Positions 1 through 64,000 of a stretch of 64,000 nt of DNA are shown piece by piece. Origin of the DNA: a virus (Duplodnaviria; Heunggongvirae; Uroviricota; Caudoviricetes); IMG/VR virus record IMGVR_UViG_3300024308_000004, positions 38,641-102,640 of that record, one strand, 5' to 3'. Below the pieces are notes generated by a model. It was given only the letters and a program-made list of their open reading frames with translations. It had not been told where the DNA came from and did no database searches. The translations under genes were made by a program, and so were the position numbers. How positions within the stretch are numbered: position 1 is the stretch's first letter; each line of letters starts with the position of its first letter.

Positions 1-2
1 CG

Positions 3-1118
3 ATGAACCTGTTGCTGAAAGATGCCTTCGACAAGAAGCGCCTCAAAACGGAACTGAAACCCGAGATTATTCAGGTAGTTAAAGACGCATTCGCCGAAGA
101 ACTGACCGACATTGACTTCGTGGCTGAGAAGGTCACGAAGTTTGCCCGTAAGCAGGCGCTTGAAAACGCCATCGTTACTGCGGCTGAAAAGATCGACAAG
201 GGCGATTACGAAGGCGTCGAGGAGTTGATCCAGAAGGCGCAGTTGGTCGGTCAGAAGGACGACGAAGAACAGGTCGACTTCTGGAAAGAAGCTGACAACC
301 GCATGAAGCATCGCCAAGCAGTCGAAGCGGGTTTAATCAAGCCAAGTGGCATTACGACCGGCTTCCAGTTGATGGACGATGTTATGTATCACAAGGGTTG
401 GGGCCGTCAGGAGTTATCCCTGTTGATGGGTCCAGCAAAGTCGGGTAAGTCGATGGCGCTGGTTACGTTTGGTGTCAAGGCAGCGCTGGCAGGATACAAC
501 GTCCTGTATGTGTCGCTGGAAGTTTCCAAGCGCATCATCCAAGATCGTATGGATGCAAATCTGTCCGGCGTCAAGATCAATGACCTGTCGGTGCAGATGA
601 AGAAGGTTCACGACGAGGCAGTGATTCACGGCGCTAAGGCTGGTCATCTGAAAGTCCATGACTATGCTTCTGGTACGTTCACGCCGAACCAGCTGCGTCG
701 TTTGCTGGCACGTTATGCAGCGGCTGGCATTAAGTTTGACGAGGTAATCGTTGACTATGCCGATCTGATGGCACCGGACAAGGTGTCCAATGAGCCCCGA
801 GAAAACTCCCGCATGATCTACGTCGCCCTGCGAGGTATCGCCCACGAATACAACTGCGCTCTTTTGACCGCAACTCAGACCAACCGCGCCGGTTTCAAGG
901 CTGCGATGGGTGACATGGAGCATGTCTCGGACGACATTAACAAGGTGCGTACTGTGGACTTGATGATTTCTCTGAACCGCGACGACGAAGACAAGACCAA
1001 TCACACAGCCCGACTGTACTTTGCGGCGTCACGTAACCAAGGTTCGTGCATCGTGCATGTGGACTCGGACATTGCAAGCGCCCGTTACATTGCAAAGGTC
1101 AACAAGGTAGAAGACTAA
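3..1118 (+). CDS. Replicative DNA helicase (DnaB / T4 gp41-like), 5' partial at window edge
   Basis: RecA-fold C-terminal domain with Walker A GPAKSGKS, Walker B-like VIVDYADLM and arginine finger region. ORF continues upstream of window start. Confidence 0.8.
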   Translation: MNLLLKDAFDKKRLKTELKPEIIQVVKDAFAEELTDIDFVAEKVTKFARKQALENAIVTAAEKIDKGDYEGVEELIQKAQLVGQKDDEEQVDFWKEADNRMKHRQAVEAGLIKPSGITTGFQLMDDVMYHKGWGRQELSLLMGPAKSGKSMALVTFGVKAALAGYNVLYVSLEVSKRIIQDRMDANLSGVKINDLSVQMKKVHDEAVIHGAKAGHLKVHDYASGTFTPNQLRRLLARYAAAGIKFDEVIVDYADLMAPDKVSNEPRENSRMIYVALRGIAHEYNCALLTATQTNRAGFKAAMGDMEHVSDDINKVRTVDLMISLNRDDEDKTNHTARLYFAASRNQGSCIVHVDSDIASARYIAKVNKVED

Positions 1119-2188
1119 TGAGCCAAGAAGCCTTAGAAGATTTGGATATCGAGTGGGTAATTCAAGACGAGGGTTTGGACTACAAGGAATCTTGGGGTCA
1201 CAACGGTCGTCAGTTGAACCTGCGGCATTGTCCCTTCTGTGGCAACAACAAGTACAAGGTGTATATCAACGCCGATACTGGCTTGGGGAATTGCTTTGCG
1301 GGCTCTTGCTCGCAAGGCTCTTTCAACAAGTGGCAATTCTTGCGGGAAGTGTATGACCTAACCGGTCGTGACCTACATCGCAAGATCGAGGACGCAGCAG
1401 GTGAGCAAGGGTGGAAGCCCAAGCAAGCCGTGAAGAAGTTCGATCCGGGTCCGTTGAATCTGCCTGACTGTGACGCCGCATGGACCATGTCCCCGATGCC
1501 GAAGTATCTGGTAGATCGTGGTGTGACGGCTGAAATTGCCGAACACTTCGACCTGGGTTACTGCGAGTCGGGTTGGTTTGTTGTGAAGGACCCAACGGGA
1601 GAGGAGATTAAACAGAACTATGCCAAACGAATTATCATTCCGGTATATGACGTTAATGGCGAAATTGTGTCTTTTCAAGGCCGCGATACGACAGGCACAT
1701 CCGATAGACGCTATCTTTTTCCACCAATGTTTAGTGGCACCGGTACCCAGCTTTATAACATCCAAAATTGGAAGGCTGGAATGGAAAGTGTCGTTGTTGC
1801 AGAAGGTGCTTTCGACGCCATCGGTGTGTACCGAGCGCTCAAGGCAAAGAAGCTGGATTCTAAGATACTTGCAACAGCCTCATTCGGCATGAGTTTTACC
1901 GAATCGCCCACTGGCAATGATCAGGTCACGCGCTTGTTGGAGCTGAAAGATCGCGGACTCAAAGAGGTGATCTTCATGTGGGATGACGAAGCGCCGGCGA
2001 TCAAGGCTGCGCTCGCAGCGTGTAAGAAGGTGAAGCGTTACGGTCTACGTGTAAAGATCGCCATTGTCAAAGGCGCCAAAGACCCCGGTGATGCGACAGT
2101 GGATCAGATCATGGATGCTTTGCGTGAAGCCCAAGAAGTAAGGTCAGACATGCAAGCCATGTTGTTGGAACGCAAACTTACCAGTTGA
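1118..2188 (+). CDS. DNA primase (DnaG-like: zinc-binding domain plus TOPRIM)
   Basis: CPFCGNNKYKVYINADTGLGNCFAGSC zinc ribbon followed by a TOPRIM-like VVVAEGAFDAIGV...WDDE motif. Start ATG overlaps the helicase stop (TAATG). Confidence 0.8.
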   Translation: MSQEALEDLDIEWVIQDEGLDYKESWGHNGRQLNLRHCPFCGNNKYKVYINADTGLGNCFAGSCSQGSFNKWQFLREVYDLTGRDLHRKIEDAAGEQGWKPKQAVKKFDPGPLNLPDCDAAWTMSPMPKYLVDRGVTAEIAEHFDLGYCESGWFVVKDPTGEEIKQNYAKRIIIPVYDVNGEIVSFQGRDTTGTSDRRYLFPPMFSGTGTQLYNIQNWKAGMESVVVAEGAFDAIGVYRALKAKKLDSKILATASFGMSFTESPTGNDQVTRLLELKDRGLKEVIFMWDDEAPAIKAALAACKKVKRYGLRVKIAIVKGAKDPGDATVDQIMDALREAQEVRSDMQAMLLERKLTS

Positions 2189-2229
2189 TCCCTGGATATA
2201 TTCATTACACGTACACAACGGACACAACA

Positions 2230-2841
2230 ATGGAACACATGGAACTTATCGACCAGGCTGGCATCAAGCTGGACGCGATCAGCCTGAAACTGATCCAAGA
2301 CGAGTATCCCTTGGACGCATCGCGTGGTGGATGCAATACGGTATTCCACCACTGCGACGTGTATCAGGGTCGTCCGTCTTACGCATCGTGTCTGACCGTC
2401 ATGGACCAGGCAATGGAAGGCAAGAACTTCGACCTGCGTCCTGAATGTCACAAAGCCGTGGCAAACAAGACGTGCCCAGCGATGAAGCTGCGCAAGGCTG
2501 AATTGCAAGCCGGTCGAGCATTGTTCTTCGTGGACTATAGAGACGTGGTGCGTGAGCGCAAGCGCCTCGCAGATGAAGCCGAACCGGATATCTTGTTCGG
2601 TCGTCGCAGCAAGGAAGTCGCACCGCGAGGGAAGTTCGTCCCGACGGTGTTCGACAAGAAGGGTCAGCCGATCTTCGACAAGCAAAAGGCAGCCGAAGTC
2701 GAACTGCAAAAGCAGGAAGGCCCTGACAACAGCAAATTCAACAAGCCGCAGAAGTCGAAGACCAACAAGATCGAACGCGTGGGTAACGACGAAATTGGCA
2801 TCATGCAAAGGGTACTGGAGAAAAAACTAAATGAAGGCTGA
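2230..2841 (+). CDS. Hypothetical protein with basic, Lys-rich C-terminus
   Basis: Long ORF between primase and ligase. Start uncertain (ATG at 2230, or alternative TTG at 2185). Confidence 0.35.
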   Translation: MEHMELIDQAGIKLDAISLKLIQDEYPLDASRGGCNTVFHHCDVYQGRPSYASCLTVMDQAMEGKNFDLRPECHKAVANKTCPAMKLRKAELQAGRALFFVDYRDVVRERKRLADEAEPDILFGRRSKEVAPRGKFVPTVFDKKGQPIFDKQKAAEVELQKQEGPDNSKFNKPQKSKTNKIERVGNDEIGIMQRVLEKKLNEG

Positions 2842-4198
2842 GAAAATCTATATTTCCGCATCAAATCTGGGACACGCTCGCAACATTGCGAGCCGTGTGT
2901 CTGAAATCGTTCAGGGCGACGCTGACACGCCGGTGTATTGGAAGCGTACTTTGTGGTACGCGTACAACCCGTACATTCGATTCGGCGTCAAGATGACACC
3001 CGGTCTTGAGGTTCAAATCATCGATGCTTCACAGAAAGGCTCGGACGGCTGGGACATTGATGCGCAGGAAATTTGGGACCTGTTGGATGAATTCTCCAAG
3101 TCCACTGAAAGCGCATCCAAGAAATCCGATCGCCTGATTACGTTCGCCAGCAATCTGAACATTCATGCCGCATGGACTCTGGCGCATATTATTGCCAAGT
3201 CGATTGCGGTTGGCACTTCGGAATCGACCGTCAACAAGGCGTTCAAGGACTTCATCCCGGTATTCAACGTGCAGTTAGCCGCGAAGTTCTCGGAGAAGAA
3301 GATCAAGGCTACTTTGCCAGCATACGTGGAAATCAAACACGATGGTATGCGTGCAATCGGTAAGGTCTTCCCGACCTGGGAAGTTGAAATCGTCACCCGC
3401 AAGGGTCATCCGATTCCAGCGGCAGCGCCGATGCACAAGAACCTGGTCAACTTAGCCAAGGCTTATAAGAAGCTGACGGACGGTAAGATCGAATGGCAGG
3501 GCATGGTGTCCGACGGTGAACTGATGGGTGGTTCGTTCAATGAAACCATGTCGGCATATCGTAGTAGCACCGCAACCGATTCGGGCTTCTATCATGTGTT
3601 TGACATTTTGCCGATGCAGGTGCTGACGGTTGATGGATATGTTACCGACCCGTTCCGTGAACGACGCGAGCTACTGCGCCAGGCGTTTGAGTTGGCTGAA
3701 CAGGTGACACCGTTTACGGACGTGATCCGGTCGAAGTCATTCGTGGCATCCAGCGTCACCGAAATCTACACCATGTACGAACAGTTCCGCGCCGACGGCC
3801 ATGAAGGCGCGATCATCAAGACCGGTGACGGTACTTGGCAATGCAAGCGCACGTCGGATTGGCAGAAGATCAAAGCCTGTGAGACCGAAGACCTGCCGAT
3901 TATCGGTGCGTTTGAAGGCGAAGGTGAAATGGTCGGCATGTTGGGTGGCTTTATCGTTGATCGTGGTGGCGTGCATGTGCAGGTTGGCTCAGGCTTAAAG
4001 CTGGCAGACCGTATCGCTTGGTGGGAAGCCGTGCAGCGTGACTTTGCCAAAGCCCGCACGGGCATCACGGACCCTGAGGAGTTTGAAATCATCGGGTGTC
4101 TGGCCGAAATCAACTACCAAGAGGTAACTCCGGATGGTTCGTTACGCCACCCAGTCTTCATCCGTCTCCGCAAAGACAAGAACGAGGTGTCCTTCTAA
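2831..4198 (+). CDS. ATP-dependent DNA ligase
   Basis: Adenylation motif I KHDGMR (KxDG), nucleotidyltransferase plus OB-fold length, motif EGAIIK. GGAG RBS before the ATG. Confidence 0.85.
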   Translation: MKAEKIYISASNLGHARNIASRVSEIVQGDADTPVYWKRTLWYAYNPYIRFGVKMTPGLEVQIIDASQKGSDGWDIDAQEIWDLLDEFSKSTESASKKSDRLITFASNLNIHAAWTLAHIIAKSIAVGTSESTVNKAFKDFIPVFNVQLAAKFSEKKIKATLPAYVEIKHDGMRAIGKVFPTWEVEIVTRKGHPIPAAAPMHKNLVNLAKAYKKLTDGKIEWQGMVSDGELMGGSFNETMSAYRSSTATDSGFYHVFDILPMQVLTVDGYVTDPFRERRELLRQAFELAEQVTPFTDVIRSKSFVASSVTEIYTMYEQFRADGHEGAIIKTGDGTWQCKRTSDWQKIKACETEDLPIIGAFEGEGEMVGMLGGFIVDRGGVHVQVGSGLKLADRIAWWEAVQRDFAKARTGITDPEEFEIIGCLAEINYQEVTPDGSLRHPVFIRLRKDKNEVSF

Positions 4199-4791
4199 TG
4201 AAGAAATTGATCCTGTTGGTGGGTCCGACTTGCTCGGGTAAGTCCACGCTTGAAAAGGAACTGAACAGCCTGGGTGTGCCCAGTGTTATCTCTTACACCA
4301 CCCGTGCCCTGCGCACGGGTGAAACGAACGGAGTGGATTATTACTTCGTCAGCCACGAACAAGCGAAGGCATACGAAGAAGCTGGCTTGACCATTCAGAA
4401 GGTCGAGTTCTCGGGTTACTCCTATGGCTCTACTGTTGGTTCACTGAACGAGGCTTTCCGCAATTCTGAGGTCGCGGTGATGGTTGTAGAACCAACCGGT
4501 GTTGCCCAGTTCCAGGAAGTCGCAAAGCGGCTTGGATGGTTCAAAGTGGTTTCGCTGTATGTGCATGGCGAATGGACCACTTTATGTGACCGGCTTATCG
4601 CTCGCTACAATGCAGATAAGAACGCGCGCGATGAATACTATTGGCAACGCTTTATGCAAATGTCCCAAGCGTACCGTGAATGGCCAACGTATATTGCATA
4701 CACGGATCGAATCGCGTCGATTGATGATCGTGACCCCTGGCGCTCCACTCACAGCTGGGCACTCCGCATTCTTGACACGCATTGCCGTTAA
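4198..4791 (+). CDS. gmk: Guanylate kinase-like nucleoside monophosphate kinase
   Basis: P-loop GPTCSGKSTL followed by the guanylate kinase signature TTRALRTGETNGVDYYFV. ATG overlaps the ligase stop. Confidence 0.7.
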   Translation: MKKLILLVGPTCSGKSTLEKELNSLGVPSVISYTTRALRTGETNGVDYYFVSHEQAKAYEEAGLTIQKVEFSGYSYGSTVGSLNEAFRNSEVAVMVVEPTGVAQFQEVAKRLGWFKVVSLYVHGEWTTLCDRLIARYNADKNARDEYYWQRFMQMSQAYREWPTYIAYTDRIASIDDRDPWRSTHSWALRILDTHCR

Positions 4792-4830
4792 CATTCACGC
4801 CAAGGTTTACACTGGCGTTAACACTCACGC
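4786..4830. repeat. Two 14-nt direct repeats (CGTTAACAYTCACGC) in the gmk-cobT intergenic region
   Basis: ccgttaacattcacgc at ~4786 and cgttaacactcacgc at ~4816, each containing a GTTAAC palindrome. Possible operator or promoter element. Confidence 0.4.
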
Positions 4831-4871
4831 TATCATTACAACGCGTTGACGATCAGCGCACAAGGAAAAAC

Positions 4872-6851
4872 GTGACAAACAGGGCATTGAAAAACATTGC
4901 GGAGATTGCGGAGGTCGTGGCTCGTGTCACGCGCATCCTGTCGGGCCGCAATATTCAGGTCATCCAAGAGGGCCTGAAACTCGGCGTGGAGTACGATTCA
5001 CAGGGCGCTCCCGTCCGTGTGTATCTGCCCTCGCTGGTGGACAATCCGTCCGACGAACTGCTGGTTGCAGTGCATGGCTTCCTCGACCGCGAAGTCTCGA
5101 CCCTTTTGTATACGGATCATGCGGAGACCCATCGTCGCCGCATGTCTCCGCAGTACGGCAAGAAGGGTATGCACCGTGCGATGCAGAGCGTCGTTGAAGA
5201 AGTCCGCACCGAGCGCAACATGCGCCAGGACTTCGTGGGCTCGGCTCACAACTTCAACAAGAACCACGAATTCGCAATCGATGAAATCCTGGAGCCGGAG
5301 TACAAGAAGCTCCGGGGTACGGATCGTATGGCGTTGCTCGCAATGCCCGCGATCCGTGCAGCAGCGGGTGATCCGCGCTATCAGAAGTTCATGGACGGCA
5401 AGTGGGAGTCGCTGGGCAAACTCGGTGGTTCGATCCTGCATTACGCCGATGACATTGCTGAGTCGAAGACCACCAAGGACACGTATGAGCTGACCGAAAA
5501 GATCATGCGTCGCTGGGAAGAGGAAGAAAAGAAAAACGGCGACGACGAAGGTGATGGCGACGGTGACGGTAAGGGCAAGTCGAAAGGCGAAGCTGGTGCC
5601 GATGATGCCGACGGTGGCATGGGCGCTGGTGGTGGCGAAGACGACGACAGCGAAGCTGGTGAAAACGGCGAAGGTTCTCCGTATGAGAATCTGGACAAGA
5701 AGAACGAGCACCTGGACAAGCGCCATGAACAGGATGACGCCCGCGACCCGAACTCAGGTAGTTCTGGCCAACAGCAGGGTCTGACCGAGTTCAAGAAGGA
5801 CTTGGAAGATTCGTTCGCCGCTTCTGATTGGAACTCCAAGTATGAGGAGAAGATCAAGAAGCTCGCCAAGGATGAACAGTCCACTGCGCCGTATGTGCCG
5901 TATTCGCGGCAGTACGATTATGTCGGTCCGTTCCCCAATGCCGACAAGCAGATCGCCCGCTTCTCGACCACGCAGACTGCGCTCAAGGTGTACGAGCAGG
6001 CTGTCACCAACTCGCATGTGATCCAGAACCAGATTCAGAAGTTGTTCATGGCGAAAGCTCTGGTGCGCTGGGAACCCGGTCTGCGTCGCGGCAAGATCAA
6101 CGCGACGAGCCTGCACAAGCTGCGCACTGGTGACCCGCGCGTGTTCCGTCGCAAGATTGAATCGGACGACCGTAACATTGCGGTGTCGTTGCTGCTGGAT
6201 ATCTCCGGCTCCATGTCCGGCTCAAAGGTTCAGTACGCAGCCATTGCGGCCTTGATGTTCTCGCAAGTGCTGTCGAAGCTGAATATCAGCCACGAGATTT
6301 CGTGCTTCTCCACGTACTACGGATCCTACATGGGCAGTGCCTTGCCCGACGCCGATGCCATCAACAAAATGCTTTCGGGCATTGGTGCAAGCCGTGGTTG
6401 GGGTGTGGGTGCAGTCAGTGGCATCACGTATGGTCGCTATGCGCCCATCACGAACTACATCGCCAAGTCCTACGACGGACGACTCGATGAATCCACGAAG
6501 CGCCTGATCTGCATGATCCCGGATGGGTTCAGCAATCTCCGCGCCAACAACGTCGATGGTGAATCCGTCGCAACTGCGGGTCAGCGTCTGCTGGCTCGAC
6601 AAGAAAAGCGAAAGGTGATGATCGTAATGTCAGACGGCAGTCCTGCTGCTGACGGCGATGGTCGCGCTCTCGCAAAGCACCTGAAAGATGTGGTCAAGTC
6701 ATTGTCACAGCAGGGTGTCGAAATGCTTGGGCTGGGTATGCTGGACAGGTCTGTCACGCATTACTATCCCAAGTCTGTAGTGGTTAACGAGGTGGAAGAT
6801 ATTCCCACCAAAATTCTGGAACTCACCAAACAACTGGTCGTCGGAGCGTAA
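4872..6851 (+). CDS. von Willebrand factor A domain protein, CobT-like (partner of the CobS-like AAA+ ATPase)
   Basis: C-terminal vWA with MIDAS DxSxS (LLLDISGSMSG) and later T/D residues. Long acidic low-complexity linker (5512-5760, runs of D/E/G). GTG start after an AAGGAAAAA RBS; in-frame ORF opens at 4782. Confidence 0.7.
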   Translation: MTNRALKNIAEIAEVVARVTRILSGRNIQVIQEGLKLGVEYDSQGAPVRVYLPSLVDNPSDELLVAVHGFLDREVSTLLYTDHAETHRRRMSPQYGKKGMHRAMQSVVEEVRTERNMRQDFVGSAHNFNKNHEFAIDEILEPEYKKLRGTDRMALLAMPAIRAAAGDPRYQKFMDGKWESLGKLGGSILHYADDIAESKTTKDTYELTEKIMRRWEEEEKKNGDDEGDGDGDGKGKSKGEAGADDADGGMGAGGGEDDDSEAGENGEGSPYENLDKKNEHLDKRHEQDDARDPNSGSSGQQQGLTEFKKDLEDSFAASDWNSKYEEKIKKLAKDEQSTAPYVPYSRQYDYVGPFPNADKQIARFSTTQTALKVYEQAVTNSHVIQNQIQKLFMAKALVRWEPGLRRGKINATSLHKLRTGDPRVFRRKIESDDRNIAVSLLLDISGSMSGSKVQYAAIAALMFSQVLSKLNISHEISCFSTYYGSYMGSALPDADAINKMLSGIGASRGWGVGAVSGITYGRYAPITNYIAKSYDGRLDESTKRLICMIPDGFSNLRANNVDGESVATAGQRLLARQEKRKVMIVMSDGSPAADGDGRALAKHLKDVVKSLSQQGVEMLGLGMLDRSVTHYYPKSVVVNEVEDIPTKILELTKQLVVGA

Positions 6852-6857
6852 ACAACA

Positions 6858-8039
6858 ATGTCCAATGAAGAAATGATTACCTGTCAGGTTCCGGGGTGCG
6901 GCGAAACTGCCCACATCATGGAACAGCATCTGGCGTCCAAGCACCCCGAGTACAACCTGGAACGCTATCAGGCGGAATTCCCGGGAGCCCCGATCATCTC
7001 CGAGAAGGCTCGCAAGGTTCTGGCAGCCCGTACAGCGAGCGCTCGCCCCGCAACGACGGCTGAACCGACAGCAACTACCGTCGCTGTCGCCAAGAAGACC
7101 GTACAGCGCAAGCCGTTCCACGAAGTCTTCGGCTTCTCCAAGACGGATCGCGCTGCATTGTCCGCAAAGGGCGCTCCGATCGGCATCCGCGTCTTCGAGC
7201 CGGATGAACTGACTCCGGAAGCTCGCGCAACGGTGCCGGACAAGGATTCGGACTACGTGTTCAACGTGGACCTGACCAAGACCGTTGTGATGGCTCTGGA
7301 AATGAACGTGCCGATTTATCTGCACGGTCATGCCGGTGTCGGCAAGTCGACCCTGCTGGAGCAGGTCGCGCATCACACCTATCGCGGCTACACCCGCGTA
7401 CAGCACACGGCCAACATGGAAGAAGCCGACGTTGAAGGTCGTTACATCGTCAACGCGAAGGGCGAAATGGAATTCCAGAACGGTCCGCTGACCGACGCGA
7501 TGGAGCAGGGTCTCCTGTACGTCGCCGACGAATACGACTTCGCTCCTCCGATGGTGCTGTCGGTGTATCAGGCAGTTCTGGAAGGCAAGCCGCTGTTCAT
7601 CAAGGCTGCGAACAAGAAGGTTGTACCGCATCAGAACTTCCGCTTCTGCGCAACGGGTAACACGAACGGTGCCGGTGATGAATCGGGCCTGTACCAGGGC
7701 ACGATGGTCCAGAACGCGGCCAACTACGAACGCTTCGGCGTCGTGGAGAAGGTGCAGTACATGCCGCAGAAGGACGAAATCGAAATGCTGGTGCGCAAGA
7801 CCAGTATCGCCCACGAAGATGCCAAGCGTATCGTGGACTTCGCCACCAAGATGCGTGAAGGCTTCGACAAGAACGACGTGGATATCCCCATGTCGCCGCG
7901 TGCAACCCTGAATGCTGCGAAGCTGGGTATGGCACGTAACGACATGTCGTTCGGCATCAAGGTCGCGTACATCAATCGTCTGCCTGCTCGCAGTGCGGAC
8001 GTTGCACGTCAGACTTCCCAGCGCGTCTTCGGTTCGTAA
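6858..8039 (+). CDS. AAA+ ATPase, MoxR/CobS-like
   Basis: Walker A HGHAGVGKSTL, Walker B LLYVADEYD, sensor region CATGNTNG. It is the typical partner of a vWA protein. N-terminal Cys/His cluster CQVPGCGETAH. Confidence 0.75.
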   Translation: MSNEEMITCQVPGCGETAHIMEQHLASKHPEYNLERYQAEFPGAPIISEKARKVLAARTASARPATTAEPTATTVAVAKKTVQRKPFHEVFGFSKTDRAALSAKGAPIGIRVFEPDELTPEARATVPDKDSDYVFNVDLTKTVVMALEMNVPIYLHGHAGVGKSTLLEQVAHHTYRGYTRVQHTANMEEADVEGRYIVNAKGEMEFQNGPLTDAMEQGLLYVADEYDFAPPMVLSVYQAVLEGKPLFIKAANKKVVPHQNFRFCATGNTNGAGDESGLYQGTMVQNAANYERFGVVEKVQYMPQKDEIEMLVRKTSIAHEDAKRIVDFATKMREGFDKNDVDIPMSPRATLNAAKLGMARNDMSFGIKVAYINRLPARSADVARQTSQRVFGS

Positions 8040-8059
8040 CTTCTAGCAGGAGAGTAACA

Positions 8060-8767
8060 ATGCGGTCTCATCAGGCAGATGAGGCCGCACTTGCTCAGTG
8101 GGCTCCGCTGATTAACAAATTGGCGTTTGCGGCTGCGCAGCGTGCGGCAGGTCTTGGACTGGAAATGGATCACGCAGATTTCGTACAGGAAATCAGCATC
8201 GTGGTTCTGCGTTGTCAGGATTCGTTTGACCCGTCGAAGGAAGTCAAGATGATTACCTTCTTGTACCGGTCCATCTACAACGAACTGAACAAAATTTTCG
8301 CCAAGGAAGAGTCACGTCGCAGGATCGACCTGGAGTGTGAGGAATACATTGACAAGGATGGCAAACCGTCGAAGCGTCTGAAAAACGTTGTCGGCTTTAA
8401 GGTATCTGGCGATACAACCTGGTCGTCAGAAGACGGCGACGAATCCGTTTGGGGACATATCGAAGACGAACAGGCTCAGCCTGATGAAATCGCCGAAGAT
8501 GCCCAGCTGATGGACTTCGTGCATCGTCACGCAACGGATGAAATCTCATCCATTCTGACCCTGCTTGAATCTGGGTCCCCAGTTATTACCGCTCAGCTCC
8601 AAGCGTATAATTTCGGAGTCGAAGCGGACGCGAACGCAGGTGGCATCCGGAGGTTCCAGTTGGATATGGACTTCTCGTTCATCTGCAAGCTGCTCGGGTA
8701 TCCGCCCAGCAAGACTTCGCGCCTCGCGTCGCAAGTGAAATCCATCATCGCACAATACGGGAATTGA
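8060..8767 (+). CDS. ECF-type sigma factor-like protein
   Basis: Region 2-like DFVQEISIVVLRCQDSFDPSKEVKMITFLYRSIYNELNKIF (compare ECF consensus DLVQETFLKAWR...FSTWLYRIARN). C-terminal helix-turn-helix-like segment ICKLLGYPPSKTSRLASQVKSII. Confidence 0.5.
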   Translation: MRSHQADEAALAQWAPLINKLAFAAAQRAAGLGLEMDHADFVQEISIVVLRCQDSFDPSKEVKMITFLYRSIYNELNKIFAKEESRRRIDLECEEYIDKDGKPSKRLKNVVGFKVSGDTTWSSEDGDESVWGHIEDEQAQPDEIAEDAQLMDFVHRHATDEISSILTLLESGSPVITAQLQAYNFGVEADANAGGIRRFQLDMDFSFICKLLGYPPSKTSRLASQVKSIIAQYGN

Positions 8768-8768
8768 T

Positions 8769-9365
8769 ATGACCACGGTAGGCTGCTTTGGTAGCGTTGT
8801 CTACTTCGATCCGGAAGGTCGTCGTTGCAACGCTTGCTCTCTGAAAGGAGACTGTCAAGTCAAGGTGACCGAGAATGAAGCGCTGCTGGGCGATCTGATG
8901 GCTCAGCTGCGTGGCAAAGACAAGACGACCTCGAAGGCGCGTAAGCGTGCCATGTCTGCGGTCGCATCCACTGACGATGGGTTGAAATCTGCAAGTGACG
9001 ATAAGCAAGAGACGCGCGAAACGAAGCCGGTAATCAAGGCAAGCGATACGTCCGGACTTAACGTCAAGGCAGCAGAATTCGTCCATCGCTGGGAAGCAAA
9101 GGGTATTGACTTCGGAGCAACGAAGTCTGGGGTCAATCCCTTTACTGGTTCTGGCAACAAGTTTGCAGTCGTTGCCGTCGACCTGCTGTTGCAGCGTGGG
9201 TCGTGTACCAAAATGGAGATGACGGATCATCTGATCGAACACGCCGGAGCGCGTGGACCGTGGGGGTCGGGCACCGCTTGCTCCCACACCAATATCGTAT
9301 TTGAAGCCTTTGCACACCTTGGGATTATTGAGGTCTCCGGTGGCAAAGCATACTTGAAGAGGTAA
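8769..9365 (+). CDS. Hypothetical protein with N-terminal Cys cluster
   Basis: CFGSVVYFDPEGRRCNACSLKGDC motif. Lies immediately downstream of the sigma-like gene with a 1-nt gap. Confidence 0.4.
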   Translation: MTTVGCFGSVVYFDPEGRRCNACSLKGDCQVKVTENEALLGDLMAQLRGKDKTTSKARKRAMSAVASTDDGLKSASDDKQETRETKPVIKASDTSGLNVKAAEFVHRWEAKGIDFGATKSGVNPFTGSGNKFAVVAVDLLLQRGSCTKMEMTDHLIEHAGARGPWGSGTACSHTNIVFEAFAHLGIIEVSGGKAYLKR

Positions 9366-9367
9366 AG

Positions 9368-12300
9368 ATGACAGACAAAGTAATGTGGGGCTTCCAGACG
9401 CACTTTAGCGTCGGAGAATCCATCATCGATCCGGAGGAGGGCGTCAAGCTCGCCTCCGAAAACGGCTATACGCACGTTGCCCTGGCGGACACAATGTCCG
9501 TCTCGGCGCTTATCAGTGCGACCAAGCAGGGCAAGAAGTCCGGGGTGAAGGTTATCCCGGGTGTGACCCTGCGCGTCAAGAATCCGTATGTAGAGTGGGG
9601 CTATTTGTATCCACGCGTGTACGCCAAGACAGAAGCCGCAATGAAGCGGCTCTATGCGTTGTTGTCCGACACCGAAAAGGACCGCGACTGGCATTACGTC
9701 ACGCTGGAAAAACTCTGCGATGCGCTCGCAGATGACATGACGGTTGCGTCAGGGGTAGTGTATGGCCTGTTTGGGTCGTCGCTCACCGTAGCGCAGCGCG
9801 ATGAAGTGATCGCTAAGATCGAGGATCGCGTGGGCCGCAATTCCATCAACTTCATGGTTGACGTTGCCGCAATCGAGACGCCTGCTTATGCGATGCAAAA
9901 CGCCGCTGGCATTCTCGCAGCGCGTGGTAAGGAATGGGTGACGGCGATCAACCCGATTGCGCTGTACGCTCGTCCAGGCGATCACGATGCGCGTGACGTG
10001 ATGGGCGCGCTGTTGGCTCGCCGTAAGATCAGCATGGGCACCATGCGTTGGTTCCCGTCGCACAACCGCAATATCAAACCTTTCGGTGAAGTCGAAAAGG
10101 AACTGGAGAATTCGCTGGTTCTGGCTGGTAGCATTGGTTCGCCAATCGTTCACGCTGATTACATGGCGACGTATATAGCGCCGGTATTCCCGTATGAATA
10201 CTACTGGGAAAAATCAGGCCCTGCCATGCCGCAGATGGCTCCTGATGAATTCGAGGAACTGAAATCGCAGTGCAAGGCCCGTTTTGCCGATCGCATCATG
10301 CGACCGGTGTTCGGCTATCAGCCCGACAAGGCTGATCTACCCAAGTATGTGGAGCGCCTGAAATATGAATTGGACATTCTCGGCAAAATGGGTTTCTCGG
10401 GATACTTCCTTCTCGTCGCCGACCTCGTACAGTGGTCCAAAGACAATGGCATTATCGTGGGACCTGGACGCGGTTCTGTTGGCGGGTCTCTTGTCGCCTT
10501 CATCATGGGTATTACGGAAGTTGATCCTATCCGCTTCAATCTCCTCTTTGAGCGATTCATCAACCCCGGACGAAAGGACTTACCCGACGCTGACTTGGAC
10601 TTTCAGTCTGAGCGACGCCATGAAATCATCGGGTATCTCCGCGACCGATATGGACTGGACAATGTTGCGGGGATTAGTAACTACAACACTTTACAAGGAG
10701 CTGGCTCCCTTCGCGATGTTGGCAAAGCTCTCGGTCTGACGGAGAAGGATTATGAGTGTTCAAAGCTTGTCCCGAAGGTACACGGTATACCAGTCGCACT
10801 TGCGGAAGCGCGTCACACCGTCGCAGACATTGACCAGTTCGCCAAGACTCACCCCGAAGCCTTCGACATTAGCTGCCGACTTGAAGGTGTTCTCCGAGCT
10901 ATGGGCCAGCACGCAGCCGGCGTGGTTGTTTGCCACGAGCCTCTGACGAATCGTGCGGTCGTAGAAACGCGCGCCAAGGATCAGTGTATCAATTGGGACA
11001 AGCGTGTGTCGGAAGAACAAGGCTTGGTCAAGATCGATATTCTGGGTCTGTCCAACTTGGACGTGATCGAGAAGGCGTTCAACAAAGTCCGGGATGAAAC
11101 AGGCAAGAAGATCGATATCCTGGATATTGACCTGAACGACCGCAAGGTCTTGGATGCGTTCGGTCGTGGTGAAACTATCGGCGTGTTCCAGTTTGAGTCC
11201 TCGGGTATGCGTAAGCTCCTGAAAGACTTGCAAAAGGGTGGTGATCTGACCTTCGAGGAACTGTCGGCAGCAATGTCGCTGTACCGTCCGGGTCCGATGG
11301 ATTCGGGCATGTTGTCCGACTTCGTTTCGATCCGTCAAGGCGCCCAGGAACCGTACTACGACCACGACAACATGCGTCCTGCCCTGGAAGTAACGGGTGG
11401 CGTGATTATCTATCAGGAGCAGGTCATGCAAGTGGCCCGCGACCTCGCTGGTTTCAGCCTGCAAGAAGCTGACGACCTGCGAAAAGCGATGGGTAAGAAA
11501 GACAAGGACGCAATGGCTGAACAGCGCGACAAGTGGGTCGATGGTTGCGTTGCGCATTCTGGAATGAATGATCGTGTTGCAGGTGCCTTGTTCGACAAGA
11601 TCGAAGCCTTCGCAGGCTATGGTTTCAACCGCTCCCACTCGATTGAGTATTCCATTATCTCGTTCGTGTCCATGTGGCTGAAGGTCTATCACCCTCTGCA
11701 ATTCTACGCAGCGTCCTTGGAGGTTCTTGGCGAAGATAAACTCCTGGGTCTTATCGAGGACGCGGCCAAGCGCGGTATTAAGGTGTTACCTCCTGATATC
11801 AACGGGAGCGATGGCAGCTTTAAGCGCGATGGGTCTGGTAAAAACCTCACCTGCCCCTTCAACCGACTCAAAGGCTTGTCCGACAACACCCAAGCCGCGA
11901 TCCTCACGGCCCGCGAAGCTGGTCCATTCAAATCTAAGGCTGATTTCATCGCTCGGGTGGAAAAGCGCAAGTGCAACTCCCGGCACCAAGAAATCCTCGA
12001 CCGGGTCGGTGCGTTTGCGTCGGTAGAACCAGGCACGCCACCAGCAACATCACCCACTCGCGTGCGTGACCAGTTGGAACTCATGCCGGGGCTGGTCTCA
12101 GCCAAAGTAAACGTGGACCGTGAAGTTGTGTGGGATGAATTCACAAAGGAACAGATCAAGAAATTGGTCATCGATCCGGCAATGGACATTGCAGCTTCGC
12201 CCGTGATGCCCCGTTCGTCCAAGCAAATCCGGGCAATGGTTATCACCGACGCTGCGACCAAACAGGAAGAAAAGTCTGGCGCGTTCATGAATGGCAGCAA

Positions 12301-12679
12301 TGCTGATTACGTCCGCGAAGCCGTTGAAGAAGCTGGTGGTAAATGGAACAAGGGGTTCTACTATACGGCGTTGTGTAAGGTGCCCAAGAAGGATAAGCGG
12401 TTGACTGGTAAGGAAATTTCCGATTGGAAGCCCTTGCTGATGAAGGAAATCGCCATCATCCAGCCACCCATCATCATCGCCCTTGGCTCCGAAACGGCTC
12501 GCATGTTGGTCCCGGATTTGAAGGGCCCAATTAAGGAACTTGCCGGTAAGGTGGTCTATAATAAGGAACTCGATGCGAACATCGTTATCGGCATCAACCC
12601 TGGCATGATCTACGTGGACGAGTCCTCGATGGAACTGTTGGTGAAGACTTTTGATACGGTGCGAGAACTGACCGAATGA
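9368..12679 (+). CDS. dnaE: DNA polymerase III alpha subunit (DnaE-type) with C-terminal UDG-superfamily-like domain
   Basis: N-terminal PHP domain, and the Pol III alpha core [71 protein letters not shown]. The last ~160 aa resemble family-4 UDG in motif order but with the catalytic motifs replaced. Confidence 0.9.
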   Translation: [1103 protein letters not shown]

Positions 12680-12706
12680 CCCCTCCATATACTATAGGTG
12701 CAAGCA

Positions 12707-13240
12707 ATGACAACAACGACAACGATTCCCCCGATCACGGAGTATTACGACCGCGAACTGGCTAAGAAGCATTTATCCACGTTCAACTCGGATTTATCGG
12801 TTGACTTCATGCGCCAAGCTGCGCTGTATGCCTATTGGGCAGCGAAGCTGGTGCAGGCGGAATCACAGTATGATCGGTTGCAGGATACCCTGCGACTGAT
12901 GGAGGCGAGACTGGACAGGGTTGTCCGTGATGATGCAGCTAAGGCTGGTACCAAGGTCACCGAAGCGCAGGTGGCTAAGACTGTCGCGCTTGACAGTCGG
13001 GTTATCACTATGGGTCAGCGTGTGCGTGAGGCGAAGGAGCAAGTTGGTTACTTGAAATCCACTTGTATCGCCTTTGCGCAGCGTAAGGACATGTTGCAGC
13101 AGATGGGTTTTGCCAAATCGAAGGAAGAAGCAGCTGCCGGGATGCACGTCAGGTCTTCCGCTCAGAGTAATCATAACGCCCGTTTGGAAAGGATGAGTCA
13201 TGCTAGATTAGACGATGATTTGGGAGCGGAGGAAGGTTAA
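12707..13240 (+). CDS. Hypothetical coiled-coil protein
   Basis: ORF between dnaE and the SSB gene. In-frame GTG at 12698, first ATG at 12707. Heptad-like charged repeats. Confidence 0.4.
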   Translation: MTTTTTIPPITEYYDRELAKKHLSTFNSDLSVDFMRQAALYAYWAAKLVQAESQYDRLQDTLRLMEARLDRVVRDDAAKAGTKVTEAQVAKTVALDSRVITMGQRVREAKEQVGYLKSTCIAFAQRKDMLQQMGFAKSKEEAAAGMHVRSSAQSNHNARLERMSHARLDDDLGAEEG

Positions 13241-13453
13241 ATAGTCCGCACTCAACTAGGCTATTAGGGGAATAACCCCATATTTATGATAGAAGCATCC
13301 GGACCTAACGGTTAATTGTGTAGCTCTGTCCAGGCGGTGAAAGCCGGCTCGTACATCACGCAATTCAAGGCCACTAGCGATAACCCGCTGGTGGCCTTTC
13401 TTCGTTTAGGAAGATTTATTTTCAACCCAGTTGCAACATTTCTCGCTTCCCGA

Positions 13454-13461
13454 GGTATAAT
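13454..13461 (+). promoter_or_regulatory. Putative -10 element GGTATAAT upstream of the SSB gene
   Basis: ttgcaa...(19 nt)...GGTATAAT lies 47 nt upstream of the ATG at 13508. The leader ends in an AAAAAGGA RBS. Confidence 0.3.
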
Positions 13462-13507
13462 AGTGACACAAGCGAGACACTCTCAAACACAACAAAAAGG
13501 AACACAA

Positions 13508-14344
13508 ATGGCCCTCTTAGACATTATCAAAGCCAATCGCGCCAAGCTCCAGCGTGGTGCCAACAACCGCACTGAGAAGCTCCAGTCGGGCAAGAGCACC
13601 GTTCGCATCCTGCCGTCCTGGACTGGCAGCGAGGACGATGAATTCTCCCAGGCTTGGGGTCAGCACTTCATCAAGGACACTGGTGGTAATCTGAAGGCAG
13701 TTTACATCTGCACCAATACCATCTTCGATGAAGTCTGCCCGATCTGCGAAGCCATTGCGCAAGGCATGGCCACCAACAACGACGAAGATATCCTGAAGGC
13801 TATGAAGGATGGTCGTTCCAGCAAGCGTATCCTGGTGAATGCGCTGTACCTGTCGGGTGGTAAGAACGAGAATCCGACCACCAACCCCGTCGTGCTGGAA
13901 CTGCCGCCGACCGTTTTCGAGAAGATCCTGGCTGCTGCTGCGACCTTCCTGGAAGAAGGCGTCAACGTGTTCAGCCTCAAGGAAGGCCATAACTTCATCA
14001 TCGAAAAGACTGGTGCTGGTATGAACACGGAATACTCCGTCACGCCGTCCCCGCGTGGTAGCGCTGTCAGCATCACCACCGATAAGCTGGTGAACCTGGA
14101 AGATTGGGCACGTCAGGAAGGTGAAGCTGACAAGCAGAAGGCTCTGGCGTCGGTTCGTGCGATTGCCGGTGTTGCAGAAGTCAGTCATACCGCTCCGCGC
14201 CTGGCCGCTCCGACCAGCAACTCGGCGACCAATGCTCGACTGCGTGATACCAACGTTGTTGACGCCGACTTTGAGGACGTTGTTGAACAGAAGCCGGACT
14301 TGTCGGGTTCGGATAACATCGACGACTTCCTGGGCGAACTGTAA
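13508..14344 (+). CDS. Single-stranded DNA-binding protein, T4 gp32-like
   Basis: VRILPS (compare T4 IRFLPS), a Cys/His zinc site (CTNTIFDEVCPICE) and an acidic C-terminal tail DNIDDFLGEL. The upstream in-frame extension from 13316 is judged noncoding. Confidence 0.75.
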   Translation: MALLDIIKANRAKLQRGANNRTEKLQSGKSTVRILPSWTGSEDDEFSQAWGQHFIKDTGGNLKAVYICTNTIFDEVCPICEAIAQGMATNNDEDILKAMKDGRSSKRILVNALYLSGGKNENPTTNPVVLELPPTVFEKILAAAATFLEEGVNVFSLKEGHNFIIEKTGAGMNTEYSVTPSPRGSAVSITTDKLVNLEDWARQEGEADKQKALASVRAIAGVAEVSHTAPRLAAPTSNSATNARLRDTNVVDADFEDVVEQKPDLSGSDNIDDFLGEL

Positions 14345-14353
14345 GGAGTAACA

Positions 14354-14380
14354 AAGGGCCTCGCAATGAGGCCCTTTTCA
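14354..14380 (+). terminator. Rho-independent terminator after the SSB gene
   Basis: GGGCCTC-gcaat-GAGGCCC stem followed by a TTTT tract. The first ATG of the downstream ORF lies inside this hairpin. Confidence 0.6.
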
Positions 14381-14383
14381 TTT

Positions 14384-15328
14384 ATGGCTAATCATTACCT
14401 ACTTATCGACGCCAACAACCTGATGTATAGCGTCCAATACGGTGCGCGCAAACTGACTGCCGGTGAAACGGAAGTAACGTCAGTCTTCGGTGTGCTTGGC
14501 AAGGTTCGTGACTTGATGTGCAGGTATCCCAACGCAACTCCTATTGTTTTGTGGGATTCAAGCCCATCGTTTCGCGCTGACATTTATCCAGAGTACAAAG
14601 CGAATCGCAAGGAAAACAAACAGGTAGCAGCCATCACTGCTGCACTGCGTCCGCAACGTCCCATTCTGAAAGAAGTCCTGACACACTTGGGCGTCCGTCA
14701 ATACACAGTCCATAAGTATGAAGCGGATGATCTAGCAGCAGACTTGTCCCGGCGTATGTCGGCAGCAGGTCACAAGGTCACGCTTGTCACGCGTGACGGT
14801 GACTGGCAGCAGTTGGTAGACCACAATGTCACTTGGTTCGATCACAAGACCGAAGTGTCGTTGACGCCCGAGAACTTTGAGGAAGTGACCGGCTACAAGA
14901 CGCCGTACCACTTTACAGAAGGCAAGATTATTCAGGGTGACGCAGGCGATAACGTCAAGGGTGTCGGTGGGCTGGGTGAAGGATCGGCAGCCATGATTAT
15001 GCGGGACTTTGAATCGCTGGATGATCTATACAACAAGTGGCATGAGTTTGAGCCTACGATTCAGAAGGGCACCGACTGGTCACGCAACAAGTTCCGGGTC
15101 GTAAAAGCCTTTGAGGACAAAGACTTATGGGCGAAGTACGATCTGAACCGCGCACTTATGGATCTAGTGTCGCGTCAATATACCGGGATACAGTACCAGA
15201 CTGACGCCCAGTATAATGAGCAAGCGGTTAAAGCAAAGTTTGCCGCACTAGGGTTCCATTCGATTCTGCGTAAGTGGGAGCCCTGGATTGAACCATTCTT
15301 ACGCACTGCCAAAAAGGAAAAACAATGA
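14384..15328 (+). CDS. 5'-3' exonuclease / flap endonuclease (T4 RNase H / FEN family)
   Basis: N-terminal PIN-like LLIDANNLMY, acidic metal-binding residues, H3TH region. The second ATG (14384) is preferred because the ATG at 14366 sits in the terminator stem. Confidence 0.75.
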   Translation: MANHYLLIDANNLMYSVQYGARKLTAGETEVTSVFGVLGKVRDLMCRYPNATPIVLWDSSPSFRADIYPEYKANRKENKQVAAITAALRPQRPILKEVLTHLGVRQYTVHKYEADDLAADLSRRMSAAGHKVTLVTRDGDWQQLVDHNVTWFDHKTEVSLTPENFEEVTGYKTPYHFTEGKIIQGDAGDNVKGVGGLGEGSAAMIMRDFESLDDLYNKWHEFEPTIQKGTDWSRNKFRVVKAFEDKDLWAKYDLNRALMDLVSRQYTGIQYQTDAQYNEQAVKAKFAALGFHSILRKWEPWIEPFLRTAKKEKQ

Positions 15329-16446
15329 GCCTTGATATTGATAACCTGATTAACGACGCTATTGGTGAAAACGATCCGCAGCAAGGAGTTCCCGGGTGGC
15401 TGGACACCGGTTACCCGCCTCTGAATAAGGCAATTTCCAGCATGTGGGACGGTGGTCTGCCGATGGGTCGCATGATCGAGATTTTCGGTCCCCCGTCATG
15501 TGGCAAGACTGCTGTGGCTACGAAGGCAATGGCTAGCGCACAGGCTATGGGTGGCGTTGCGGCATTCATGGATCACGAAACCTCGTTCGACATTGGTCTG
15601 GCGAAAGACCTGGGGCTGGATCCGACTTCGCGCTGGGTTTACAAGCAGCCCACTACGTTTGAGCAGTCCATTGATATGGTGAAAATTCTCGCCAAGCGAC
15701 TGCGGAATGTGGATGACAAGCTGCGCCCATTGAAGGGCAAAGCTCCGTTGCCAATGGACAAGCCGATTGTGGTTGTGTTCGACTCACTGGCTTCGATGGT
15801 TCCTGATTCCAAAATGTACGACTCCAAGGGCAAGATGAAGGAAGCTGGTGATAACACCATGCACGACAAGCTGGCCCTGGCAGCTGCAACCAGTTCGCAT
15901 TTCCCCCTGCTGGTTCAGATTGCCAACAAGTGCAATATTTGCCTGATCTTCCTGAATCAGGTCCGTACCAAGCCGGGTATTGTTTACGGCGATGCGACGA
16001 CTACGCCGGGTGGTAATGCTCCCGAGTTCAACGCGTCCGTTCGTATCGGCTTGACCCGCGAAATGATTAAGGACAAGGACAAGAACATCATCGGTCAGAC
16101 CGTCAAGGCGTTTGTTCGCAAGAACAAGGTCTCGGCACCTTTCAGGAAGGCTCAGTGGAACTTTATGTTCCGTGAAGATGGCTCGGGTTACTTCGACGTT
16201 GATGGTTCCCTGGTCGAACTGCTGGCTGATAGCGGTATCCTTGAGCGCGACGGCAATGGTTACATTTGGACCGACGGCAAGAAGTACATGAAGCCAGCGT
16301 TGAAGGAGAAGATCGAGAAGGAGAATCTCCGTCCGGAACTGCTGCGACTGCTGCAAGGCGTCGAACTGGAAGAAGGCGTCCTGGGTGATACTGTCGCCGA
16401 CTTCGGTCTGGAAGAGAACGACCACGAAGAAGGCGACGAGGAGTAA
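15325..16446 (+). CDS. RecA/UvsX-like recombinase
   Basis: GGLPMGRMIEIFGPPSCGKT Walker A (compare RecA [20 protein letters not shown]), FMDHE, IFLNQVR and TTTPGGNA motifs. Acidic C-terminus. Confidence 0.85.
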   Translation: MSLDIDNLINDAIGENDPQQGVPGWLDTGYPPLNKAISSMWDGGLPMGRMIEIFGPPSCGKTAVATKAMASAQAMGGVAAFMDHETSFDIGLAKDLGLDPTSRWVYKQPTTFEQSIDMVKILAKRLRNVDDKLRPLKGKAPLPMDKPIVVVFDSLASMVPDSKMYDSKGKMKEAGDNTMHDKLALAAATSSHFPLLVQIANKCNICLIFLNQVRTKPGIVYGDATTTPGGNAPEFNASVRIGLTREMIKDKDKNIIGQTVKAFVRKNKVSAPFRKAQWNFMFREDGSGYFDVDGSLVELLADSGILERDGNGYIWTDGKKYMKPALKEKIEKENLRPELLRLLQGVELEEGVLGDTVADFGLEENDHEEGDEE

Positions 16447-16449
16447 TCA

Positions 16450-16851
16450 ATGCCTACGGTCTTGAAGACCGTCAAGTCCCAGTCAGGCAAGCGTGTGCTT
16501 GGCTGGGTTGTTCACACGGACCTTGACGGCGTTTGTTTGGTCTTGAAGCGTATGCCTGCGAAGATCGCAGTGCGCACCAAGCGCAAGGAATACAAGTCCA
16601 TCAATGATTCGGCAGATCGTGAAGAGGCGGGTTGGTCATTAGACCACCCGCTTATTCGCGCAGTCCAATCTTTCAATGTGGACAATGTGGTTGTCTACGT
16701 CCCCAAACCAGGCATTGTGTATACAACACCTGCGTCCAATTACTTCACTCCCGGTATTGTCAAGTTTGTTCCCCGCACCAAAGAGGGCGAAAAGATTCGG
16801 TGCGTAGGTCTTGAACACTTCACACGTCGCCAGTTCAGGGTGAAGCTATAA
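16450..16851 (+). CDS. Hypothetical protein
   Basis: ORF between the recombinase and the nuclease genes. No recognised motif. Confidence 0.4.
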   Translation: MPTVLKTVKSQSGKRVLGWVVHTDLDGVCLVLKRMPAKIAVRTKRKEYKSINDSADREEAGWSLDHPLIRAVQSFNVDNVVVYVPKPGIVYTTPASNYFTPGIVKFVPRTKEGEKIRCVGLEHFTRRQFRVKL

Positions 16852-16870
16852 TGAAAAGAAAGAGGCAAGC

Positions 16871-17953
16871 ATGACACGACCCATTCTCATTTTCTCCGAT
16901 CCGCATTACCACGATTTCTCCCAGTTCAGCACCATCAATGCGAACGGGTTGAACTCACGGCTTGCGGATACTTTGCGTGCCACGGTTGAGGCGTACAAGA
17001 GCGCCAATGCTCTGGGCGCATACACGGCTATTTGCTGTGGCGATATTTTCCATGTACGTGGCAAGGTCAAGCCTTCGGTTTTAAACCCCACGATGCAGAC
17101 ATTCCGGAACCTGCATGATCGTCTGGCGTTCCGTACGCACGCAATCAGTGGCAATCATGACCTGGAAACCGATAAGTCTTCCGACTTGAACTCGGCGATC
17201 ACTTCGCTGCGGTCGATTGAAGGCTTTGCGGTGCATTCTGAAAACATCTGCCACACGATGCTGGATGAATTCAGCGTGCAGGTGACTTTCATTCCCTGGG
17301 AGCCTGACCTGAAAAAGCTCCGTGCGCTTATTAAGGCTGGCCCAAGGAGCACTGACAAACCTACAGCGCTGGTCATCCACGCGCCCATGAATGGAGTTAT
17401 CAAGGGCTTACCGGATCATGGTCTGACGGTCGATGACTTCAAGGATTGCGGGTTCGACAAGGTATTTATTGGGCACTATCACAACCACAAGTCATTCAAG
17501 GTTGGCAAGACCGAAGTAATTTCAGTAGGCGCCTTGACCCATCAGAACTTCGGTGACGTGGAACATCGTGCAGGTTATCTATTGTGGTATCCCGACACGG
17601 GTAAGGTCGAGCAGTTCGCGACCAAGGCCCCGAGGTTCATACACGTCCCGGCTGATCGTGTGCAGGACTTGGTACCTGGTGCTGCGGCTGATAACTACAT
17701 CAAGGTTGTTGATGGTGAGTTTGAGAACGAGGCAGAAATCCAGGCGATCCGTGATGAACTGATCCTGAAAGGCGCCAAGGCTGTCGTAGTCGAAGGGATC
17801 ACTAAGCGTCCGGCAGTCACACGCGGGACCACTACGACTTCGGCAGCACCAACGATCCATTCGATCTTGGGTGATTACGTGCAACGGACTTATCCAGGTG
17901 ATGAAGCTGCGTTGGCTGAGGCTATGGATATTCTCAATGAGGTTTATGTATGA
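16871..17953 (+). CDS. SbcD/Mre11-like nuclease (T4 gp47-like)
   Basis: Calcineurin-like phosphoesterase motifs ILIFSDPHY, CCGDIFH, ISGNHD, GHYH. Confidence 0.75.
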   Translation: MTRPILIFSDPHYHDFSQFSTINANGLNSRLADTLRATVEAYKSANALGAYTAICCGDIFHVRGKVKPSVLNPTMQTFRNLHDRLAFRTHAISGNHDLETDKSSDLNSAITSLRSIEGFAVHSENICHTMLDEFSVQVTFIPWEPDLKKLRALIKAGPRSTDKPTALVIHAPMNGVIKGLPDHGLTVDDFKDCGFDKVFIGHYHNHKSFKVGKTEVISVGALTHQNFGDVEHRAGYLLWYPDTGKVEQFATKAPRFIHVPADRVQDLVPGAAADNYIKVVDGEFENEAEIQAIRDELILKGAKAVVVEGITKRPAVTRGTTTTSAAPTIHSILGDYVQRTYPGDEAALAEAMDILNEVYV

Positions 17954-19866
17954 GTATGGTTGAATTTGATCTGCTGGAAGTAACCTCGTTCATGGCGATC
18001 GGTGTTGCTCAGGTCAACCTGAAACAACGAGGTCTGGTATTCATTGAAGGCGAGAACCTGGATGACACCAGCGCACGGTCAAACGGCGCTGGCAAGTCTT
18101 CATTGGTCGATGCGATCAGTTGGTGCTTGTATGGCATCACTGCGCGTGGCGTGTCCGGTGATGCTGTCGTCAATCGCCAGGCGGGTAAGGGCACCGAAGT
18201 TGCCATGAATGTCTGGATCGATGGCAAGCTGTGGCGTATCGAACGTGGTCGCAAGCACAAGACCTTGAAGAACCGTGTACGCCTACTCCAGATGGACAGT
18301 GGTACGTGGCACGACTGTACGTTGGGCACGGATAAATTGACCCAAGAGCGCATCGACGCCTTGCTGGGTTGTAACGCAAAGACCTTCAACGATGCCGTGT
18401 ATATGGGCCAAGAGCGCATGGTTGATCTGCCCTCGATGACCGACAAGGTGTTGAAGTCCACGTTGGAACAGGCGCTGTCACTGGACCGGCTCGATGAAGC
18501 ACAGTCCATTGCTTCGATGCGGTTGGAGAACGCCAACATCGCCCATCGTCAGCATCGCTACGATATGGACGACCTGGTCCAAAAGGTCGTAAGCAACACC
18601 GACAAGCTCAAAGCCGCTGAGACCACAAAGATCCAGTTGGAATTCGATATGACCAATATCGAAGAAGAACGCCAGCGATTCCACAAGGATAATCTCCATA
18701 CAGTATCGATCGCAGCCAAAGAAGAAGAGGCTGCAACGTTGGAAGTGGCGCAGTGTATTAGCGCCGTGCGTGATGCGGAACTAGAAGTCGCAAAGGTCAA
18801 GGAAGAAATTAAACTGGTTGCTGCCGAGTCCAAGAAACTATTGGCCAATACCGACAAGCTCTTGGACGTGCTGACTGACATTCGGGCGTCACGTAAAATC
18901 CTGCACGACCACATCAACAATCCTAGTTCATGCACCACATGTAAGCGTCCGTTTGATGACCACGAAGACATTGAAGCCAAGCGTGCCGATCATCAAAAGG
19001 AATATGCTGCATTGGGTGTCAAGCTGGAGAAGGTGGTTCAAAAGCGTGCTGAACTGGCTGACAAGAACACGACGATGGTGACTGCGGCAACACGGGCTGA
19101 ACTGATGGCTGTATCCGCATTGGAATCGGCGCAATCGAAAGTCAAAGCCGCTGAGACCCGCTTGTCGAACGCTAAAGAGATACTGACAAAAGCGCGAACC
19201 AATGATAGGCTGTTGACGTTGGATCGCTGGCTCAAAGAGAAACAGGATCGCCATGATCAAATCGTCCGGGACATGCTCGTTATTGGTGAGGTGATCGCTG
19301 ACGCCACAGGTGAGGTCAAAGAGATTGAGGCGCGTCTGACTGAAAGCCAGGAGCGTATCGATACCTTGGAGCGCGTCAAGCACATCCTGTCACGCAAGGG
19401 TTTCCGTGGTGAAGTCCTGGATCAGGTCACGCCGTATCTGAATGCCCGGACTCAGTATTACCTAACGTGGTTGACTTCGGACAACATCACTGCGACATGG
19501 AACACTGTAACCGTAACCAGTAGTGGCGATCTGTCTGAGAACTTCCATATCAAAGTCGCACATCGTGAAGGCGCAGAGTCCTTTGAGGGCCTGTCTGGTG
19601 GTGAAAAGCGTAAGGTTCGCCTTGCGTGCGCAATGGCTCTGCAAGACTTGGTTGGTACGCGTGCGATCAAGCCTATTAAACTCTTTATCGCCGATGAAAT
19701 CGATGACGCCATTGACGAGTCCGGATTGGAGTTGCTGATGGGCCTACTGGAAGAAAAGGCGAAGTCAGTAGGCACCCTGCTGATTATCAGCCACAATGCG
19801 TTGGGGGATTGGTGCAAGGAAAGCATCACGGTTACCAAGAAAGACGGTGAGACGACCATTAAGTAA
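17950..19866 (+). CDS. SbcC/Rad50-like ATPase (T4 gp46-like)
   Basis: Walker A SNGAGKSSLVDAISWCLYG, a long coiled-coil with a CxxC zinc hook (CTTCKRPF), the ABC signature LSGGEKRKVRLA and D-loop FIADEIDDA. Confidence 0.8.
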   Translation: MSMVEFDLLEVTSFMAIGVAQVNLKQRGLVFIEGENLDDTSARSNGAGKSSLVDAISWCLYGITARGVSGDAVVNRQAGKGTEVAMNVWIDGKLWRIERGRKHKTLKNRVRLLQMDSGTWHDCTLGTDKLTQERIDALLGCNAKTFNDAVYMGQERMVDLPSMTDKVLKSTLEQALSLDRLDEAQSIASMRLENANIAHRQHRYDMDDLVQKVVSNTDKLKAAETTKIQLEFDMTNIEEERQRFHKDNLHTVSIAAKEEEAATLEVAQCISAVRDAELEVAKVKEEIKLVAAESKKLLANTDKLLDVLTDIRASRKILHDHINNPSSCTTCKRPFDDHEDIEAKRADHQKEYAALGVKLEKVVQKRAELADKNTTMVTAATRAELMAVSALESAQSKVKAAETRLSNAKEILTKARTNDRLLTLDRWLKEKQDRHDQIVRDMLVIGEVIADATGEVKEIEARLTESQERIDTLERVKHILSRKGFRGEVLDQVTPYLNARTQYYLTWLTSDNITATWNTVTVTSSGDLSENFHIKVAHREGAESFEGLSGGEKRKVRLACAMALQDLVGTRAIKPIKLFIADEIDDAIDESGLELLMGLLEEKAKSVGTLLIISHNALGDWCKESITVTKKDGETTIK

Positions 19867-19878
19867 CCGCAATATGAT

Positions 19879-19908
19879 ATGTGAGCGCAGATAAACGAGC
19901 GCTCACAT
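19879..19908. promoter_or_regulatory. Perfect 10-bp inverted repeat ATGTGAGCGC-(10 nt)-GCGCTCACAT
   Basis: Lies between the sbcC stop (19866) and the H1-like gene start (19930). No T tract follows, so it looks more like an operator or RNA hairpin than a terminator. Confidence 0.4.
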
Positions 19909-19929
19909 CCCTAACCAAGAGTACACATC

Positions 19930-20538
19930 ATGGCAGTCGCCAAGAAAGCAACCAAGAAGACCACCAAGAAGGTCGTGAAGAAAGCCGTCGCCAAGAAGAC
20001 CGCAGCGCCGAAGAAGGCAGCCACCCCGGTCATCGTCAAGCCCGACCTGAACCTGGCCCGTCGTCAGCTGGCCCACGATTACGTCAACCGCATCAACCTG
20101 CGTGTGGGCGATGAATTTCAGGTGCTCTGGGTCGGTGACTTCAAGACCGACAACCTGATCGGCCAGCAGTGCGACGACTGGCGCAACAAGGAAGACGAAT
20201 ACGTCATCTTCAAGGGCATCAACCACGAAGGCTCGCTGATCTGCGCCGACATTGATGACGAAGACCTGACCTACGAACTGCCGGCCGAGTCCGTCAACGT
20301 CGATGAAATCGACCGCAATGGCGGCAATGGTTCGGTCCGTCTGAACCGTGAATACACTGCCGATCTGTCGAACGTCCGCCACGGCCGCATCGAAGTGGGC
20401 TGCCAGAGCATCGAAGTGTCCGTCGTCCTGGCCCTCGCCGATCGCATCAAGGAAATCCAGGCTGGTGCCACGCGGAAGAATAGCCGCGACGTGACCCTGG
20501 TCGCCGATGGCACCTACGCCGAGCTGGCTTTCAAGTAA
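19930..20538 (+). CDS. Lysine-rich histone H1-like / DNA-binding protein
   Basis: N-terminus AKKATKKTTKKVVKKAVAKKTAAPKKAATP (KK/AKK repeats) followed by a ~150-aa globular domain. Flanked by the IR upstream and a strong terminator downstream. Confidence 0.55.
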   Translation: MAVAKKATKKTTKKVVKKAVAKKTAAPKKAATPVIVKPDLNLARRQLAHDYVNRINLRVGDEFQVLWVGDFKTDNLIGQQCDDWRNKEDEYVIFKGINHEGSLICADIDDEDLTYELPAESVNVDEIDRNGGNGSVRLNREYTADLSNVRHGRIEVGCQSIEVSVVLALADRIKEIQAGATRKNSRDVTLVADGTYAELAFK

Positions 20539-20544
20539 TACCCC

Positions 20545-20578
20545 AAAGGGCATGTCGCAATGACATGCCCTTTTTCTT
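20545..20578 (+). terminator. Rho-independent terminator
   Basis: GGGCATGTC-gcaat-GACATGCCC followed by TTTTTCTTT. Confidence 0.7.
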
Positions 20579-20591
20579 TGAGGATCATCCC

Positions 20592-20831
20592 ATGAACGAA
20601 GCCTTTGAAGTGTTCGGTTACGACGCTCATGATTGCGGGGTCTTGCCCCACGCTATCATGTCATCGATGACTGAGACGCTGCTACGGAATGCCAATGATG
20701 GAGTCCGTACTACATTCGGTCGTCACGCCGAGTTTTTCTACGACAACATCCATCCGAACATGCGTGGAGCAGAATACCCCGGCAACTCAATCAATCCGGA
20801 TCACCAAGCATTCCATCGCCCAAGGAGCTAA
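20592..20831 (+). CDS. Hypothetical protein
   Basis: ATG at 20592 within ORF 20565-20831. Confidence 0.3.
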   Translation: MNEAFEVFGYDAHDCGVLPHAIMSSMTETLLRNANDGVRTTFGRHAEFFYDNIHPNMRGAEYPGNSINPDHQAFHRPRS

Positions 20832-20833
20832 GT

Positions 20834-21073
20834 ATGACCCGTAAACTTTCTGCCGAACAACAGGCAGCCCTGCTGGACGCTGCGATGCGCGTGGACGTTT
20901 CGCACTACCAGCCATTGCAGACCTTCATCGATGCCAACGACCGCGCTCCAACCGTTACCGAGCTGGCTGAATACATCGCCGACATTCGTGTGACCGAAAT
21001 CGTGGCTGTGGCGAATCGCATCGCCAAAGTCGTTGACCGTCCGGAGCCGGAAGATGAACAGGAAAGCGTCTGA
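20834..21073 (+). CDS. Hypothetical protein
   Basis: ORF with an acidic C-terminus. Confidence 0.3.
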   Translation: MTRKLSAEQQAALLDAAMRVDVSHYQPLQTFIDANDRAPTVTELAEYIADIRVTEIVAVANRIAKVVDRPEPEDEQESV

Positions 21074-21254
21074 ACTGACCGAGGATAAAGTTTTCCACAT
21101 CATCCGATCCAAGGGTGAGTTTGTGGTGAACCCTTATCGCACGCAAGGTTACCAACAGAAGTTGGTTGAACAGATGCGCAAGCAGGGAAAGCTATTGCTG
21201 TGCCGTAAGTTCCGCGACCATTGGGTGTATACCCTGCCGAAGGTGGTGCGCTGA
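21054..21254 (+). CDS. Hypothetical basic protein
   Basis: ATG at 21054 within ORF 21033-21254. Overlaps its neighbours by a few nt. Confidence 0.3.
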   Translation: MNRKASELTEDKVFHIIRSKGEFVVNPYRTQGYQQKLVEQMRKQGKLLLCRKFRDHWVYTLPKVVR

Positions 21255-21682
21255 TGGATTTCTGCGTGAAGCGACCTGTTAGCGCAGTGGTCACGCTGAA
21301 AGATGGCCGCATCCTGATCGGTGGGAACGTTTGTACCAATCAACAACCAACATGCCCCCGACAACCAGGAGAAGGCTATGAAAAATGCTACACCGTCTGT
21401 GGACAAATCGGACACGCCGAACAAGTCGCAATCCGGCTTATCGTCGCCGAGCAACTTACTGGGTCAGCAGCTAACCATGTCACGAGTGTGGACGTCTATG
21501 GTCACCATGGACCCTGCGATGCTTGCAAGCGCATGTTGGTTGCTTTCGGTCTGGATAAAGTAACAAAGTTTCATCCGCTGGCCAGCCCGGTCCCACTCGA
21601 TAAGGGTGACATTGACGCCATCAATCGAGAATACGGGCTGTACCAGCTTGGCTCTCACTCAAAACAAAAAGGGGATTGGTAA
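21254..21682 (+). CDS. dCMP/cytidine deaminase family zinc enzyme
   Basis: HAEQVAI ... PCDACKRML zinc-binding motifs (H-A-E ... P-C-x-x-C). Confidence 0.7.
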   Translation: MDFCVKRPVSAVVTLKDGRILIGGNVCTNQQPTCPRQPGEGYEKCYTVCGQIGHAEQVAIRLIVAEQLTGSAANHVTSVDVYGHHGPCDACKRMLVAFGLDKVTKFHPLASPVPLDKGDIDAINREYGLYQLGSHSKQKGDW

Positions 21683-21969
21683 TGCAAATGCTGTTTTTCG
21701 TCGTACTTTGGTTGGCGCTCGCGTGGTACGCAGCCCGACCCATTGCTCGCAAGGCTTTCCAGGACTGTGATTCGGACAACATCGCGGCGTTCATTGGCTG
21801 GTGGGCATTGTTCGCTCTGCTTGTTGCGATCCCGGCACTCATCCTGACTGTTGTATGGCCGGTTACTCTGGTTGGTCTGGCGCTGGGTGCCCTGTACGTG
21901 TTCGTGCCGAAGGTCAAGTCCGTGGTTGATGCCAAGCTGGCACAGATCAAGGAATACGCCGAAGCATGA
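21682..21969 (+). CDS. Small membrane protein (two predicted TM helices)
   Basis: MQMLFFVVLWLALAWYAA and ALFALLVAIPALILTVVWPVTLVGLALGALYVFV hydrophobic segments. Confidence 0.45.
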   Translation: MQMLFFVVLWLALAWYAARPIARKAFQDCDSDNIAAFIGWWALFALLVAIPALILTVVWPVTLVGLALGALYVFVPKVKSVVDAKLAQIKEYAEA

Positions 21970-22286
21970 TCTTCCGTATCCAAGATGAACTGCGGCTTAT
22001 CACGGAAGAGGAAGCTCTGATTACCCATGTGTCAAACGGCAATGTCTTTTGCTGGCGTACATGGCGTCGTGAAGTGGTGCTGAACATCAAGACGACCAAC
22101 AACTGGTCCATCGAGGTGATCTACGATCAACACGGCGTCCAGTTCGTTCGCAAGGCTGTCGGCCCGGACGGTAAGAATCATGTGGGTTGGGCTTCGATCC
22201 CAATCCATAACTTGCTGGACGACGCCGAAATTGCAGCACTGAATACCGAAATGAAATCTGCACTCGGTAGTCTGTTCCCGCTCTAA
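21966..22286 (+). CDS. Hypothetical protein
   Basis: ORF in the gene run. No recognised motif. Confidence 0.35.
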   Translation: MIFRIQDELRLITEEEALITHVSNGNVFCWRTWRREVVLNIKTTNNWSIEVIYDQHGVQFVRKAVGPDGKNHVGWASIPIHNLLDDAEIAALNTEMKSALGSLFPL

Positions 22287-22339
22287 ACTGTTCATGTAAC
22301 AGACAAGCACGTCACACAACAATCACCAGGATCACTCCA

Positions 22340-22582
22340 ATGAACCAACTGAAAAAGCTGTGGGCCCGCCTGCTCCAGCGTTTCGATACTGTCGATGACC
22401 TGCTGGCAGGTTTCGACAAGCACCAGCGCAAGCTGCTGGAAATGTCCGAGCGTCTCCGCGCCCGTGCAGCCAAGCAGGAAGCTGATGCCCAGCGTCTCGT
22501 CGCCGAAGCTGCTGCGAAGTCCGCAGAAGCCGAACGCGCGGTCACCGTGGCGGATCGTTTCGCCAACCTGTTGTCCAAGTAA
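22340..22582 (+). CDS. Hypothetical coiled-coil protein
   Basis: ORF. Ala/Glu/Arg-rich helical sequence. Confidence 0.3.
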   Translation: MNQLKKLWARLLQRFDTVDDLLAGFDKHQRKLLEMSERLRARAAKQEADAQRLVAEAAAKSAEAERAVTVADRFANLLSK

Positions 22583-22602
22583 CACCAACCAAGAGAGCCG
22601 CA

Positions 22603-22752
22603 ATGAAAGTCACCTGCAAGTGCAAGCATGAATTCCAGGATGCAACCCTGGGTAAGGGTGTCCGTCACACCACTCCCGTCAACAAGTCCAAGAAGGACGG
22701 GAAGGTGATCGAACATCGCTGCACGGTCTGCGGCACGACCCACCGGTCGTAA
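22603..22752 (+). CDS. Small zinc-ribbon protein (50 aa)
   Basis: Not in the ORF track because it is under 60 aa. CKCKHEF ... CTVCGT cysteine pairs. Confidence 0.3.
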   Translation: MKVTCKCKHEFQDATLGKGVRHTTPVNKSKKDGKVIEHRCTVCGTTHRS

Positions 22753-22791
22753 TCGCATCAACAACCAATTCAACACAAAGGTATCAGAACC

Positions 22792-23247
22792 ATGAGTAAG
22801 AACAACGCCAAGTCCAACTTCGATCCGGAAGTGAAGTTCATCCACATGCGCTACCGTGATGGCGCCGGCAACATCCTGTCCTCGGGCGGCACCACGTTCG
22901 CGTACCGCGCAGTCGAAGGTGGCATCCAGTACGCCCACGCTCGCTGCCATCCGAACGACAACTACGTCAAGTCCCTGGGCCGCGTCAAGGCGCACGGTCG
23001 TCTGGCGTCCAAGTCCTCGCACACCTTCGCCGGTGTCGAGCAGGACTTCCTGAACACCCTGGAAGCGCAGGCTGAAGGCTGGAACAAGGCCGAGCAGTTC
23101 ACCGTGTTGCAGATGGGCTACGATCCGGGCGACGCCGTCCAGATGTTCCGCAAGTTCAACGGCAAGCGCAAGGGTCGTGCGCTGACCGACGCCGATGCCG
23201 CAGCCGATCTGGCTGGCGAACCGCGTCCGGATGCTCCGAGCGCCTAA
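22792..23247 (+). CDS. Hypothetical protein
   Basis: 151-aa ORF with a plausible RBS. Precedes the tRNA island. Confidence 0.45.
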   Translation: MSKNNAKSNFDPEVKFIHMRYRDGAGNILSSGGTTFAYRAVEGGIQYAHARCHPNDNYVKSLGRVKAHGRLASKSSHTFAGVEQDFLNTLEAQAEGWNKAEQFTVLQMGYDPGDAVQMFRKFNGKRKGRALTDADAAADLAGEPRPDAPSA

Positions 23248-23298
23248 GGTGTTGACGCAGGAGGGCTAGGGCTTTATACTAGCCCTCCTGTATGAAGT

Positions 23299-23373
23299 AG
23301 GGCCGTAGCTGAGTGGTTTAGCTCTCGCCTTTTAAGCGAGTTGACGTGGGTTCGATCCCCACCGGCCCCACCA
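23299..23373 (+). tRNA. tRNA-Lys (anticodon TTT)
   Basis: Anticodon stem CTCGC/GCGAG with loop cTTTTaa. T-arm GTGGG-TTCGATC-CCCAC. 3' CCA encoded. Exact acceptor register uncertain. Confidence 0.7.
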
Positions 23374-23390
23374 ACATGAGTATCTTTAGG

Positions 23391-23466
23391 TGTGTGCGTT
23401 GACTGTATTGGTTCAGTCGCCTGATTGTGAGTCAGGAGCATGTGGGTTCAATTCCCATCGTACACC
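23391..23466 (+). tRNA. tRNA-His (anticodon GTG)
   Basis: Acceptor GTGTGCG/CGTACAC, D-stem GACT/AGTC, anticodon stem CCTGA/TCAGG with loop ttGTGag. T-arm GTGGG-TTCAATT-CCCAT. Position -1 is T, so no G-1 is encoded. C73. Confidence 0.7.
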
Positions 23467-23480
23467 CCTAAAGGTATTTA

Positions 23481-23568
23481 GGATAATTAGACGTTTAAGG
23501 AGAACGCCCCGGCTGTAACCCGGGTACCCTAACGGGTCCGCAAGGTTCGGTACCTTGATTATCCACCA
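23481..23568 (+). tRNA. tRNA-Tyr (anticodon GTA), class II with long variable arm
   Basis: Acceptor GGATAAT/ATTATCC plus A plus CCA. Anticodon stem CCCGG/CCGGG with loop ctGTAac. Variable-arm hairpin ACCC-taac-GGGT. T-arm CAAGG-TTCGGTA-CCTTG. Confidence 0.7.
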
Positions 23569-23692
23569 CATTGGACGTAAACGAAAAAGGCGTTATAGTA
23601 GGTAGAGTGCCGAGAACGCCTGAAAGACCCGAAGGTCTACGGACTAGTGAAGCTCTAGGCTCTACACGTCCAACCACACAGTAGGAGGTAAC

Positions 23693-23779
23693 ATGCTGAT
23701 CGTACAAGGCTTATTGTTCTTTGCCGTGATGCTCGCTGCCTTCTACGCCGTATGGAAAATCGGCACAACGAAAAAGTGA
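23693..23779 (+). CDS. Tiny hydrophobic peptide (28 aa) inside the tRNA island
   Basis: MLIVQGLLFFAVMLAAFYAVWKIGTTKK, preceded by an AGGAGG RBS. Confidence 0.2.
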   Translation: MLIVQGLLFFAVMLAAFYAVWKIGTTKK

Positions 23780-23859
23780 GGGGTCTTTATACCGTTAGGT
23801 GATTAGACTGTGGATACAAGTCGGGCTCTGTTGTTCACCCGAATCCTCACGAATGTTTA

Positions 23860-23936
23860 GGATTGTAAGCACAAGTGGTATATGCACCGGCCTGTTAAGC
23901 CGGGGACAGATGGTTCGAGTCCATCACAATCCGCCA
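23860..23936 (+). tRNA. tRNA-Asn (anticodon GTT)
   Basis: Acceptor GGATTGT/ACAATCC plus G plus CCA. Anticodon stem CCGGC/GCCGG with loop ctGTTaa. T-arm GATGG-TTCGAGT-CCATC. Confidence 0.7.
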
Positions 23937-24024
23937 GCCCGAATAGAGTCCGCATACAAAAACCGGGTAGCTCTCAATGGTTGTAGGTGACGATGGGTTT
24001 GTATAGGAACCTTCATGAATTCAT

Positions 24025-24101
24025 AGGCGCGTGGTGAAGTGGTCCAACACAGCAGACTTTGACTCTGCCATTCCTAGGTTCAAATCCTAGCGCGTCTGCC
24101 A
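24025..24101 (+). tRNA. tRNA-Gln (anticodon TTG)
   Basis: Acceptor AGGCGCG/CGCGTCT (one G-U pair) plus G plus CCA. Anticodon stem GCAGA/TCTGC with loop ctTTGac. T-arm CTAGG-TTCAAAT-CCTAG. Confidence 0.7.
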
Positions 24102-24120
24102 AACAACAAACGAGGACACT

Positions 24121-24393
24121 ATGAAAATCGGTGACATTGCAGCACACGGGCGTTACACTAACCGGATTGGTTTCGTTACTGCGGTCAACCACGCATCACA
24201 TGGTCCGATCAGTTCCTACGAAGTCGAGTGGCTGAACGGCTCGCAACAGGGCAAGCGGGATACGATTAGCGCATGGAACGTTGTTGACATGCAGGAAGCT
24301 CTGGAATCAGCGCGTGCCGAAGTCAACCGTCGTGAAAGCGACCTCATCAAGTGGTGTCACGCAGCAGCAATCGCAAAGATCGCCGTCAAGTAA
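24121..24393 (+). CDS. Hypothetical protein embedded in the tRNA island
   Basis: 90-aa ORF between tRNA-Gln and tRNA-Trp. Confidence 0.4.
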   Translation: MKIGDIAAHGRYTNRIGFVTAVNHASHGPISSYEVEWLNGSQQGKRDTISAWNVVDMQEALESARAEVNRRESDLIKWCHAAAIAKIAVK

Positions 24394-24397
24394 CAAA

Positions 24398-24473
24398 GTT
24401 TGGGTAGCTCAACAGGCAGAGCGCTGGTCTCCAAAACCAGAGGTTGTGAGTTCGACTCTCACCCCATTCGCCA
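24398..24473 (+). tRNA. tRNA-Trp (anticodon CCA), imperfect acceptor stem
   Basis: D-arm GCTC...GAGC. Anticodon stem CTGGT/ACCAG with loop ctCCAaa. T-arm GTGAG-TTCGACT-CTCAC. The acceptor GTTTGGG/CCCATTC has two U-U mismatches, so it may be a degenerate copy. Confidence 0.55.
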
Positions 24474-24563
24474 GTAAGAGCCGAAGTGAGAACTGGGGTA
24501 CGCCGCGAGGTCCCAGCGAGTCTGTTCCGACTATAAAAGTGTCTCACAAAGGCTCGATGTATC

Positions 24564-24639
24564 GCCGGTATAGCTCAGATGGTAGAGCAGCGCACTTGTA
24601 ATGCGCAGGTCCTGGGTTCGATGCCTAGTGCCGGCACCA
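24564..24639 (+). tRNA. tRNA-Thr (anticodon TGT)
   Basis: Clean cloverleaf. Acceptor GCCGGTA/TGCCGGC plus A plus CCA. D GCTC/GAGC. Anticodon stem GCGCA/TGCGC with loop ctTGTaa. T-arm CTGGG-TTCGATG-CCTAG. Confidence 0.85.
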
Positions 24640-24685
24640 CAAACCCGCTGTACGCCCCGGGGATAACGGGTGTACGACAAATTAC

Positions 24686-24762
24686 TGCGGGTTAGCTCAG
24701 TGGTTTAGAGCGTTCGGCTGATAACCGAGAGGTCGGGAGTTCAAATCTCTCACCCGCAACCA
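24686..24762 (+). tRNA. tRNA-Ile (anticodon GAT)
   Basis: Acceptor TGCGGGT/ACCCGCA plus A plus CCA. D GCTC/GAGC. Anticodon stem TTCGG/CCGAG with loop ctGATaa. T-arm GGGAG-TTCAAAT-CTCTC. Confidence 0.8.
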
Positions 24763-24896
24763 AAAGAGTCAGCGTGCGGGGTTCGAGACCCCGGTAGTCC
24801 GCGAGAGGGCTAAGTATTGCGGTACGACGTTGCACCTAAGTGACTATACTGGTATAGTCCGCTCCGGGGTCAGGCGTTATTGGCCTCATGTATTTA

Positions 24897-24973
24897 ACCG
24901 AGTGTAGCTCAATCTGGTGGAGCAACGCGTTTGGGGCGCGAAGGCTGGGAGTTCAAATCTCTCCGCTCGGACC
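24897..24973 (+). tRNA. tRNA-Pro (anticodon TGG)
   Basis: Acceptor CCGAGTG/CGCTCGG plus A plus CCA. D GCTC/GAGC. Anticodon stem CGCG/CGCG with loop ttTGGgg. T-arm GGGAG-TTCAAAT-CTCTC. Confidence 0.7.
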
Positions 24974-25170
24974 AAAAATGGAGGTGGTCTGCTAGGTGGA
25001 TTAGAAACCCATCGAGCATTGTTAGCCTCCAGATAAATGAGGTAGTTATTAGTAACGGCTGTAGGGCCGCCAACGTAAGACGCCTCAGATAAATAGGTGT
25101 TGAAACGGCCTTGTGTGGGCACTGTTCTGTTCCAACCTAGTTGCTAACAGTTCCAGACACCTAGATACAA

Positions 25171-25200
25171 AAAGGCCCCTCATTGAGGGGCCTTTTCTTT
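25171..25200. terminator. Bidirectional hairpin terminator AGGCCCCTC-att-GAGGGGCCT
   Basis: A runs precede and T runs follow the GC-rich stem. It closes the first tRNA block and also serves the convergent minus-strand ORF. Confidence 0.6.
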
Positions 25201-25364
25201 TACGAGCCTTGTGGCGGCTGTGCTTCCTGCAACTGCTGCACTTGGAACTCCAACATCTGAATACGACGAGACAGGTTAACAATCTGTGCCGGTGACGGGT
25301 CATCCCAGTTCGTCAGGGGTACAGCGTTGGGATCAAAGTCAAACGGTAAATCAGCCATCTCTAC
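25200..25364 (-). CDS. Possible minus-strand small protein (MADLPFDFDPN...)
   Basis: Internal ATG of minus ORF 25200-25421. Convergent with the bidirectional terminator. Acidic/Pro-rich N-terminus and Q-rich coiled C-terminus. Confidence 0.25.
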   Translation of the reverse strand, partial: VEMADLPFDFDPNAVPLTNWDDPSPAQIVNLSRRIQMLEFQVQQLQEAQPPQGS

Positions 25365-25421
25365 TACTCCTACTCCACGAATACAAGTGTCCATTGTCCC
25401 GCAAAAGTACATGCAGGTCAA

Positions 25422-25811
25422 ATGATTGCCACGTCATCCCTGTTCTATACTTGTCGCATGTTGATATACGCACGCACTCCAAAATCAAAACGCTACAAGC
25501 GTCCGGGCATGGGTGATGTAGCCAAGAAGTTACCCAAGCAGAAGTTCAAACCCAAAGCTGCGCCGAAAGAAACAAAGTTCCGCGCAGAAGGTACTGAAAA
25601 GTATCGCTCCAAGATTGACGAACACTTGGCGAATAACGAACCGGTCAACAAACAACCGTTACGTTATGAGGATGCAGACATGGCAGCACGCGAAGCGGAA
25701 GCGCAAAAAGAAATCAAGCGCAAGTCCGAATGCGTAGCGCCGGCATTCAACAAGGGAAATCTTACTTACATCGCTACCGAGGAACAAGCGAAGTGGGTAG
25801 GTAGAAAGTAA
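25422..25811 (+). CDS. Hypothetical basic (Lys-rich) protein
   Basis: ORF. Start uncertain, with alternative ATGs at 25458 and 25509. Confidence 0.35.
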   Translation: MIATSSLFYTCRMLIYARTPKSKRYKRPGMGDVAKKLPKQKFKPKAAPKETKFRAEGTEKYRSKIDEHLANNEPVNKQPLRYEDADMAAREAEAQKEIKRKSECVAPAFNKGNLTYIATEEQAKWVGRK

Positions 25812-25847
25812 CAAATCATCCGCAAAATCTCACTGAGGCTCGGTATA

Positions 25848-26111
25848 ATGCGTACCAACAAAGGCTTTACCCTCATCGAACTGATGATCGTGATGGCTAT
25901 TATTGGCATCCTGGCGTCGATCTTCTACCCCATGTGGCGTGATCGCAACCTGACGGACTATCAGCGCCAGCAAAAACGCGAAGCCCTGCAACGTGAGTAC
26001 GCCAACACAGGCGTCCGTTGCATCGGTGGTTACAAGTTTGCACAACCGGACTGGAACAATCCGCCCGTGCAGATCAAGGACAACACTGGTAACGGGATTC
26101 CGTGCCAGTAA
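25848..26111 (+). CDS. Type IVa prepilin-like protein
   Basis: N-terminus MRTNKG/FTLIELMIVMAIIGILASI: a short basic leader, then Gly-Phe and the conserved Glu5 hydrophobic helix. C-terminal Cys pair (C...C, ~28 aa apart) typical of the pilin disulfide D-region. The CGGTATAATG motif overlaps the start. Confidence 0.75.
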   Translation: MRTNKGFTLIELMIVMAIIGILASIFYPMWRDRNLTDYQRQQKREALQREYANTGVRCIGGYKFAQPDWNNPPVQIKDNTGNGIPCQ

Positions 26112-26225
26112 GTAAATGGTTAGAAGTGGTCGTCTAAACCTCCATGCAAGTCGGGAAGAGACTTGGGCTATTCGGATCAGGACACTGCCGTTTGAGGCAG
26201 AGATAATCTTCAACCAGATTTAAAC

Positions 26226-26310
26226 GGGCCGTTGGCGAAACAGGCATACGCAGCAGACTTAAAATCTGCCGGAGAAATCCATGAGGGTTCGATCCCCTCA
26301 CGGCCCACCA
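26226..26310 (+). tRNA. tRNA-Leu (anticodon TAA), class II
   Basis: Acceptor GGGCCGT/ACGGCCC plus A plus CCA (perfect). Anticodon stem GCAGA/TCTGC with loop ctTAAaa. Long variable arm. T-arm GAGGG-TTCGATC-CCCTC. Confidence 0.85.
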
Positions 26311-26326
26311 CTTTAGGAGATACACG

Positions 26327-26536
26327 ATGGACCTGTATGAAACGCTGGGCTTGAAGCGCCCAACCAAAGAAGAAATGGAAATGCACCACGTCGCAACGAT
26401 CGGCGACCTGGAAGTCAACGCGTCGGAACACCTGGTCAATGTCAAGTGCGACGGCGAAGTCATCCTGGCCATCATGCGCCACGATGGTGGCTTGCAGGAG
26501 CTGGTCGATGCCCTGCAATCGCAGGTCAAGCCGTGA
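26327..26536 (+). CDS. Hypothetical small protein
   Basis: 69-aa ORF with an AGGAG RBS. Confidence 0.35.
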   Translation: MDLYETLGLKRPTKEEMEMHHVATIGDLEVNASEHLVNVKCDGEVILAIMRHDGGLQELVDALQSQVKP

Positions 26537-26703
26537 CCAAGGAAGAGGGCGATCAGATTCGCCTAGCGTATGGCAAGGTACTGACATACGCGGACAAGGC
26601 GATGAAAACTCCACCAGGTGTGCATCGTCGGATCGCCTTGAACGAATACTCCAAGGCGAAGAATGAATTCCGGGCGTTGTTGCGATCCCTGGAAGGCAAG
26701 TAG
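26536..26703 (+). CDS. Hypothetical small protein
   Basis: GTG/ATG overlapping the upstream stop. Start uncertain; in-frame ORF from 26446. Confidence 0.3.
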   Translation, partial: TKEEGDQIRLAYGKVLTYADKAMKTPPGVHRRIALNEYSKAKNEFRALLRSLEGK

Positions 26704-26706
26704 GGA

Positions 26707-26779
26707 GTTCTAGTAGCTCAGTTGGTAGAGCAGCCGCCCTGTAAGCGGTGTGTCGGGGGTTCGAGTCCCTTCTAGTGTT
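26707..26779 (+). tRNA. tRNA, second Thr-like copy (anticodon TGT with atypical C33; no CCA)
   Basis: Acceptor GTTCTAG/CTAGTGT (one mismatch). D GCTC/GAGC. Anticodon stem GCCGC/GCGGT with loop ccTGTaa. T-arm GGGGG-TTCGAGT-CCCTT. Confidence 0.5.
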
Positions 26780-26946
26780 GACAAGGACACTTGTCATAGT
26801 AAACCCCGATCAGGATGATGCGTCCCTAGAAGACTTATTCATCCTTCTTAAGTAGGGTCAGATAGTTTAACGGCGAGAACGCCCTGCGAGCGCGGGGAAG
26901 TAGGGTTCGAGTCCCAGAAAACAGGTGTAATCACCTGGATCCGATC

Positions 26947-26985
26947 AAGGCGTATAACTATTGTGGTTATACGCCTTTCTTTTGT
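26947..26985 (+). terminator. Rho-independent terminator closing the tRNA island
   Basis: AAGGCGTATAAC-tattgtg-GTTATACGCCTT followed by TCTTTTGTT. Confidence 0.7.
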
Positions 26986-27080
26986 TCTAGGGCAGTGAAT
27001 TGTTCAATTAACACCGTGCGATTCTTAAACGCGCCGTGTAAATATTCTCTAAAATCACTGCACACAGACGAGAAAGTAAC

Positions 27081-28040
27081 ATGGATCATTTCAAGGACGT
27101 GAAGGTTGTTGATTCATCCGACACGAACGTTTCCAAGTATGTGTTTGACATGGGCTCGGCAGTCGCCGAAGCCGTACTGTATAAGTACGGAACCTATGAA
27201 GAACGTACCGTGATCTGTTGCTCCACCCAGTCAGGCTGCCCCATCGGTTGCCGTTTCTGCGGAGCCGGTGATGCGTTCGTTCGTAACCTGTCTGCGGAAG
27301 AAATCGTCGCGCAGGTGGATCATTTGTTCGCGGATCGCAACATCGATCCAACCCAGGTCAAGCGTGGACAGATCATGTTCATGTCCATGGGTGAACCGTT
27401 GCTGAACCTCAAGCAACTGATCCCGGCGATGGAGGTCCTGTACGCCAAGTACCCCAACTTCGCGTTGCTGATTTCGACCAGCGCTCCGCGAGTGGATTTC
27501 ACGCCGTTGTTCCGGGCAGCCGCGCTCATTCCGACCATTGGTTTGCAGTTCAGCGTCCACGAATCTACCGACGAGGCGCGTGACCGGCTGATCCCGTTCA
27601 AGAACAAGTACACCATCGCCGAGATTGCCATCCTCGGTGATATTTTCCACACCACTACGGGGCGTCAGGCGTTCTTCAACTACTGCGCCCATACGGACAA
27701 CACCGCGCAGGAAGATGCTGACCGCATCCACGCGCTGTTCAATCCTGCATCCTTCCAGGCAACGGTTTCGGTCATCTGCGAGCGGGATGAGTCCATCGCT
27801 GCTGCGAACGAACGACAGCGCGAACTTGCTACGGGATTCATGGGTAAGCTCTTGCAAAAGGGTTATTCCGTTCGCACATTCGACCCTGCTGGTCAGGACG
27901 ACATTGGAGGTGGCTGTGGTCAACTCTGGTTCGTGCAGGATTGGATGCGTCAACACCCTGATCTGGCCCGACCGTCCGTCGGTCGCGGGCTGCCCACTGT
28001 TCACACTCCACGAGCCATCGACGTAAAGGTGATCGAATGA
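27081..28040 (+). CDS. Radical SAM RNA methyltransferase, RlmN/Cfr family
   Basis: Family-specific signature ICCSTQSGCPIGCRFCGAG (CxSxQxGC-x3-C-x2-C) and FMSMGEPLLN (RlmN GMGEPLxN). At 319 aa it is shorter than bacterial RlmN. Confidence 0.8.
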   Translation: MDHFKDVKVVDSSDTNVSKYVFDMGSAVAEAVLYKYGTYEERTVICCSTQSGCPIGCRFCGAGDAFVRNLSAEEIVAQVDHLFADRNIDPTQVKRGQIMFMSMGEPLLNLKQLIPAMEVLYAKYPNFALLISTSAPRVDFTPLFRAAALIPTIGLQFSVHESTDEARDRLIPFKNKYTIAEIAILGDIFHTTTGRQAFFNYCAHTDNTAQEDADRIHALFNPASFQATVSVICERDESIAAANERQRELATGFMGKLLQKGYSVRTFDPAGQDDIGGGCGQLWFVQDWMRQHPDLARPSVGRGLPTVHTPRAIDVKVIE

Positions 28041-28315
28041 CCCAAGAAGTAGAGGTATCCGATGACAGCGAGCCAGCTGAAATCGAAGGCGAAATCCTTG
28101 AAGCGGACGACCTGACGTACTTCGTCTCCGGACCTTCGTGTGGCTTCATCGTCCAGGGCAAGCAATACATCAAGCCCATGACCATTGCGGCGTGCATGAT
28201 TAACGGCGACCCCGAGGAAGCATACACGCACCAGCAGGTCAAGTCCGTCGCAGTCGTTCCGCAACAGCCGTCAGTCCATCTGATGACCCGTCGCCACAAT
28301 ACCACCTTGCATTGA
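28037..28315 (+). CDS. Hypothetical acidic protein
   Basis: ORF overlapping the rlmN-like stop. Confidence 0.35.
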   Translation: MTQEVEVSDDSEPAEIEGEILEADDLTYFVSGPSCGFIVQGKQYIKPMTIAACMINGDPEEAYTHQQVKSVAVVPQQPSVHLMTRRHNTTLH

Positions 28316-28322
28316 GGCATTC

Positions 28323-28535
28323 ATGTTCGATCCCGCAATTACCGACCTTTACAAGCGCGCCCATGAACTGCGCAACGCCCAGCGGAACTACATCGCAGAC
28401 GGCACGCGCAACGAAATCCTGGGCCGAGAAGTCCACAACGCAGCCGAACGTCTCGATGCGGCGTTGCAAGTCGTAGAAGATGAAGGCTACATTGCGGAGA
28501 AGGATATCCGCGACGTGCGCCCGGTGACGCCGTAA
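28323..28535 (+). CDS. Hypothetical protein
   Basis: 70-aa ORF. Confidence 0.35.
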   Translation: MFDPAITDLYKRAHELRNAQRNYIADGTRNEILGREVHNAAERLDAALQVVEDEGYIAEKDIRDVRPVTP

Positions 28536-28708
28536 TGTGGGTCTTGATCCTGACCCTGGCGATGCGTGGTCAAGCTGTTACGGTAACCACGCAGGACGGC
28601 TTCGCGTCGCAGGAATCCTGCATGATCGCCGCGAAGGCATGGACGGAACAGGTTGAAAGGATGCCACTCAGCAATCTGCACCGACGCGCCCTTTGTGTCC
28701 GCAAGTAA
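28535..28708 (+). CDS. Small secreted/membrane-anchored protein (57 aa)
   Basis: MWVLILTLAMRGQA signal-like N-terminus. Under 60 aa, so not in the ORF track. Confidence 0.3.
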   Translation: MWVLILTLAMRGQAVTVTTQDGFASQESCMIAAKAWTEQVERMPLSNLHRRALCVRK

Positions 28709-28884
28709 GCCCGTTACTTAACGCTTCTAGGTCTTCACGAAACGCGTATACTAATCACATGTCGCAGCGATCTACATCCGCTGCGATAACAGAACCAAGC
28801 GTGATGGCTTGTGGTTGTCACAGAGGGTGACACTAATGACCGGGGTAGTGCCCGGGTACCCTTCGACTCTGGTGGGAAGCCAGA

Positions 28885-29006
28885 GACCATAAGAAGTTCT
28901 GCTGTCCAACACCCGCATTAACGTGATGCCGGTGTAAGCAAAGTCCTAGTCGATTACCTCCTAGTTGCCGAATAGGACGGACAGGGCAGCAGAACTTCTT
29001 ATGGTC
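28885..29006. repeat. Perfect 20-bp inverted repeat forming a ~120-nt stem-loop (GACCATAAGAAGTTCTGCTG ... CAGCAGAACTTCTTATGGTC)
   Basis: Arms at 28885-28904 and 28987-29006 in a 310-nt noncoding region. The 3' arm abuts the GAGGAG RBS of the gene starting at 29019. Confidence 0.6.
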
Positions 29007-29018
29007 GAGGAGATTCAC

Positions 29019-29216
29019 ATGTCTGCCAAAGAAGTAGAACTGCCGCGCGGGGATACGTTTGATTCCCAGATGCGCAGGTACACCTTCAGTGAGGGTCAGG
29101 TGCGTGATATCCTGACCATCTATACCCAGAAACAGCAGGATGAAATTGATCGCCTGCGTTCTGAGGTTGACGGTTTGAAAATGAGTATCGCCCTTGCTGA
29201 AATGGGCGATGAATAA
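29019..29216 (+). CDS. Hypothetical protein
   Basis: ATG at 29019 after a GAGGAG RBS (in-frame ORF from 28965). Confidence 0.4.
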   Translation: MSAKEVELPRGDTFDSQMRRYTFSEGQVRDILTIYTQKQQDEIDRLRSEVDGLKMSIALAEMGDE

Positions 29217-29241
29217 CCACAGACGTTGATGGAAAGAAATC

Positions 29242-29592
29242 ATGTCAAAGCCTGATGCGGCGTTGTTCGTTCTGGTAGGCAGGAAGCCGGCCTACAACAA
29301 GATTTTCTTGGCGCCAAAGTCCGCGTTGCAGTGGTGCTATAACGCGGACTACGGTGACCAGCCAATACCAAGGAACGTTCTTGGTGATCTGACACCGTTC
29401 CTGGACTCGGATTACGATGGCGATCCTGCAACGGACACGTTTGACATTACTCCGGGGTCTGCCGATAATGACGTAGCGCTGGCGTTGAGCCAAGTATGCC
29501 GCGCGTTCAAGAGTCCGATTGAAGCGATGGAATATGCGTTCGCGCATTACACCGTCAATTCGGCTGACTGCTACACGGGTCTGGAATATTGA
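29242..29592 (+). CDS. Hypothetical protein
   Basis: 116-aa ORF immediately upstream of the tmRNA gene. Confidence 0.5.
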   Translation: MSKPDAALFVLVGRKPAYNKIFLAPKSALQWCYNADYGDQPIPRNVLGDLTPFLDSDYDGDPATDTFDITPGSADNDVALALSQVCRAFKSPIEAMEYAFAHYTVNSADCYTGLEY

Positions 29593-29927
29593 CCTAGGTT
29601 TATGGTTGTATGACGTGAAGTGAAGGGTGCTTGGACGGTGGTTCAACTCCACCCAGGTCCACCACAAATCAGTCTTAGTCGAGGTGCCGGCGTTACTGGC
29701 TGAGACTGATTTGTAATGGGCCTGCCGGGTTTCGACAGGCGCAGATAGCAGAACCGACAACTAAGGGTAGGCACTCCTTGACGCACACGCGTCGATAGTC
29801 CACAATAAAACATAATCGCCAATGACGACATGTTTGTGGTGGCCCTCGCGGCCTGATCCACTGGGGTCTTGAACGACCTTATTACCCAATAGTTCACGAT
29901 AAGCCCGAGGTCCGCCTCGGGCTTTTT
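29593..29927 (+). ncRNA. ssrA: Circularly permuted (two-piece) tmRNA gene
   Basis: Acceptor piece ending ~29664 with T-arm GGTGG-TTCAACT-CCACC and CAGGTCC-A-CCA. Inter-piece hairpin 29665-29713. Coding piece starts at 29718 with GGGCCTGCCGGGTTTCGACAGG, so G3:U70 plus A73. Tag ORF 29818-29856 (ANDDMFVVALAA then stop). Terminator 29902-29927. Confidence 0.8.
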
Positions 29928-29987
29928 CGTTGTGCAGCATCCCATATTTAACCTAGATATAGTGATTGCACACACTGGAGAACGTCA

Positions 29988-30430
29988 TGACCACGTATGC
30001 AGTAGTTGATCCACGGGATATCCGTGACGACGCGGAGCAGGCTGAACTGGGCCTGACACGACTGCTCGGTATACGGTTCGAGGAACTTGCCGATGAAGTC
30101 TACGAGGACGAAGAAAACAATACCTTCGGATGGTTCGGTCTGCGTAAGGTCCAGAAGCGCTACAGCCGTCGCCAGATCGGTCAGTGGATGCAGGAAATCC
30201 TGAACGACGCACCACGCAGCAAGGACAATGGCATCCGCGATTACTGGTCAGCGCAAGGCACACAGTTCTCCTACGCTGGCTACAAGCATCACGTCATCGA
30301 TCCGGTACGTGACCTGATCCGTGCGGCGCGTGACCTGAACACGCAGGAACTACGCGTTGACGCGCGTACCATGCGTCTGTTTGAGGATGCGTATGCTGCG
30401 GGCGCTCGCCGTTACGAGCCCGAAGAATAA
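29988..30430 (+). CDS. Hypothetical protein
   Basis: ORF; start at ATG 29988 or 29966. Confidence 0.45.
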
Positions 30431-30460
30431 TCAACACACAATCACACGCACATACAAACC

Positions 30461-30967
30461 ATGAAAGCCATTCAGAAAATCATCCTCGACGGGTCGACCA
30501 CGCAAGTGAACCTGATCGACAACGATGCGGTCGAGGTCCACCACGTACCGCTCGCAGAGCTGCCGTTCTTCCTGATCGAACTGGCAGTGACGGACAAGGG
30601 CATCGATGCTGCCGCCACTGCGACGATCACTCACTCGCCGGAAATCGTACAGGCTATCCAGGACGTGAAGACTGCCCTGGCAGGTATCGGACTGGATGCA
30701 ACCACAGCAGGCGTGTTTGCAACGACCTTCTGCGGCGATACCCGGGACGAAATCACTGCCATGTCGGACTCGGTATTGAACGCCATCGCCAAGCTGCTGC
30801 GTGAATCTGGCTTCAAGTCCAAGGCGTTCGATGGACGTTCGTACACGGGCAATCTGACCTGTGTTGAATGGCTGGAAGGATTCCGTTACGGTTTCATCCG
30901 TGCGTCGGATGAAAAGCTCCAGCAGGAACTGGAAGGCATGTTGCAGCCCGAGATTGGTGCATGGTAA
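30461..30967 (+). CDS. Hypothetical protein
   Basis: 168-aa ORF. Confidence 0.45.
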   Translation: MKAIQKIILDGSTTQVNLIDNDAVEVHHVPLAELPFFLIELAVTDKGIDAAATATITHSPEIVQAIQDVKTALAGIGLDATTAGVFATTFCGDTRDEITAMSDSVLNAIAKLLRESGFKSKAFDGRSYTGNLTCVEWLEGFRYGFIRASDEKLQQELEGMLQPEIGAW

Positions 30968-31037
30968 TCAACCGTCATTTCATCATGACGCCGTTTGTTA
31001 CCAGTACATAATACTCACGCAACGCAAACAACTTAAC

Positions 31038-31129
31038 GGGTACGTGACTGAGCTAGGCTTAAGGTGCCGGTCTTGAAAACCGATGACGGGGTGACTCGTC
31101 CGTGGGTTCAAATCCCACCGTACCCTCCA
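31038..31129 (+). tRNA. tRNA-Ser (anticodon TGA), class II
   Basis: Acceptor GGGTACG/CGTACCC plus T plus CCA (perfect). Anticodon stem CGGT/ACCG with loop ctTGAaa. Long variable arm. T-arm GTGGG-TTCAAAT-CCCAC. Confidence 0.85.
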
Positions 31130-31143
31130 CTACAAGGTGTCCA

Positions 31144-31431
31144 ATGGCTGTCAATCTGCAAGACCCGCACTACAAACTGCACGGTGATCCGAAGCAGTTC
31201 CCGCGTTACGCGACCCACGCATGGCGCAATGGTTTCTCTGACTGCGCTGGCATCGTCCAACGTTCGTCAGGTTCAGGTCTCCAGCGTGTCATGTGGGACG
31301 GTTCGTTCCAGCCTGCAATTGATGCCGGTACAGACCTCGACGCATGGATCAGCGACATGATGGGTCGTGCCCGTCAGGTCTCGGGTCTCGCCATCGCTGC
31401 TCTACTCCACGAACACAACCAGGGGAAGTAA
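31144..31431 (+). CDS. Hypothetical protein
   Basis: ATG at 31144 within ORF 31102-31431 (the upstream part overlaps the tRNA). Confidence 0.4.
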   Translation: MAVNLQDPHYKLHGDPKQFPRYATHAWRNGFSDCAGIVQRSSGSGLQRVMWDGSFQPAIDAGTDLDAWISDMMGRARQVSGLAIAALLHEHNQGK

Positions 31432-31433
31432 AC

Positions 31434-31643
31434 ATGGCACAAGCATTCAAGTTCTTCGGCGCGATTCTGGTGGGCCTGTTGTGGCTCTACGCAATCGTGA
31501 TTGAACTCCCGCTGTTGCTCACCGCAGGTGGTCTCAGCTGGCTGTTAGGTGTTGCGCTGGTCGTCCTCAGCGTGACCGTCCCGGCCTTCATGGTCTGGAA
31601 GATTGTCAAGGGCAAAACCAAAACCACCTCCAACAAGGAATGA
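31434..31643 (+). CDS. Small membrane protein (two TM helices), possible partner of the SPFH protein
   Basis: FFGAILVGLLWLYAIVIELPLLL and LLGVALVVLSVTVPAFMVW hydrophobic segments. Ends 9 nt before the SPFH gene. Confidence 0.45.
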   Translation: MAQAFKFFGAILVGLLWLYAIVIELPLLLTAGGLSWLLGVALVVLSVTVPAFMVWKIVKGKTKTTSNKE

Positions 31644-31651
31644 TTCCAACC

Positions 31652-32500
31652 ATGAACAAGTTCATGCGCCTCGGCGCTCTGCTGGTACTGGCCCTGTCGG
31701 CTGTCGCCTGCTCCAAGGTCGAACCGGGTTACGTCGGCGTCCGCGTCAACAACTTCAACGAACGCGGCGTGTCCGGCGAAATCGTCCAGCCGGGCAAGTA
31801 CGTCTACAACGGCCCGGGCTACCAGCTGTATGAGTTCCCGACCTTCAAGCAGAACCACGTCTACAAGGACGACACTGCCATCTCGTTCGGCACTGTCGAA
31901 GGTCTGACCGTCACTGCTCCGATCGGCGTGTCGTACCGTGTCGAAGGCTCCCTGGCTCCGAAGCTGTTCCAGGACTACCGCAAGGGCGTCGATGAAATCA
32001 CTGCCGTCGACCTGCGGAACATCATCCAGAACTCCTTCGTCAACGTCGCCGGTACCCGCAAGATCGAGACCGTCTACGGCCAGGGCAAGAAGGACCTGAT
32101 CGATGAGGTCAAGAAGCAGGTGACCGCGCGTGTCAAGGTCTCGGGCCTGACCATCGATGACGTGTACTGGGCCGGCAATCCGCAGCTGCCGCAGTCGGTG
32201 ACCGCGAGCATCAACGCCAAGATCGCCGCGACGCAGATGGCTGAACAGCGCCAGAACGAGGTCGCCCAGGCAAAGGCCGAAGCTGAAAAGCAGGTCGCAA
32301 CCGCGCAGGGTGAAGCGGACTCTCGTCTGGCAGTCGCAAAGGCTGAAGCCGAAGCGATCAACATCAAGGGCGAAGCGCTGCGCAACAACGCCAACCTGGT
32401 CGATCTGACCATCGCAGAGAAGTGGGACGGCAAGCTGCCTGAGCAGTACCTGGGCGGTGGTGGAAACGACGGCAAGATCCTTCAGATCATGCGCAAGTAA
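31652..32500 (+). CDS. SPFH/band-7 (prohibitin/HflKC-like) domain lipoprotein
   Basis: Signal peptide with lipobox LSAVAC. An SPFH-like core followed by an Ala/Glu/Gln-rich coiled-coil (EQRQNEVAQAKAEAEKQVATAQGEADSRLAVAKAEAEAI). Confidence 0.7.
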   Translation: MNKFMRLGALLVLALSAVACSKVEPGYVGVRVNNFNERGVSGEIVQPGKYVYNGPGYQLYEFPTFKQNHVYKDDTAISFGTVEGLTVTAPIGVSYRVEGSLAPKLFQDYRKGVDEITAVDLRNIIQNSFVNVAGTRKIETVYGQGKKDLIDEVKKQVTARVKVSGLTIDDVYWAGNPQLPQSVTASINAKIAATQMAEQRQNEVAQAKAEAEKQVATAQGEADSRLAVAKAEAEAINIKGEALRNNANLVDLTIAEKWDGKLPEQYLGGGGNDGKILQIMRK

Positions 32501-32526
32501 TCCAGCACAACGTCGGTAGTAAGACC

Positions 32527-32556
32527 GAGCCCTGGGGCTAACACCCTGGGGCTTTT
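32527..32556 (+). terminator. Putative terminator (CCCTGGGG quasi-palindrome pair plus T tract)
   Basis: ccctggggctaacaccctggggcttttt. Confidence 0.5.
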
Positions 32557-32635
32557 TGTTGCCTGTAAATTATTCAACGCCCGTTTAGACCCTCACTTAT
32601 ACTTACATTGTCATCACGCAACAGGAGTAAATGAC

Positions 32636-32854
32636 GTGGCTACGTTGTTGGAAATGAAACAGAAGTCCACCCGGGAACACATGAAGATCATGCAGGCGTG
32701 GCTGGACGGCAAGACCATTCTGGTCCGTCTGATGGATTCCGACAAGTGGATCGAGACTCGCTACCCGTCGTGGAATTTCACTCACTACGAGTACCGTATC
32801 CTGGGTGAAGAACCCGCAGGTAACGACGCTGAGGAGGATGCCCGTGTCGCGTAA
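32636..32854 (+). CDS. Hypothetical protein
   Basis: Short ORF (GTG start). Confidence 0.3.
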   Translation: MATLLEMKQKSTREHMKIMQAWLDGKTILVRLMDSDKWIETRYPSWNFTHYEYRILGEEPAGNDAEEDARVA

Positions 32855-33035
32855 GGAATTGCCGTTGTTGAACAAGACCCTGGCTGAGGCTGCGGATATC
32901 CTCAACGATGCCGGTCATTCGTTCCGTATCGTCAAGCGTGACGGCGTGCCGTACGTTGTGACCTGCGACCACAATATCAATCGTTGCAACCTGACCCTAC
33001 TGAACGGGAAGGTTGCAGAATACAAGTGGGGTTAA
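32841..33035 (+). CDS. Hypothetical protein
   Basis: Internal ATG of ORF 32805-33035. Confidence 0.3.
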   Translation, partial: PVSRKELPLLNKTLAEAADILNDAGHSFRIVKRDGVPYVVTCDHNINRCNLTLLNGKVAEYKWG

Positions 33036-33237
33036 TATGGCATTGCAGCCAATAGACTTCGTGGACCAGCCTGAAACGCAGACTGGTCAGAAGCAAGTAA
33101 CCGTCATGGCAGCAGCTGCCGTGTATGGCCAGTCGTACAACGCCGCGCGTGCAAGGGGCTTGACTCCAGTTGACTCACGTGCCGAAGCCCGTGCAGCAGC
33201 GCAGGACTTCCTGCACATGGAGTTTGAACGTGAGTAA
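33013..33237 (+). CDS. Hypothetical protein
   Basis: 74-aa ORF. Confidence 0.3.
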   Translation: MQNTSGVNMALQPIDFVDQPETQTGQKQVTVMAAAAVYGQSYNAARARGLTPVDSRAEARAAAQDFLHMEFERE

Positions 33238-33242
33238 GACCA

Positions 33243-33463
33243 TGTGGAAAATCTGGTTCTCTATCGTCTTCGCTCCTCTGATTATTGGCTGCGCGCTGCT
33301 GGGCTGCACGCGCCAAATCGATCCGACCACCGGTCGTCCAGTCACTACGCTGGATGGACTTCCGAACCCGGTTGATCGTGCTGCTGAGGCTTGCAAGGCC
33401 GGTGGTAAGACCCTGAAATCCTACAAGGACACCTCGTCGGGTGTCGAATTCACCTGCGAGTAA
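33243..33463 (+). CDS. Small lipoprotein
   Basis: MWKIWFSIVFAPLIIGCALLGC signal peptide with lipobox, then a Cys-containing mature part. Confidence 0.4.
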
Positions 33464-33805
33464 GAAGTCCTTGAAACGCGCTAAGAAGCCTGCATCGAAT
33501 CACCCTTGGCGTGCCAACTTCGGCACGACCAAGCAACACCATGCCAATGACCGTCGTCGTGACGCCATTATTCCCCTCCACGCTAAACCGGTGAAGTAAG
33601 TGTCCCTTTCCGAACTCGATCTGCTCCGCGCAGAAAATGCCATCCTGCGCGCAGCGCTCACCAAGATTAAAGATGGTGTTGACTTCCCTCAGCAACTTGC
33701 GCTCCAGGTTATCGACCCTGAGGGTTACGAAAAATTCCAGGACTCGCTGTATGCCGACATTTTCGGCAACGGCGACGGCGCCACTTCATAAACAAGGAGT
33801 AGAAC

Positions 33806-34234
33806 GTGACCGAGAACAAACTCCACACCGCAGTAATGGAAGCTGTTAGTCTCCTGAACGGAGTCCATATGGGCGACGATAAGACGGGAGGGATATTTTC
33901 TGCACACAATATCCTGCGCAAGGCTTTGATTGATTACGCCGACGAGGCTTTGCAGATCAGTGACCAGCCAGCTGGTCACGAAATGGTCGTGATGCTGTAC
34001 GAAACTGGCGCGCCCAACTACTACGTGGAACGGATCGTGACCGACCATGACCCGCGTGAAGTCGAGGTCATCGCCCGTTACATCGACGGTGAAACTCCGG
34101 TTGAACAGTTGGCTGTAGCGAAAGCCAAGCTGGACAACTACGAGAAGACCTTGGGGCGCATCGCAGAAGGTCACGCCGCACCCATGTTGCTCGCGCGGGC
34201 CGTGTTGTCGGGTGCGAACTGGGACGTGAAGTGA
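33806..34234 (+). CDS. Hypothetical protein
   Basis: GTG start after an AAGGAG RBS. Confidence 0.4.
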   Translation: MTENKLHTAVMEAVSLLNGVHMGDDKTGGIFSAHNILRKALIDYADEALQISDQPAGHEMVVMLYETGAPNYYVERIVTDHDPREVEVIARYIDGETPVEQLAVAKAKLDNYEKTLGRIAEGHAAPMLLARAVLSGANWDVK

Positions 34235-34620
34235 TGGACGACGCGCATCCCAACACCATCAACGACCTGTTGGCCATCATCCATCGTGATGGTGGTCACT
34301 ATCAGGAAGAACACGGTCTGGAAGAAGCCTTGCGTCGTGCTGCGGAAATCGTGGTCAACGAACGCGCCCGCTTGGAACTCCAGGAGCGCATGAACGGTCA
34401 AGCGTTTCGTTCCGGCATGACAACTGGCCGAAACATCGCCAACATGGAGCGCCTGGGTGCACAGCCTATCAACGGCGAGGTCGAAGAACTTACCGCTCGC
34501 GTCAACCGTTACTCCAATGCGCTGTCGATCATTCGCAATGGCGATCCAATGCCGGAACGTATCGCGGACGAAGCGTTGTACGGCGAGCAACGTGCAGCCA
34601 TCGGTGTAGTACGTGGGTAA
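34231..34620 (+). CDS. Hypothetical protein
   Basis: 129-aa ORF. Confidence 0.4.
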   Translation: MMDDAHPNTINDLLAIIHRDGGHYQEEHGLEEALRRAAEIVVNERARLELQERMNGQAFRSGMTTGRNIANMERLGAQPINGEVEELTARVNRYSNALSIIRNGDPMPERIADEALYGEQRAAIGVVRG

Positions 34621-34743
34621 GCCGACACACTACTTGGTACGCTTCGCACGACCTGGAGGTGGCATCGACCGTCTGATCGTAAAGAAGCCACGCAACGCTA
34701 AGAAGGAGGTTGATCCCAGCCTCATTCTTAGCGTTGTTCCTAT

Positions 34744-35601
34744 TTGGGAAATCAAAACAGGCAGGGCATACAAGTGACCATCAAGATCACTCCAATCAGT
34801 GACACCCATCAGGAATTTGGCGAGTACGAAGCTGGGTTCGGTGAAGGCGACGTGTGCGTGCTGGCTGGTGACAACAACGTCGCCTTGCATCTGGCATCCA
34901 ACAACGAAATCATCCTGGCCCGTGACATGCTGGGTCGTGCGCAGCGCCAGATTGCGAAAGCATTGGAGACGCACGATCATGTGGTGATGATCGCTGGCAA
35001 CCACGAACACTACGCCGGGTTCTTCAATCTCACCCATCGGATCATGCGTGACAAACTGGGCTCCGAGCGCGTGCATATCCTGGACAAGGAAACCTGGCAC
35101 CATAAGGGCGTTGATTTCTACGGCGCTACCATGTGGACTGACATTGCCGGTGGTAATCGCAAGGCGATTGATCGTGTGCATCAGGGCATGATGGACTATC
35201 AGGAAATCTGGATGCACGATTCGTTCCAGTCCCCGCCTGAGCGCAAGCTGCATCCCTTGGACACCATTGAGGATCACTTGCAGGCCATGATTGCCTTGCA
35301 AGAAGCGCGCGAAGCAGCACGCGAGAATTCAAACCGTCTCGTGGTTGTCACGCATCATGCTCCAAGCCCTAAGTCATTGCTGCCCAAGTATCAAATAGGT
35401 GGCAAGTACGCCGCGCTGTCCCCTGCGTATTATTCTGATCTGGAACACGCAATGCCCGGTGTTGATCTGTGGATTCACGGTCACATGCACGACACGTTTG
35501 ACTACCGGGTGGGTGACACGCGTGTGGTTTGTAACCCATGTGGGATTCTGGGTCACAGGCTGAATCTCAGTTTCAATCCCAAACTTTCTATCGAGGTATA
35601 A
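34744..35601 (+). CDS. Calcineurin-like metallophosphoesterase
   Basis: Motifs PISDTHQ, VLAGDNN, IAGNHEHY, VVVTHHAP, WIHGHMHD. Start position uncertain. Confidence 0.6.
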   Translation: MGNQNRQGIQVTIKITPISDTHQEFGEYEAGFGEGDVCVLAGDNNVALHLASNNEIILARDMLGRAQRQIAKALETHDHVVMIAGNHEHYAGFFNLTHRIMRDKLGSERVHILDKETWHHKGVDFYGATMWTDIAGGNRKAIDRVHQGMMDYQEIWMHDSFQSPPERKLHPLDTIEDHLQAMIALQEAREAARENSNRLVVVTHHAPSPKSLLPKYQIGGKYAALSPAYYSDLEHAMPGVDLWIHGHMHDTFDYRVGDTRVVCNPCGILGHRLNLSFNPKLSIEV

Positions 35602-35602
35602 A

Positions 35603-35956
35603 ATGACAAAGCAAGAACGGCGCCTGAACCTGGGCCTGGGTATCTTCGCAGCAATGGTCTTCGCAGGCAGCATCTTGCAGTGGAGTATCGTTGCGTTCCT
35701 GGTGGGACTGATTGTTGCCATCGCCATGATCTTCTGTCTCATGGGGCTGTGGGCTTCGATGGACGATGAATGGGTTGCCAAGCAACGCTTCCAGAAGACA
35801 CCCATCTGGAAGTACGTGTACGACCTGGCGATCCTGGCCATGTTGAGCGTGCCCAGCACCAATGCAATCGCCATCATGTACGCCATCAACTTCGCAATGG
35901 CTTTGCACATCAAGTACCGTTACAACCGAGTCAATCGGATCGTATCGAGCAAGTAA
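35603..35956 (+). CDS. Membrane protein (3-4 TM helices)
   Basis: Hydrophobic segments LGLGIFAAMVFAGSILQWSIVAFLVGLIVAIAMIFCLMGLWA and AILAMLSVPSTNAIAIMYAINFAMAL. Confidence 0.45.
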   Translation: MTKQERRLNLGLGIFAAMVFAGSILQWSIVAFLVGLIVAIAMIFCLMGLWASMDDEWVAKQRFQKTPIWKYVYDLAILAMLSVPSTNAIAIMYAINFAMALHIKYRYNRVNRIVSSK

Positions 35957-36180
35957 TCTGCGGATCGATTTTAAAGCGCATGGGGCTCGCTCTGTGCGCT
36001 TTTCTTTTGCGCGACGATAAGTGATCGCAGTCAGCACAGGAAGCAGCTTAGAACGCGTCCCACGAGCTTGGGCCCGGGCTGGGTAAATTCTATCACCGGA
36101 CCAGTATAATGCTTTTGACGTTAACACCAGTAAGTTACCTGTTTAAACTACAAGCAACTAACTACTTACTGGAGCGGTTT

Positions 36181-36486
36181 ATGCGGACCCGGTTACTTGC
36201 AATCATTGCGGCGCTGGCAATCTCCGGCGTGACCCAAGCTGCTACGGTGTTCAAAGCGACACCTGCACCCGGCTCCAAGTCTGAACTGGAGCTGACGGAC
36301 GAACCAATCATCCAGTGTCCGGCTGGGACCAACTACGCTTTTGGAAAGCTGCACGACGGTACACCCGTCGAAGGCTGCTGGGTCTACAACGCTCGGCAAA
36401 ATGTCGTGACGTTCTTCCGACTGCCTGCTTACACCAAGATCGAAATTCCTGCCTACGTTTTCAAGCGAGTGGAGCAACCCATCTAA
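36181..36486 (+). CDS. Secreted small protein
   Basis: Signal peptide MRTRLLAIIAALAISGVTQA/A. CCAGTATAAT promoter-like motif 70 nt upstream. Confidence 0.45.
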   Translation: MRTRLLAIIAALAISGVTQAATVFKATPAPGSKSELELTDEPIIQCPAGTNYAFGKLHDGTPVEGCWVYNARQNVVTFFRLPAYTKIEIPAYVFKRVEQPI

Positions 36487-36689
36487 TGTTCACCACCGGT
36501 TCTTACATGTTCCCGCGTGTGTCGATTTGGGGTGACTGGATCCTCCCGACACTTGATAAGGTACGCAAGTGGCTCACAACCGGCCGTACCAACTCGCGTG
36601 GACCCAGCGGTCCACGTCATTATCGACCGGCATATCGCTAAATCGTCCCGCGCCGCCGGGCACTTTCCCGCAACTCCATAGAGGATCAC

Positions 36690-37139
36690 ATGACTGAAAC
36701 TACCAAACCCACCCTGCGTGAAGAAACCGAATTGGCTTTTGTTGAGTACGGTTTCCAGTTCAATCAGGCTGAATTCTTATCCCGGATCGCCAGCAACCCG
36801 TTGTTCGCTGCCATCCAGCGTGAGCAAGACCGTCAGGTTGCAAAGTGGGGCGTGCAGGATCACCCGTCATTCGATGCTGGTGCTGACCTGGAAGAACGTC
36901 AAGGTCTTTCTAACACCATCAAGTCGATGGTCGACGCCAGTGCCAAGCGAGGGACCTTGGTCTGGGAAGAAATCATGTCCGAAGAAGTCGCAGAGGCCCT
37001 TGCGGAACTGAACGACGACGAAGCTCTCAAGACCGAACTGATCCAGATTGCAGCCGTTGCGCTGTCGTGGGTCGAGTCCATCAATCGCAAGGAGTCCGCA
37101 GGTGGCGATCAAGTCCCCGAAGTTCAAGCCGCCGAGTAA
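36690..37139 (+). CDS. Possible MazG-like all-alpha NTP pyrophosphohydrolase
   Basis: REQDRQVAKWG and EEVAEALAELNDDEALKTELIQIAAVALSWVESI helices resemble the MazG/HisE-type EExxE metal-binding helices. Weak assignment. Confidence 0.3.
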   Translation: MTETTKPTLREETELAFVEYGFQFNQAEFLSRIASNPLFAAIQREQDRQVAKWGVQDHPSFDAGADLEERQGLSNTIKSMVDASAKRGTLVWEEIMSEEVAEALAELNDDEALKTELIQIAAVALSWVESINRKESAGGDQVPEVQAAE

Positions 37140-37418
37140 AACAACGGGCGCTAACGGCGACAAGATTGAGATTTACGGGTGGAACAAGACCTGTAAGTAT
37201 TGTGGCAAGGCTGATCTGCGTTGGGTTGGTGTAACCAACGCAGATACCGGCACCAAGAAGTGGTCGCTTGAAGAACGGGACTCGACAACGCCATCTGGTG
37301 TGCGAGTCCATCGTTGCCCTGCGTACACTGCAAGAGACAAAGCGCGAGAAGAAGGACTCGACCCGGCAACGGTTGTTACTCCTAGCGCACCCACACAAGA
37401 AAACTACGGAGAGTGGTA

Positions 37419-37754
37419 ATGAACAAGGTTTTGATCGCATTCCAGGCCGATTACGCCGATGAATTCGACGTGTACGGCTGGGCTGTGCGTGACCAGGATT
37501 ACTGGGAGAAGTTCCAGGCACAAGCTGCCGCGTGGTTTGCAAACAACCCCGGCAAGACGCTGGAGTTCTGGTTTGGTGGCAATGAAGTCATCGAATTCGA
37601 CAGCCTTGAGGACTTCCAGGCAGCGTACGCTGCCAAGCCCATCACTGACGAACAGGCAGATGGGATCGTCGGCGTCTGGGGTGATCTGGCGACACAACCT
37701 CGTTTGGGCGTTACTTACGGCCACTTCTGTGAGCCATCGGAGTTCGGCGAATGA
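37419..37754 (+). CDS. Hypothetical protein
   Basis: ATG overlaps the upstream stop (TAATG). Confidence 0.4.
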   Translation: MNKVLIAFQADYADEFDVYGWAVRDQDYWEKFQAQAAAWFANNPGKTLEFWFGGNEVIEFDSLEDFQAAYAAKPITDEQADGIVGVWGDLATQPRLGVTYGHFCEPSEFGE

Positions 37755-38134
37755 ACGAGAACATGATGCTGAACCCTGGCGAGTCCATTCTGTTTATGTC
37801 CAACGGTTCGGGCGGCAAGATGGTGAACACCACGCGCGTGTTCACGACTGTGGAAGAATTCCGCAATTACGTGCGCGAGAACGCCAACATCATGGAGGCG
37901 TACCCGGGCCGCAAAGTCGGCGACACGGTTCATTCGTACACCTACACGTATGGCCCACGAAAGGGCTCGACCAGTCATACGATCCTGGTTCGTGAAGGTC
38001 ATCATGTGTCGATGTGGGGTCAGTTCTACGTCGCCAGCCCCGACAAGCCACCCAAGCGCTTTGAACTGACTGCCGAAATGATCGGAATGGTCAGTGTCAA
38101 GACCAAAACCAAGAACATCAAGCCGAGTACCTGA
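37751..38134 (+). CDS. Hypothetical protein
   Basis: 127-aa ORF. Confidence 0.4.
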   Translation: MNENMMLNPGESILFMSNGSGGKMVNTTRVFTTVEEFRNYVRENANIMEAYPGRKVGDTVHSYTYTYGPRKGSTSHTILVREGHHVSMWGQFYVASPDKPPKRFELTAEMIGMVSVKTKTKNIKPST

Positions 38135-38135
38135 T

Positions 38136-38447
38136 ATGACCCGCGTTGTCGAAGCTCATCCGAAAGTCCTGGTGATGCGCAATCCCAAGACCGAATCCAA
38201 AGAAAAGTTCATGGCTCGTGCCGAAGAACTCGCAGATCGGCTGTACGAGGAGCCGGTTGAGGCTGAGACCGTGGAAGAGTCGGTCGAGGAAACGATCCAG
38301 ACCATACGCTCGGTGAAAACCGAACTGGACTACTTGCGTTGGTGGCACAACAACTTCGGTTCGGATGACACGGACGTGCGAGCAACGATGAACGCCCGTT
38401 ACGTCGAGGCAGGTGGGATAATCCCCGAAGGCTACCAAAATGAGTAA
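38136..38447 (+). CDS. Hypothetical acidic protein
   Basis: ATG at 38136 within ORF 38094-38447. Confidence 0.4.
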   Translation: MTRVVEAHPKVLVMRNPKTESKEKFMARAEELADRLYEEPVEAETVEESVEETIQTIRSVKTELDYLRWWHNNFGSDDTDVRATMNARYVEAGGIIPEGYQNE

Positions 38448-38782
38448 GTGGACGCCTCGTGTTGGTCAGCGCGTGCAATTGAATAAGGTGGGGTATGCAA
38501 CGCTTCACCTGACTTCCAACGAAGCGCATGAACAAGCCAAGCAAATGGTGATTACGGATGTGGAGAACCTCGGGTACGCACATGCGCCCATCTGGGCCAT
38601 CGAGGTTGACCAGCCGCTTATCAATGTTTTCCTCCTCGACTCGTCAATGGTCGACCCACTCTTTTGAGGTGTCTATGATCGGCTTCATCAAAGCAATCAT
38701 CCAAATGATTCGTGACGGTTTCGCGCTGCATCATGCGGCTCACCGTCGTCACGGTGGCAACCCCTGGAAATAAGGAACCAAT

Positions 38783-39940
38783 ATGTGTATCTCCGAACTG
38801 CATGGTGGCCGTATCAAGCTGTGGACTCCGATCCACGAGGTTGAATCGGCTGCCCTGGACCAACTCAAGAACATCGCCAACCTGCCGTGGATGTTCAAGC
38901 ATGTGGCAGCGATGCCGGATGTTCACTTCGGCAAGGGTGCGACCGTGGGCAGCGTCATCGCCATGCAAAACGCCGTGTCGCCTGCTGCGGTAGGTGTTGA
39001 CATTGGTTGTGGCATGGGTGCCGTGCTGACGAACCTGACTGCAAAAGACCTGCCGGAATCGCTGCGTGAAATCCGTGCGCAGATCGAACGGGACGTGCCG
39101 GTCGGCTTCAACCGTCATGATTCCGGTCTGACGTTGGGTGCCAAGTCTGTCATGCACACCTTCAAGGACCTGCGTGCGCCCGTATCCACCGTCGAAAAGA
39201 CGGCTCACTGTCAGATCGGTACGTTGGGTGGTGGTAACCACTTCATCGAAATCTGTCTGGACACTACCGACCGCGTGTGGGTGGTGTTGCATTCGGGTTC
39301 GCGCAACATCGGCAAGACGTTGGCTGAGCATCACATCGCCATCGCACGCAAGCTGATCCACAACGAGACCCTGCCGGACCGAGACCTGGCTGTGTTCCTG
39401 CGTGGCACCAAGGAGATAGATGATTATCGCCATGACCTGATGTGGGCGCAGCAGTACGCGTTTGAGAACCGCGCCCACATGAAGGAACTGGTGATGGCTG
39501 CGATCAAGCGGCATATTCCGCATCTGTCCGAAGTGGATTACATCGCGTGTCACCACAACTACGTGTCCGAAGAAACTCACTTCGGCGAAGACGTAATCGT
39601 GACCCGCAAAGGCGCGATTTATGCTGGTCGTGGCGTGTACGGGATCATCCCGGGTTCAATGGGCACCAAGTCGTACATCGTCCGTGGCCTGGGCAACGAG
39701 GAATCGTACTGCTCGGCATCACACGGCGCTGGTCGTCGCATGTCGCGTGGCGCCGCAAAGCGTGCGTTCACCAAGGAAGACCTGGCCGAGCAAACCCAGG
39801 GCGTTGAGTGCCGCAAGGATGAAGGTGTGATCGATGAAATCCCGGCAGCATACAAGGATATCGATCAGGTGATGGAGAACCAGAAGGACCTGGTCGAAGT
39901 CGTGGCTGAACTCAAACAGGTCATGTGCGTAAAGGGGTAA
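38783..39940 (+). CDS. rtcB: RtcB-family RNA 3'-phosphate/5'-OH ligase
   Basis: Signature HFGKGATVGSV, metal-binding C (DIGCGMG), GGGNHFIEI, HSGSRNIG, and an HHNY region containing the catalytic His. Confidence 0.85.
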   Translation: MCISELHGGRIKLWTPIHEVESAALDQLKNIANLPWMFKHVAAMPDVHFGKGATVGSVIAMQNAVSPAAVGVDIGCGMGAVLTNLTAKDLPESLREIRAQIERDVPVGFNRHDSGLTLGAKSVMHTFKDLRAPVSTVEKTAHCQIGTLGGGNHFIEICLDTTDRVWVVLHSGSRNIGKTLAEHHIAIARKLIHNETLPDRDLAVFLRGTKEIDDYRHDLMWAQQYAFENRAHMKELVMAAIKRHIPHLSEVDYIACHHNYVSEETHFGEDVIVTRKGAIYAGRGVYGIIPGSMGTKSYIVRGLGNEESYCSASHGAGRRMSRGAAKRAFTKEDLAEQTQGVECRKDEGVIDEIPAAYKDIDQVMENQKDLVEVVAELKQVMCVKG

Positions 39941-39942
39941 CC

Positions 39943-40179
39943 ATGAAAGCATCTGATGCCAAAGCCCTCTCGGAAAAGAACACCATTCCGACCGAACTGG
40001 AAATGCAAGCCATTTACAACGCCATTCGTGGGCGTTGTTTGATGGGTAAGCGTGACCTTTACATCAATTGGCCCGGAAAGGCAGTCGCCATCATTGCCAT
40101 CCTGCGCAACAAGGGCTACAAGGTTGATATGAGCCCCACCCGACAGCCCGGTCCCGACCAAATGCGAATCTCGTGGTAA
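39943..40179 (+). CDS. Hypothetical protein
   Basis: ATG at 39943 within ORF 39925-40179. Confidence 0.35.
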   Translation: MKASDAKALSEKNTIPTELEMQAIYNAIRGRCLMGKRDLYINWPGKAVAIIAILRNKGYKVDMSPTRQPGPDQMRISW

Positions 40180-40221
40180 AACATCCCGACGTATAGTAAT
40201 TACACACAACGGAGACAAAAC

Positions 40222-40713
40222 GTGACAAAGAAACGCCTTTTCGTGGACCTGGACGGTGTATGTGCCGGGTTCGATGAACATTACCTGGCCACATTCGGCA
40301 AGGACCTGCGTGAAGGCGCAGTTTCGGACGAAGAACTGTGGGCGAATGTGGATTCGTATGAAGGTGACTTCTTCTACGATCTGCCGGTCTTACCCGGTAC
40401 GCAGGAAGCCCTGCAAACGCTGCGTGATTGCGGCTATGAAATCGTCTACCTGACTGCGTGCCCGGCCAGCAATTACGGTTACGTAGCACAACAGAAGCAC
40501 GACTGGGTGCGGATGAAGCTGGAAGATCAGGATGCCCTGGTCATTCCCATCGTCGGTGGCAAGAACAAAGCCAAGCTGATCCAATTCCAGGGCGACGTTC
40601 TGATCGATGACTTCCACAAGAACACCCAGGCGTGGGCCGATGCTGGTGGCGAACCGATCCTGCATACGGATTGGGCCAAGTCACTACTGACGCTGGAAGC
40701 CCTGCACGCGTAA
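40222..40713 (+). CDS. HAD-family 5'(3')-deoxyribonucleotidase-like
   Basis: FVDLDGVCAGF (DxDxV motif I) and the later VLIDD motif, as in NT5C-type deoxyribonucleotidases. Confidence 0.65.
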   Translation: MTKKRLFVDLDGVCAGFDEHYLATFGKDLREGAVSDEELWANVDSYEGDFFYDLPVLPGTQEALQTLRDCGYEIVYLTACPASNYGYVAQQKHDWVRMKLEDQDALVIPIVGGKNKAKLIQFQGDVLIDDFHKNTQAWADAGGEPILHTDWAKSLLTLEALHA

Positions 40714-40766
40714 TACGCCCCGCGCCGCCGAGACAAAAACGATAACTCCATACAGAGCAAAAGATC

Positions 40767-41627
40767 ATGCCGCATCTGCAAATGTTCAACCACAAAATTC
40801 GTCGGATGGATCAACCGTTCGATGACACCAAAGCCAAAATTATGATTTCGTTGGCCTACGAATGGTCCGAAAAGTGGTATTGGTGGTGGTTCGCCGATCA
40901 CCCGAACGAACTGGCGTGGCGTTGCGTTGGTAACGATATCCAGGTCAAGATCGAAGGCAATTGGACTGATGCGATCTGGCTGGGTTCGGAAAGCTCCGAG
41001 TGGGTCAACATCATTCGGAGCGACACGTACACGGACGCTTATATCCAGATTCTGGACGGTCGCGTGCATGATACGTGCTTTGCCATCTGGGAAAAGAGCG
41101 ACATTGAGTCCAACTACGGTGCGCTCAACAAGGAATACTTCGCAACGGTCGGCAAGACCCACAAGGGTCGGGGTTGTAAGAACATGCCAGACTTCACCAA
41201 GGATCAGCTGGAAACCCTGCGCAAGAAGATCGGTGACCGTTATCTGGAGTGCGCGAAGCGCTGGTTTGAGCGAAACGACGTGGATGCCAAGTACGAAATG
41301 GAGTACCACGCTGGTCGTCTGGCTGAAATTGGCTTCAAGCCTCCGGAACACAATTACACCAAGCCCGACCCCATTGTAGTCCCGGTGTATCATTACGAGG
41401 GTGCGACGTTCATCACTGATCCTGAGGAAACGCATAATGGCGACAGTGCTTGCGAATGCGCCAAGTGCGACCACAGCCAAGATGCTTACGAGGACGAGGA
41501 TTCGTGCAGTTGCGACAATTGTATGGATAATCTGGACCACTGGACGAGCAATGGTCGCAATCCTGACCACTGCAACTTCTGTAAGGAGTTCGCCAAGCAT
41601 ATTGGTCATGACGAAGAGGAGGACTGA
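40767..41627 (+). CDS. Hypothetical protein with Cys/His-rich acidic C-terminus
   Basis: CECAKCDHSQ ... CSCDNCMDNLDHW ... HCNFCKEFAKHIGH cluster. Confidence 0.45.
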   Translation: MPHLQMFNHKIRRMDQPFDDTKAKIMISLAYEWSEKWYWWWFADHPNELAWRCVGNDIQVKIEGNWTDAIWLGSESSEWVNIIRSDTYTDAYIQILDGRVHDTCFAIWEKSDIESNYGALNKEYFATVGKTHKGRGCKNMPDFTKDQLETLRKKIGDRYLECAKRWFERNDVDAKYEMEYHAGRLAEIGFKPPEHNYTKPDPIVVPVYHYEGATFITDPEETHNGDSACECAKCDHSQDAYEDEDSCSCDNCMDNLDHWTSNGRNPDHCNFCKEFAKHIGHDEEED

Positions 41628-41755
41628 TGGAAGAATGTTGTAATTGTGGTTGCGAAGTGTACGAGGAAGATGTAACTTGGGATGACGACGGCCAGCCGTG
41701 GTGTCCTGATTGTGCCGAAATGCACGACATTGAACAGTACGACGAAGCAGCCTAA
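41627..41755 (+). CDS. Small zinc-ribbon protein (42 aa)
   Basis: CCNCGC ... CPDC motifs. Under 60 aa. Confidence 0.3.
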   Translation: MEECCNCGCEVYEEDVTWDDDGQPWCPDCAEMHDIEQYDEAA

Positions 41756-42073
41756 ACTACAGAGACGCAATGGTTCGCTACGGGTTGCGTCTCCGTTTAT
41801 GTCATCGTAGCGAGCTACTGCAACAACCCGGCAATAAAGGTAAGCGCATGGGAAAGACGTATCGCAAAGAAAAGCCTCAGTACAAGAAGGCCCGTGAGGA
41901 CGACGCCGCACACAAAAAGGTCGATCATGACCACGAGCGGACAACAGCACGACGCCAGATGCGTGAGGTTTTACAACACGACTGGGAGGATGAGGAAGAT
42001 GAGTGAGAAGGGCACAGTGATCGACAACGGCGTTGAAGGCTAAAAAGTCCGATTAAATCTGGCTTTTCAAATC

Positions 42074-42115
42074 ATCCCGCGTTATTCTAGGACTTTAGTT
42101 CTAGGAGCGCGGGAT
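42074..42115 (+). promoter_or_regulatory. Hairpin sequestering the HNH start codon and RBS
   Basis: ATCCCGCG ... CGCGGGAT inverted repeat. The 3' arm contains the RBS TAGGAG and the AT of the ATG (42114). The inner region carries TTCTAGG direct repeats. Confidence 0.4.
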
Positions 42116-42569
42116 GAAGCTTTGTAAGGATTGTGAAGTAGAAATGACAGAGGAGAACACCTATAAATCAGGTGGCTCTTACTGCAAACCTTGTGCGCAA
42201 GCGCGGACTCGCAGACACTACCACGAAAACAAAGAAAAGCGGGTAGAGTACGGCAAGACGTATAAGAAAAAGACCAAATACCATCAAAGGACTTGGTTAA
42301 AAGAAAAGTTAGCCTGCCTTGAGCATTACTCGGGCGGCAAGCCGTACTGTAAAGGTTGCGGCATAGAGAACTTAGAGGTTCTCACTATCGACCACATTCA
42401 CGAAGATGGCGCTGCTCACCGAAAGGAAATTGGGCAAAGCGTTCAACGCTGGTTGATTGCAAACAAATTCCCCGAAGGTTTTCAGGTGCTTTGTTGGAAT
42501 TGCAACAACGCCAAGCATCGTCATGGCGAAATTCCTCGGTATACTTATCGGCAATTAACCGGAGTATAA
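42114..42569 (+). mobile_element. HNH homing endonuclease ORF (low-GC insertion-like cassette)
   Basis: HNH motif LTIDHIHEDG ... CWNCNNAKHRHG plus N-terminal zinc-finger Cys pairs. Visibly lower GC (eyeballed as mid-40s percent) than flanking DNA. Confidence 0.8.
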
Positions 42570-42571
42570 CC

Positions 42572-43135
42572 ATGGCCACAATCAAAGTAATGGGCATCGA
42601 CGCGGCTTTCTCAAACGTCGGATTCGCCCTGACAGAAATGGACTTAACGAATCCCAAGAAAGCCATTGTGAAATTGCTTGATCTGCATATTGTGCAGACA
42701 GAGGGATTAAAGAAACGCCCGAAGGGTGTTCCTAAGTCCGCAGATGACATGCGCCGAGCGCGTGAATCCATCGAAGCGATCCGAGCCAAGATCGCAGAGT
42801 GGCAGCCCGACTACATCGTCGCGGAAGTTCCATTCGGCTCACAATCCGCACGTAGCGCTTGGACTCTAGGTATCGCCCTGGGGATTTTGTCGTCCATTGA
42901 TGGCTTGATTCAAGTCACCCCACGACAAGTCAAGGCAGCGACCGGTGAGGCGTATGCTGACAAAGAGGAAATGATTGCGTGGGCAATGGACAAATTCCCG
43001 GATGGTCCTTGGAAGATGCGCAAGTTACACGGCAAATACATCCAAGTGGCATCAACCAACGAACATATGGCCGACGCAGTTGCCGCCACGTTCGCGGGAA
43101 TTCCAGAGATTTACGGGAAGATGCAAGCATCTTAA
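42572..43135 (+). CDS. RuvC-like Holliday junction resolvase
   Basis: N-terminus VMGIDAAFSNVGFAL (compare RuvC ILGIDPGSRVTGYGV), acidic DYIVAEVPFG, and C-terminal EHMADAVAATFAG (compare RuvC DAADALAIA). GC lower than the phage average, as for the HNH gene. Confidence 0.6.
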   Translation: MATIKVMGIDAAFSNVGFALTEMDLTNPKKAIVKLLDLHIVQTEGLKKRPKGVPKSADDMRRARESIEAIRAKIAEWQPDYIVAEVPFGSQSARSAWTLGIALGILSSIDGLIQVTPRQVKAATGEAYADKEEMIAWAMDKFPDGPWKMRKLHGKYIQVASTNEHMADAVAATFAGIPEIYGKMQAS

Positions 43136-43252
43136 AACCCCACGGTATAATGACAACGTAACTGTGAAGCTCTACGAGGGTTCCCTGATATATCAGCCTC
43201 AGACCCACTGATATAACATGGGAACCCTTTTCAAAAACGACCAGAGGAAGAA

Positions 43253-45106
43253 ATGACAGAGAAAGATTACACCCGCAAGCGCGCCCGGGATATGCGTGCA
43301 GGGATCAGCATTGATTACACCCGCGACAGCCTGTTGACCGATTTCGGCAAGGCTACCCTGGATCGTTCGTATCTGATGGCTGATGAAAAATACCAAGACG
43401 CCTTTGCGCGAGTTGCCGGTTACTACGGCGATGACGCTGCACACGCACAGCGGCTCTACGACCGCATTTCCAAGCATCACTTCATGCCAGCCACTCCAGT
43501 GTTGTCCAATGGTGGTACTACGCGTGGTATGCCGATCAGTTGCTTCCTGAACGACGTGCCGGATAGTATCGAAGGCATTCAGGATACTTGGAACGAGAAC
43601 GTGGCTCTTGCGCGTCATGGTGGTGGTATCGGTACTTATTGGGGCGATGTGCGTTCGATGGGCGAAATCGTCGGTGGCAACGGTAAGACCACTGGTGTCA
43701 TTCCGTTCATGAAGGTTCAGGATTCGATGACGCTGGCTATTTCGCAGGGTTCGCTGCGTCGTGGCTCAGCGGCCATGTATCTGCCCGTCTGGCACCCCGA
43801 AATCGAGGAATTCCTGGACATTCGTCGACCAACTGGTGGTGATCCGAACCGCAAGGCCCTGAATCTTCACCACGGTATTGCCGTCGATGACGCCTTCATG
43901 CAAGCCGTTGAACGCGGTTGTGATTACGACCTTAAATCCCCGAAGACTGGCATGACTATTCGTACCATTCCGGCACGTAATCTGTGGGCGAAGATCCTCC
44001 AGACGCGCATGGAACAGGGCGAACCGTACATCCTGTATATCGATACGGTCAATCGTGCCTTGCCAAGCCACCAGTCCATGTTGGGTTTGAAGGTCAAACA
44101 GTCCAATCTGTGCGTGGAGATTACACTCCCGACCGGTATTGATCCGTGGGGTAAGAAGCGCACGGCTGTTTGCTGTTTGTCCTCGCTGAACCTGGAACGC
44201 TGGGACGAATACGCGGACGACATTGAGCAGGTGGTTGAAGACGCACTGCGGTTCCTGGATAACGTGCTGGAAGATTTCATCCAGACGGCTCCGCCCGAGT
44301 TCGCCCTGGCTGTGTATTCGGCTATTCGTGAGCGCAGCGTGGGTCTGGGTGTGATGGGCTTCCATTCGTATCTGCAATCCAAGGGTGTCGCGTTTGAGTC
44401 CGAAGAAGCCGCAAGGATCAACAAAGATATCCATGTGCGAATCGCGCGAGCCGCCGAAGCTGCAAACTACAAGCTCGCAGTTGAACGTGGCGCGTGTCAG
44501 GATGCTGAACAGTTAGGTCACATGAAGCGCTTCTCCAACATGACGGCACATGCTCCGACTGCGAGCATTTCCATCATCGCTGGTACGACTTCGCCCATGA
44601 CTGAACCGGTGTTGACCAATTCGTTCTCGCAGAAGACCTTGTCTGGTACGTTCAATGTCCAGAACAAGTACCTGACGGCACTACTGGATGCAAAGGCTCA
44701 GAACACCAAGGCTGTGTGGTCAGATATTGTGGCTAATGGTGGTTCCGTACAACACTTGACCTTCCTGACGCCGGATGAAAAGGCTGTGTTCAAGACCGCG
44801 TTTGAGATTGACCAGTGGTGGGTTGTGCGTCACGCCGGCGACCGTCAGCCGTTCATCAATCAGTCCCAGTCGGTGAATCTGTTCCTGCGTCCCGATATCC
44901 ACAAGCGCGAATTACATAGCCTACACATGCAGGCTTGGAAAGCCGGAGTAAAATCTCTGTACTACTGCCGTTCGCAGGCTATCAAGCGTGCCGAGGCAGT
45001 TAACGTGAAAGTCGCCAACTACGAAGACAAGGCTCTGGAAGCAGCAGCCAAGATCGAGGAAGAAGATGACCAAGCAAAGTATGAGGTTTGTGCAGCGTGT
45101 CAGTAA
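43253..45106 (+). CDS. nrdA: Ribonucleotide reductase class I large subunit (NrdA-like, no ATP cone)
   Basis: RNR catalytic-core motifs (PISCFLNDV, NLCVEI region, HGGGIGTYWG) and a C-terminal redox-active Cys pair CAAC. Confidence 0.9.
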   Translation: MTEKDYTRKRARDMRAGISIDYTRDSLLTDFGKATLDRSYLMADEKYQDAFARVAGYYGDDAAHAQRLYDRISKHHFMPATPVLSNGGTTRGMPISCFLNDVPDSIEGIQDTWNENVALARHGGGIGTYWGDVRSMGEIVGGNGKTTGVIPFMKVQDSMTLAISQGSLRRGSAAMYLPVWHPEIEEFLDIRRPTGGDPNRKALNLHHGIAVDDAFMQAVERGCDYDLKSPKTGMTIRTIPARNLWAKILQTRMEQGEPYILYIDTVNRALPSHQSMLGLKVKQSNLCVEITLPTGIDPWGKKRTAVCCLSSLNLERWDEYADDIEQVVEDALRFLDNVLEDFIQTAPPEFALAVYSAIRERSVGLGVMGFHSYLQSKGVAFESEEAARINKDIHVRIARAAEAANYKLAVERGACQDAEQLGHMKRFSNMTAHAPTASISIIAGTTSPMTEPVLTNSFSQKTLSGTFNVQNKYLTALLDAKAQNTKAVWSDIVANGGSVQHLTFLTPDEKAVFKTAFEIDQWWVVRHAGDRQPFINQSQSVNLFLRPDIHKRELHSLHMQAWKAGVKSLYYCRSQAIKRAEAVNVKVANYEDKALEAAAKIEEEDDQAKYEVCAACQ

Positions 45107-45302
45107 GTGGATTGATGACCTGATCCATCCCAAGAAGGTATGCAAGAAGTGTGGCGTTGAAAAACGCTGCACTCTCTTCCAAGAAGCGCGCGGCTACGAT
45201 CATCGTGGCCGCTGTATCGCACGCATACCTAGCGGCATTTGCTTGGAATGCTGGCCTGAGGTTGCTAAGGCAACCATGAACATGATTTTAAAGAGGAGTT
45301 AA
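45081..45302 (+). CDS. Small zinc-finger protein
   Basis: CKKCG ... CIARIPSGICLEC Cys cluster. The start overlaps the nrdA 3' end, so the exact start is uncertain. Confidence 0.35.
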   Translation: MRFVQRVSKWIDDLIHPKKVCKKCGVEKRCTLFQEARGYDHRGRCIARIPSGICLECWPEVAKATMNMILKRS

Positions 45303-45303
45303 A

Positions 45304-46779
45304 ATGTCCCTGTTTGAAGAACGTATTGCCTTCAAGCCGTTCCAGTATCCCTGGGCATACGAGGCTTGGCTGACTCAGCAAAAGATGCACTGGCTGCCGG
45401 AAGAAGTTCCGATGGCTGACGACGTGCAGGACTGGAAGAACAAACTGTCGCCCAACGAGCGCAATCTGGTTACCCATATCTTCCGGTTGTTTACACAGTC
45501 CGACGTGGAAGTTTCCAAGTCGTATCATATGGTCTACATGCCGCGCATCAAACCCATCGAACTCCAGATGATGCTGGCTTCCTTCCAGAACATGGAAACT
45601 ATCCACGCTGCGGCTTACTCGCACTTGCTGGATACGCTGGGCCTGCCTGAAACCGAGTACAACAAGTTCCTGGAATACCAGGCCATGAAGGACAAGTGGG
45701 AAACCTGGCAGAACTACATGGACCCGCAGACGGATGAAGAACTCGCCCTGTCGATGGCAGCGTTTGGTGGCTTCACCGAAGGCGCACAGTTGTTTGCATC
45801 CTTTGCCATGCTGTTGAATTTCCCGCGTCACAACAAGCTCAAGGGCATGGGTCAAATTATCACTTGGTCGGTTCGTGACGAAACGCTCCATTGTGAATCG
45901 GTAATCAAGTTATTCCACGCGCTGTTGGCTGAAAAACCCCATCTGAATACCCCGCGCCTGCGTGAACTGATCGAAACCCACGCTCGGCAGGTTGTTGAGC
46001 AGGAAGACCGGTTCATTGACCTGGCGTTTGAAATGGGCGATCAGGAAGATTTGACCGCAGAGGATATGAAGCAATACATGCGGTTCATTGTTGATCGCCG
46101 TTTGATCCAGCTGGGTTACAAGGGCATCTTCAAGGTCAAGGAAAACCCCCTCGACTGGATGGATACCATGCTGAACACCGTGGAACACGTCAACTTCTTT
46201 GAACAGCGTGGCACTGAGTACGCCAAGGCTGCGACGCAGGGCGAATGGGGCGATGTGTGGGACATGGTTGACAGCGTTGGTAGCGACGAGTGGGTGGTTT
46301 ACAGCAAGGACGGTTGTGGGTTGTGCGTTGAAGCCAAGCGTATGTTGGCTGATCGCGGTATTCACCCGACGGTAGTAGACCTGACCGATGATGCAGAACG
46401 CGCGGCGTTCTACGAGCGCACACCGGGCATTGACTACATGCCGTTCGTAACCAAGAACGGTCGTCCGATCGGTGGTTGCAACGAGCTGGATGAATTCCTG
46501 GCCGGCAATGAAACTTACCTGGAACTCAAGCCTGTATCTGAATGGGTGGTTTACAGCAAGACAGGCTGTCCGGGTTGCGTTGTAGCCAAGCGCCAACTTA
46601 CACAGATGGGCTTTGAGTACGAGGAAGTGGTCTGCGATGAAGAAGACACCCGCAAGGACCTGTACGCCAAGACCGGACTACGCACGATGCCTATCGTGAT
46701 GCACCGTGGTCATGTGGTTGGTTCCAGCAACGACCTGCGGAACTACCTTAATGCTCACCGTGAAGAACTGACCAAGTAA
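45304..46779 (+). CDS. nrdB: Ribonucleotide reductase small subunit NrdB fused to two C-terminal glutaredoxin-like domains
   Basis: Ferritin-like R2 core (~320 aa) followed by two ~80-aa repeats, each with VVYSK-x-GC-x-x-C (CGLC and CPGC) and a C-terminal glutaredoxin fold signature. Confidence 0.85.
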   Translation: MSLFEERIAFKPFQYPWAYEAWLTQQKMHWLPEEVPMADDVQDWKNKLSPNERNLVTHIFRLFTQSDVEVSKSYHMVYMPRIKPIELQMMLASFQNMETIHAAAYSHLLDTLGLPETEYNKFLEYQAMKDKWETWQNYMDPQTDEELALSMAAFGGFTEGAQLFASFAMLLNFPRHNKLKGMGQIITWSVRDETLHCESVIKLFHALLAEKPHLNTPRLRELIETHARQVVEQEDRFIDLAFEMGDQEDLTAEDMKQYMRFIVDRRLIQLGYKGIFKVKENPLDWMDTMLNTVEHVNFFEQRGTEYAKAATQGEWGDVWDMVDSVGSDEWVVYSKDGCGLCVEAKRMLADRGIHPTVVDLTDDAERAAFYERTPGIDYMPFVTKNGRPIGGCNELDEFLAGNETYLELKPVSEWVVYSKTGCPGCVVAKRQLTQMGFEYEEVVCDEEDTRKDLYAKTGLRTMPIVMHRGHVVGSSNDLRNYLNAHREELTK

Positions 46780-46913
46780 CCCCTCGGTATAATGAAAGAG
46801 TCGCTGACAACGGCGACTCTTTCTTTTGGAGGGTACATGAACGAAATGCCTTATGATCCCGAGAACCACTACGATGATGGTGAGTTCCCCGAAGAACCTT
46901 AATGGAGAAACAA

Positions 46914-47543
46914 ATGACACAAGCAAATTACCAAATCCAGCTGGATGCACAAACCGCGATGATTACTGGCTTGCAGGCGCAAGTGGCAGTCCTGGCTGAC
47001 CAGCATCAGGTGCAGTCGAGCACCATCAAGGTGGTTGTGACCGACGAACGCGTGGGTGAAAATCTGCCAGAAGTGCAGACCGTTGATTCTGCTGGTTTTG
47101 ACCTACGTGCGTATCCGCGTGGCAGGCGCCACTGGGTTGACATTGATGCGGCAAATCAGATTGTCAAGAAGGGTTTTGAGGATGATATGCCGCTCGATTC
47201 GATCGTCTTGGGCCCGGGCGAACAAGCGATAGTATCGACCGGTCTGCGTGTATGGATTGACAAGCCGGGTTACGCTGGCTTTATGTTCGCTCGCAGTGGC
47301 ATGGGCGTGAAGGGTTTGGTGCTGGGCAACGGCACGGGCGTGATTGATTCGGACTATCAGGGCGACCTGAAAATGTGTCTGTGGAATCGTAGTGATGAAG
47401 CCATCACCATCAACGCTGGTGATCGCGTTGCACAGTTGGTCATCATGCCGGTCTTGACTGGCTACAAGATGGAAGTGGTTGAGTCTTTTGAAACCGAGAC
47501 TGAACGTGGCACTGGTGGTTTCGGTAGCACAGGAGTTCAGTAA
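46914..47543 (+). CDS. dut: dUTP pyrophosphatase (trimeric dUTPase) with N-terminal extension
   Basis: Motifs [22 protein letters not shown] and C-terminal [10 protein letters not shown]. The second ATG is preferred. Confidence 0.75.
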
Positions 47544-48391
47544 TGTCCAATAACGAAATGCAGTACGAGGGAGCCTTACGATATGTTTACGAAAACGGTG
47601 TTGAGTCTGGCGATCGGACTGGCGTTGGCACGCGGCGTGTATTCGGGCTTCAATACCGCTACGACCTTTCAAAAGCGTTCCCACTTATCACCTCCAAGCG
47701 CGTCCACTTCAAGTCGGTAATCGCTGAACTGGTCTGGATGCTGTCCGGCTCAACCAACGCCAAGGAGCTTAACGAACTGGGTGCGACCATCTGGGACGAG
47801 TGGGCGAACGAAGACGGCGAACTGGGTCCGATCTACGGCAAACAGTGGCGTGCGTGGAATCATACCACCGTGCAGCCCCTGGGTTATGGTAAGTGGATTC
47901 AAGAACAGCAAATCGACCAAATCAAGTGGGTCGTGGATGAAATTCGTCGCAACCCTGATTCACGTCGCCTGATCGTCAGCGCTTGGAACCCTGCTGACAT
48001 TCCGGATATGGCTCTGGCTCCGTGTCACACGTTGTTCCAGTTCGTCGTGATCGATGGCAAGCTGCATTGTCAGTTGTACCAGCGCAGTGCGGATATGTTC
48101 CTGGGTGTGCCGTTCAATCTGGCGTCTTATGCGTTGCTGACGCATATGGTCGCGGCGTGTACCGGTCTGGAAGTTGGTGACTTCGTGCATACCATTGGCG
48201 ATGCCCATATCTATTCCAATCACATGGACCAGGTCAAGGAACAACTGTCACGTCCCGTCAAGGACCTGCCACAGTTGCTGTTCACCAATCCGTACGAAGG
48301 TGTTGTTTATCCCTGGGAGTTCAAGGTCGAAGACTTTGAAGTCGATGGCTACAAACCCCATCCCGCGATTAAAGCTGATGTAGCCGTGTAA
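47543..48391 (+). CDS. thyA: Thymidylate synthase (ThyA)
   Basis: [22 protein letters not shown] (catalytic Cys) and [16 protein letters not shown] overlaps the dut stop (TAATG). Confidence 0.9.
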
Positions 48392-48436
48392 GTCCCGAAG
48401 TATATTGACTACACACAAGACACAGCAGGTATCTGA

Positions 48437-48667
48437 ATGAAGTTCGCACCCACAGTAGTTGGAACAATGTTACGCGCGGCGATTAGTCATCATGGCTACA
48501 CTGCAACCGAAATTGCTCGTCAGATTGGCATGTCCCAGTCTTTCATCAGCCGGGTACAAGGTGGTCGTGAAAAATTACCAGTGCATTACACGGACGACAT
48601 TCAGAACCTGCTGCCAGTCTTGGAAACGCTGGATTTCAGACAGAAGGTATTGGAGCAGTATTACTAA
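48437..48667 (+). CDS. Small helix-turn-helix protein
   Basis: TATEIARQIGMSQSFISRVQGG resembles an XRE-type HTH. Confidence 0.4.
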   Translation: MKFAPTVVGTMLRAAISHHGYTATEIARQIGMSQSFISRVQGGREKLPVHYTDDIQNLLPVLETLDFRQKVLEQYY

Positions 48668-48935
48668 TGGCAACACCCGTCAGACACGGGGCGACAAAGG
48701 AAGTCACCCGAAGAATTGCAAGGAGCAAATTTGCCACGGACGTAATGTTCAGGCTATGGGATGCTCACAATTCGTGTTGGGTGTCCATCAACTCTCGCAC
48801 GGTCTGGTCCAAGCGATCCAGTGTAGACAAAATCCGCACCGGATTGATCGCTAAAGGTCGTGATCCTAGTCACCTCACGGTTGAGCGCGTGATGGTGGAA
48901 GTCAAGTAAGCTCACCTATCAAACAAGGAAACCAA

Positions 48936-49349
48936 ATGTCAATCAATCTCCAACTGCAAGAACGCCACGCGCTGCTGCTGACTGTGGCTCTGGGCCTGCT
49001 GGTCATCGATTCCAACAAGCGCATCGAAACTGGCGAAAGCACCATGCTGCGTGGTATGTCGGTCACTCCGGCCGAAGCCATCACGCTGATCGGTCTGATC
49101 CGCAATGCGCTGTTGGATTCCAAGGGTGCCCCGACTGCTGATCCGGAAATCCTGACCAATCGTGAGAAATTCCTGCTGGGTGGTGCCCTGGGCGCCATGT
49201 TTAGCCAGATGGACGCGGTCGCTATCACCGATGCTGCCGCTGAAAAGGTCGGACAGATCAAGCTGGAACTGACCCGCGCTGCCGAAAAGCTGTCGCTGAT
49301 GGAAGGATTTGCTCCGGGCGCCGTCGATTTCCTCAAGGATCTGAACTAA
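48936..49349 (+). CDS. Hypothetical protein
   Basis: 137-aa ORF. Confidence 0.4.
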   Translation: MSINLQLQERHALLLTVALGLLVIDSNKRIETGESTMLRGMSVTPAEAITLIGLIRNALLDSKGAPTADPEILTNREKFLLGGALGAMFSQMDAVAITDAAAEKVGQIKLELTRAAEKLSLMEGFAPGAVDFLKDLN

Positions 49350-49351
49350 TC

Positions 49352-49981
49352 ATGGCCGGATTTGGTATCGCAGGCGCTCACCGTAGTGGCAAGACGACCC
49401 TGGCTCGCGCAGTAGCGCTGACCCGTGGCATTGAGTACCTCGATGCCAACGTATCCAAGGTCATCACTGACCTTGGGTATACCCCGAAGCAAGAGCTGCC
49501 GTTTGAGGAGCGCCTTAAGGTGCAGAATGCAATCCTCGAATCGTTGCGGTTCAAGTACGCGATGATGGGTGACAAGCCTTTCATCACGGACCGCACGCCC
49601 TTTGACGTGCTGGGCTATACTTTTTCGGAAGTGTCACGGACGACACTGACTCCGGAACTGACCAAGGCTTTCGCCGAACATGTTGCGTTGGCAGTGCGTA
49701 TCTGCTTGGAACATCTGGCCGGCGTGATGCTGATTCGTCCAATCCTGAACGCTCCCGAAGCTGAGACTTCGGCTCAGGCTTGTCCGATCTATATGCAGCA
49801 TGTGTACGTGTGCATCCGGGAAATGTGTGAAACGCTGGGTCAAGAAATGTTCGGTCGCACCCTGGTCGCCACGACGGACTCAATGGAATCTGAGGATCGC
49901 CAACGAGACTTGATCCAATTGATGAACACGGTTGATGACCTGAACAAACCGAGGACCGCAGTGTGGACGCCCAAACCCTGA
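49352..49981 (+). CDS. P-loop NTPase, probable nucleotide/nucleoside kinase
   Basis: Walker A GAHRSGKTTL, then DRTPFD (lid/Walker B-like). Confidence 0.5.
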   Translation: MAGFGIAGAHRSGKTTLARAVALTRGIEYLDANVSKVITDLGYTPKQELPFEERLKVQNAILESLRFKYAMMGDKPFITDRTPFDVLGYTFSEVSRTTLTPELTKAFAEHVALAVRICLEHLAGVMLIRPILNAPEAETSAQACPIYMQHVYVCIREMCETLGQEMFGRTLVATTDSMESEDRQRDLIQLMNTVDDLNKPRTAVWTPKP

Positions 49982-50386
49982 TCGATGAACTCAACCTCAA
50001 AGTCGCAACATCCGTAATTGGTATTTGCGACGACGAGCGGCGAGGTCTTATCACGAAGGCTCAGGCCGGTACAGCGATCAAGGCTGTATTCGATGCAGTC
50101 TCAGGCTTGGTGTCGCAAGACAACTTTGACCTGATTTCGGCTGCATCAGAGGAGTACAAGCGCGAAAAGGGCATGGAAGCCACGTTCGTTAAGAATGGTG
50201 ACGAAATCGTAGGAACCATTCGTATTTGCGGAGCAGGTGCCCTGTTGAGTTACCGGGGCGGCAAACCCATTCGACTCCCGCAAGATAATACTGAACGTGA
50301 AGTCGATGCAGAAGCCAAGCAAGAGCAGGCTGAATGGCATCGCAAAGTAGTGGCGCACTTGCAGAAGAAACAGGAGCAGGGAAAAT

Positions 50387-50945
50387 GGTAATTGTAGGAC
50401 TCGATACTGAAACAACCGGATTCTCTTTCACCGATAAGAAGGATCGAATCGTTGAAGCCTGCTTCGCCATCTACACGTATGACGGAAAAGTGCTTGAACA
50501 CAAGCGAACCATCACGCAGCGAATCAATCCTGAACGGTCGATTCCTGCTGACGCCCAGGCCGTACATGGGATCAGTCTTGATGATGTGAAAGGTTCGCCG
50601 AAGTGGGCAGAGTTCGCGGATACTGCCAAGAAAATTCTAGACCGCGCTGATATGGTTGTAATCCACAATGCCGCATTCGACGTTGACTTCTTGGTTAACG
50701 AGCAGCTTGCAGCAGGACAACCATTGACCGGATCGTTGGCTGACAAATCGTTCTGCACTATGGTGAACGGTCGATGGGCAACGTTTGACGGTAAGAGTCC
50801 GAGCCTGAAAGAGCTTTGCTGGTCCCTGGGGATTGAATACGATCCTTCCAAGGCTCACGCAGCGGAATACGACGTGCATGTGATGATGGCGTGTTACGAG
50901 AAGGCAGTCACGTTGGGACTATTCACAAATCCAACCAATCAATAA
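50387..50945 (+). CDS. DnaQ-like DEDDh 3'-5' exonuclease (candidate proofreading subunit for the DnaE polymerase)
   Basis: Exo I VGLDTETTG, Exo II IHNAAFDVDFL, Exo III HxxxxD region (HAAEYDVHV). Confidence 0.7.
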
Positions 50946-50957
50946 GAGGAAGAACAC

Positions 50958-51161
50958 ATGGCTAAGACTGTCAAGACCAAGAACCGCACCCTGGGCACCG
51001 TTGCCGGCTGGGGTATCGCCACCAATTTGAATGGTGGTCTGGAGCTGGTTGAAATCTCCAGCAACCGTCTGGATATCCGTGCCGTCAAGCGCAAGGATTA
51101 CCCGGGCAAGGACTACAAGGTGGTCAAGATCGACGCCAAGTTGACGCATTACCTCAAGTAA
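50958..51161 (+). CDS. Hypothetical small basic protein
   Basis: 67-aa ORF with a good RBS. Confidence 0.35.
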   Translation: MAKTVKTKNRTLGTVAGWGIATNLNGGLELVEISSNRLDIRAVKRKDYPGKDYKVVKIDAKLTHYLK

Positions 51162-51167
51162 TGCAAC

Positions 51168-51243
51168 GGAGACTAGTTCCTAGAAAGACTAGTCTCCCTA
51201 ACCCCGGCCTGCACGCGTGTATAGGTGCGGTTCGGGGTTAAAC
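51168..51243. repeat. Copy A of a ~60-nt conserved intergenic element (palindrome AGACTAGTCT plus CCCTAACCCCGGCCT ... GGGGTTAAAC), with an extra 10-bp-stem hairpin
   Basis: GGAGACTAGT-tcctagaaag-ACTAGTCTCC hairpin at 51168-51197, then shared sequence to 51243. Matches copy B at 63052-63109. Confidence 0.55.
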
Positions 51244-51266
51244 AAAACTTAGGATTCACCATCCAT

Positions 51267-51298
51267 AAAGCGGCTAGCTGAATAGCCGCTTTATTTTT
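51267..51298 (+). terminator. Rho-independent terminator
   Basis: AAAGCGGCTA-gctgaa-TAGCCGCTTT followed by ATTTTTGT. Confidence 0.6.
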
Positions 51299-51470
51299 GT
51301 GTAGACCAAATGAATCCCAAGTCAATGGGGAATTGAATTGTAAAGTCCCTGATACACATTCTTGGTGCCCATAACAAAGTGCTTGCATGGTTCGCTTGAA
51401 AGTCAATACTGCACATGTCGCGTAACTTCTTAATCCCCTCGCAGCGCGACACTTTCAACGGAGAACAAAC

Positions 51471-51686
51471 ATGCAAATCGCCCAGGCTCGAATCAAGGCT
51501 GAAAAGATCATCCATGACCACATCCAGATCAGCGACACCAAGCGCCCAGCTGCCGATGAAAAGGTCATGGTTCGCTTCCCGAAGCCGAACTCTCCGACCA
51601 TCATCATGGCTGCTTCGGAAGCCGAACTGCGCGAAAAGCTGGCAAAGCGCATCCAGGCTGCCGAACGTCGTAAGTCGGCGCACTAA
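51471..51686 (+). CDS. Hypothetical small protein
   Basis: 71-aa ORF followed by the palindromic terminator CCCCTATAGGG ... CCCTATAGGGG plus T tract (51700-51755). Confidence 0.4.
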   Translation: MQIAQARIKAEKIIHDHIQISDTKRPAADEKVMVRFPKPNSPTIIMAASEAELREKLAKRIQAAERRKSAH

Positions 51687-52068
51687 GTTCAACGGTCCCC
51701 TATAGGGTTGGGAGGTTTTCCCGGGGAGCCCTATAGGGGATTTTTCATATATAAGTACCAACACGTCTAGTATTAGGACTCGGCACCGTCCCGGTGCCTT
51801 CACAAAGCTGAATCAAATGGCGTGGCATGGTGTGGGTCGAACACAGGGTTTATCGGGTACCGATATAAATCGCTTGTGTGCCGTGTATGTACGTGTTACG
51901 CGTGCGCGCGTTCATTTATATGCGCTGAGTCCGTATGCACCACATACCCAATGTCGGCTGGAACATTGACGCATTTAACGCCACGTTCTATGCAATATCC
52001 CGGAACATGTGACTTGTAGCCGTTCGCAGCCAGCTACAATATAACGACACTCTCACGGATTTAACGAA

Positions 52069-52233
52069 ATGTCGGACTCTTGCTGCGGTGAACCTCTGCA
52101 CGTCCACGGGACTGATCCCAAGGCTCACAAGAAGCACCATTGGGCAGAGCGTTTCAAGTGCCTTGCATTCTGCACGGCAGCCCACGTGGTATATGAATTG
52201 GTCATGTACTTCGGCTTTAACCACCATCACTGA
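52069..52233 (+). CDS. Possible Cys/His-rich micro-protein (54 aa)
   Basis: MSDSCCGEPLHVHGTDPKAHKKHHWAERFKCLAFCTAAHVVYELVMYFGFNHHH, inside an otherwise ~480-nt noncoding stretch. Confidence 0.25.
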   Translation: MSDSCCGEPLHVHGTDPKAHKKHHWAERFKCLAFCTAAHVVYELVMYFGFNHHH

Positions 52234-52240
52234 GAACGCC

Positions 52241-52450
52241 ATGGAAACTGAGAACGCCGTCAAGGCAGTAGAAGAACTGGTCGCCAGTCTGAATGAACTG
52301 ACCAAGCAGCACAACGCCGTGATTCGTGCGGTTCAGCTTGGTGACGCCACGCAAGTTGGTGAAGCCATCGTGCGATACGTCGAGCGGTCCACGGCGATGC
52401 ACACCAAGACGACTGGCGCTGTGTTGGCTGTCCTGAAAGTGGCTGTCTAA
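52241..52450 (+). CDS. Hypothetical protein
   Basis: ATG at 52241 within ORF 52088-52450. Confidence 0.4.
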   Translation: METENAVKAVEELVASLNELTKQHNAVIRAVQLGDATQVGEAIVRYVERSTAMHTKTTGAVLAVLKVAV

Positions 52451-52777
52451 TCAAGGAGACCGGTATGTATCTTTGGAAAGGTTTGAAGTCGGTTTGCCGC
52501 GCTTGCTGCCACAAGGTATATACCGGTCGTTGGCCCAGCAAGGTGTGGTACTGATGATTCGGGTTGGCGACGCAATCCTGTGGGTGCTTGAGAAAGCGTT
52601 GGTCGCTATTGCCTTTGTGGCACTTGCGGGTTTTATCTGGGAAGCGTTCCATAAGAACGCATCGGATGCCGCACAAAAGTCCTTGCAGCCAAGTCCTGAC
52701 GCGCTACATTGTGATTGTCGCAGCGCTACACAGCGACCGCGAAACGAAATCATCCAATCATGCCCAGGAGGCACGCA

Positions 52778-53455
52778 ATGAACGCTGCAACCAAGTCCCG
52801 CTCTGATGAAGTCCTCGCCAACGAACTCGCTGGCGCAACCGGTACCGGTGAAGAACTGCCGAAGAAGACGACCCTCGCCGAAGAACTGGCCCGCACTGGC
52901 GAGACCATCGCTGATCTGACCAGCGGCAAGAAAACCACGAAGCGCGCAGCCAAGGTCAAGAACGACGGCGAGGCTCCGACGACCACGACCCCGCGTCCGC
53001 GCATCATCCCGGGTTCGACCCCGAGCCAGGTGCTGGCCCAGCACATCAACGACACCGAAAAGCTGAACGCCGCGTGCGTGTTGGAAGTCGGTGATGAACC
53101 CTCGGACGCCAACACTGTCGCCGTCGGTGGCATGATGGACAAGCTCGCCAAGAAGATTGGCGAGAAGGCAGTCAACATGTTGCGCAACCGCGACAACATC
53201 GGCAACCTCCAGGTCTACACCCGCATCGGCATCGAGCGCCTCGTCAAGGCCGGCACGATGACCTCCAAGGATCTCACCGATCACTACCACTCGGGCGCTG
53301 GTGGCAAGACGTACTCGATCGGTACGGCCCGCGCGCAGTGCAACCAGCTGATGACTCTGTTGCCGGCCATGAAGATCGCCACCGAGACCTCGAAGGGCAA
53401 CCTCGAAATCAACCCGAAGTCGGCCATCCTGGCGTCGCTGAACCTGGTCAAGTAA
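52778..53455 (+). CDS. Hypothetical protein (Ala/Thr/Lys-rich N-terminal half)
   Basis: ATG at 52778 within ORF 52715-53455. Followed by two terminator hairpins. Confidence 0.5.
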   Translation: MNAATKSRSDEVLANELAGATGTGEELPKKTTLAEELARTGETIADLTSGKKTTKRAAKVKNDGEAPTTTTPRPRIIPGSTPSQVLAQHINDTEKLNAACVLEVGDEPSDANTVAVGGMMDKLAKKIGEKAVNMLRNRDNIGNLQVYTRIGIERLVKAGTMTSKDLTDHYHSGAGGKTYSIGTARAQCNQLMTLLPAMKIATETSKGNLEINPKSAILASLNLVK

Positions 53456-53533
53456 GTGCAACATGGGCCTGCGACTGAGCCTTCGTACAGAGGGCTCAGT
53501 CTCGGCAAACCCAAGACCCCTTCCACATTGGGT

Positions 53534-53567
53534 ACGCCCTACAAGTTCTGCTTGTAGGGCGTTTTTG
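53534..53567 (+). terminator. Rho-independent terminator
   Basis: ACGCCCTACAAG-ttctg-CTTGTAGGGCGT followed by TTTTTGT. Confidence 0.7.
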
Positions 53568-53827
53568 TATGCGTGACAATGAATCATCAAAGGACGCTTA
53601 CAAAGGAACGAACATGTCATACACGGTCAAAATCTCGGAAGAACAGCGGAAGATCATCGCAGCGGCACTGATCGTTATGATCGGTACGCGCGTAGGTGAA
53701 GATGACTACGAGGAATCTCTGGTCCGGGAAGAAACGCAAGCCATGATCGATATGTTGGAAGAGTTGCCGCAGATCGAAGCGGCAAACCCGGGTATTCTGC
53801 ACGGCTTCGCACTCTAAGGAAACCATC

Positions 53828-54148
53828 ATGCACACTCTCGATCCCCACTTGGAACACATCATCGCCACTGCCAAAGAGAAGCTGCAAGACCAGCTTATCT
53901 ACCTTGAGGATACCCTCAAGAAAAGTGGCGACGTGCGTACCACTCCGATCTATGGCTTGATCTTCTTCATCTCCGGCACGTCGCTGCATTATTCGGGTGA
54001 TCCGAACGGATTTCTGCCCGTTGACAGCGATTCCGAAATCAACGCCGTAACATTGTTGCGTGGGTCGGGCTTCGACTCGGTCGAACGTAACAACCTCGCC
54101 AATGAAATCATGGATTGGTTCAACAATCCCACCTTCCAGCACAAGTAA
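53828..54148 (+). CDS. Hypothetical protein
   Basis: 106-aa ORF. Confidence 0.4.
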   Translation: MHTLDPHLEHIIATAKEKLQDQLIYLEDTLKKSGDVRTTPIYGLIFFISGTSLHYSGDPNGFLPVDSDSEINAVTLLRGSGFDSVERNNLANEIMDWFNNPTFQHK

Positions 54149-54337
54149 CCGGAAGCCATCACAATGTCCCATAAAATCGTCACCATCAGTGTTGAGGTTC
54201 GCGTCGCCGACATGGACGATGCAAACATGATTACCGAATCCCTGCGCGAGTTCGCCCAGGATGCTATGGATTGGTGCAAGATCGATCCCCAGCCGAAGGC
54301 AGAAATCACTGCCGTCACCGACGTGGAGGAATAAGCC

Positions 54338-54691
54338 ATGCGTATCGATACCAACATGCTCGCGGGTGTCACTGACAAGGACACCATCATGAAGATGCTT
54401 CTGCGCCCCAACGTGTCGCACACCCATACGTGGTTGAACATCAACGGCGACCACAAGGTGCTGATTGTCCGGGTCGATATGCTCGACGCCAAAGAGCAGA
54501 ATTACCTGATCGAAATCTGGCGCATCAACGCAGAAAACCCGAACATTGGCTTCCAGCATTTCGATCGCCATGCGGGTATGCCTTTCGATGACCTTATCCA
54601 CACGCCGATCAACGGCTGGCTGTATCCGGACCGTGCAGCGATGATGGCTGACCTGATGCAGTTCATCGACGCCAACGTACACAGCAGCTAA
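54338..54691 (+). CDS. Hypothetical protein
   Basis: 117-aa ORF. Confidence 0.4.
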   Translation: MRIDTNMLAGVTDKDTIMKMLLRPNVSHTHTWLNINGDHKVLIVRVDMLDAKEQNYLIEIWRINAENPNIGFQHFDRHAGMPFDDLIHTPINGWLYPDRAAMMADLMQFIDANVHSS

Positions 54692-55096
54692 CCCACGCGC
54701 GCCGCGTGTCTGAGTGCTACGCTGATAGCTCAGACACGCGCGCAGCGCTCACAACGTCATACAGAGCGTCCCATGAGCACTACCATCAAGAAGATAAACG
54801 CTGCTTTGAAGCGTGATGGCTACAAAGGCGAAATCGTGCGTGGTGATGGTTATCACTACTTCGTGGGTGATGATTTCGACCATGCCTTTTCTTCGTCGGT
54901 TTGTGTGCCCTATACCAACAGCCTCAGCATCGAACGATGGCTGTGGTGGGCCCAAGTGGTTCGCACCGAGTCACACGAACGCCGTGATTTCAACGCCGAG
55001 CAAGTGCAGGCTGCGACCTACATTCATTGATTGTAGGGACTTCGTGCCGGACTTAATCTATACGTACTGAAAGTCCATCACGCAAGGAATTTACAC

Positions 55097-55441
55097 ATGA
55101 ACACCATTCAACTCGATCACCTTGGCATCGAACTCGACGCATGGTGCATGTTGCAGGGTCTTGAGCCGCAGGACGTTGCTGAAATGTTGGAAGATGGAAA
55201 TCTGACCGACTATCAGCTGGCATGGCTGAAAGACTTCGCCAATCGTTGGTGCTGGTTGGAAGACGGTAAGTTCTGGATTTCGGGTCGCTTGCGCCACCCG
55301 GATTCTTTCACCGAACAGACGACCTGGTACAGGTCCCAGCAGTTTGAAACCCTCGTTACTGAGTGGGGTAAGCCCGTCATCCCGGAAGGCTACGAAGCTG
55401 CCCGTGTGGAGATGGTGAACGCTACTCATTGGGTTCTGTGA
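55097..55441 (+). CDS. Hypothetical Trp-rich protein
   Basis: 114-aa ORF. Confidence 0.4.
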   Translation: MNTIQLDHLGIELDAWCMLQGLEPQDVAEMLEDGNLTDYQLAWLKDFANRWCWLEDGKFWISGRLRHPDSFTEQTTWYRSQQFETLVTEWGKPVIPEGYEAARVEMVNATHWVL

Positions 55442-55767
55442 TGGATATCACCTACATGGAACATTTGGCGCTGCTGAATGCCTATCTGACTGTAGGCAGC
55501 GAACTGAACGACCCGCCGTCGTTCAATCCTTCGGGCAGTATGTTGCTGCCCGATCCCCGCAATGAGCCGTATCGTGAACTGCTTGTCACGATGCGTACCG
55601 AGGAGCGTTCGCATGGTTGAGATTTTGTTTTCCCTCATCCTGATCGTAAACGGTCACACCTACGTGGTGGACTACGATATGACGGCAAGTGATTGCTTGG
55701 CTGCGATCACCGAACGTTATGAAGCCGGACTCAGCCCCGAGTACATGCGTTGTGAGGCGCAACCGAA

Positions 55768-56130
55768 ATGAACCCGATCAACAACGATTGTCTGGTGTCG
55801 CACACCTTCGATGACAGTCGCACCATCGCGGTGTTTGACAATGGTGATTGTTTTACGGTCACCAAAATGTTCCCTGCTGGTGGAGCCGCGTGCTTTGTCG
55901 TTGAAGACGGCAGCGTGCAGGGTCCCGAACGTGAGTTCGTGGTGACGGTCAACTTTGATTTCTACGGCGACCGCATCGAACACGAAAACCCGGCAGAAGT
56001 CACTGGTATCGCCAGTGAGTTCGTGTCGGTGAATTATCTCGATTCGCATTACCTCAACCAGTACGTGGCTGATCGTAAGGCGAATCTCATTACCACCTGC
56101 GCACTCCATGAGGCACACCACAATGTTTGA
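55768..56130 (+). CDS. Hypothetical protein
   Basis: 120-aa ORF. Confidence 0.4.
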   Translation: MNPINNDCLVSHTFDDSRTIAVFDNGDCFTVTKMFPAGGAACFVVEDGSVQGPEREFVVTVNFDFYGDRIEHENPAEVTGIASEFVSVNYLDSHYLNQYVADRKANLITTCALHEAHHNV

Positions 56131-56395
56131 CCCCATCAAGCGCAACGACGCCAACAATCGTCCGCTGTCCATCAACGGTGGCCTGGCAGCGATGACCCCG
56201 CGTGCGACTTCGCCACGTATCACCAACATGCAAGACCGGGTCACCGATCTGATCGCTGACACCAACGCTGCGCTGGCTGATCTGCCGTCGTATGCGCCGG
56301 AACGTGTAGCGCTGACCACGGCCCGTGTCGCGTTGATGCAGGCTCAGCGTGAATTGACCACGCTGTAAGCTCGCGCCACGCGCAACCCACGATAT

Positions 56396-56429
56396 AACGC
56401 TGCAAGTCTGTACGATTGCAGCGTTTTTT
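56396..56429 (+). terminator. Rho-independent terminator
   Basis: AACGCTGCAA-gtctgtacga-TTGCAGCGTT followed by TTTTAT. Confidence 0.65.
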
Positions 56430-56452
56430 ATTGGCTATTGAGGGTTGAGCGC

Positions 56453-57139
56453 ATGACAGAAGAGGAATTAGAAGCCACAGCGCTCGCTACGATGCGAGCA
56501 GTAATTGAAGCCGACAAAGAATTGACGGCCATCGCCGCGTTGGAAACCAAGATCACTACCTTGGAAGCGAGAATACCGCCGGGTGTGATGGCAACGCCGG
56601 CTCCATCGCGCTTTATGGAAACGACATTTGCAGATGGTTCTTGGGAAGTCAAAGATTTAGATGGCGTAACCCGTGTACGCTTTGGCGTGTGGGGAGAAAC
56701 CCAAGAAATACCGGCTGATAATGATTCAACACAACAGGCACTCACAATGGATTTCAACAACACCGACATTCTGAAACAGCGGTTATTCCGCGACAAGGCG
56801 ATCATCGCCATGCACGTATTGCGGGTGACGAAGCCGCAAGGTGATAAGGGTAAAGGTATCGGCCCGAATCGTGAAGATCACCCCCTGTTCCGCGAAGTGG
56901 TGCATATGTGGATGCAGGGCGCTGAAATCACTGGTGAGAATCTCGACAAGGTCGAACAAGCCCGTGAACGCGTCACCAAGTACGCCAAGCAACTGCGCAA
57001 TAGCATTTACTTGGGTCCGATTGTCAATCCGGATTACAAACGGGCAGAAATGTTGGAATCGGTCCAACATGCCTACAAAGAACAAGCCGAGGCTGAACTT
57101 GCCCAGGCTCTGAGGGAGGAAACGTATGGCGGCTGGTAA
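56453..57139 (+). CDS. Hypothetical protein
   Basis: ATG at 56453 within ORF 56438-57139. Confidence 0.45.
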   Translation: MTEEELEATALATMRAVIEADKELTAIAALETKITTLEARIPPGVMATPAPSRFMETTFADGSWEVKDLDGVTRVRFGVWGETQEIPADNDSTQQALTMDFNNTDILKQRLFRDKAIIAMHVLRVTKPQGDKGKGIGPNREDHPLFREVVHMWMQGAEITGENLDKVEQARERVTKYAKQLRNSIYLGPIVNPDYKRAEMLESVQHAYKEQAEAELAQALREETYGGW

Positions 57140-57914
57140 TATCACCGAACAGGTAGCGATCATCGGCAAAATTGCAGCCGAAGGAGACCTTCTTGGTGTG
57201 GAAGAAGCTCGCGGTCAGATGATCCGAACATTGGTGTTGTCTGATCCGCTGTCCTCGGTCCGTGTCGCAGCAGGTGAAGTGGCAGGTCGGATTGGCGTGT
57301 TGGCAGCATATCTGCCACCGGAACTCGGCAATGAAGCCCTGCGGTTGTTCGACGCAACCCATCCGATCTTCGGCAGGGTCATCCCCGACGACCTGGAGTC
57401 GGCACTTACTACTGGCAAGCAGCTGGGCAAGCAATTTGCCCTGAAAAAGCAAATCGAGGCTGAAAACGCCAAGAAGCTCAAACAGGCTGCTGAACTCGGC
57501 GTAGTTCTCCCCGACGGTGAAGAAGAAGTCACCTCGGACCAGGCAGCCAGGATCCTGAATGCCACACGCAAGAAGCGTGCGGAATCCGGTGATGCAATGG
57601 CTGTCAAGGAAATGGAAGAACTCAAGGATTGGGAAACCGAACGCGCAGCCCGTGTCCGAGCCGAAGAACTCGCAGCCATGTCTGATCCTGCCGAGGAAGA
57701 AGAGGAAGAAGACGACGAGGGAGAATACGAGGATTGCCCCGAATGTGGCGAAGATTACTACCTCAAGGCTGAAGGTTGTCACGGCTGTGGTTACAGGACC
57801 CCTGAGGTTGCAAGCGCAGAAGAAGCCGCACGCAAAAAGGAAGCTGCTGCCCATGACGCCGCAATCGCAGCCGCTCGCGCAGCACCCAAGGTTGACTACG
57901 ATTCCCCGTTCTAA
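57126..57914 (+). CDS. Hypothetical protein with helical-repeat N-terminus and C-terminal zinc ribbon
   Basis: CPECGEDYYLKAEGCHGCGY. Glu-rich acidic stretch EEEEEDDEGEYED. Confidence 0.45.
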   Translation: MAAGNITEQVAIIGKIAAEGDLLGVEEARGQMIRTLVLSDPLSSVRVAAGEVAGRIGVLAAYLPPELGNEALRLFDATHPIFGRVIPDDLESALTTGKQLGKQFALKKQIEAENAKKLKQAAELGVVLPDGEEEVTSDQAARILNATRKKRAESGDAMAVKEMEELKDWETERAARVRAEELAAMSDPAEEEEEEDDEGEYEDCPECGEDYYLKAEGCHGCGYRTPEVASAEEAARKKEAAAHDAAIAAARAAPKVDYDSPF

Positions 57915-59376
57915 GTCCTATACTTAGAACTTTGACCCGACATGACCCTCTTGTATGATTGACTTACACACAGTCATCACGCAAGAGGGTTTTTGGTATG
58001 TCGATTTACATCCTCGTGGACGCCCAACGCAACGTGGCCTTCAATGGCATTCGGGGTTTGCGTACTGCGGAAGGCAAGATCATCGACCATGTGTATGACT
58101 GGTCCGATCTTGACAACGCCGCAATCCAGTCCGTCATGATGGACCAGGAAAACGCCGAGCGTTTCCAGCAAATGCTGGCTAACAGTGGTTACAACACCGA
58201 GGTCGTCAAAATGTCCCAGGACTCAAAACTTTCGGTGCTGTGGATTATTCCGGGTGCAATGATCGTCGGTGCGTTCGTCGCAATGGTTTTCAACTGATGC
58301 GTACCTGGCGTGGATACTTCAATGGCCGTGATTGCTTGGCTATCCTCGCAATCATTGTATTGGCTCTGATCTGGATAGGAGTAATGCCATGACCCGTATC
58401 ATTGACTTGACCAACGACGGCAAGCGTATTGACCCGGCTGGCTGTGGTTGTACCGATTGTATCGTCGGTGATTCCACGCCCGCAGATCGTATCCCGAATC
58501 CACAACCAGGCGACGTGATCTTGGTTGGATACACGCGCCCCATGGATATCGCAGCCATCACGGTTGAACGCACTGGTGGCTGGGTGATGCGAAAAGATGA
58601 TCGCTACAACCTGCCGGTGTATATGCGGTACGAAGACTTGCACCCGTATGTTATTGGCAAACTCCAGGGGAAATACGAATGACCCGTGAAGAATTTGAAA
58701 GGCAATTGATCCGCGTTGCCGAAATCCAGCGTGAACATGGTTGGTCGGAAGAATCCATTCAAATGTACGCCGACGAACAGCGTCATTTCGCCACTGATGC
58801 CACCCTGGCTTGCACCGTGATGATCGGTGCGGGATTGGCCCAAGATAATACACGTTATGGAGTAACCACATGATACCCGAAGATTTTGAGCGTATGTCGG
58901 AAAAGGATCGGTATATCTACGTCACCATGTATGATTTCCCGGAGGAAATGTTCTTGAAGCACGCCTGTAAGCAGCCGCTTTTAATCATTGGCATTATGTC
59001 CGCGATCTACAATATCGGACAACTCCCCGAATACAAGGCAGGAGCCTAGCACTATGTTTGTTACCAAGGGTAAGTATCGTGCATTGCAGCAAGCCGCGAT
59101 TTCACTCGGCGTGGAAGCTATGACGACCCGTATGCAGTTGGACCGCATGACTGAAAATTGGCAAGAAGCCAATGATGAAATCAAGCGGTTGTTGATCGCT
59201 AACCAGGAAATGCACGAAACCTTGCTACGCACCCAGCGTAACAACCCCTCCGCACTCACGACACCGGGATTCACGCGTGCGCACCTGCAATACATCCGTA
59301 GGCAGTGTCATCCGGATCGTAACCAGGATTCTGTTACTGCCACTGAAATCACCCAGATTTGCAACCGGGAATTGTC

Positions 59377-59610
59377 ATGACCGAGTGTCCTCATTGCCGT
59401 AAGCATTATGATGCCCATACCAAAATTTCACCCCAGAAAAACACATGGGTGCAAATCGTCTTGGCTTTCATCATCGTTGTCATCGCCGGGACTATTGCCG
59501 GTATCGGTGCAGCATCGTTGGCAATCAGTGTGATCCAAGGTAAGCCGCAAGTGCATTATCCTGGGGAATCACTCCCCGAAATCATCGACAACCACGAGAC
59601 AAAACCATGA
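59377..59610 (+). CDS. Small membrane protein with N-terminal CxxC
   Basis: MTECPHCRKHY then the TM helix WVQIVLAFIIVVIAGTIAGIGAASLAISVI. Confidence 0.35.
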   Translation: MTECPHCRKHYDAHTKISPQKNTWVQIVLAFIIVVIAGTIAGIGAASLAISVIQGKPQVHYPGESLPEIIDNHETKP

Positions 59611-60032
59611 GCGAAACCACCACACCCACCATGTACGCACGCGTCACGGCATATAAGAACATCCTGGTCATCGAATGGCTGACGGAAACATCCGATGACA
59701 ACGTGGTCACGCCGTATGATAAACCCGGTAATCTCGGGTATGTCTGCAACGACACCAATCTGATCGGTGTCAGTGACGAGGCTTACCAGATCCTCAAGAA
59801 TCAGATCAAGCGCAGTAGTGACGCCATCGGTGAAATCGATGCTTTCCGTTGCGATGATGGCCGGTACGCCTTCGCAACACTGGGTGGTAAGTACAGCCTG
59901 GTGGATCCGAAACACGCCGCAGGTAGTAGGACCTACGAATGCCCGGATCGTGGATCCTTCCAGGTCATTGACAACGAATCGCCCCAAGGCGCGCGTGAAG
60001 CAATCGACGCCGAAGTCCCGGACGAAGCATAA
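59607..60032 (+). CDS. Hypothetical protein
   Basis: 141-aa ORF followed by terminator ACCCGG-cctaaaaca-CCGGGT plus TTT (60047-60080). Confidence 0.4.
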   Translation: MSETTTPTMYARVTAYKNILVIEWLTETSDDNVVTPYDKPGNLGYVCNDTNLIGVSDEAYQILKNQIKRSSDAIGEIDAFRCDDGRYAFATLGGKYSLVDPKHAAGSRTYECPDRGSFQVIDNESPQGAREAIDAEVPDEA

Positions 60033-60746
60033 CCGGCAAGCCACAAGTAAACACCGACCCGGCCTAAAACACCGGGTTTTATGTTCCACGTGAAACACCA
60101 CCCCAAACCACATAAAAATCAAGATCATACACACCAAACCCGCCCCAGGTATAAAGTACAACCCTAAACCCGCGTGAAACACATGGCGTGGAACATTTTC
60201 CGCAAAAAGACATATACCGTATGTAGCAGAAACCTAAATACGAAATCCCGGATCAGACTCAAAAATTTTCCCCTATATACATACAGGATCATAGGTAAGA
60301 GCAAATTTTCAAGCCAGAAAAACAAGACATATCAGTAATCACGTACATATCGAACCATGAAAACCATGTGTAGTAGACATAGCGAAATTCCTTAGGGAGG
60401 TATGATTCCGGTATGTACGTGTGTACCTAGAGAGGGAAGAATCATATAGGGGTGAAGTTCCGGTGTGTATGTATAGGTGTAGTGTAGAAAGAAAAACCTT
60501 GCCGTGGCCTATAAGGAGTGTACCGTGTCCTGACCATAAGGCGGCATGGCAAAGTAAGGTAAGGCCAGGAACCCGTCCCCACGCCACCCCGCCCCAACCC
60601 ACACCAATCCTAGCCACCTGCACGGTAAGGCATGGCATGGGCCTATTAGGTAAGCCGTGAAACAAATCCCAGCCCAGCGTGAAAAATCCCTCTCCGGCCC
60701 AGTATATAATCTGTTTGTCAGCTTTTAACACACCAAGGAAAACAAC
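60033..60746. other. 714-nt noncoding A/C-rich region with multiple short direct repeats (candidate origin or regulatory hub)
   Basis: CGTGAAACA x3-4, TTCCGGTRTGTAYGT x2 (60402-60472), ATAAGG x5, GGCATGG x3, C-rich tracts CCCACGCCACCCCGCCCCAACCCACACC. No ORF of 60 aa or more with an RBS. Confidence 0.5.
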
Positions 60747-61085
60747 ATGACTGAAACCGTACTGGAATCATACGACCCCGTAACCCTGCTGGAACTCCAG
60801 GCAGCTTTCGGGATGCTGATTCAAAATAACCCCTCTCTGGTACAACTTGTCAACGCCACCGCACCGGTACTCTTTGCCACCATGCTTTTCAGTGCCAGTT
60901 CTGATTACCGGGTCACTGAAGACGGTGAAGGCGTCGAAGCCCAGCTTAACGCCATGGAAGCACTTGAAGTCGCCCGGGGTCACCTGGAATCGGTCGCTCA
61001 GGCTTTCGGTATTGCAGAAGGTAGCATTGCCGTGGAACCCAGTGATAGTGAGATTGACCAGGATACAGAAATCAACCCGGTGTAA
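60747..61085 (+). CDS. Hypothetical acidic protein
   Basis: ORF followed by terminator AACCCGGT-gtaa-ACCGGGTT plus TTTTTT (61073-61097). Confidence 0.4.
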   Translation: MTETVLESYDPVTLLELQAAFGMLIQNNPSLVQLVNATAPVLFATMLFSASSDYRVTEDGEGVEAQLNAMEALEVARGHLESVAQAFGIAEGSIAVEPSDSEIDQDTEINPV

Positions 61086-61182
61086 ACCGGGTTTTTTGTT
61101 CTAGGGTATGTCTAGCTCCATTTCATCCCTTATGTAATATACATACGTGCAACAAGCACACATCACTCACAAGGAGGACCTC

Positions 61183-62181
61183 GTGTCCCAGAGCAACAAA
61201 ATCCGTCTGATCGCTCCGACCATGACCCACGACACCTCGGGCCCGCTGGAAGTCGAGTCGGACTGGAATCCCACCAAGATCGCCAAGGTCCTGGCCAGCC
61301 TGCTGGTTGCGGGTTTCCGTGAAGGTAGCATCGCCGACTCGGACCTGTCCAACATCATCGATGAACTGGACGGCGTGGGCGAAGCGCTCGGCGCCAAGCT
61401 CAACCTGGATGCACGCTACACCGAGTCCACCTCGGAAGCCGCTCGCAAGATCCCCGGCATCCTGGGCCTGCTGTATATCAGCAACATCACCCAGGGTCTG
61501 GCGTTCGGCAAGATGACCCGTGACCCGGCAGTTGCACTGGCGCTGTATCAGACCTGGGCCGAAGCGCACGTCGAACTCACCAGTCAGGATCAGCTGGATA
61601 CCAACGCCACTGCCCGTCTGCTGGAACTGACCGGCTCGAACGACGAAGGCGAGTACCCCGAAGAACTCGTCGCCGAGTACGTCGAGAACTTCAACGAAGC
61701 CGGGTGCGTTTGTGGCAAGGAGCATCCCCGTGCCGGTCAGCTGACCAAGGCCACCGTGCAGGACCTGTCGGGCGAAGCACTTCTGGAGACCATTCCGGAA
61801 GAAGTGCGCCCGCTGCTGGGAATGCTGTCGCTGACCACGGGCAAGTCGGAAATCGAAATCACCGAGGCCCTGCGTGATGCGTTCCTGGCTGGTGAAGACC
61901 CCGGTGTGGCCATGCAGCGTCTGGTCGTGGAATCCCTGGGCGGCAAGGTCACCAAGACCTCGGCACCGAAGGCCCGCGTCACGGATGTGGGCACGGTGGA
62001 AGTCGATACCACCCAGGACGTCGTGGAACAGCTCTACCAGCAGACCGTGCAGAACATGCCGGGCCTGCGTCCGGACCAGTACCAGGCGATTCGTGACCAG
62101 CTGGAAGAACAGCGCGCCGAAATCGTCGCAGCCGGTCGTACTGGTGGCGTCCACGCCCTGCGTGTGAAGCTGCCGAAGTAA
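61183..62181 (+). CDS. Hypothetical protein (333 aa)
   Basis: GTG start after an AAGGAGG RBS (in-frame ORF from 61147). Strong terminator follows. Confidence 0.5.
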   Translation: MSQSNKIRLIAPTMTHDTSGPLEVESDWNPTKIAKVLASLLVAGFREGSIADSDLSNIIDELDGVGEALGAKLNLDARYTESTSEAARKIPGILGLLYISNITQGLAFGKMTRDPAVALALYQTWAEAHVELTSQDQLDTNATARLLELTGSNDEGEYPEELVAEYVENFNEAGCVCGKEHPRAGQLTKATVQDLSGEALLETIPEEVRPLLGMLSLTTGKSEIEITEALRDAFLAGEDPGVAMQRLVVESLGGKVTKTSAPKARVTDVGTVEVDTTQDVVEQLYQQTVQNMPGLRPDQYQAIRDQLEEQRAEIVAAGRTGGVHALRVKLPK

Positions 62182-62195
62182 AGCGTGAGTGGTGG

Positions 62196-62236
62196 CCCGG
62201 TGTAGTAGGCGTAAAAACCTACTACACCGGGTTTTC
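62196..62236 (+). terminator. Rho-independent terminator with 14-bp stem
   Basis: CCCGGTGTAGTAGG-cgtaaaaa-CCTACTACACCGGG followed by TTTTCTTGTT. Confidence 0.75.
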
Positions 62237-62293
62237 TTGTTTAACGGGTTCGCTATAATGTAATTACGCAGTCACACAGCAGTAGAGGTGTAT

Positions 62294-62746
62294 ATGGAAC
62301 AAGAACCCGTGTATGTCATGTCCGACAAGCTCCGTGGTGTATGTGAAAAGGCACTAGGGCTGATTTACGATTACCGAAAAACTCGTTCACAGGAATACGT
62401 CGAGCAACGCACCCAGGCTTACAATCTGGGTATGGTGGAAAAGAACAAAGTGCGGTCGAAGTTTTCTTGGCTGGGCGTGAAACCCCGGGATTATCTGACG
62501 CCATTTGGTATGGAAGGAGTCATTCTTGAAGAAATGGGAGCGCTGTCAGAGCAAGAACTCCCAAATCACCCCATGTGTCAAATCAACAGCGCCTACCTGG
62601 AAATGGAGCATCAGTGCAAAGACGCCATGATTCAGTGCGCCATGAACGAATCGGTATTGGTGAGTTCTGATATGGCCCGGGGTATTAGCCATCTGGGAAT
62701 TCCGTTGGACTTCTGTCGTCGTAGGCCGATAGGTTTTACCCCGTAA
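62294..62746 (+). CDS. Hypothetical protein
   Basis: ATG at 62294 within ORF 62288-62746. CGCTATAATG promoter-like motif at 62251. Nested-hairpin terminator at 62768-62815. Confidence 0.4.
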   Translation: MEQEPVYVMSDKLRGVCEKALGLIYDYRKTRSQEYVEQRTQAYNLGMVEKNKVRSKFSWLGVKPRDYLTPFGMEGVILEEMGALSEQELPNHPMCQINSAYLEMEHQCKDAMIQCAMNESVLVSSDMARGISHLGIPLDFCRRRPIGFTP

Positions 62747-62817
62747 CATTAGGCTTGTAGGTCGCAAAAACCCTCGTTTACGCTGTATGTGTCATATACA
62801 GCAAGCGAGGGTTTTTA

Positions 62818-63060
62818 GTGGCCAAGAAATCGAAATCCATGGAAGCAATCCGCGCTTTAGCGGAAGCCAACAACCTCAAAATACTAGAGGTGTACCAAAA
62901 CAAACATATCCGCGTAAAGGTCGAACGACCAGATGGCACGCAAGGGACACTCACATACCCGGTATCCCCGCGTTGTCCCCGTACCGACAAGGCCCAAAAG
63001 ATGCAATGGCGACATTTTGCGTTAGGTATCAACCTAAAAGGTCAAACGCCAAAAGACTAG
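62818..63060 (+). CDS. Hypothetical small basic protein
   Basis: GTG start. Its stop codon TAG lies inside the AGACTAGTCT palindrome of element copy B. Confidence 0.35.
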   Translation: MAKKSKSMEAIRALAEANNLKILEVYQNKHIRVKVERPDGTQGTLTYPVSPRCPRTDKAQKMQWRHFALGINLKGQTPKD

Positions 63061-63109
63061 TCTCCCTAATCCCGGCCTCACACACCATCACGCACATAAG
63101 GGTTTAAAC
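63052..63109. repeat. Copy B of the ~60-nt conserved intergenic element
   Basis: AAAGACTAGTCTCCCTAATCCCGGCCT ... CATAAGGGTTTAAAC; 28 of the first 29 nt are identical to copy A, and the tail motif is shared. Confidence 0.55.
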
Positions 63110-63110
63110 C

Positions 63111-63320
63111 ATGGCTACTCACGTCAACCTCGTACCTGACAAAACTTACGCCAACATGGACACTTTGAATCGTGCCTTGGCAAAGTACCCCAGGGTCGCA
63201 GAAAACCCGGACCTCAGGTATCTGATCCTGACCACGCCTGAGGGTCGGCTGTATCCCGTGTTCCTCGGTGAAAAGGCAGTCCAAGCTGGTGTCCACTTCC
63301 TGTTCTGTGTAGCAGGGTAA
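63111..63320 (+). CDS. Hypothetical small protein
   Basis: 69-aa ORF immediately after element copy B. Confidence 0.35.
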   Translation: MATHVNLVPDKTYANMDTLNRALAKYPRVAENPDLRYLILTTPEGRLYPVFLGEKAVQAGVHFLFCVAG

Positions 63321-63812
63321 GTAACCTATAGGGGTGGTGAAAAAATCACCCCTATTTGGTGTGCCGCATAGCCCCATGCCATCCCAAGCCAAATGAAAAC
63401 TTCTCCCTATAGCAAAAATCGTGCTATGTAAGATCACATACCCGGTTATAGCGGGAAAGCTCATGGGACGCTCAACCCGCTGCTTCCTCTGAGTCTACAG
63501 CTACACAGCTACATTCATACAAAAGGTGAGCTATCCCGACGCTTGGGCCGAGTTGGGCTGATTTTTGGGCTGATTCGCCCATAGGGAAAAATTTGCCATA
63601 GGCGAAAATTGCTATAAATACGAGGCCAGCTTCTGTATTAGGGTCCCGAGGGATGGTCGCACCCCACGGTATAAGGTACGGGATGGGATGGGCCGATCCT
63701 TGGCATGGTATGGGATGGCGCAATACGGGAAACGTACCAGCCCGACAAAAAGCGCTTGCACCCATATGCGCGTGTGACACTATATAAGTACATTCACAGC
63801 GAGATGCGACAC
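63321..63812. other. 492-nt noncoding region with iteron-like repeats
   Basis: GCCATAGG(G/C)GAAAAWTT x2, (T)ATGGGATGG x3, CACGGTATAAGG, hairpin GGGGTG-gtgaaaaaat-CACCCC. Shares the ATAGGGGTG and GGCATGG motifs with 60033-60746. Confidence 0.45.
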
Positions 63813-64000
63813 ATGTTCAAGTTCAATATTGGTAGCGACAACTGGGAACAGTGCTTTGACGTTGACGTTGTAGACGCAGATGGCAACATCGTGCTCAACG
63901 TGGTAATCGACTACACGACTCTTAGTGGGGATTGTCAGATTACGTTGGCAAACTTCGATGATACGAAAGTCAGCTTTACCAACGCACATGCTTTCTACGC
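63813..64000 (+). CDS. Hypothetical protein, 3' partial at window end
   Basis: ATG at 63813 after a long untranslated region. ORF runs off the window. Confidence 0.4.
   Translation, partial: MFKFNIGSDNWEQCFDVDVVDADGNIVLNVVIDYTTLSGDCQITLANFDDTKVSFTNAHAFY

What the first reader, a model, noticed from the sequence alone, without database searches (positions are those of the whole stretch)
27081..28040. Phage-encoded RlmN/Cfr-family radical SAM methyltransferase next to the tRNA island
The ORF carries the family-specific CxSxQxGC-x3-C-x2-C radical-SAM/substrate-Cys signature (ICCSTQSGCPIGCRFCGAG) and the GMGEPLxN motif (FMSMGEPLLN). It lacks roughly 50 N-terminal residues of bacterial RlmN. RlmN methylates C2 of A2503 in 23S rRNA and of A37 in several tRNAs. 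Cfr methylates C8 of A2503 and confers resistance to several ribosome-targeting antibiotic classes. A phage copy adjacent to its own tRNAs and tmRNA suggests modification of phage tRNAs or ribosome remodelling, for example to resist a host ribosome-targeting toxin.
Basis: partly seen in the sequence, partly recalled or inferred. Interest (0 to 1): 0.6.

Follow-up and report, generated by a model that had tools for sequence, protein, structure and literature searches.

The report
Phage RlmN-like enzyme tied to NAD salvage
This phage gene encodes a shortened relative of the RNA-methylating enzymes RlmN and Cfr that keeps their catalytic chemistry but has lost their RNA-gripping parts, and its relatives elsewhere sit inside NAD-recycling gene clusters, so it probably does not methylate the ribosome as its database label says.

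Summary
The ORF (27081-28040, +, 319 aa) and both quoted motifs are real, and the gene is under strong purifying selection (dN/dS about 0.08). Sequence and predicted fold place it in the RlmN/Cfr class A radical-SAM methylase superfamily. All five catalytic cysteines are present. It is not an RlmN or Cfr orthologue. It scores 112 bits against a 290-bit RlmN cutoff and about 80 against 530-550 for Cfr. It lacks the whole N-terminal RNA-binding domain, has replaced nearly all RNA-contact residues seen in the Cfr-rRNA structure, and is acidic. It belongs to a large, highly conserved clade of 280-320 aa proteins found mainly in large phages. Proximity to tRNA genes is not conserved: 6 of 75 viral loci have one within 2 kb. 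The recurrent neighbours are NAD-salvage genes. In phages these are NAMPT and NMNAT-Nudix, sometimes with this gene between them. In one locus the protein is fused to a Nudix domain beside NAMPT and NMNAT. In bacteria the neighbours are PncA, PncB, NadD, NadE and NrtR. This phage lineage carries no NAD genes; here the gene lies in a tRNA, tmRNA and RtcB region. The substrate is unproven. My best guess is an NAD-related adenine nucleotide; phage tRNA remains a serious rival.

The parts
27081..28040 (+). Gene for a 319-aa class A radical-SAM methylase of the RlmN/Cfr type that lacks the N-terminal domain.
   Evidence: ORF found. TIGR00048 E 2.7e-32, 112 bits. Foldseek top hits are RlmN 3rfa and 5hr7, 6fz6 and Cfr 9p0p. 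dN/dS about 0.08.
27216..27218 (+). Codon for Cys46, the counterpart of the crosslink-resolving cysteine (E. coli RlmN C118, Cfr C105).
   Evidence: Alignments A1 and A2, invariant in the clade. Role taken from the Cfr cryo-EM preprint PMC13001441.
27237..27260 (+). C53-x3-C57-x2-C60 motif that binds the [4Fe-4S] cluster and SAM.
   Evidence: Invariant across all 47 sequences of alignment A3. Translation checked.
27378..27407 (+). FMSMGEPLLN, the GEP motif of the RlmN/Cfr family.
   Evidence: Translation. G104 and N109 are invariant and E105 and P106 nearly invariant.
27906..27929 (+). GGGCGQLW loop. Cys279 (27915-27917) is the counterpart of the methyl-carrying cysteine (E. coli C355, Cfr C338).
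   Evidence: Translation. Aligned to AACGQL of RlmN and Cfr.
23299..26780 (+). Context only: island of 11 tRNA genes directly upstream. tRNA-Gln(UUG) and tRNA-His(GUG) have A37.
   Evidence: ARAGORN and Rfam. Anticodon loops read. No functional link is shown.
29604..29856 (+). Context only: permuted tmRNA 1.5 kb downstream.
   Evidence: Rfam RF04321, 88 bits. ARAGORN places it at 29572-29947.
34744..35601 (+). Context only: calcineurin-like metallophosphoesterase. The same family lies just upstream of the radical-SAM gene in several other phages.
   Evidence: Pfam PF00149. Cluster 19 in viral loci.
38783..39940 (+). Context only: RtcB RNA ligase. RtcB lies 0.5-1.7 kb downstream of the radical-SAM gene in 6 other viral loci.
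   Evidence: Pfam PF01139, 415 bits. tblastn 56% identity. Viral loci.

Best explanation
The gene encodes a catalytically complete member of a separate subfamily of class A radical-SAM C-methylases. The subfamily lacks the N-terminal domain and is carried mainly by phages and mobile elements. Shown here: the protein keeps the full RlmN/Cfr reaction apparatus. That comprises the [4Fe-4S]/SAM site C53/C57/C60, the methyl-carrier Cys279, the resolving Cys46, and E30, S132, S158 and H160. Inferred from the established RlmN/Cfr mechanism: one SAM methylates Cys279. A second SAM is cleaved to a 5'-deoxyadenosyl radical, which abstracts a hydrogen from the S-methyl group. The resulting methylene radical adds to an sp2 carbon of an adenine ring (C2 or C8), and Cys46 resolves the covalent intermediate. 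Shown here: the features RlmN and Cfr use to hold rRNA or tRNA are gone. Inferred from gene context: the substrate is most likely not 23S rRNA A2503. It is more likely an adenine nucleotide of the NAD+/ADP-ribose pool, such as NAD+, NaAD or ADP-ribose, or a molecule derived from it. On this reading the enzyme is an accessory to NAD+ salvage or reconstitution, which phages use against NAD-depleting immunity. In this phage lineage the gene stands alone, without phage NAD genes, among early genes for tRNAs, a tmRNA and RNA repair, and would act on the host pool. The exact substrate, the carbon methylated and the benefit to the phage are unknown.
For: Catalytic set and fold.

Loss of RNA-binding determinants. 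No RlmN_N domain is present. Cfr R184/R185 (E. coli R206/R207) become F/A/T and A/S. R327 (E. coli R344) becomes F267. S328 (E. coli K345) becomes D268. N288 becomes S230. The four serines that hold the phosphate of the 3'-neighbouring nucleotide (S103, S151, S153, S187) become V44, Q97, M99 and L130. These come, mapped on the contacts described. The clade has a median pI of 5.5 (n=117), whereas 9 of the 13 canonical-length relatives sampled lie at 8.4-9.3 and the other 4 at 6.2-7.1.

Viral gene context, 75 loci. NAMPT occurs in 14 loci. These are 14 separate 80%-identity clusters of the radical-SAM protein, with pairwise identity 49-76%. NAMPT is within 1 kb in 12 of the 14. NMNAT-Nudix occurs in 14 loci. 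Gene orders seen are NMNAT-Nudix/NAMPT/rSAM (for example L022 and L026), NMNAT-Nudix/rSAM/NAMPT (L033, L072, L089), and rSAM/Macro/NADAR (L034). Overall 26 of 75 loci carry an NAD or ADP-ribose gene. For comparison, NARP2 occurs in about 1.1% of sequenced phage genomes (Osterman et al. preprint).

Rosetta-stone fusion. P0136 in locus L094 is the radical-SAM protein fused to a C-terminal Nudix domain, followed directly by NAMPT and a stand-alone NMNAT.

Cellular genomes. 17 of 78 loci, spanning Saccharibacteria, Actinobacteria, Bacilli/Clostridia, Alphaproteobacteria, Muribaculaceae and Woesearchaeota, place the gene inside co-oriented PncA/PncB/NadD/NadE/NrtR/Nudix clusters. These proteins are 46-65% identical to the window protein.

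Close relatives of the window protein (65-73% identity: L015, L022, L026, L028, L033) are among the NAD-linked loci.
Against: Every characterised member of the superfamily methylates RNA, and no methylated NAD-type metabolite is known to me. Radical-SAM methylases are slow and costly, which suits macromolecular targets better than metabolite pools. The window phage and its complete relative ANB28 carry no NAD-salvage gene at all. Here the gene lies among tRNAs, a tmRNA, a phosphoesterase and RtcB. Most viral loci (49 of 75) show no NAD gene within 10 kb. KVP40 NARP2 works without this protein, so at best it is an accessory. My neighbourhood analysis used a crude ORF caller, the 80 best-matching loci rather than a random sample, and no formal genome-wide background. 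Contigs binned into MAGs may really be phage. A tyrosine at the position of Cfr Y97, which contacts the target adenosine, and one arginine (R195) are kept, so a nucleic-acid adenosine could still bind.
Confidence: 0.42

Rival explanations
1. It methylates tRNA, most likely A37 at C2. The targets would be the phage's own tRNAs or host tRNAs. A minimal RlmN core recognises the anticodon loop in a new way or with a partner protein, and the modification tunes decoding or protects tRNAs from anticodon nucleases.
For: Precedent from the superfamily: RlmN makes m2A37 in tRNA Arg, Asp, Gln, Glu and His. In the window the gene lies 300 bp from a tRNA island. 11 of the 12 phage tRNAs have A37. tRNA-Gln(UUG) has A37/C38 and tRNA-His(GUG) has A37, and both belong to classes modified by E. 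coli RlmN. RtcB, a tRNA-repair ligase, lies 0.5-1.7 kb downstream in 6 viral loci and 10.7 kb downstream here, with a phosphoesterase upstream. Some loci have large tRNA arrays within about 1 kb (L024 with 28 genes, L027 with 7).
Against: tRNA proximity is not conserved: 6 of 75 loci within 2 kb and 52 of 75 with none in about 10 kb. The N-terminal domain and nearly all RNA-backbone contacts are lost, including the pocket for the phosphate of the 3' neighbour. The protein is acidic. This model does not explain why the gene sits in NAD-salvage operons of bacteria with small genomes. Hosts already carry RlmN, a highly conserved enzyme.
Confidence: 0.3
2. It methylates 23S rRNA A2503 at C2 or C8, as RlmN or Cfr do. 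This would remodel ribosomes or give resistance to antibiotics or toxins aimed at the peptidyl-transferase centre.
For: Best HMM and PDB matches are RlmN and Cfr. JGI and RAST pipelines label homologues as 23S rRNA (adenine2503-C2)-methyltransferase.
Against: All equivalog cutoffs are failed. The domain that anchors Cfr to the H90/H91/H92 junction is absent, and the arginines that bind H90 are replaced. RlmN and Cfr act on naked 23S rRNA during assembly, so little substrate would be available during a lytic infection. The gene context does not support this role.
Confidence: 0.05
3. It C-methylates adenine in DNA or in a deoxynucleotide precursor, to evade restriction or other DNA-targeting immunity.
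For: The family is typical of large phages, which often modify their DNA. A distant relative, P0214, is fused to an HD/HD_assoc domain resembling dNTP triphosphohydrolases. The Nudix domain fused in P0136 is closest to MutT/NudI-type NTP pyrophosphohydrolases. QueE-like genes occur in 7 loci.
Against: C-methyladenine has not been reported in DNA, as far as I know. Two SAM per methyl group would be very costly for genome-wide modification. There is no linkage to polymerase, DpdA-like or other DNA-modification genes. P0214 lies in a different clade. Bacterial NAD operons are not explained.
Confidence: 0.07
4. The target is neither a nucleotide nor a nucleic acid. One possibility is C-methylation of an imidazole or pyridine ring, either in a protein of the NAD pathway or in the nicotinamide ring. 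Another is that the protein has lost methylase activity and serves a different Fe-S role.
For: The chemistry of the superfamily is radical addition to an electron-poor N-heterocycle, which in principle extends to pyridinium or imidazole rings (my inference). The clade has extra invariant residues not found in RlmN or Cfr: C202, C233 and the SVICExD motif.
Against: There is no precedent. Both catalytic cysteines and the residues assigned to the SAM sites in Cfr (E30, S132, S158, H160) are invariant or nearly so under strong purifying selection. That argues for retained RlmN-type catalysis. Tyr36 matches Cfr Tyr97, which contacts the target adenosine.
Confidence: 0.08

Closest known systems
RlmN (dual-specificity 23S rRNA m2A2503 / tRNA m2A37 methyltransferase; TIGR00048; PDB 3RF9, 3RFA, 5HR7)
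   Same: Same fold: Foldseek E 5.5e-19, TM about 0.7. Same CX3CX2C cluster motif, same pair of catalytic cysteines, same GEP motif and same CGQL loop. Best-scoring family model.
   Different: Only 25% identity and 112 bits against a 290-bit cutoff. No RlmN_N HhH2 domain. E. coli R206, R207, R344, K345 and R347 are replaced by non-basic residues. Acidic. Carried by phages and mobile elements and linked to NAD genes rather than vertically inherited.
Cfr (23S rRNA m8A2503 methyltransferase giving PhLOPSA resistance; NF000424, TIGR04432; PDB 9P0P)
   Same: 28% identity over residues 11-283, including AACGQLY aligned to GGGCGQLW. Tyr36 matches Cfr Tyr97 at the target adenosine.
   Different: 79-84 bits against cutoffs of 530-550. 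Lacks the N-terminal domain and the residues that bind H90 and the U-turn. Nothing indicates C8 specificity or a resistance function.
The small third subfamily of unknown function, and the viral members, noted by Kaminska et al. 2010 (NAR 38:1652; PMC2836569)
   Same: That paper reported Cfr/RlmN-family sequences from viruses and an extra small subfamily of unknown function. The clade described here probably corresponds to it or overlaps with it.
   Different: I could not check which sequences were in that subfamily. No domain loss, NAD context or function was described there.
NARP2, the phage NAD+ reconstitution pathway of NAMPT plus NMNAT (Osterman et al. preprint 10.1101/2024.02.11.579819)
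   Same: Relatives of this gene are co-oriented with phage NAMPT and NMNAT-Nudix, abut them, sometimes lie between them, and once are fused to a Nudix domain beside them.
   Different: NARP2 as defined and tested has two genes and works without a radical-SAM protein. The window phage has neither NAMPT nor NMNAT.

Membership tests
RlmN (TIGR00048 / PRK11194 equivalogs) | Score at or above the curated equivalog cutoff. | tested here: not met
   TIGR00048 scores 112.1 bits against 290. PRK11194 scores 79.9 against 633.
RlmN (TIGR00048 / PRK11194 equivalogs) | N-terminal HhH2 accessory domain (Pfam RlmN_N, PF21016) that binds RNA. | tested here: not met
   No Pfam hit. The alignment starts at model position 71 and at about E. 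coli residue 79. An in-frame stop lies 14 codons upstream of the ATG. A canonical-length relative, P0256, does hit PF21016.
RlmN (TIGR00048 / PRK11194 equivalogs) | Formation of m2A at 23S A2503 and at tRNA A37. | not testable with these tools
   Needs biochemistry or LC-MS.
Cfr (NF000424, TIGR04432, PRK14453) | Score at or above the curated cutoff. | tested here: not met
   83.8 against 530, 79.2 against 550, and 78.5 against 468.
Cfr (NF000424, TIGR04432, PRK14453) | Conservation of the rRNA-contact residues seen in the Cfr/87-mer complex. | tested here: not met
   All 6 listed N-terminal-domain contacts are absent. Only Y97 (Y36), R249 (R195) and the aromatic residue at Y252 (F198) are kept among the remaining contacts.
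Cfr (NF000424, TIGR04432, PRK14453) | C8 methylation of A2503 and resistance to several antibiotic classes. | not testable with these tools
   Needs MIC assays and primer extension or LC-MS.
Class A radical-SAM methylases (RlmN/Cfr superfamily) | CX3CX2C [4Fe-4S]/SAM motif in a partial TIM barrel. | tested here: met
   C53/C57/C60 are invariant. The model has pLDDT 92.5, and RlmN and Cfr lead the next fold class by 8 or more orders of magnitude in E-value.
Class A radical-SAM methylases (RlmN/Cfr superfamily) | Two further catalytic cysteines: a methyl carrier in the C-terminal CGQL loop and a resolving Cys 7 residues before the cluster motif. | tested here: met
   C279 and C46 align with E. 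coli C355 and C118 and with Cfr C338 and C105, and are invariant in the clade.
NAD-salvage-associated module (NARP2-like in phages; PncA/PncB/NadD/NadE/NrtR in bacteria) | Physical linkage of the gene to NAD-salvage genes. | tested here: inconclusive
   Met for relatives: 26 of 75 viral loci, 17 of 78 genomic loci and one fusion. Not met in this window or in the complete genome of the related phage ANB28.
Known anti-phage defence proteins (PADLOC, including prokaryotic viperins) | Match to any PADLOC model. | tested here: not met
   No hits at E <= 0.01.

The most novel reading that the evidence does not exclude
This clade is a third functional branch of the RlmN/Cfr superfamily that has left RNA. 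It would C-methylate the adenine, or conceivably the pyridinium ring, of NAD+ or a close relative such as NaAD or ADP-ribose. It would act as an unrecognised third component of NAD+ salvage in bacteria with small genomes, and of NARP2-type NAD+ reconstitution in phages. The product would be a previously unknown methylated dinucleotide, for example one that resists immune NADases or disturbs TIR-derived signalling.
Probability: 0.3. Interest if true: 0.85.

Novelty: new variant of a known kind. Interest (0 to 1): 0.6.

Why it matters
1. Annotation and safety. Stenotrophomonas phages of this type are candidates for therapy. One record labels this gene as ribosomal RNA large subunit methyltransferase N, and two others wrongly label it as a prohibitin family protein. 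A Cfr-like gene in a therapeutic phage would be a warning sign. The evidence here argues against a Cfr-type rRNA function, although an MIC test is still needed.

2. Enzymology. Class A radical-SAM methylases are known only from RNA. A highly conserved branch that has lost the RNA-binding apparatus and travels with NAD genes could reveal a new substrate class.

3. Conflict between phages and hosts. NAD+ depletion and reconstitution is a major battleground. A recurrent third gene in NARP2-like operons can be tested directly by knock-outs and metabolomics.

Tried and rejected
- Conserved downstream partner. The 92-aa ORF that overlaps the stop codon (28037-28315) has no similarity to the ORF in the same position in a T4-like relative and no Pfam hit. 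I rejected the idea of a two-gene module.
- tRNA adjacency as a family trait. Tested on 75 loci and not conserved.
- PHROGs gave only a partial hit to an unannotated family (phrog_24834, E 1.4e-12, residues 40-119). PADLOC gave nothing.
- Proteins P0122, P0123 and P0125 carry 80-110 extra N-terminal residues with no Pfam domain. My own long ORFs in GC-rich loci look like start over-extensions. The roughly 250-aa C-terminal extension in L159 has no Pfam match.
- Contexts of more distant short clades (P0174, P0179, P0141) were uninformative.
- The weak NMNAT-Nudix tblastn hit at window 46102-46734 lies inside the RNR-beta/glutaredoxin ORF, and I treated it as spurious.
- Literature. All ten searches found no paper that links a phage RlmN-like protein to a function, or that links a radical-SAM enzyme to NrtR or NAD-salvage operons. 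The RlmN-tRNA structure paper (Science 2016) is not held.
- The afdb50 fold library was unavailable.
- The neighbour-joining tree is crude, with no bootstrap and no maximum-likelihood analysis. I use it only to say that the clade does not nest inside RlmN or Cfr.
Full report
**1. The observation**

The window holds an ATG-initiated ORF at 27081-28040 on the + strand, 319 aa long. The quoted peptides are present at these positions:
- ICCSTQSGCPIGCRFCG at 27213-27263;
- FMSMGEPLLN at 27378-27407;
- GGGCGQLW at 27906-27929.

An in-frame TAA at 27039 rules out a hidden N-terminal extension. The gene is 88% identical in DNA and 93% identical in protein to genes in Stenotrophomonas phages ANB28 and BUCTxx99. 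It is 80% identical in protein to a gene in Xanthomonas phage JGB6. dN/dS is 0.076-0.082, so this is a functional gene under strong constraint.

Eleven tRNA genes lie at 23299-26780 and tRNA-Ser lies at 31038-31129. A permuted tmRNA lies at 29604-29856 and is confirmed by Rfam. The window is collinear with ANB28, a phage of about 108 kb with lambda-like tail genes.

**2. Family assignment**

- NCBIfam: the best hit is RlmN TIGR00048 (E 2.7e-32, 112 bits), followed by the Cfr models at about 80 bits. All are far below the curated cutoffs of 290 and 468-550 bits.
- Pfam: Radical_SAM scores 28.9 bits, just under its gathering score of 29.5. There is no RlmN_N hit.
- PDB sequence search: RlmN and Cfr match about equally, at E about 2e-18.
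- Structure: an AlphaFold model built on a 47-sequence alignment has mean pLDDT 92.5. Its best PDB matches are RlmN (3RFA, 5HR7), the Sphaerobacter homologue 6FZ6 and Cfr 9P0P, at E 5.5e-19 to 6.8e-14. The next fold class appears only at E 6e-06.
- Alignment with E. coli and Bacillus RlmN and with Cfr shows C46 = C118/C105, C53/C57/C60 = the cluster cysteines, and C279 = C355/C338. E30, S132, S158 and H160 are also conserved.

Neither is met. The protein belongs to the class A radical-SAM methylase superfamily.

**3. Why it is not an RlmN or Cfr orthologue**

About 65-75 N-terminal residues are missing, which is the entire HhH2 accessory domain. In the Cfr/87-mer cryo-EM structure this domain anchors the enzyme to the junction of H90, H91 and H92. 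[quoted passage not shown]

I mapped every residue listed as an RNA contact in that paper onto the alignment. These contacts are lost in the phage clade:
- the H90-binding arginines R184/R185 (E. coli R206/R207) become F/A/T and A/S;
- R327 (E. coli R344) becomes an invariant Phe;
- S328 (E. coli K345) becomes Asp or Asn;
- N288 becomes Ser;
- the four serines that hold the phosphate of the 3'-neighbouring nucleotide become Val, Gln, Met and Leu.

Only Tyr36 (Cfr Y97), Arg195 (Cfr R249) and an aromatic residue at Cfr Y252 survive.

The clade is acidic, with a median pI of 5.5 over 117 members. Of the 13 canonical-length relatives I sampled, 9 lie at pI 8.4-9.3 and the other 4 at 6.2-7.1. In a rough neighbour-joining tree the clade falls outside the branch that holds both RlmN and Cfr.

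**4. What the clade is**

More than 5,500 database proteins match the query. The best 120 are 69-93% identical and 307-356 aa long, almost all 307-321 aa. In the library clustered at 50% identity, full-length short proteins of 273-317 aa form a continuum from 66% down to about 30% identity. Canonical-length RlmN-like proteins appear only below about 105 bits.

The long contigs that carry these genes are T4-like or jumbo phages, with gp23, gp13 and gp15 genes. Cultured examples at about 50% identity include Salmonella phage Arash, several 137-kb Vibrio phages and Aeromonas phage Ahp1.

Among 185,579 species genomes only 86 loci matched. They are scattered across phyla at 45-71% identity, which is the signature of mobile DNA. 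Kaminska et al. (2010) had already noted viral members of the family and a small third subfamily of unknown function. I found no paper assigning a function to it.

**5. Gene context**

I called ORFs in 84 viral or phage loci (the radical-SAM ORF itself was recovered in 75) and in 78 genomic loci. I clustered them by BLASTP and annotated the recurrent clusters with Pfam.

No neighbour is universal, and the overlapping downstream ORF is not conserved. tRNA or tmRNA genes lie within 2 kb in 6 of 75 viral loci and anywhere in the fetched flanks in 23 of 75.

The most frequent neighbours are NAD genes.

In viral loci:
- NAMPT occurs in 14 loci and NMNAT-Nudix in 14.
- Macro occurs in 8 and NADAR in 7.
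- The 14 NAMPT loci carry radical-SAM proteins only 49-76% identical to each other.
- NAMPT is within 1 kb in 12 of the 14. If NAMPT were placed uniformly over the roughly 20 kb fetched, about 10% would be expected that close.
- Gene orders include NMNAT-Nudix/NAMPT/rSAM, NMNAT-Nudix/rSAM/NAMPT (L033, L072, L089) and rSAM/Macro/NADAR (L034).

In one metagenomic phage-like contig (L094) the radical-SAM protein is fused to a C-terminal Nudix domain. It is followed directly by NAMPT and a stand-alone NMNAT.

In cellular genomes 17 of 78 loci place the gene in co-oriented clusters of nicotinamidase (PncA), PncB, NadD, NadE, the ADP-ribose-sensing regulator NrtR and Nudix hydrolases. Examples are PncA-PncB-rSAM-NadE-x-NadD (L145), PncA-PncB-NadE-rSAM (L141) and PncA-rSAM-NrtR in the isolate Ornithinimicrobium murale (L123). 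Five Saccharibacteria loci show the same pattern, and four of them (L106, L108, L109, L122) also carry a gene I read as MetRS nearby.

Two different salvage routes, several phyla and both cells and phages thus converge on the same partner. For scale, NARP2 is reported in about 1.1% of sequenced phage genomes.

A second, smaller context is RNA repair. A metallophosphoesterase lies just upstream in four viral loci (L038, L039, L041, L049), and RtcB lies 0.5-1.7 kb downstream in six.

**6. This phage**

Neither the window nor the complete ANB28 genome contains any detectable NAMPT, NMNAT, PncA, PncB, NadD, NadE, NrtR, Macro, NADAR or Adps-like gene. Here the gene belongs to the RNA-flavoured context:
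- the tRNA island;
- the permuted tmRNA;
- a metallophosphoesterase at 34744-35601;
- RtcB at 38783-39940.

Eleven of the twelve phage tRNAs have A37. tRNA-Gln(UUG) (A37/C38) and tRNA-His(GUG) belong to classes that E. coli RlmN modifies, and a pyrimidine at position 38 favours RlmN. A tRNA role in this phage therefore cannot be excluded.

**7. Mechanism and weighing**

Shown: a complete RlmN-type catalytic apparatus under purifying selection, loss of the RlmN/Cfr RNA-recognition determinants, and family-wide linkage to NAD salvage.

Inferred: the enzyme still carries out the two-SAM, methyl-cysteine radical addition to an adenine sp2 carbon. Its substrate has changed, most plausibly to an adenine nucleotide of the NAD+/ADP-ribose pool. 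Loss of the pocket for the 3'-neighbour phosphate fits a non-polymeric substrate.

I put this at about 0.4. Against it stand four points: no methylated NAD-type metabolite is known, such enzymes are slow, most phage copies (this one included) have no NAD neighbours, and NARP2 works without this protein.

Confidence in the rival explanations:

| Explanation | Confidence |
|---|---|
| tRNA A37 methylation | about 0.3 |
| Cfr- or RlmN-like rRNA methylation | about 0.05 |
| DNA or dNTP adenine methylation | about 0.07 |
| Other chemistry or target | about 0.08 |

**8. Limits**

- ORF calling was naive, taking the longest ORFs from the first possible start.
- The loci are the best-matching 80 per collection, not a random sample.
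- There is no matched genome-wide background.
- MAG binning may mislabel phage contigs.
- The tree is distance-based and has no support values.
- I could not inspect model coordinates or electrostatics.
- Assignment of RNA contacts relies on one preprint and on a sequence alignment that is less certain in the C-terminal loop.

**9. Verdict**

The gene is a new variant of a known kind: a class A radical-SAM methylase without the N-terminal domain, mislabelled as RlmN or as prohibitin, with an unknown substrate. Its family-wide link to NAD salvage has not been described in the literature I could search, and it can be tested directly.

Noticed in passing
window 29604-29856 (+); ARAGORN 29572-29947: The phage encodes a permuted (two-piece type) tmRNA with tag peptide ANDDMFVVALAA (Rfam RF04321, 88 bits against a gathering score of 47). 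The surrounding segment, about 28522-29958, has no blastn counterpart in the related phage ANB28, which has an 'endonuclease VII' gene there. The tmRNA therefore lies in an indel. It is not annotated in the related GenBank records.
   Followed up: partly
window 25848-26111 (+): An 87-aa ORF inside the tRNA island begins with a prepilin-type N-terminal methylation motif (PF07963, 42.9 bits). It is a pilin-like protein encoded among phage early genes.
   Followed up: no
window 31640-32500 (+); GenBank OR529408, OQ436456: A true SPFH/Band-7 (prohibitin-like) gene lies 3.6 kb downstream. In the BUCTxx99 and JGB6 records the radical-SAM gene itself is labelled 'prohibitin family protein', which looks like an annotation transfer error.
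   Followed up: partly
window 34744-35601 and 38783-39940 (+): A metallophosphoesterase and an RtcB RNA ligase lie in the same early region as the tRNA island. This suggests a tRNA-repair capability against anticodon nucleases. The same pair flanks the radical-SAM gene closely in several metagenomic phages: L038, L039, L041 and L049.
   Followed up: partly
window 45304-46779 (+): The ribonucleotide reductase small subunit is fused to a C-terminal glutaredoxin domain. In ANB28 the RNR-beta gene is annotated as a shorter ORF.
   Followed up: no
L008 (Vibrio phage PS17B-2) 3233-5908: A gene annotated as 'ribose-phosphate pyrophosphokinase' next to one annotated as 'nicotinamide phosphoribosyl transferase' looks like a NARP1-type pair (Adps plus Namat). 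It lies directly upstream of the radical-SAM gene, so the association may extend to NARP1 as well as NARP2.
   Followed up: no
L112 (MAG labelled Methanobacterium), L117 and L143 (archaeal MAGs), L106-L109 and L122 (Saccharibacteria): Proteins 47-64% identical to the phage protein occur in contigs binned as archaea and CPR bacteria. Some may be mis-binned phage contigs. L112, for example, carries NAMPT and Macro like the phage loci. Four of the Saccharibacteria loci (L106, L108, L109, L122) look chromosomal, because a gene I read as MetRS (and in three of them one I read as TatD) lies nearby.
   Followed up: partly
protein P0214 (759 aa, metagenome): A more distant RlmN-like protein without the N-terminal domain is fused to an HD + HD_assoc module resembling dGTPase or dNTP triphosphohydrolase. 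This is a second independent fusion of this type of enzyme to a nucleotide hydrolase.
   Followed up: no
window protein residues C202 and C233 (FFNYC; SVICExD): Two further cysteines and an SVICExD motif are invariant in the close clade. The motif replaces the NLIPxNP motif of RlmN and Cfr. These features are variable in more distant short relatives, and their role is unknown.
   Followed up: no

What the first reader, a model, noticed from the sequence alone, without database searches (positions are those of the whole stretch)
29593..29927. Phage-encoded circularly permuted (two-piece) tmRNA
A T-arm and acceptor 3' strand ending in A-CCA lie upstream of, not downstream of, a segment that begins like the canonical tmRNA 5' end. 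The T-arm GGTGG-TTCAACT-CCACC, acceptor strand CAGGTCC and A-CCA end at 29664. A hairpin follows at 29665-29713. At 29718 the sequence GGGCCTGCCGGGTTTCGACAGG begins, closely matching the canonical tmRNA 5' end GGGGCUGAUUCUGGAUUCGACGGG. GGGCCUG pairs with CAGGUCC, giving the alanine identity elements G3:U70 and A73. An in-frame tag ORF starts at 29818 (GCC AAT GAC GAC ATG TTT GTG GTG GCC CTC GCG GCC TGA), preceded by AUAAUC (compare AUAGUC before the E. coli resume codon). It encodes ANDDMFVVALAA with the classic ALAA degron end. A strong terminator follows at 29902-29927. The piece order (acceptor first, coding second) is the permutation known from alpha-proteobacteria, a beta-proteobacterial lineage and marine cyanobacteria. 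Together with the tRNA-His lacking an encoded G-1 and the type IVa pilin, it also constrains the likely host.
Basis: partly seen in the sequence, partly recalled or inferred. Interest (0 to 1): 0.85.

Follow-up and report, generated by a model that had tools for sequence, protein, structure and literature searches.

The report
Phage two-piece tmRNA gene, confirmed
This is a real, complete gene for a two-piece ribosome-rescue RNA (tmRNA) carried by a Stenotrophomonas-type phage; such phage genes are already known, but this one is a different form from its host's own one-piece tmRNA.

Summary
ARAGORN calls a permuted tmRNA (tag ANDDMFVVALAA). Rfam tmRNA_permuted scores 88 bits against a threshold of 47. 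The best lineage-specific model is beta_tmRNA, at 82.6 bits against a threshold of 84.

The helices that join the two pieces are 99.5% paired across 35 related sequences. 11 of 25 pairs show double changes, and G3:U70 is invariant.

The window comes from a phage about 85% identical to Stenotrophomonas phage BUCTxx99. Xanthomonas phage JGB6 also carries the gene. It is unannotated in both. The syntenic phage ANB28 has a different cassette in its place.

The same "beta-type" permuted tmRNA occurs in at least five other Stenotrophomonas and Xanthomonas phage lineages. It is annotated and published for phage Marzo. It also occurs in 62 IMG/VR contigs. Two-piece tmRNAs in phages were surveyed in 2022. 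So this is a new member of a known kind.

The S. maltophilia-type ssrA I recovered is a standard one-piece gene with tag ANDDNYALAA.

Most likely mechanism, inferred: RNase P and 3' trimming remove the spacer hairpin. The two pieces pair, host AlaRS and SmpB act on them, and stalled ribosomes are rescued with an ALAA degron during infection. No smpB was found in the window. Interest is modest.

The parts
29604..29664 (+). Acceptor piece. Contains the 3' strands of the P2 helices (GGTTGT 29604-29609; GTGCTTG 29627-29633), the T-arm (29637-29653), the acceptor 3' strand CAGGTCC (29654-29660), and A73 plus an encoded CCA (29661-29664).
   Evidence: Rfam RF04321 alignment, ARAGORN, and covariation of all four helices.
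29665..29717 (+). Intervening spacer. It forms a long hairpin that extends the acceptor stem and ends in TAAT just before G1. It is presumed to be excised by RNase P and 3' trimming.
   Evidence: The MFE fold shows about 17 bp stacked on the acceptor stem. Spacer length is free among relatives: about 4 nt in BUCTxx99, 53 nt here, 86 nt in JGB6, and 4-207 nt overall, while both flanks stay conserved.
29718..29928 (+). Coding piece. Contains the 5' acceptor strand GGGCCTG (29718-29724, with G3 pairing U29658), the D-loop analogue CCGGGTTTCGA (29725-29735), the P2 5' strands CAGGCGC (29736-29742) and ACAACT (29757-29762), PK1, the tag ORF, the 3' pseudoknot and the terminator.
29763..29801 (+). 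Candidate pseudoknot PK1. S1 is AAGG 29763-29766 with CCTT 29776-29779. S2 is GG(c)ACT 29770-29775 with AGTCC 29797-29801. A hairpin ACGC-ACAC-GCGT (29781-29792) is inserted in the loop.
   Evidence: RNAalifold predicts S2 and the inserted hairpin. S1 is read from the sequence. It carries one double change (G-C here, U-A in JGB6) and one single change (U.G to C-G). With only three sequences this remains a candidate.
29818..29856 (+). Tag reading frame: resume codon GCC, then ANDDMFVVALAA and stop. It is preceded by UAAUC, which has U at -5 and A at -4 as in E. coli UAGUC (the E. coli comparison is from memory).
   Evidence: ARAGORN. The relatives encode ANDDVYVVALAA and ANDSYFEVALAA, with synonymous changes at the conserved residues.
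29863..29896 (+). 3' H-type pseudoknot. S1 is GGGG 29863-29866 with CCTT 29877-29880. S2 is TGAAC 29870-29874 with GTTCA 29892-29896. The loop ATTACCCAATA carries the family-wide UUACC(C)AA motif.
   Evidence: The S2 stem is in the RF01850 model alignment. Both stems differ but stay complementary in YB07 (CAGGA/UCCUG; CGCCAG/CUGGCG), in IMG/VR contigs L122, L146 and L152, and in Rhodocyclaceae. This was read from sequences lined up on the UUACC motif.
29901..29928 (+). Intrinsic terminator: a 10-bp GC-rich stem, a 4-nt loop and a T run. It is the probable 3' end of the coding piece.
   Evidence: Terminator scan and the terminal hairpin of the RF01850 model.
29441..29469 (+). Possible promoter TTGACA-17-GATAAT inside the upstream ORF. 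A weaker extended -10 candidate, TGGAATATT, lies at 29582-29590. Which one drives the gene, if either, is unknown.
   Evidence: The consensus scan matches 11 of 12 positions. The region just upstream of the gene is not conserved in BUCTxx99 or JGB6.

Best explanation
Positions 29604-29928 (+) hold a complete, selectively maintained gene for a two-piece tmRNA of the beta-proteobacterial type. It is carried as an accessory cassette in the tRNA-rich early region of a virulent Stenotrophomonas/Xanthomonas-type phage.

Shown:
- the gene order is acceptor piece, spacer, coding piece;
- the two pieces can pair through a 7-bp acceptor stem and two P2 helices, and these covary across relatives;
- the alanine identity pair G3:U70 and A73-CCA are present;
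- the tag frame ends in ALAA.

Inferred mechanism: a single precursor is made. RNase P cuts 5' of G29718 and 3' trimming exposes the encoded CCA at 29664, which removes the spacer hairpin. The two RNAs stay base-paired. Host AlaRS charges them and host SmpB and EF-Tu deliver them to stalled ribosomes. Translation resumes at GCC 29818 and appends ANDDMFVVALAA. Its ANDD start and ALAA end match the host tag ANDDNYALAA, so host ClpXP-type proteases should recognise it.

The likely benefit to the phage is extra ribosome-rescue capacity during infection, alongside its 12 tRNAs and the RtcB RNA ligase. The gene is dispensable, because the relative ANB28 lacks it.
For: Detection: ARAGORN calls a permuted tmRNA with tag ANDDMFVVALAA. 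RF04321 scores 88 bits against a threshold of 47. RF01850 is the best model in its clan at 82.6 bits. It scores 94.7 in JGB6 and 103.7 in DLP_6, both above the threshold of 84.

Structure: across 35 sequences the four helices are 99.5% paired, against 85.6% in shuffles and 46-52% when the partner is slid. 11 of 25 pairs have double changes. G:U at acceptor position 3 is 35 of 35.

Within the window group, acceptor pairs 4 and 5 and T-stem pairs 2 and 3 change on both sides.

Tag: ANDDMFVVALAA, ANDDVYVVALAA and ANDSYFEVALAA keep the frame and the ALAA end, with synonymous changes.

Spacer: its length is free, from 4 to 207 nt.

Other support:
- The precursor fold has z = -5.8.
- The terminator is present.
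- The context is a phage: 84.5% identity to BUCTxx99 over 81% of 20 kb, 12 tRNA genes and RtcB at 415 bits.
- The host-type ssrA is one-piece with tag ANDDNYALAA.
- Precedent exists in PMC8928761 and PMC9004378.
Against: - There are no expression, processing, charging or tagging data.
- RF01850 falls 1.4 bits short of its threshold in the window itself.
- PK1 rests on three sequences and one double change.
- No conserved promoter was found.
- No smpB is in the 64-kb window (using a query recalled from memory). The RNA must therefore work with a heterologous host SmpB that evolved with a one-piece tmRNA.
- ANB28 lacks the gene, so any benefit is conditional.
Confidence: 0.85

Rival explanations
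1. Decoy or inhibitor. The RNA mainly titrates host SmpB or blocks host trans-translation rather than tagging proteins, as proposed for the TLD-only tmRNA of mycobacteriophage DS6A.
For: A TLD-only phage tmRNA that inhibits tmRNA is described in PMC4131195 and PMC11915505. No smpB was found in the window.
Against: The full coding piece is kept. The tag frame, the resume context and the ALAA end are conserved, with synonymous changes, across sequences about 20-40% divergent. The 3' pseudoknot is conserved with covarying stems. A decoy would not need any of these.
Confidence: 0.07
2. Decaying passenger. The gene was recently captured and drifts without function.
For: It sits in a hypervariable cassette region and is absent from ANB28. 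The upstream ORFs differ between relatives.
Against: Compensatory changes keep every helix. The gene is retained in phages as far apart as the window and JGB6 (about 80% identity in the gene, 77% in the few alignable flanks). It recurs in at least six phage lineages.
Confidence: 0.05
3. Host ssrA fragment or attP site left by integration at the host tmRNA gene.
For: Prophages often integrate at ssrA. The S. maltophilia ssrA borders 23 IMG/VR proviral contigs.
Against: The host gene is one-piece, has the opposite order of parts and differs in sequence outside the universally conserved T-arm. The phage gene is complete. Relatives are reported to lack an integrase (PMC11881566).
Confidence: 0.01
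4. The region encodes a protein, for example the minus-strand ORFs 29643-29975 or 29245-29760. Some GenBank relatives annotate a hypothetical protein here.
For: Mechanical ORFs exist here. JGB6, BUDD, QDWS359 and Moby carry 'hypothetical protein' CDSs over the homologous region.
Against: The substitutions follow RNA pairing, not codons. Spacer indels of 4 to 86 nt would destroy any such ORF. I did not scan the minus-strand ORFs themselves against Pfam or PHROGs.
Confidence: 0.01

Closest known systems
tmRNA of Stenotrophomonas myophages of genus Menderavirus (Marzo, YB07, IME-SM1, Moby, Mendera). Described for Marzo as 'SsrA Betaproteobacter-class tmRNA' (PMC8928761).
   Same: It is permuted and beta-type: ARAGORN tmRNA*, RF04321 102 bits, RF01850 79 bits on a stretch cut at the 5' end. 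It shares the ATGGTTGTATGA start, an encoded CCA, a hairpin spacer, the UUACC-loop 3' pseudoknot and an ANDD...xAA tag of 12-13 residues. It sits among tRNA-Pro, tRNA-Leu and tRNA-Thr genes, as in the window. The host genus is the same.
   Different: Identity is only about 62%. The virus lineage is different (160-kb T4-like myovirus against a roughly 108-kb siphovirus group). It has no terminator of its own and runs straight into tRNA-Thr. PK1 has a different sequence. The tag ends in RIAA.
Two-piece tmRNA of Rhodocyclaceae, the 'third lineage' of Sharkady & Williams 2004 (reference recalled from memory; the paper is not held in the library). Rfam RF01850 beta_tmRNA.
   Same: The order of pieces, the helices and the 3' pseudoknot with the CCUUGUUACC loop are the same. 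beta_tmRNA is the best-scoring lineage model.
   Different: Identity is about 55%. The cellular tag is 10 residues, ANDERFA(L/I)AA. CCA is encoded in only 4 of 47 cellular genes but in 7 of 7 phage isolates. The leader before G1 is GGGT or AGGT there, against TGAT or TAAT in phages. PK1 in the window group has an extra hairpin. The carrier here is a phage of a host with a one-piece tmRNA.
Alpha-type two-piece tmRNAs of marine phages: OM43 phage Melnitz and pelagiphages (PMC9004378).
   Same: They are phage-borne permuted tmRNAs. In Melnitz the form also differs from that of the host. That paper counts 53 two-piece structures among 133 unique phage tmRNA structures.
   Different: They belong to the alphaproteobacterial lineage, sit in marine myophages, and some carry a glutamine riboswitch. 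The sequences are unrelated beyond the tRNA-like domain.
One-piece tmRNAs of mycobacteriophages (Bxz1 group) and Bacillus phage G (PMC4131195).
   Same: They are phage-encoded ssrA genes, usually near tRNA clusters, with no phage smpB reported.
   Different: They have the standard, non-permuted gene form.
Host-type S. maltophilia ssrA.
   Same: The T-arm and acceptor end are nearly identical (GGACGGCGGTTCAATTCCGCCCACCTCCACCA). The tag starts with ANDD and ends with ALAA.
   Different: It is one-piece, 354 nt, with four-pseudoknot-sized spacing and a 10-residue tag ANDDNYALAA. The order of parts is opposite.

Membership tests
tmRNA (SsrA) | 7-bp acceptor stem with G3:U70, discriminator A73 and a CCA end | tested here: met
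   GGGCCUG pairs with CAGGUCC, followed by ACCA. The G:U pair at position 3 is present in 35 of 35 relatives, and pairs 4 and 5 covary.
tmRNA (SsrA) | T-arm (5 bp, 7-nt TPsiC-type loop) and a D-loop analogue GG.UUCGAC, with no anticodon arm | tested here: met
   GGUGG-UUCAACU-CCACC and CCGGGUUUCGAC. The columns are invariant or covarying in alignment A2.
tmRNA (SsrA) | Internal tag frame that starts at a GCN resume codon and ends in a hydrophobic xAA plus stop | tested here: met
   GCC...ALAA-TGA at 29818-29856. The frame is conserved in relatives, with synonymous changes.
tmRNA (SsrA) | Pseudoknot (PK1) just upstream of the resume codon | tested here: inconclusive
   A candidate lies at 29763-29801. 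S2 and the inserted hairpin are predicted. S1 shows one double change against JGB6. Only three sequences share this PK1 version, plus one metagenome fragment with an identical PK1.
tmRNA (SsrA) | Score above the curated covariance-model threshold | tested here: met
   RF04321 scores 88 bits against 47.
tmRNA (SsrA) | Charged with alanine, bound by SmpB, and acts in trans-translation | not testable with these tools
   This needs biochemistry or infected-cell proteomics. No smpB is detectable in the window.
Permuted (two-piece) tmRNA | Gene order is acceptor piece (ending in CCA), then spacer, then coding piece (starting with the 5' acceptor strand) | tested here: met
   29604-29664, 29665-29717 and 29718-29928.
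Permuted (two-piece) tmRNA | The pieces are held together by an inter-piece acceptor stem and P2 helices | tested here: met
   The four helices are 98.8-100% paired, and 11 of 25 pairs have double changes.
Permuted (two-piece) tmRNA | The precursor is cleaved into two mature RNAs | not testable with these tools
   Inferred from the length-free spacer hairpin. It needs Northern blots or RNA end mapping.
beta_tmRNA (RF01850) subtype | Reaches the family's gathering score | tested here: inconclusive
   The window scores 82.6 against 84. The orthologue in JGB6 scores 94.7, and DLP_6 scores 103.7. It is the best model in its clan in every case.
beta_tmRNA (RF01850) subtype | 3' pseudoknot with the CCUUGUUACC-type loop, followed by a terminal hairpin | tested here: met
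   Model alignment. The motif is shared, and both stems remain complementary with different sequences across lineages.
beta_tmRNA (RF01850) subtype | It is the resident, sole ssrA of a betaproteobacterial (Rhodocyclaceae) genome | tested here: not met
   The carrier is a phage whose relatives infect Stenotrophomonas and Xanthomonas. The host-type ssrA is one-piece.

The most novel reading that the evidence does not exclude
The 'beta-type' two-piece tmRNA may be primarily a phage-borne gene family. It would move as a cassette between unrelated phages whose hosts use one-piece tmRNA. The cellular copies would then descend from capture of a phage gene rather than the reverse. Those copies are the sole ssrA of Rhodocyclaceae (the classical 'third lineage') and the extra permuted genes in Cupriavidus.

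The evidence is compatible but weak. Viral sequences are much more diverse than the tight Rhodocyclaceae cluster. In an outgroup-rooted NJ tree that cluster sits inside the viral diversity. The Cupriavidus copies have the phage-type traits of an encoded CCA and a UGAU leader.

The rooting, the pattern-based sampling and the faster evolution of phages could all produce the same picture.
Probability: 0.15. Interest if true: 0.65.

Novelty: new member of a known kind. Interest (0 to 1): 0.3.

Why it matters
For annotation: the gene is missing from the GenBank records of the closest phages (BUCTxx99, JGB6). In several other Xanthomonadaceae phages it is overlaid by spurious 'hypothetical protein' CDSs. 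It should be annotated as ssrA.

For biology: a two-piece tmRNA is kept by many unrelated phages of hosts that use a one-piece tmRNA. This implies that the permuted form works with heterologous SmpB, AlaRS and RNase P.

For experiments: ANB28 is a natural null relative. That gives a tractable system for asking what a phage gains from its own ribosome-rescue RNA, which has not been tested in the literature I found. The tmRNA form should not be used to predict the host.

Tried and rejected
1. IMG/VR scans with three patterns specific to the window group found nothing.
2. A genome-contig scan with the group-specific pattern also found nothing. No close cellular donor turned up among the 185,579 species-representative genomes, for that pattern.
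3. BLAST of the Cupriavidus permuted gene against the phage collection gave only a weak cyanophage hit.
4. I searched the supplements of the tmRNA database paper for phage or Xanthomonadales entries. Nothing is held as text.
5. The Sharkady & Williams 2004 paper is not held in the library.
6. tblastn for SmpB on the window gave a best E of 0.21, so no gene was found. The query was E. coli SmpB recalled from memory, so a very divergent smpB is not excluded.
7. Pfam and PHROGs scans of the flanking ORFs 28965-29216, 29242-29592, 29987-30430 and 30461-30967 gave no family. The neighbours give no functional clue.
8. The window's upstream ORF is not a homologue of the ANB28 'endonuclease VII' ORF.
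9. The promoter search gave no conserved promoter.
10. The metagenome scan for the group's PK1 found one truncated BUCTxx99-like contig. Its PK1 is identical but its tRNA-like domain is different, so it added no PK1 covariation.
11. The weak Rfam hits at E > 0.01 (mir-2329, MicX, MicC, suhB and others) are chance matches to the spacer or terminator hairpins.

Full report
**Observation.** I read 29400-30100.
- T-arm: GGTGG-TTCAACT-CCACC, 29637-29653.
- Acceptor 3' strand CAGGTCC, 29654-29660.
- A-CCA ending at 29664.
- A hairpin filling 29665-29717.
- GGGCCTGCCGGGTTTCGACAGG starting at 29718.
- The frame GCC AAT GAC GAC ATG TTT GTG GTG GCC CTC GCG GCC TGA at 29818-29856.
- A terminator at 29901-29924 followed by a T run.

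ARAGORN independently calls a permuted tmRNA (tmRNA*) at 29572-29947 with tag ANDDMFVVALAA. Rfam's tmRNA_permuted model (RF04321) matches 29604-29856 end to end at 88 bits, E = 1.6e-15, against a gathering score of 47. The whole precursor folds with z = -5.8 relative to shuffles. The minimum-energy structure contains the T-arm, the acceptor stem formed between the two pieces, and a spacer hairpin of about 17 bp stacked on that stem.

**What the window is.** A 20-kb stretch around the gene is 84.5% identical over 81% of its length to Stenotrophomonas phage BUCTxx99. It is 84.6% identical over 72% to Stenotrophomonas phage ANB28. Short parts are 77% identical to Xanthomonas phage JGB6. ANB28 is described as a 108-kb siphovirus with no integrase (PMC11881566).

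The gene lies in a plus-strand region of small ORFs with 12 tRNA genes. An RtcB RNA ligase lies at 38783-39940 (415 bits). A Band-7 protein and a metallophosphoesterase are also present. The immediate neighbours have no Pfam or PHROG family.

BUCTxx99 and JGB6 carry the orthologous gene, with tags ANDDVYVVALAA and ANDSYFEVALAA. Neither record annotates it. In ANB28 the flanks are conserved, but an unrelated 100-aa ORF annotated 'endonuclease VII' occupies the place of the tmRNA cassette. The gene is therefore an accessory cassette.

**Is the RNA under selection as a tmRNA?** Among the three orthologues, several pairs change on both sides while staying paired.
- Acceptor stem: GGGCCUG/CAGGUCC here, GGGGAUG/CAUCUCC in BUCTxx99, GGGGCUG/CAGCUCC in JGB6.
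- T-stem: GGUGG/CCACC, GGCGG/CCGCC, GCGGG/CCCGC.

I then assembled 35 non-redundant relatives (see below) and counted pairs for four helices: outer P2, inner P2, T-stem and acceptor. 99.5% of cells are paired, against 85.6% in column shuffles and 46-52% when the partner is slid by 1-3 columns. 11 of 25 pairs show double changes. The G:U pair at acceptor position 3 is present in 35 of 35.

The tag frame keeps its length, its ANDx start and its ALAA end. Conserved residues carry synonymous changes: AAT/AAC, GAC/GAT, GTG/GTC, GCC/GCG.

The spacer between CCA and G1 behaves as excised sequence. It is about 4 nt in BUCTxx99, 53 nt here and 86 nt in JGB6. Across the family it ranges from 4 to 207 nt. 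It nearly always forms a hairpin and ends in UGAU or UAAU.

Two pseudoknot candidates exist.
- *The 3' pseudoknot (29863-29896).* It has the architecture S1a-S2a-S1b-UUACC(C)AA-S2b. Both stems have different but complementary sequences in YB07, in IMG/VR contigs L122, L146 and L152, and in Rhodocyclaceae. Its S2 stem is part of the RF01850 model.
- *PK1 (29763-29801).* It is plausible: RNAalifold predicts S2 and an inserted hairpin, and S1 has one double change in JGB6. It rests on three sequences.

**Which kind of permuted tmRNA?** Within the tRNA clan the best Rfam model is beta_tmRNA (RF01850). It scores 82.6 bits here, just under the gathering score of 84. It scores 94.7 in JGB6 and 103.7 in Stenotrophomonas phage DLP_6.

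A degenerate pattern for the acceptor piece, scanned over one genome per bacterial species, returned mainly Rhodocyclaceae: Dechloromonas, Accumulibacter, Propionivibrio, Thauera, Azospira and Rhodocyclus. All have permuted genes with the tag ANDERFA(L/I)AA. Six Cupriavidus genomes have the tag ANDEKFALAA. A few one-piece actinobacterial genes also matched. No Xanthomonadales matched.

The window's gene is only about 55% identical to these. A search with a group-specific pattern found no cellular copy. The gene is a deep member of the beta-type family, not a recent capture from a sampled bacterium and not an independent permutation. It shares the idiosyncratic 3' pseudoknot loop with that family.

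**How common is it in phages?** BLAST with the YB07 copy and ARAGORN/Rfam on the hits show the same type of gene in several lineages.
- Genus Menderavirus: Marzo, YB07, IME-SM1, Mendera, Moby, BUCT608, Ps15, Yut2, Yut3 and Bhz51.
- DLP_6.
- Xanthomonas phages BUDD and X1.
- Xanthomonas phage Rb1.
- Stenotrophomonas phage QDWS359.

With the window's own group that makes six phage lineages infecting Stenotrophomonas or Xanthomonas. [quoted passage not shown] Several records annotate it, but most do not, or they place a hypothetical CDS over it.

A relaxed pattern found 62 IMG/VR contigs, and ARAGORN calls every one a permuted tmRNA. A 2022 survey counted 53 two-piece structures among 133 unique phage tmRNA structures. 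It also described a phage (Melnitz) whose alpha-type two-piece tmRNA does not match its host's form (PMC9004378). The tmRNA database lists 79 phage sequences (PMC11915505). The kind is known, and this is a further, previously unannotated member.

**Host inference.** I tested this. The S. maltophilia-specific ssrA probe and primers of PMC4342816 all map inside one gene that borders 23 IMG/VR proviral contigs. ARAGORN calls that gene a standard one-piece tmRNA of 354 nt with tag ANDDNYALAA, or a 393-nt variant with tag ANDDNYAPVALAA. The paper's sequencing primers sit on the 5' end and on the T-arm in the convergent orientation, which only a one-piece gene allows.

So these phages carry a two-piece tmRNA while the host uses a one-piece one, and the form does not predict the host. 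The phage tag resembles the host tag at both functional ends (ANDD... and ...ALAA). That fits use of the host's proteolysis adaptors. This last point is an inference from E. coli SspB/ClpX knowledge.

**Mechanism.**
*Shown:* the gene order, the inter-piece helices, the alanine identity elements, the tag frame, the terminator and the length-free spacer.
*Inferred:*
1. One precursor is transcribed. The promoter is unknown. Candidates are TTGACA-17-GATAAT at 29441-29469 and TGGAATATT at 29582-29590. Neither is conserved in relatives.
2. RNase P cuts before G29718.
3. 3' trimming stops at the encoded CCA.
4. The two RNAs remain paired.
5. Host AlaRS, SmpB and EF-Tu use them. No smpB was detected in the window.
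6. Stalled ribosomes resume on GCC 29818, and the product is degraded through the ALAA end.

The probable benefit is extra ribosome-rescue capacity while the phage overloads or damages host translation, alongside the tRNA set and RtcB. I put 0.85 on 'a functional two-piece tmRNA gene' and about 0.6-0.7 on this specific physiological role.

The rivals are a decoy, a drifting passenger, an att fragment and a protein-coding region. Each is contradicted by the conserved tag frame, by the compensatory changes, by the different form of the host gene or by the spacer indels.

**A more speculative reading.** In a neighbour-joining tree rooted with the re-ordered host gene, the Rhodocyclaceae sequences form one tight cluster. 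It lies next to the clade of Xanthomonadaceae phages and inside a much more diverse set of viral sequences.

Phage-isolate genes always encode CCA (7 of 7) and mostly have a UGAU leader (5 of 7). The Cupriavidus copies share both traits in all 7. Rhodocyclaceae genes mostly do not (CCA in 4 of 47). For the IMG/VR contigs the CCA was required by the search pattern, so it says nothing there.

This is compatible with the beta-type gene being mainly a phage family that cells have captured. Sampling by pattern, p-distance NJ, uncertain rooting and fast phage evolution could each give the same picture. I give it 0.15.

**Verdict.** The finding is real and correctly interpreted. It is a new member of a known kind. 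It has annotation value, and the mismatch between phage and host tmRNA form is modestly interesting. The host inference is wrong. Interest 0.3.

Noticed in passing
L021, L033, L039, L048, L053, L075 (Cupriavidus genomes); for example L033 3266-3597 (-): Six Cupriavidus genomes carry a permuted tmRNA with tag ANDEKFALAA. It has the phage-type traits of an encoded CCA and a UGAU leader. In L033 the neighbours include ordinary chromosomal genes (enolase-superfamily, LysR), not an obvious prophage. The same tag is the commonest among the 62 IMG/VR contigs. Whether these genomes also hold a standard ssrA was not checked.
   Followed up: partly
L003 (ANB28) 7100-7402, compared with window 29242-29960: The syntenic phage ANB28 has an unrelated 100-aa ORF annotated 'endonuclease VII' in place of the tmRNA cassette. 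Homology resumes about 30 nt before the next ORF's start codon. The window's upstream ORF 29242-29592 is also unique to it. This is a cassette-swapping hotspot.
   Followed up: partly
L002 3905-4069 (-), L178 551-871, L181 693-1271 (-), and Moby (H38): GenBank records of JGB6, BUDD, QDWS359 and Moby place 'hypothetical protein' CDSs over the permuted tmRNA gene. BUCTxx99, YB07, IME-SM1, DLP_6, Rb1 and X1 leave it unannotated.
   Followed up: yes
Window 23392-23468: The tRNA-His gene is 92-93% identical to the tRNA-His of Menderavirus myophages, although the two phage groups are otherwise unrelated. Both groups also place the tmRNA among tRNA-Pro(tgg), tRNA-Leu and tRNA-Thr(tgt) genes. This suggests exchange of tRNA and tmRNA modules between phages of one host.
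   Followed up: partly
Window 27081-28040 (+): This 319-aa ORF gives a weak radical-SAM hit (28.9 bits against a cut-off of 29.5). Its homologue is annotated 'prohibitin family protein' in BUCTxx99 and 'rRNA large subunit methyltransferase N' in ANB28. An RlmN-like RNA methylase inside the tRNA region would be of interest, but this is unverified.
   Followed up: no
Window 38783-39940 (+): A full-length RtcB RNA ligase (415 bits) lies about 9 kb downstream of the tmRNA, in the same plus-strand block as the tRNA genes. It may form an RNA-repair and translation-maintenance module.
   Followed up: partly
L182 2766-2941 (metagenome contig JACCDR011529806.1): This BUCTxx99-like contig has an identical upstream flank and an identical PK1. 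Its acceptor piece, inner P2 helix and resume region (GCA AAC GA...) are different. This suggests mosaic recombination inside the tmRNA gene. The contig ends within the tag.
   Followed up: no
L134 (IMG/VR contig), spacer of 161 nt; L005-L090 (Rhodocyclaceae): Spacer length in the family ranges from 4 to 207 nt. Most cellular Rhodocyclaceae genes (43 of 47) end ...CCACC without an encoded final A, so they would need CCA completion. All 7 phage-isolate genes encode CCA.
   Followed up: partly
L100 12944-13336, L104 11390-11782: Some S. maltophilia-type one-piece ssrA genes are 393 nt and encode a longer tag, ANDDNYAPVALAA, instead of ANDDNYALAA. In length this host-side tag variant resembles the 12-14-residue phage tags.
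   Followed up: no

What the first reader, a model, noticed from the sequence alone, without database searches (positions are those of the whole stretch)
38783..39940. RtcB RNA ligase in a phage with its own tRNAs and tmRNA: candidate tRNA-repair, anti-anticodon-nuclease function
The clear RtcB motifs are HFGKGATVG, GGGNHFIEI and HSGSRNIG. RtcB seals 2',3'-cyclic-phosphate or 3'-phosphate ends to 5'-OH ends, which are exactly the products of anticodon nucleases (PrrC, RloC, colicin-like, VapC/MazF-type) that hosts use in abortive infection. Combined with the tRNA island, the RlmN-like enzyme and the tmRNA, the window encodes a translation-maintenance toolkit. The RtcB-based branch may be a counter-defence, analogous to T4 Pnk/Rnl1 but using the RtcB chemistry.
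Basis: partly seen in the sequence, partly recalled or inferred. Interest (0 to 1): 0.6.

Follow-up and report, generated by a model that had tools for sequence, protein, structure and literature searches.

The report
Phage RtcB RNA ligase, ordinary
The flagged gene is an intact RtcB RNA-sealing enzyme in a Stenotrophomonas phage; hundreds of phages carry the same kind of gene, and the idea that it mends host-cut tRNAs was published in 2011 but has not been tested experimentally in any paper found here.

Summary
Observation confirmed. Window 38783-39940 (+) encodes a 385-aa RtcB. It matches Pfam PF01139 over its full length (415 bits). All mapped metal-binding, GMP-histidine and phosphate-binding residues are present and invariant in 121 clade members. 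The predicted fold matches only RtcB structures. dN/dS against its two closest orthologues is 0.07-0.08.

The window is a ~109-kb Stenotrophomonas siphophage, ~85% nt identical to ANB28 and BUCTxx99, where the orthologue is already annotated as RtcB. 703 of 50,697 GenBank phage records carry a homologue.

The tRNA-repair counter-defence reading is plausible but not new (Pope 2011, Nielsen 2017, Iyer 2021), and no experimental test of a phage RtcB was found.

New here:
- RtcB lies in a ~22-kb lineage-specific accessory block with 12 tRNAs, a permuted tmRNA and an RlmN/Cfr-like gene. Pseudomonas phage nickie has only 2.1 kb at that position.
- tRNA genes are denser around phage RtcB genes than around a control gene, but only as a trend after dereplication (p = 0.058).
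- ANB28 has lost seven tRNAs and the tmRNA yet keeps RtcB, so RtcB does not depend on them.
- No RtcA, archease, Pnkp or second ligase was found.

Verdict: new member of a known kind; low interest.

The parts
38783..39940 (+). rtcB: 385-aa stand-alone RtcB 3'-phosphate/2',3'-cyclic-phosphate to 5'-OH RNA ligase. Predicted active-site residues are D73, C76, N152, H153, H170, H258, H314 (GMP acceptor), R318, R322 and K384.
   Evidence: Pfam 415 bits; residue mapping onto P. horikoshii RtcB from the alignment; invariance in 121 sequences and dN/dS 0.07-0.08; AF2 model pLDDT 88, with Foldseek returning only RtcB structures, TM 0.82.
38765..38775 (+). Likely ribosome-binding site (AAGGAA) 8-12 nt upstream of the rtcB ATG. 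There is no promoter or terminator signal above chance around the gene, which sits inside a long co-directional gene array.
   Evidence: Sequence read. The promoter/terminator scan found 5 and 5 sites against 5.1 and 8.1 expected.
23299..31129 (+). tRNA island (Lys-UUU, His-GUG, Tyr-GUA, Asn-GUU, Gln-UUG, Trp-CCA, Thr-UGU x2, Ile-GAU, Pro-UGG, Leu-UAA, Ser-UGA), in the same accessory block as rtcB. These are candidate substrates or replacement tRNAs; the association is by co-location only.
   Evidence: ARAGORN (12 tRNAs) and Rfam (11; tRNA-Tyr not confirmed). The block is conserved in BUCTxx99, JGB6 and L003 and partly deleted in ANB28.
29572..29947 (+). Permuted (two-piece) tmRNA gene with tag ANDDMFVVALAA, in the same accessory block.
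   Evidence: ARAGORN tmRNA*; Rfam tmRNA_permuted at 88 bits against a gathering score of 47. Present in BUCTxx99, JGB6 and L003; deleted in ANB28.
27081..28040 (+). RlmN/Cfr-like radical-SAM protein (CxxxCxxC motif), in the same accessory block.
   Evidence: PDB hits to RlmN and Cfr at E = 2e-18. Pfam Radical_SAM scores 28.9 bits, just under the 29.5 cutoff. Orthologues are 80-94% identical in JGB6, ANB28 and BUCTxx99, and there is none in nickie.
19867..42113 (+). A ~22-kb lineage-specific accessory block between the Rad50-like gene (17950-19866) and HNH/RuvC (42114-43135). It holds dCMP deaminase, the tRNAs, the RlmN-like gene, the tmRNA, SPFH, Metallophos, rtcB, NT5C and many small ORFs.
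   Evidence: Synteny with Pseudomonas phage nickie, where the Rad50-like-to-RuvC gap is 2.1 kb and none of these genes is present.

Best explanation
The gene encodes a catalytically competent, stand-alone RtcB ligase, transcribed with the early/middle + strand genes of a virulent ~109-kb Stenotrophomonas siphophage. By the established RtcB mechanism, His314 is guanylylated with GTP and two Mn2+ ions (held by D73/C76/H153 and C76/H170/H258). The GMP is transferred to an RNA 3'-phosphate, after hydrolysis of a 2',3'-cyclic phosphate if needed, and the 5'-OH end attacks to reseal the strand. Its most likely role in infection is to reseal translation RNAs, above all host (and phage) tRNAs cut in the anticodon loop. 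The cuts would come from metal-independent RNases of abortive-infection or toxin systems: PrrC-like, colicin-like, HEPN or MazF-type enzymes. That would keep protein synthesis running until lysis. Shown here: family, fold, an intact active site, purifying selection, and residence in an accessory block with tRNAs, a tmRNA and an RlmN-like gene. Inferred: the substrate (tRNA) and the counter-defence role.
For: Family and active site. The metal-ligand and His-GMP assignments follow PMC10630183. Selection: dN/dS 0.07-0.08 against orthologues with dS about 0.55. Lineage: the clade is phage-borne across unrelated phage types, namely the 109-113-kb DnaE phages, a T4-like 159-kb phage, a 69-kb PolA phage and a 201-kb jumbo phage. 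That suggests repeated horizontal spread of a self-sufficient gene. Association with translation RNAs: in 80 viral RtcB loci (+-10 kb), 37 have at least 1 tRNA, 18 have at least 3, and 5 have a tmRNA. Nine have a tRNA within 300 bp of RtcB, and 228 of 247 tRNAs are co-directional with it. Around the control genes (ThyA/RNR/exonuclease), 8 of 42 loci have at least 1 tRNA, 2 of 42 have at least 3, and none has a tmRNA. In this lineage RtcB, the tRNAs, the tmRNA and the RlmN-like gene share one accessory block that phage nickie lacks. Bacterial RtcB is linked to damaged tRNAs in vivo (PMC7790460 abstract). The T4 Pnkp/Rnl1-versus-PrrC precedent is established knowledge.
Against: No experiment on any phage RtcB was found. 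After dereplication the tRNA enrichment is only a trend: 20/43 against 5/20 clusters with at least 1 tRNA, density 1.52 against 0.37 per 10 kb, Mann-Whitney p = 0.058, Fisher not significant. The control was also sampled differently, with single-protein queries instead of an alignment. ANB28 lost seven tRNAs and the tmRNA but keeps RtcB, and 43 of 80 RtcB loci have no nearby tRNA, so there is no obligate link to phage tRNAs. In the window, RtcB is 7.65 kb from the nearest tRNA, and its immediate neighbours are nucleotide/DNA-metabolism genes (NT5C, HNH, RuvC, RNR). No anticodon nuclease is known for the Stenotrophomonas host; this was not tested. Deleting host rtcB had no effect on PAK_P3 plating on P. 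aeruginosa (PMC4933390), so RtcB is not generally needed for phage growth.
Confidence: 0.55

Rival explanations
1. Ribosome or mRNA repair rather than tRNA repair. In this reading RtcB reseals 16S/23S rRNA or mRNAs cut by colicin-E3-like, MazF-like or HEPN RNases and works alongside the phage tmRNA, which rescues ribosomes stalled on broken mRNAs.
For: RtcB2-PrfH repairs colicin-E3-cut 16S rRNA (PMC9304027, PMC9223846, PMC13166195). A tmRNA lies within 10 kb of RtcB in 5 of 80 viral loci against 0 of 42 control loci, and a tmRNA is in the same block in this lineage.
Against: The protein scores far below the cutoffs of the PrfH-linked RtcB equivalogs: 175 against 407 bits for NF007153 and 147 against 272 bits for TIGR03073. 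No PrfH-like or RF domain was found in the 50 window ORFs scanned. ANB28 keeps RtcB without the tmRNA.
Confidence: 0.15
2. A DNA-end transaction. RtcB would join or cap DNA 3'-phosphate ends (DNA3'pp5'G capping, or 3'-P DNA to 5'-OH joining) during phage DNA replication or repair, or to protect phage DNA ends.
For: RtcB can use 5'-OH DNA strands in vitro (PMC8051266 abstract). M. xanthus RtcB3 caps DNA and RNA 5'-phosphate ends (Maughan & Shuman 2015, cited in PMC10630183). In all four phage types examined, RtcB sits among DNA-replication or nucleotide-metabolism genes. In the window these are NT5C, HNH, RuvC and RNR. In other phages they are gp44/45/59/32, RNR/MazG/5'-3' exonuclease, and an ATP-dependent DNA ligase next to RtcB in 16 of 85 loci.
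Against: Early/middle phage regions routinely mix such genes, and no DNA-repair neighbour is conserved in more than 16 of 85 loci. The tRNA and tmRNA co-location points to RNA instead. Every in vivo role known for RtcB is on RNA.
Confidence: 0.1
3. Maturation of the phage's own RNAs. RtcB would ligate processed phage tRNA or tmRNA precursors (splicing-like or permutation-related joining) and so would not be a counter-defence at all.
For: RtcB is the tRNA-splicing ligase in archaea and metazoa (established knowledge). RtcB abuts tRNA genes (within 300 bp) in 9 of 80 phage loci, and the tmRNA here is of the permuted type.
Against: The window tRNAs detected by Rfam match the tRNA model over its full length, with no sign of an intron. 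Permuted tmRNAs function as two pieces and need no ligation (established knowledge). ANB28 lacks the tmRNA and seven tRNAs but keeps RtcB under purifying selection. Many RtcB phages have no or only one tRNA.
Confidence: 0.05
4. The tRNAs, tmRNA, RlmN-like gene and RtcB are not a functional 'toolkit'. The tRNAs would be codon-usage compensation for a 54% GC phage in a ~66% GC host, and RtcB merely shares the phage's general accessory-gene region.
For: Six of the 12 tRNAs (Lys-UUU, Gln-UUG, both Thr-UGU, Pro-UGG, Leu-UAA, Ser-UGA counted by anticodon type) have U34 anticodons that read A-ending codons. Window genes have GC3 of 0.64 and use AAA 23%, CAA 31%, ACA 11%, CCA 13% and TCA 10%, whereas Stenotrophomonas is ~66% GC with very high GC3 (general knowledge; not measured here). 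The block also holds dCMP deaminase, SPFH, NT5C and about 40 unrelated small ORFs. The components are lost independently.
Against: This does not explain the cross-phage tendency of RtcB to sit beside tRNA genes. The tRNA set also overlaps classic anticodon-nuclease targets (Lys, Tyr, His, Asn, Gln). The two explanations are not mutually exclusive.
Confidence: 0.15

Closest known systems
Phage-encoded RtcB-like RNA ligases (PHROG 1075), e.g. Stenotrophomonas phages ANB28 and BUCTxx99, Xanthomonas phage JGB6, subcluster K1 mycobacteriophages, Sphingobium phage Lacusarx, Burkholderia phages BcepSauron/Saruman
   Same: Same family and architecture: a single-domain, 385-400 aa stand-alone gene. It is 93.5% identical to the ANB28 and BUCTxx99 orthologues, 64% to JGB6 and 45-57% to many others. 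The functional speculation is the same, and in Lacusarx so is the co-location with tRNAs and a tmRNA (PMC3203893, PMC5648845, PMC7824862).
   Different: Nothing of substance. This copy lies 7.65 kb from the nearest tRNA, not adjacent to one. None of these phage enzymes has been characterised biochemically or genetically in the papers found.
E. coli / Salmonella RtcB of the RtcR-regulated rtcBA RNA-repair operon
   Same: The same chemistry is expected (GTP/Mn2+, 3'-P or 2',3'>P plus 5'-OH), it is a short bacterial-type protein, and it is probably archease-independent. It is linked to damaged tRNAs in vivo (PMC7790460).
   Different: There is no RtcA and no RtcR/sigma-54 control here. The gene is carried by a phage. 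The sequence is only distantly related: its nearest cellular relatives, at 55-66% identity, are stand-alone genes in actinomycetes, Microbulbifer and myxobacteria.
T4 Pnkp + Rnl1 tRNA repair against the PrrC anticodon nuclease
   Same: The proposed biological logic is the same: a phage enzyme reseals tRNA cut in the anticodon loop by an abortive-infection RNase.
   Different: The enzymes are unrelated and the route differs. T4 heals the ends (3'-phosphatase and 5'-kinase) and then seals with an ATP-dependent ligase, whereas RtcB joins the ends directly in one GTP-dependent enzyme. No Pnkp or Rnl was found in the window. The T4 system is proven experimentally; this one is not.
RtcB2-PrfH ribosome-repair module
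   Same: An RtcB-family ligase that reverses a ribotoxin cut in translation machinery.
   Different: The window protein scores far below the equivalog cutoffs, and no PrfH partner was found.

Membership tests
RtcB (PF01139) 3'-phosphate/5'-hydroxyl nucleic acid ligase | Full-length match to the family profile above the curated threshold | tested here: met
   415.4 bits against a cutoff of 27, covering profile positions 1-426 of 426; PHROG 1075 at E = 1e-140.
RtcB (PF01139) 3'-phosphate/5'-hydroxyl nucleic acid ligase | Two-metal site: Asp95, Cys98, His203, His234 and His329 in P. horikoshii numbering | tested here: met
   These align with D73, C76, H153, H170 and H258 (alignment). The residue roles follow PMC10630183. 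All five are invariant in 121 clade sequences.
RtcB (PF01139) 3'-phosphate/5'-hydroxyl nucleic acid ligase | Nucleotidyl-acceptor histidine (His404 in P. horikoshii) in the S-H-G-A-G-R motif | tested here: met
   H314 lies in SASHGAGRRMSR and aligns with CHGAGRVLSR; it is invariant.
RtcB (PF01139) 3'-phosphate/5'-hydroxyl nucleic acid ligase | RtcB fold | tested here: met
   AF2 model with pLDDT 88.1 and pTM 0.88. The 16 significant Foldseek PDB hits are all RtcB, with TM 0.82 to 1uc2; the next hit has E = 0.35.
RtcB (PF01139) 3'-phosphate/5'-hydroxyl nucleic acid ligase | GTP/Mn2+-dependent sealing of 2',3'-cyclic-P or 3'-P ends to 5'-OH RNA ends | not testable with these tools
   This needs biochemistry. 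M. xanthus paralogues show that family members can differ in activity (RtcB3 caps 5'-P ends; cited in PMC10630183).
PrfH-associated RtcB2 (NF007153 / TIGR03073) | Score above the equivalog cutoff and an adjacent prfH gene | tested here: not met
   175 bits against a cutoff of 407, and 147 against 272. No release-factor domain was found in the 50 window ORFs scanned.
rtcBA / RtcR RNA-repair operon | RtcA cyclase and the RtcR regulator next to rtcB | tested here: not met
   Neighbours within +-4 kb are small ORFs with no match, plus NT5C, HNH, RuvC and Metallophos. There is no RtcA in the ORFs scanned.
Archease-dependent RtcB (archaeal/metazoan type) | Archease gene present in the same genome or operon | tested here: inconclusive
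   No archease among the 50 window ORFs scanned with Pfam (most + strand ORFs of about 115 aa or more outside the annotated replication genes). The other ~45 kb of the phage genome and the host were not examined.
Phage anti-anticodon-nuclease repair system (functional class, T4 Pnkp/Rnl1 paradigm) | The phage gene restores growth on a host that expresses a tRNA-cleaving abortive-infection nuclease | not testable with these tools
   Only circumstantial evidence exists: co-location with tRNAs and a tmRNA.

The most novel reading that the evidence does not exclude
RtcB would be one component of a horizontally mobile 'translation-maintenance island' that phages assemble repeatedly as a layered counter-defence against translation-targeting immunity. 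The island would supply replacement tRNAs, a permuted tmRNA, an RlmN/Cfr-like RNA methylase, an RtcB sealing enzyme and possibly a 285-aa metallophosphoesterase as an end-processing partner. The layers would be to replace, modify, repair and rescue. In this lineage the whole island would have been inserted between the Rad50-like and RuvC genes, and tRNA + tmRNA + RtcB clusters recur in unrelated phages.
Probability: 0.25. Interest if true: 0.5.

Novelty: new member of a known kind. Interest (0 to 1): 0.2.

Why it matters
If a phage RtcB were shown to reverse tRNA or rRNA cleavage by a host defence nuclease, it would be the second mechanistic class of phage RNA-repair counter-defence, after T4 Pnkp/Rnl1. 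It would also help explain why RtcB is scattered across more than 700 sequenced phages. That experiment is still worth doing, and a virulent Stenotrophomonas phage of therapeutic interest (an ANB28 relative) would be a reasonable system for it. This particular gene adds no new concept, however: it is a typical, already annotated orthologue, and the hypothesis is 15 years old.

Tried and rejected
1. Partner enzymes. Pfam or PHROG scans of 50 window ORFs found no RtcA, archease, Pnkp, Rnl1/2, Hen1, CCA-adding enzyme, PrfH or Ro/TROVE protein. The HAD protein at 40222-40713 looked like a possible Pnkp-type phosphatase, but it is an NT5C 5'(3')-deoxyribonucleotidase (E = 3e-35 against 4e-4 for the polynucleotide-kinase PHROG).

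2. Metallophos partner. The 285-aa metallophosphoesterase (34744-35601) has full-length homologues near RtcB in L003 and in a T4-like phage. The family occurs in only 6 of 85 RtcB loci and has no PDB relative, so I rejected it as a general partner.

3. YAcAr domain proteins. They recur downstream of RtcB in 3 of the 4 contigs first examined, but there is none in the window.

4. Conserved neighbours in general. ORF clustering over 85 viral and 80 cellular loci found none present in more than 16 viral or 12 cellular loci. Those found are DNA ligase, T4 RNase H, ClpP, HD_4, AurF, a DEAD helicase and the like.

5. Recent capture from the host. No Stenotrophomonas genome is among the best 80 genomic hits; the nearest cellular relatives are 55-66% identical, in actinomycetes, Microbulbifer and myxobacteria.

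6. Significance of the tRNA linkage. It looked strong before dereplication (Fisher p = 0.003 and 0.011) but was not significant afterwards. Two control queries (5'-3' exonuclease and NrdA) returned only 1 and 3 loci, so the control set is small.

7. Pseudogene or relic. Rejected on dN/dS of 0.07-0.08.

8. Promoter and terminator scan. Nothing above chance.
Full report
**Observation.**
The ORF at 38783-39940 (+) exists exactly as described: 385 aa, an ATG start, and an AAGGA Shine-Dalgarno-like element 8-12 nt upstream. The protein matches Pfam RtcB (PF01139) over the whole profile (E = 4e-124, 415 bits against a cutoff of 27). It also matches PHROG 1075 'tRNA splicing ligase' (E = 1e-140) and the solved RtcB structures from T. 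thermophilus, P. horikoshii and human (E = 1e-34 to 1e-26). The 319-aa antisense ORF that overlaps it is a by-product of the coding frame.

**Active site and fold.**
I mapped the alignment onto P. horikoshii numbering. The roles of the residues follow the review PMC10630183.
- Mn-site ligands Asp95, Cys98 and His203 correspond to D73, C76 and H153.
- Mn-site ligands Cys98, His234 and His329 correspond to C76, H170 and H258.
- The GMP-acceptor His404 corresponds to H314.
- N202, R408, R412 and K480 correspond to N152, R318, R322 and K384.

All of these residues are invariant across 121 clade members. An AlphaFold2 model (pLDDT 88, pTM 0.88) retrieves only RtcB structures from the PDB. The best match is 1uc2 at TM 0.82, and the first non-RtcB hit has E = 0.35. 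Against the orthologues in ANB28 and BUCTxx99 (87-88% nt and 93.5% aa identity), dN/dS is 0.07-0.08 at dS of about 0.55. This is an intact enzyme under selection.

**Which RtcB is it?**
It is a short (385 aa), single-domain, stand-alone RtcB. It scores far below the cutoffs of the PrfH-linked RtcB2 equivalogs. Its best NCBIfam match is an intein-containing RtcB-related family, minus the intein.

A homologue search shows a tight clade of 384-404-aa proteins that are 66-100% identical, many on contigs of phage-genome size. One is an identical protein on a 109,689-bp contig, already labelled 'tRNA-splicing ligase RtcB' by JGI. Members of the clade sit in quite different phage types:
- a 113-kb relative of this phage;
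- a T4-like 159-kb contig carrying gp32, gp44, gp45 and gp59;
- a 69-kb PolA phage;
- a 201-kb jumbo phage.

Cellular relatives are 55-66% identical and are found in Nocardia, Lentzea, Streptomyces, Microbulbifer, Minicystis and others. No Stenotrophomonas genome is among the best 80, and the cellular copies have unrelated, lineage-specific neighbours. The gene was therefore not recently captured from the host, and it behaves as a self-sufficient mobile unit.

**The genome.**
The window is ~85% nt identical to Stenotrophomonas phages ANB28 (108 kb, a siphovirus; PMC11881566) and BUCTxx99 (109 kb). In both, the orthologue is already annotated as RtcB. By its DnaE polymerase, the wider lineage includes Xanthomonas phage JGB6 (72%), Rhizobium RHEph10-like phages (44%), Pseudomonas phage nickie (40%) and SSU5-like phages.

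Nickie has a replication module syntenic with the window. However, only 2.1 kb separates its Rad50-like gene from RuvC. It has three tRNAs and no RtcB, RlmN-like gene, SPFH, 285-aa Metallophos or tmRNA. In the window, the same interval (19867-42113, about 22 kb) holds:
- dCMP deaminase;
- 12 tRNAs;
- the RlmN/Cfr-like radical-SAM gene (PDB E = 2e-18);
- a permuted tmRNA (Rfam 88 bits);
- SPFH, Metallophos, RtcB and NT5C;
- many small ORFs.

JGB6, BUCTxx99 and the 113-kb contig all carry this block. RtcB is thus part of a lineage-specific accessory block that also holds the translation-related RNAs.

**Partners.**
Pfam or PHROG scans of 50 window ORFs found no RtcA, archease, Pnkp, Rnl, Hen1, CCA-adding enzyme or PrfH. 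The adjacent HAD protein is an NT5C deoxyribonucleotidase, not a Pnkp-type phosphatase. ORF clustering across 85 viral RtcB loci found no neighbour family in more than 16 loci. A 285-aa metallophosphoesterase recurs near RtcB in three phage types but in only 6 of 85 loci overall. RtcB appears to act alone, which fits its one-enzyme chemistry.

| Measure | 80 viral RtcB loci (+-10 kb) | 42 control loci (ThyA/RNR/exonuclease) |
|---|---|---|
| At least 1 tRNA | 37 | 8 |
| At least 3 tRNAs | 18 | 2 |
| tmRNA present | 5 | 0 |

tRNA density is 1.88 per 10 kb around RtcB and 0.15 per 10 kb around ThyA. In addition, 9 RtcB loci have a tRNA within 300 bp of RtcB, and 228 of 247 tRNAs are co-directional with it.

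After dereplication into 43 RtcB clusters and 20 control clusters, the enrichment persists: 47% against 25% with at least 1 tRNA, and density 1.52 against 0.37 per 10 kb. It is not statistically secure, though (Mann-Whitney p = 0.058; Fisher not significant). The control was also sampled differently, with single-protein queries instead of an alignment. I treat this as a supportive trend, not a demonstration.

Against an obligate link, ANB28 has deletions covering window 23318-24690 (seven tRNAs: Lys, His, Tyr, Asn, Gln, Trp, Thr) and 28523-29957 (the tmRNA). It still keeps RtcB at 93.5% identity. In addition, 43 of 80 RtcB loci have no tRNA within 10 kb.

**Mechanism.**
[quoted passage not shown] Its most likely substrates are tRNAs of the infected cell cut by metal-independent RNases of abortive-infection or toxin systems.
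- Shown here: family, fold, active site, purifying selection, spread across phage types, and co-location with tRNAs and a tmRNA.
- Inferred: the substrate and the counter-defence role.

From general knowledge of nuclease chemistry, RtcB could reverse PrrC, colicin E5/D/E3, MazF and HEPN-type cuts. It could not reverse PIN (VapC), Toprim (PARIS AriB, OLD) or HNH-type (PtuB) cuts, which leave 3'-OH and 5'-P ends. Nor could it reverse RloC, which removes the wobble nucleotide.

The rivals are rRNA or mRNA repair together with the tmRNA, a DNA-end function (its neighbours are DNA and nucleotide-metabolism genes, and RtcB can use DNA ends in vitro; PMC8051266), and maturation of the phage's own RNAs, which the ANB28 deletions make unlikely. 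Separately, the tRNA set may simply be codon compensation. Half of the tRNAs have U34 anticodons for A-ending codons, and the window genes have GC3 of 0.64, in a host known to be ~66% GC (not measured here).

**Novelty.**
A tblastn search finds RtcB homologues in 703 of 50,697 GenBank phage records, most already annotated as RtcB or tRNA-splicing ligase. The interpretation has also been published several times:
- Pope et al. [quoted passage not shown] - Iyer et al. 2021 state that phage tRNAs are 'supplemented' by RtcB and ATP-grasp ligases that ligate cleaved tRNAs (PMC7824862).

I found no experimental test of any phage RtcB. Deleting host rtcB had no effect on PAK_P3 plating (PMC4933390).

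**Verdict.**
This is a new member of a known kind, of low interest as a discovery. It remains a fair target for the experiment that has not yet been done.

Noticed in passing
window 29572-29947 (+): A permuted (two-piece) tmRNA gene with tag ANDDMFVVALAA (ARAGORN; Rfam tmRNA_permuted at 88 bits) in a phage of a gammaproteobacterium. From general knowledge, gammaproteobacterial hosts normally have one-piece tmRNA. Related phages carry variants: BUCTxx99 ANDDVYVVALAA, JGB6 VTANDSYFEVALAA and the 113-kb contig ANDSYYGAERLAA. ANB28 has lost it.
   Followed up: partly
window 27081-28040 (+): An RlmN/Cfr-like radical-SAM protein with a CxxxCxxC motif (PDB E = 2e-18 to RlmN and Cfr; Pfam Radical_SAM just under its cutoff). 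It is 80-94% conserved in the lineage and absent from nickie. ANB28 annotates it as RlmN; BUCTxx99 labels the orthologous ORF 'prohibitin family protein', which looks like a mis-annotation.
   Followed up: partly
window 19867-42113: A ~22-kb lineage-specific accessory block inserted between the Rad50-like gene and HNH/RuvC. The same junction is only 2.1 kb in Pseudomonas phage nickie. The block carries the tRNAs, tmRNA, RlmN-like gene, SPFH, Metallophos, RtcB, NT5C, dCMP deaminase and about 40 small ORFs.
   Followed up: yes
window 23318-24690 and 28523-29957, compared with ANB28 (L001): ANB28 lacks these two segments, which hold seven tRNAs and the tmRNA, although the rest of the block is ~80-87% identical. 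The tRNA and tmRNA repertoire therefore turns over quickly between close relatives. BUCTxx99 has an HNH endonuclease gene and a tRNA-Met inside its island instead of tRNA-Tyr.
   Followed up: yes
window 34744-35601 (+); L003 11341-12162; L005 11167-11952: A 285-aa calcineurin-like metallophosphoesterase (PHROG 1649, no PDB relative by sequence). Full-length homologues (25-34% identity) lie within ~4 kb of RtcB in a 113-kb relative and in a T4-like phage. The family is present in 6 of 85 RtcB loci overall. Its function is unknown, and it is too infrequent to call a partner.
   Followed up: partly
L003 10669-10762; L015 ~19459; L051 ~5678; L067 ~8150: ARAGORN calls suppressor-type tRNAs ('tRNA-Stop' with anticodon tta; 'tRNA-Pyl' with cta) within 10 kb of RtcB in several unrelated phage contigs. 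This is a possible hint of stop-codon recoding in those phages.
   Followed up: no
window 39925-40179 (+): An 84-aa ORF that overlaps the rtcB stop by 16 nt (PHROG 8208, unknown function). It lies in a segment (39942-40179) that is absent from ANB28, so it is a small indel directly downstream of rtcB.
   Followed up: partly
window 8060-8767 (+): A 235-aa protein with a Sigma-70 region 2 match (E = 1e-5), which suggests a phage-encoded sigma factor in the replication module.
   Followed up: no
L215 (Xanthomonas phage JGB6, OQ436456.1 30001-80000): Many conserved genes (DnaE, Rad50-like, RNR alpha and beta, ThyA, Metallophos, SPFH) are annotated as two to five fragments. This is probably frameshift sequencing error in that record. 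Its tRNAs and tmRNA are not annotated, but ARAGORN finds them.
   Followed up: partly
L005 10276-10686; L006 9446-9898; L008 7995-8402: A YAcAr (PF10686) domain protein lies 1-4 kb downstream of RtcB in three unrelated phage contigs. No homologue is present in the window.
   Followed up: partly
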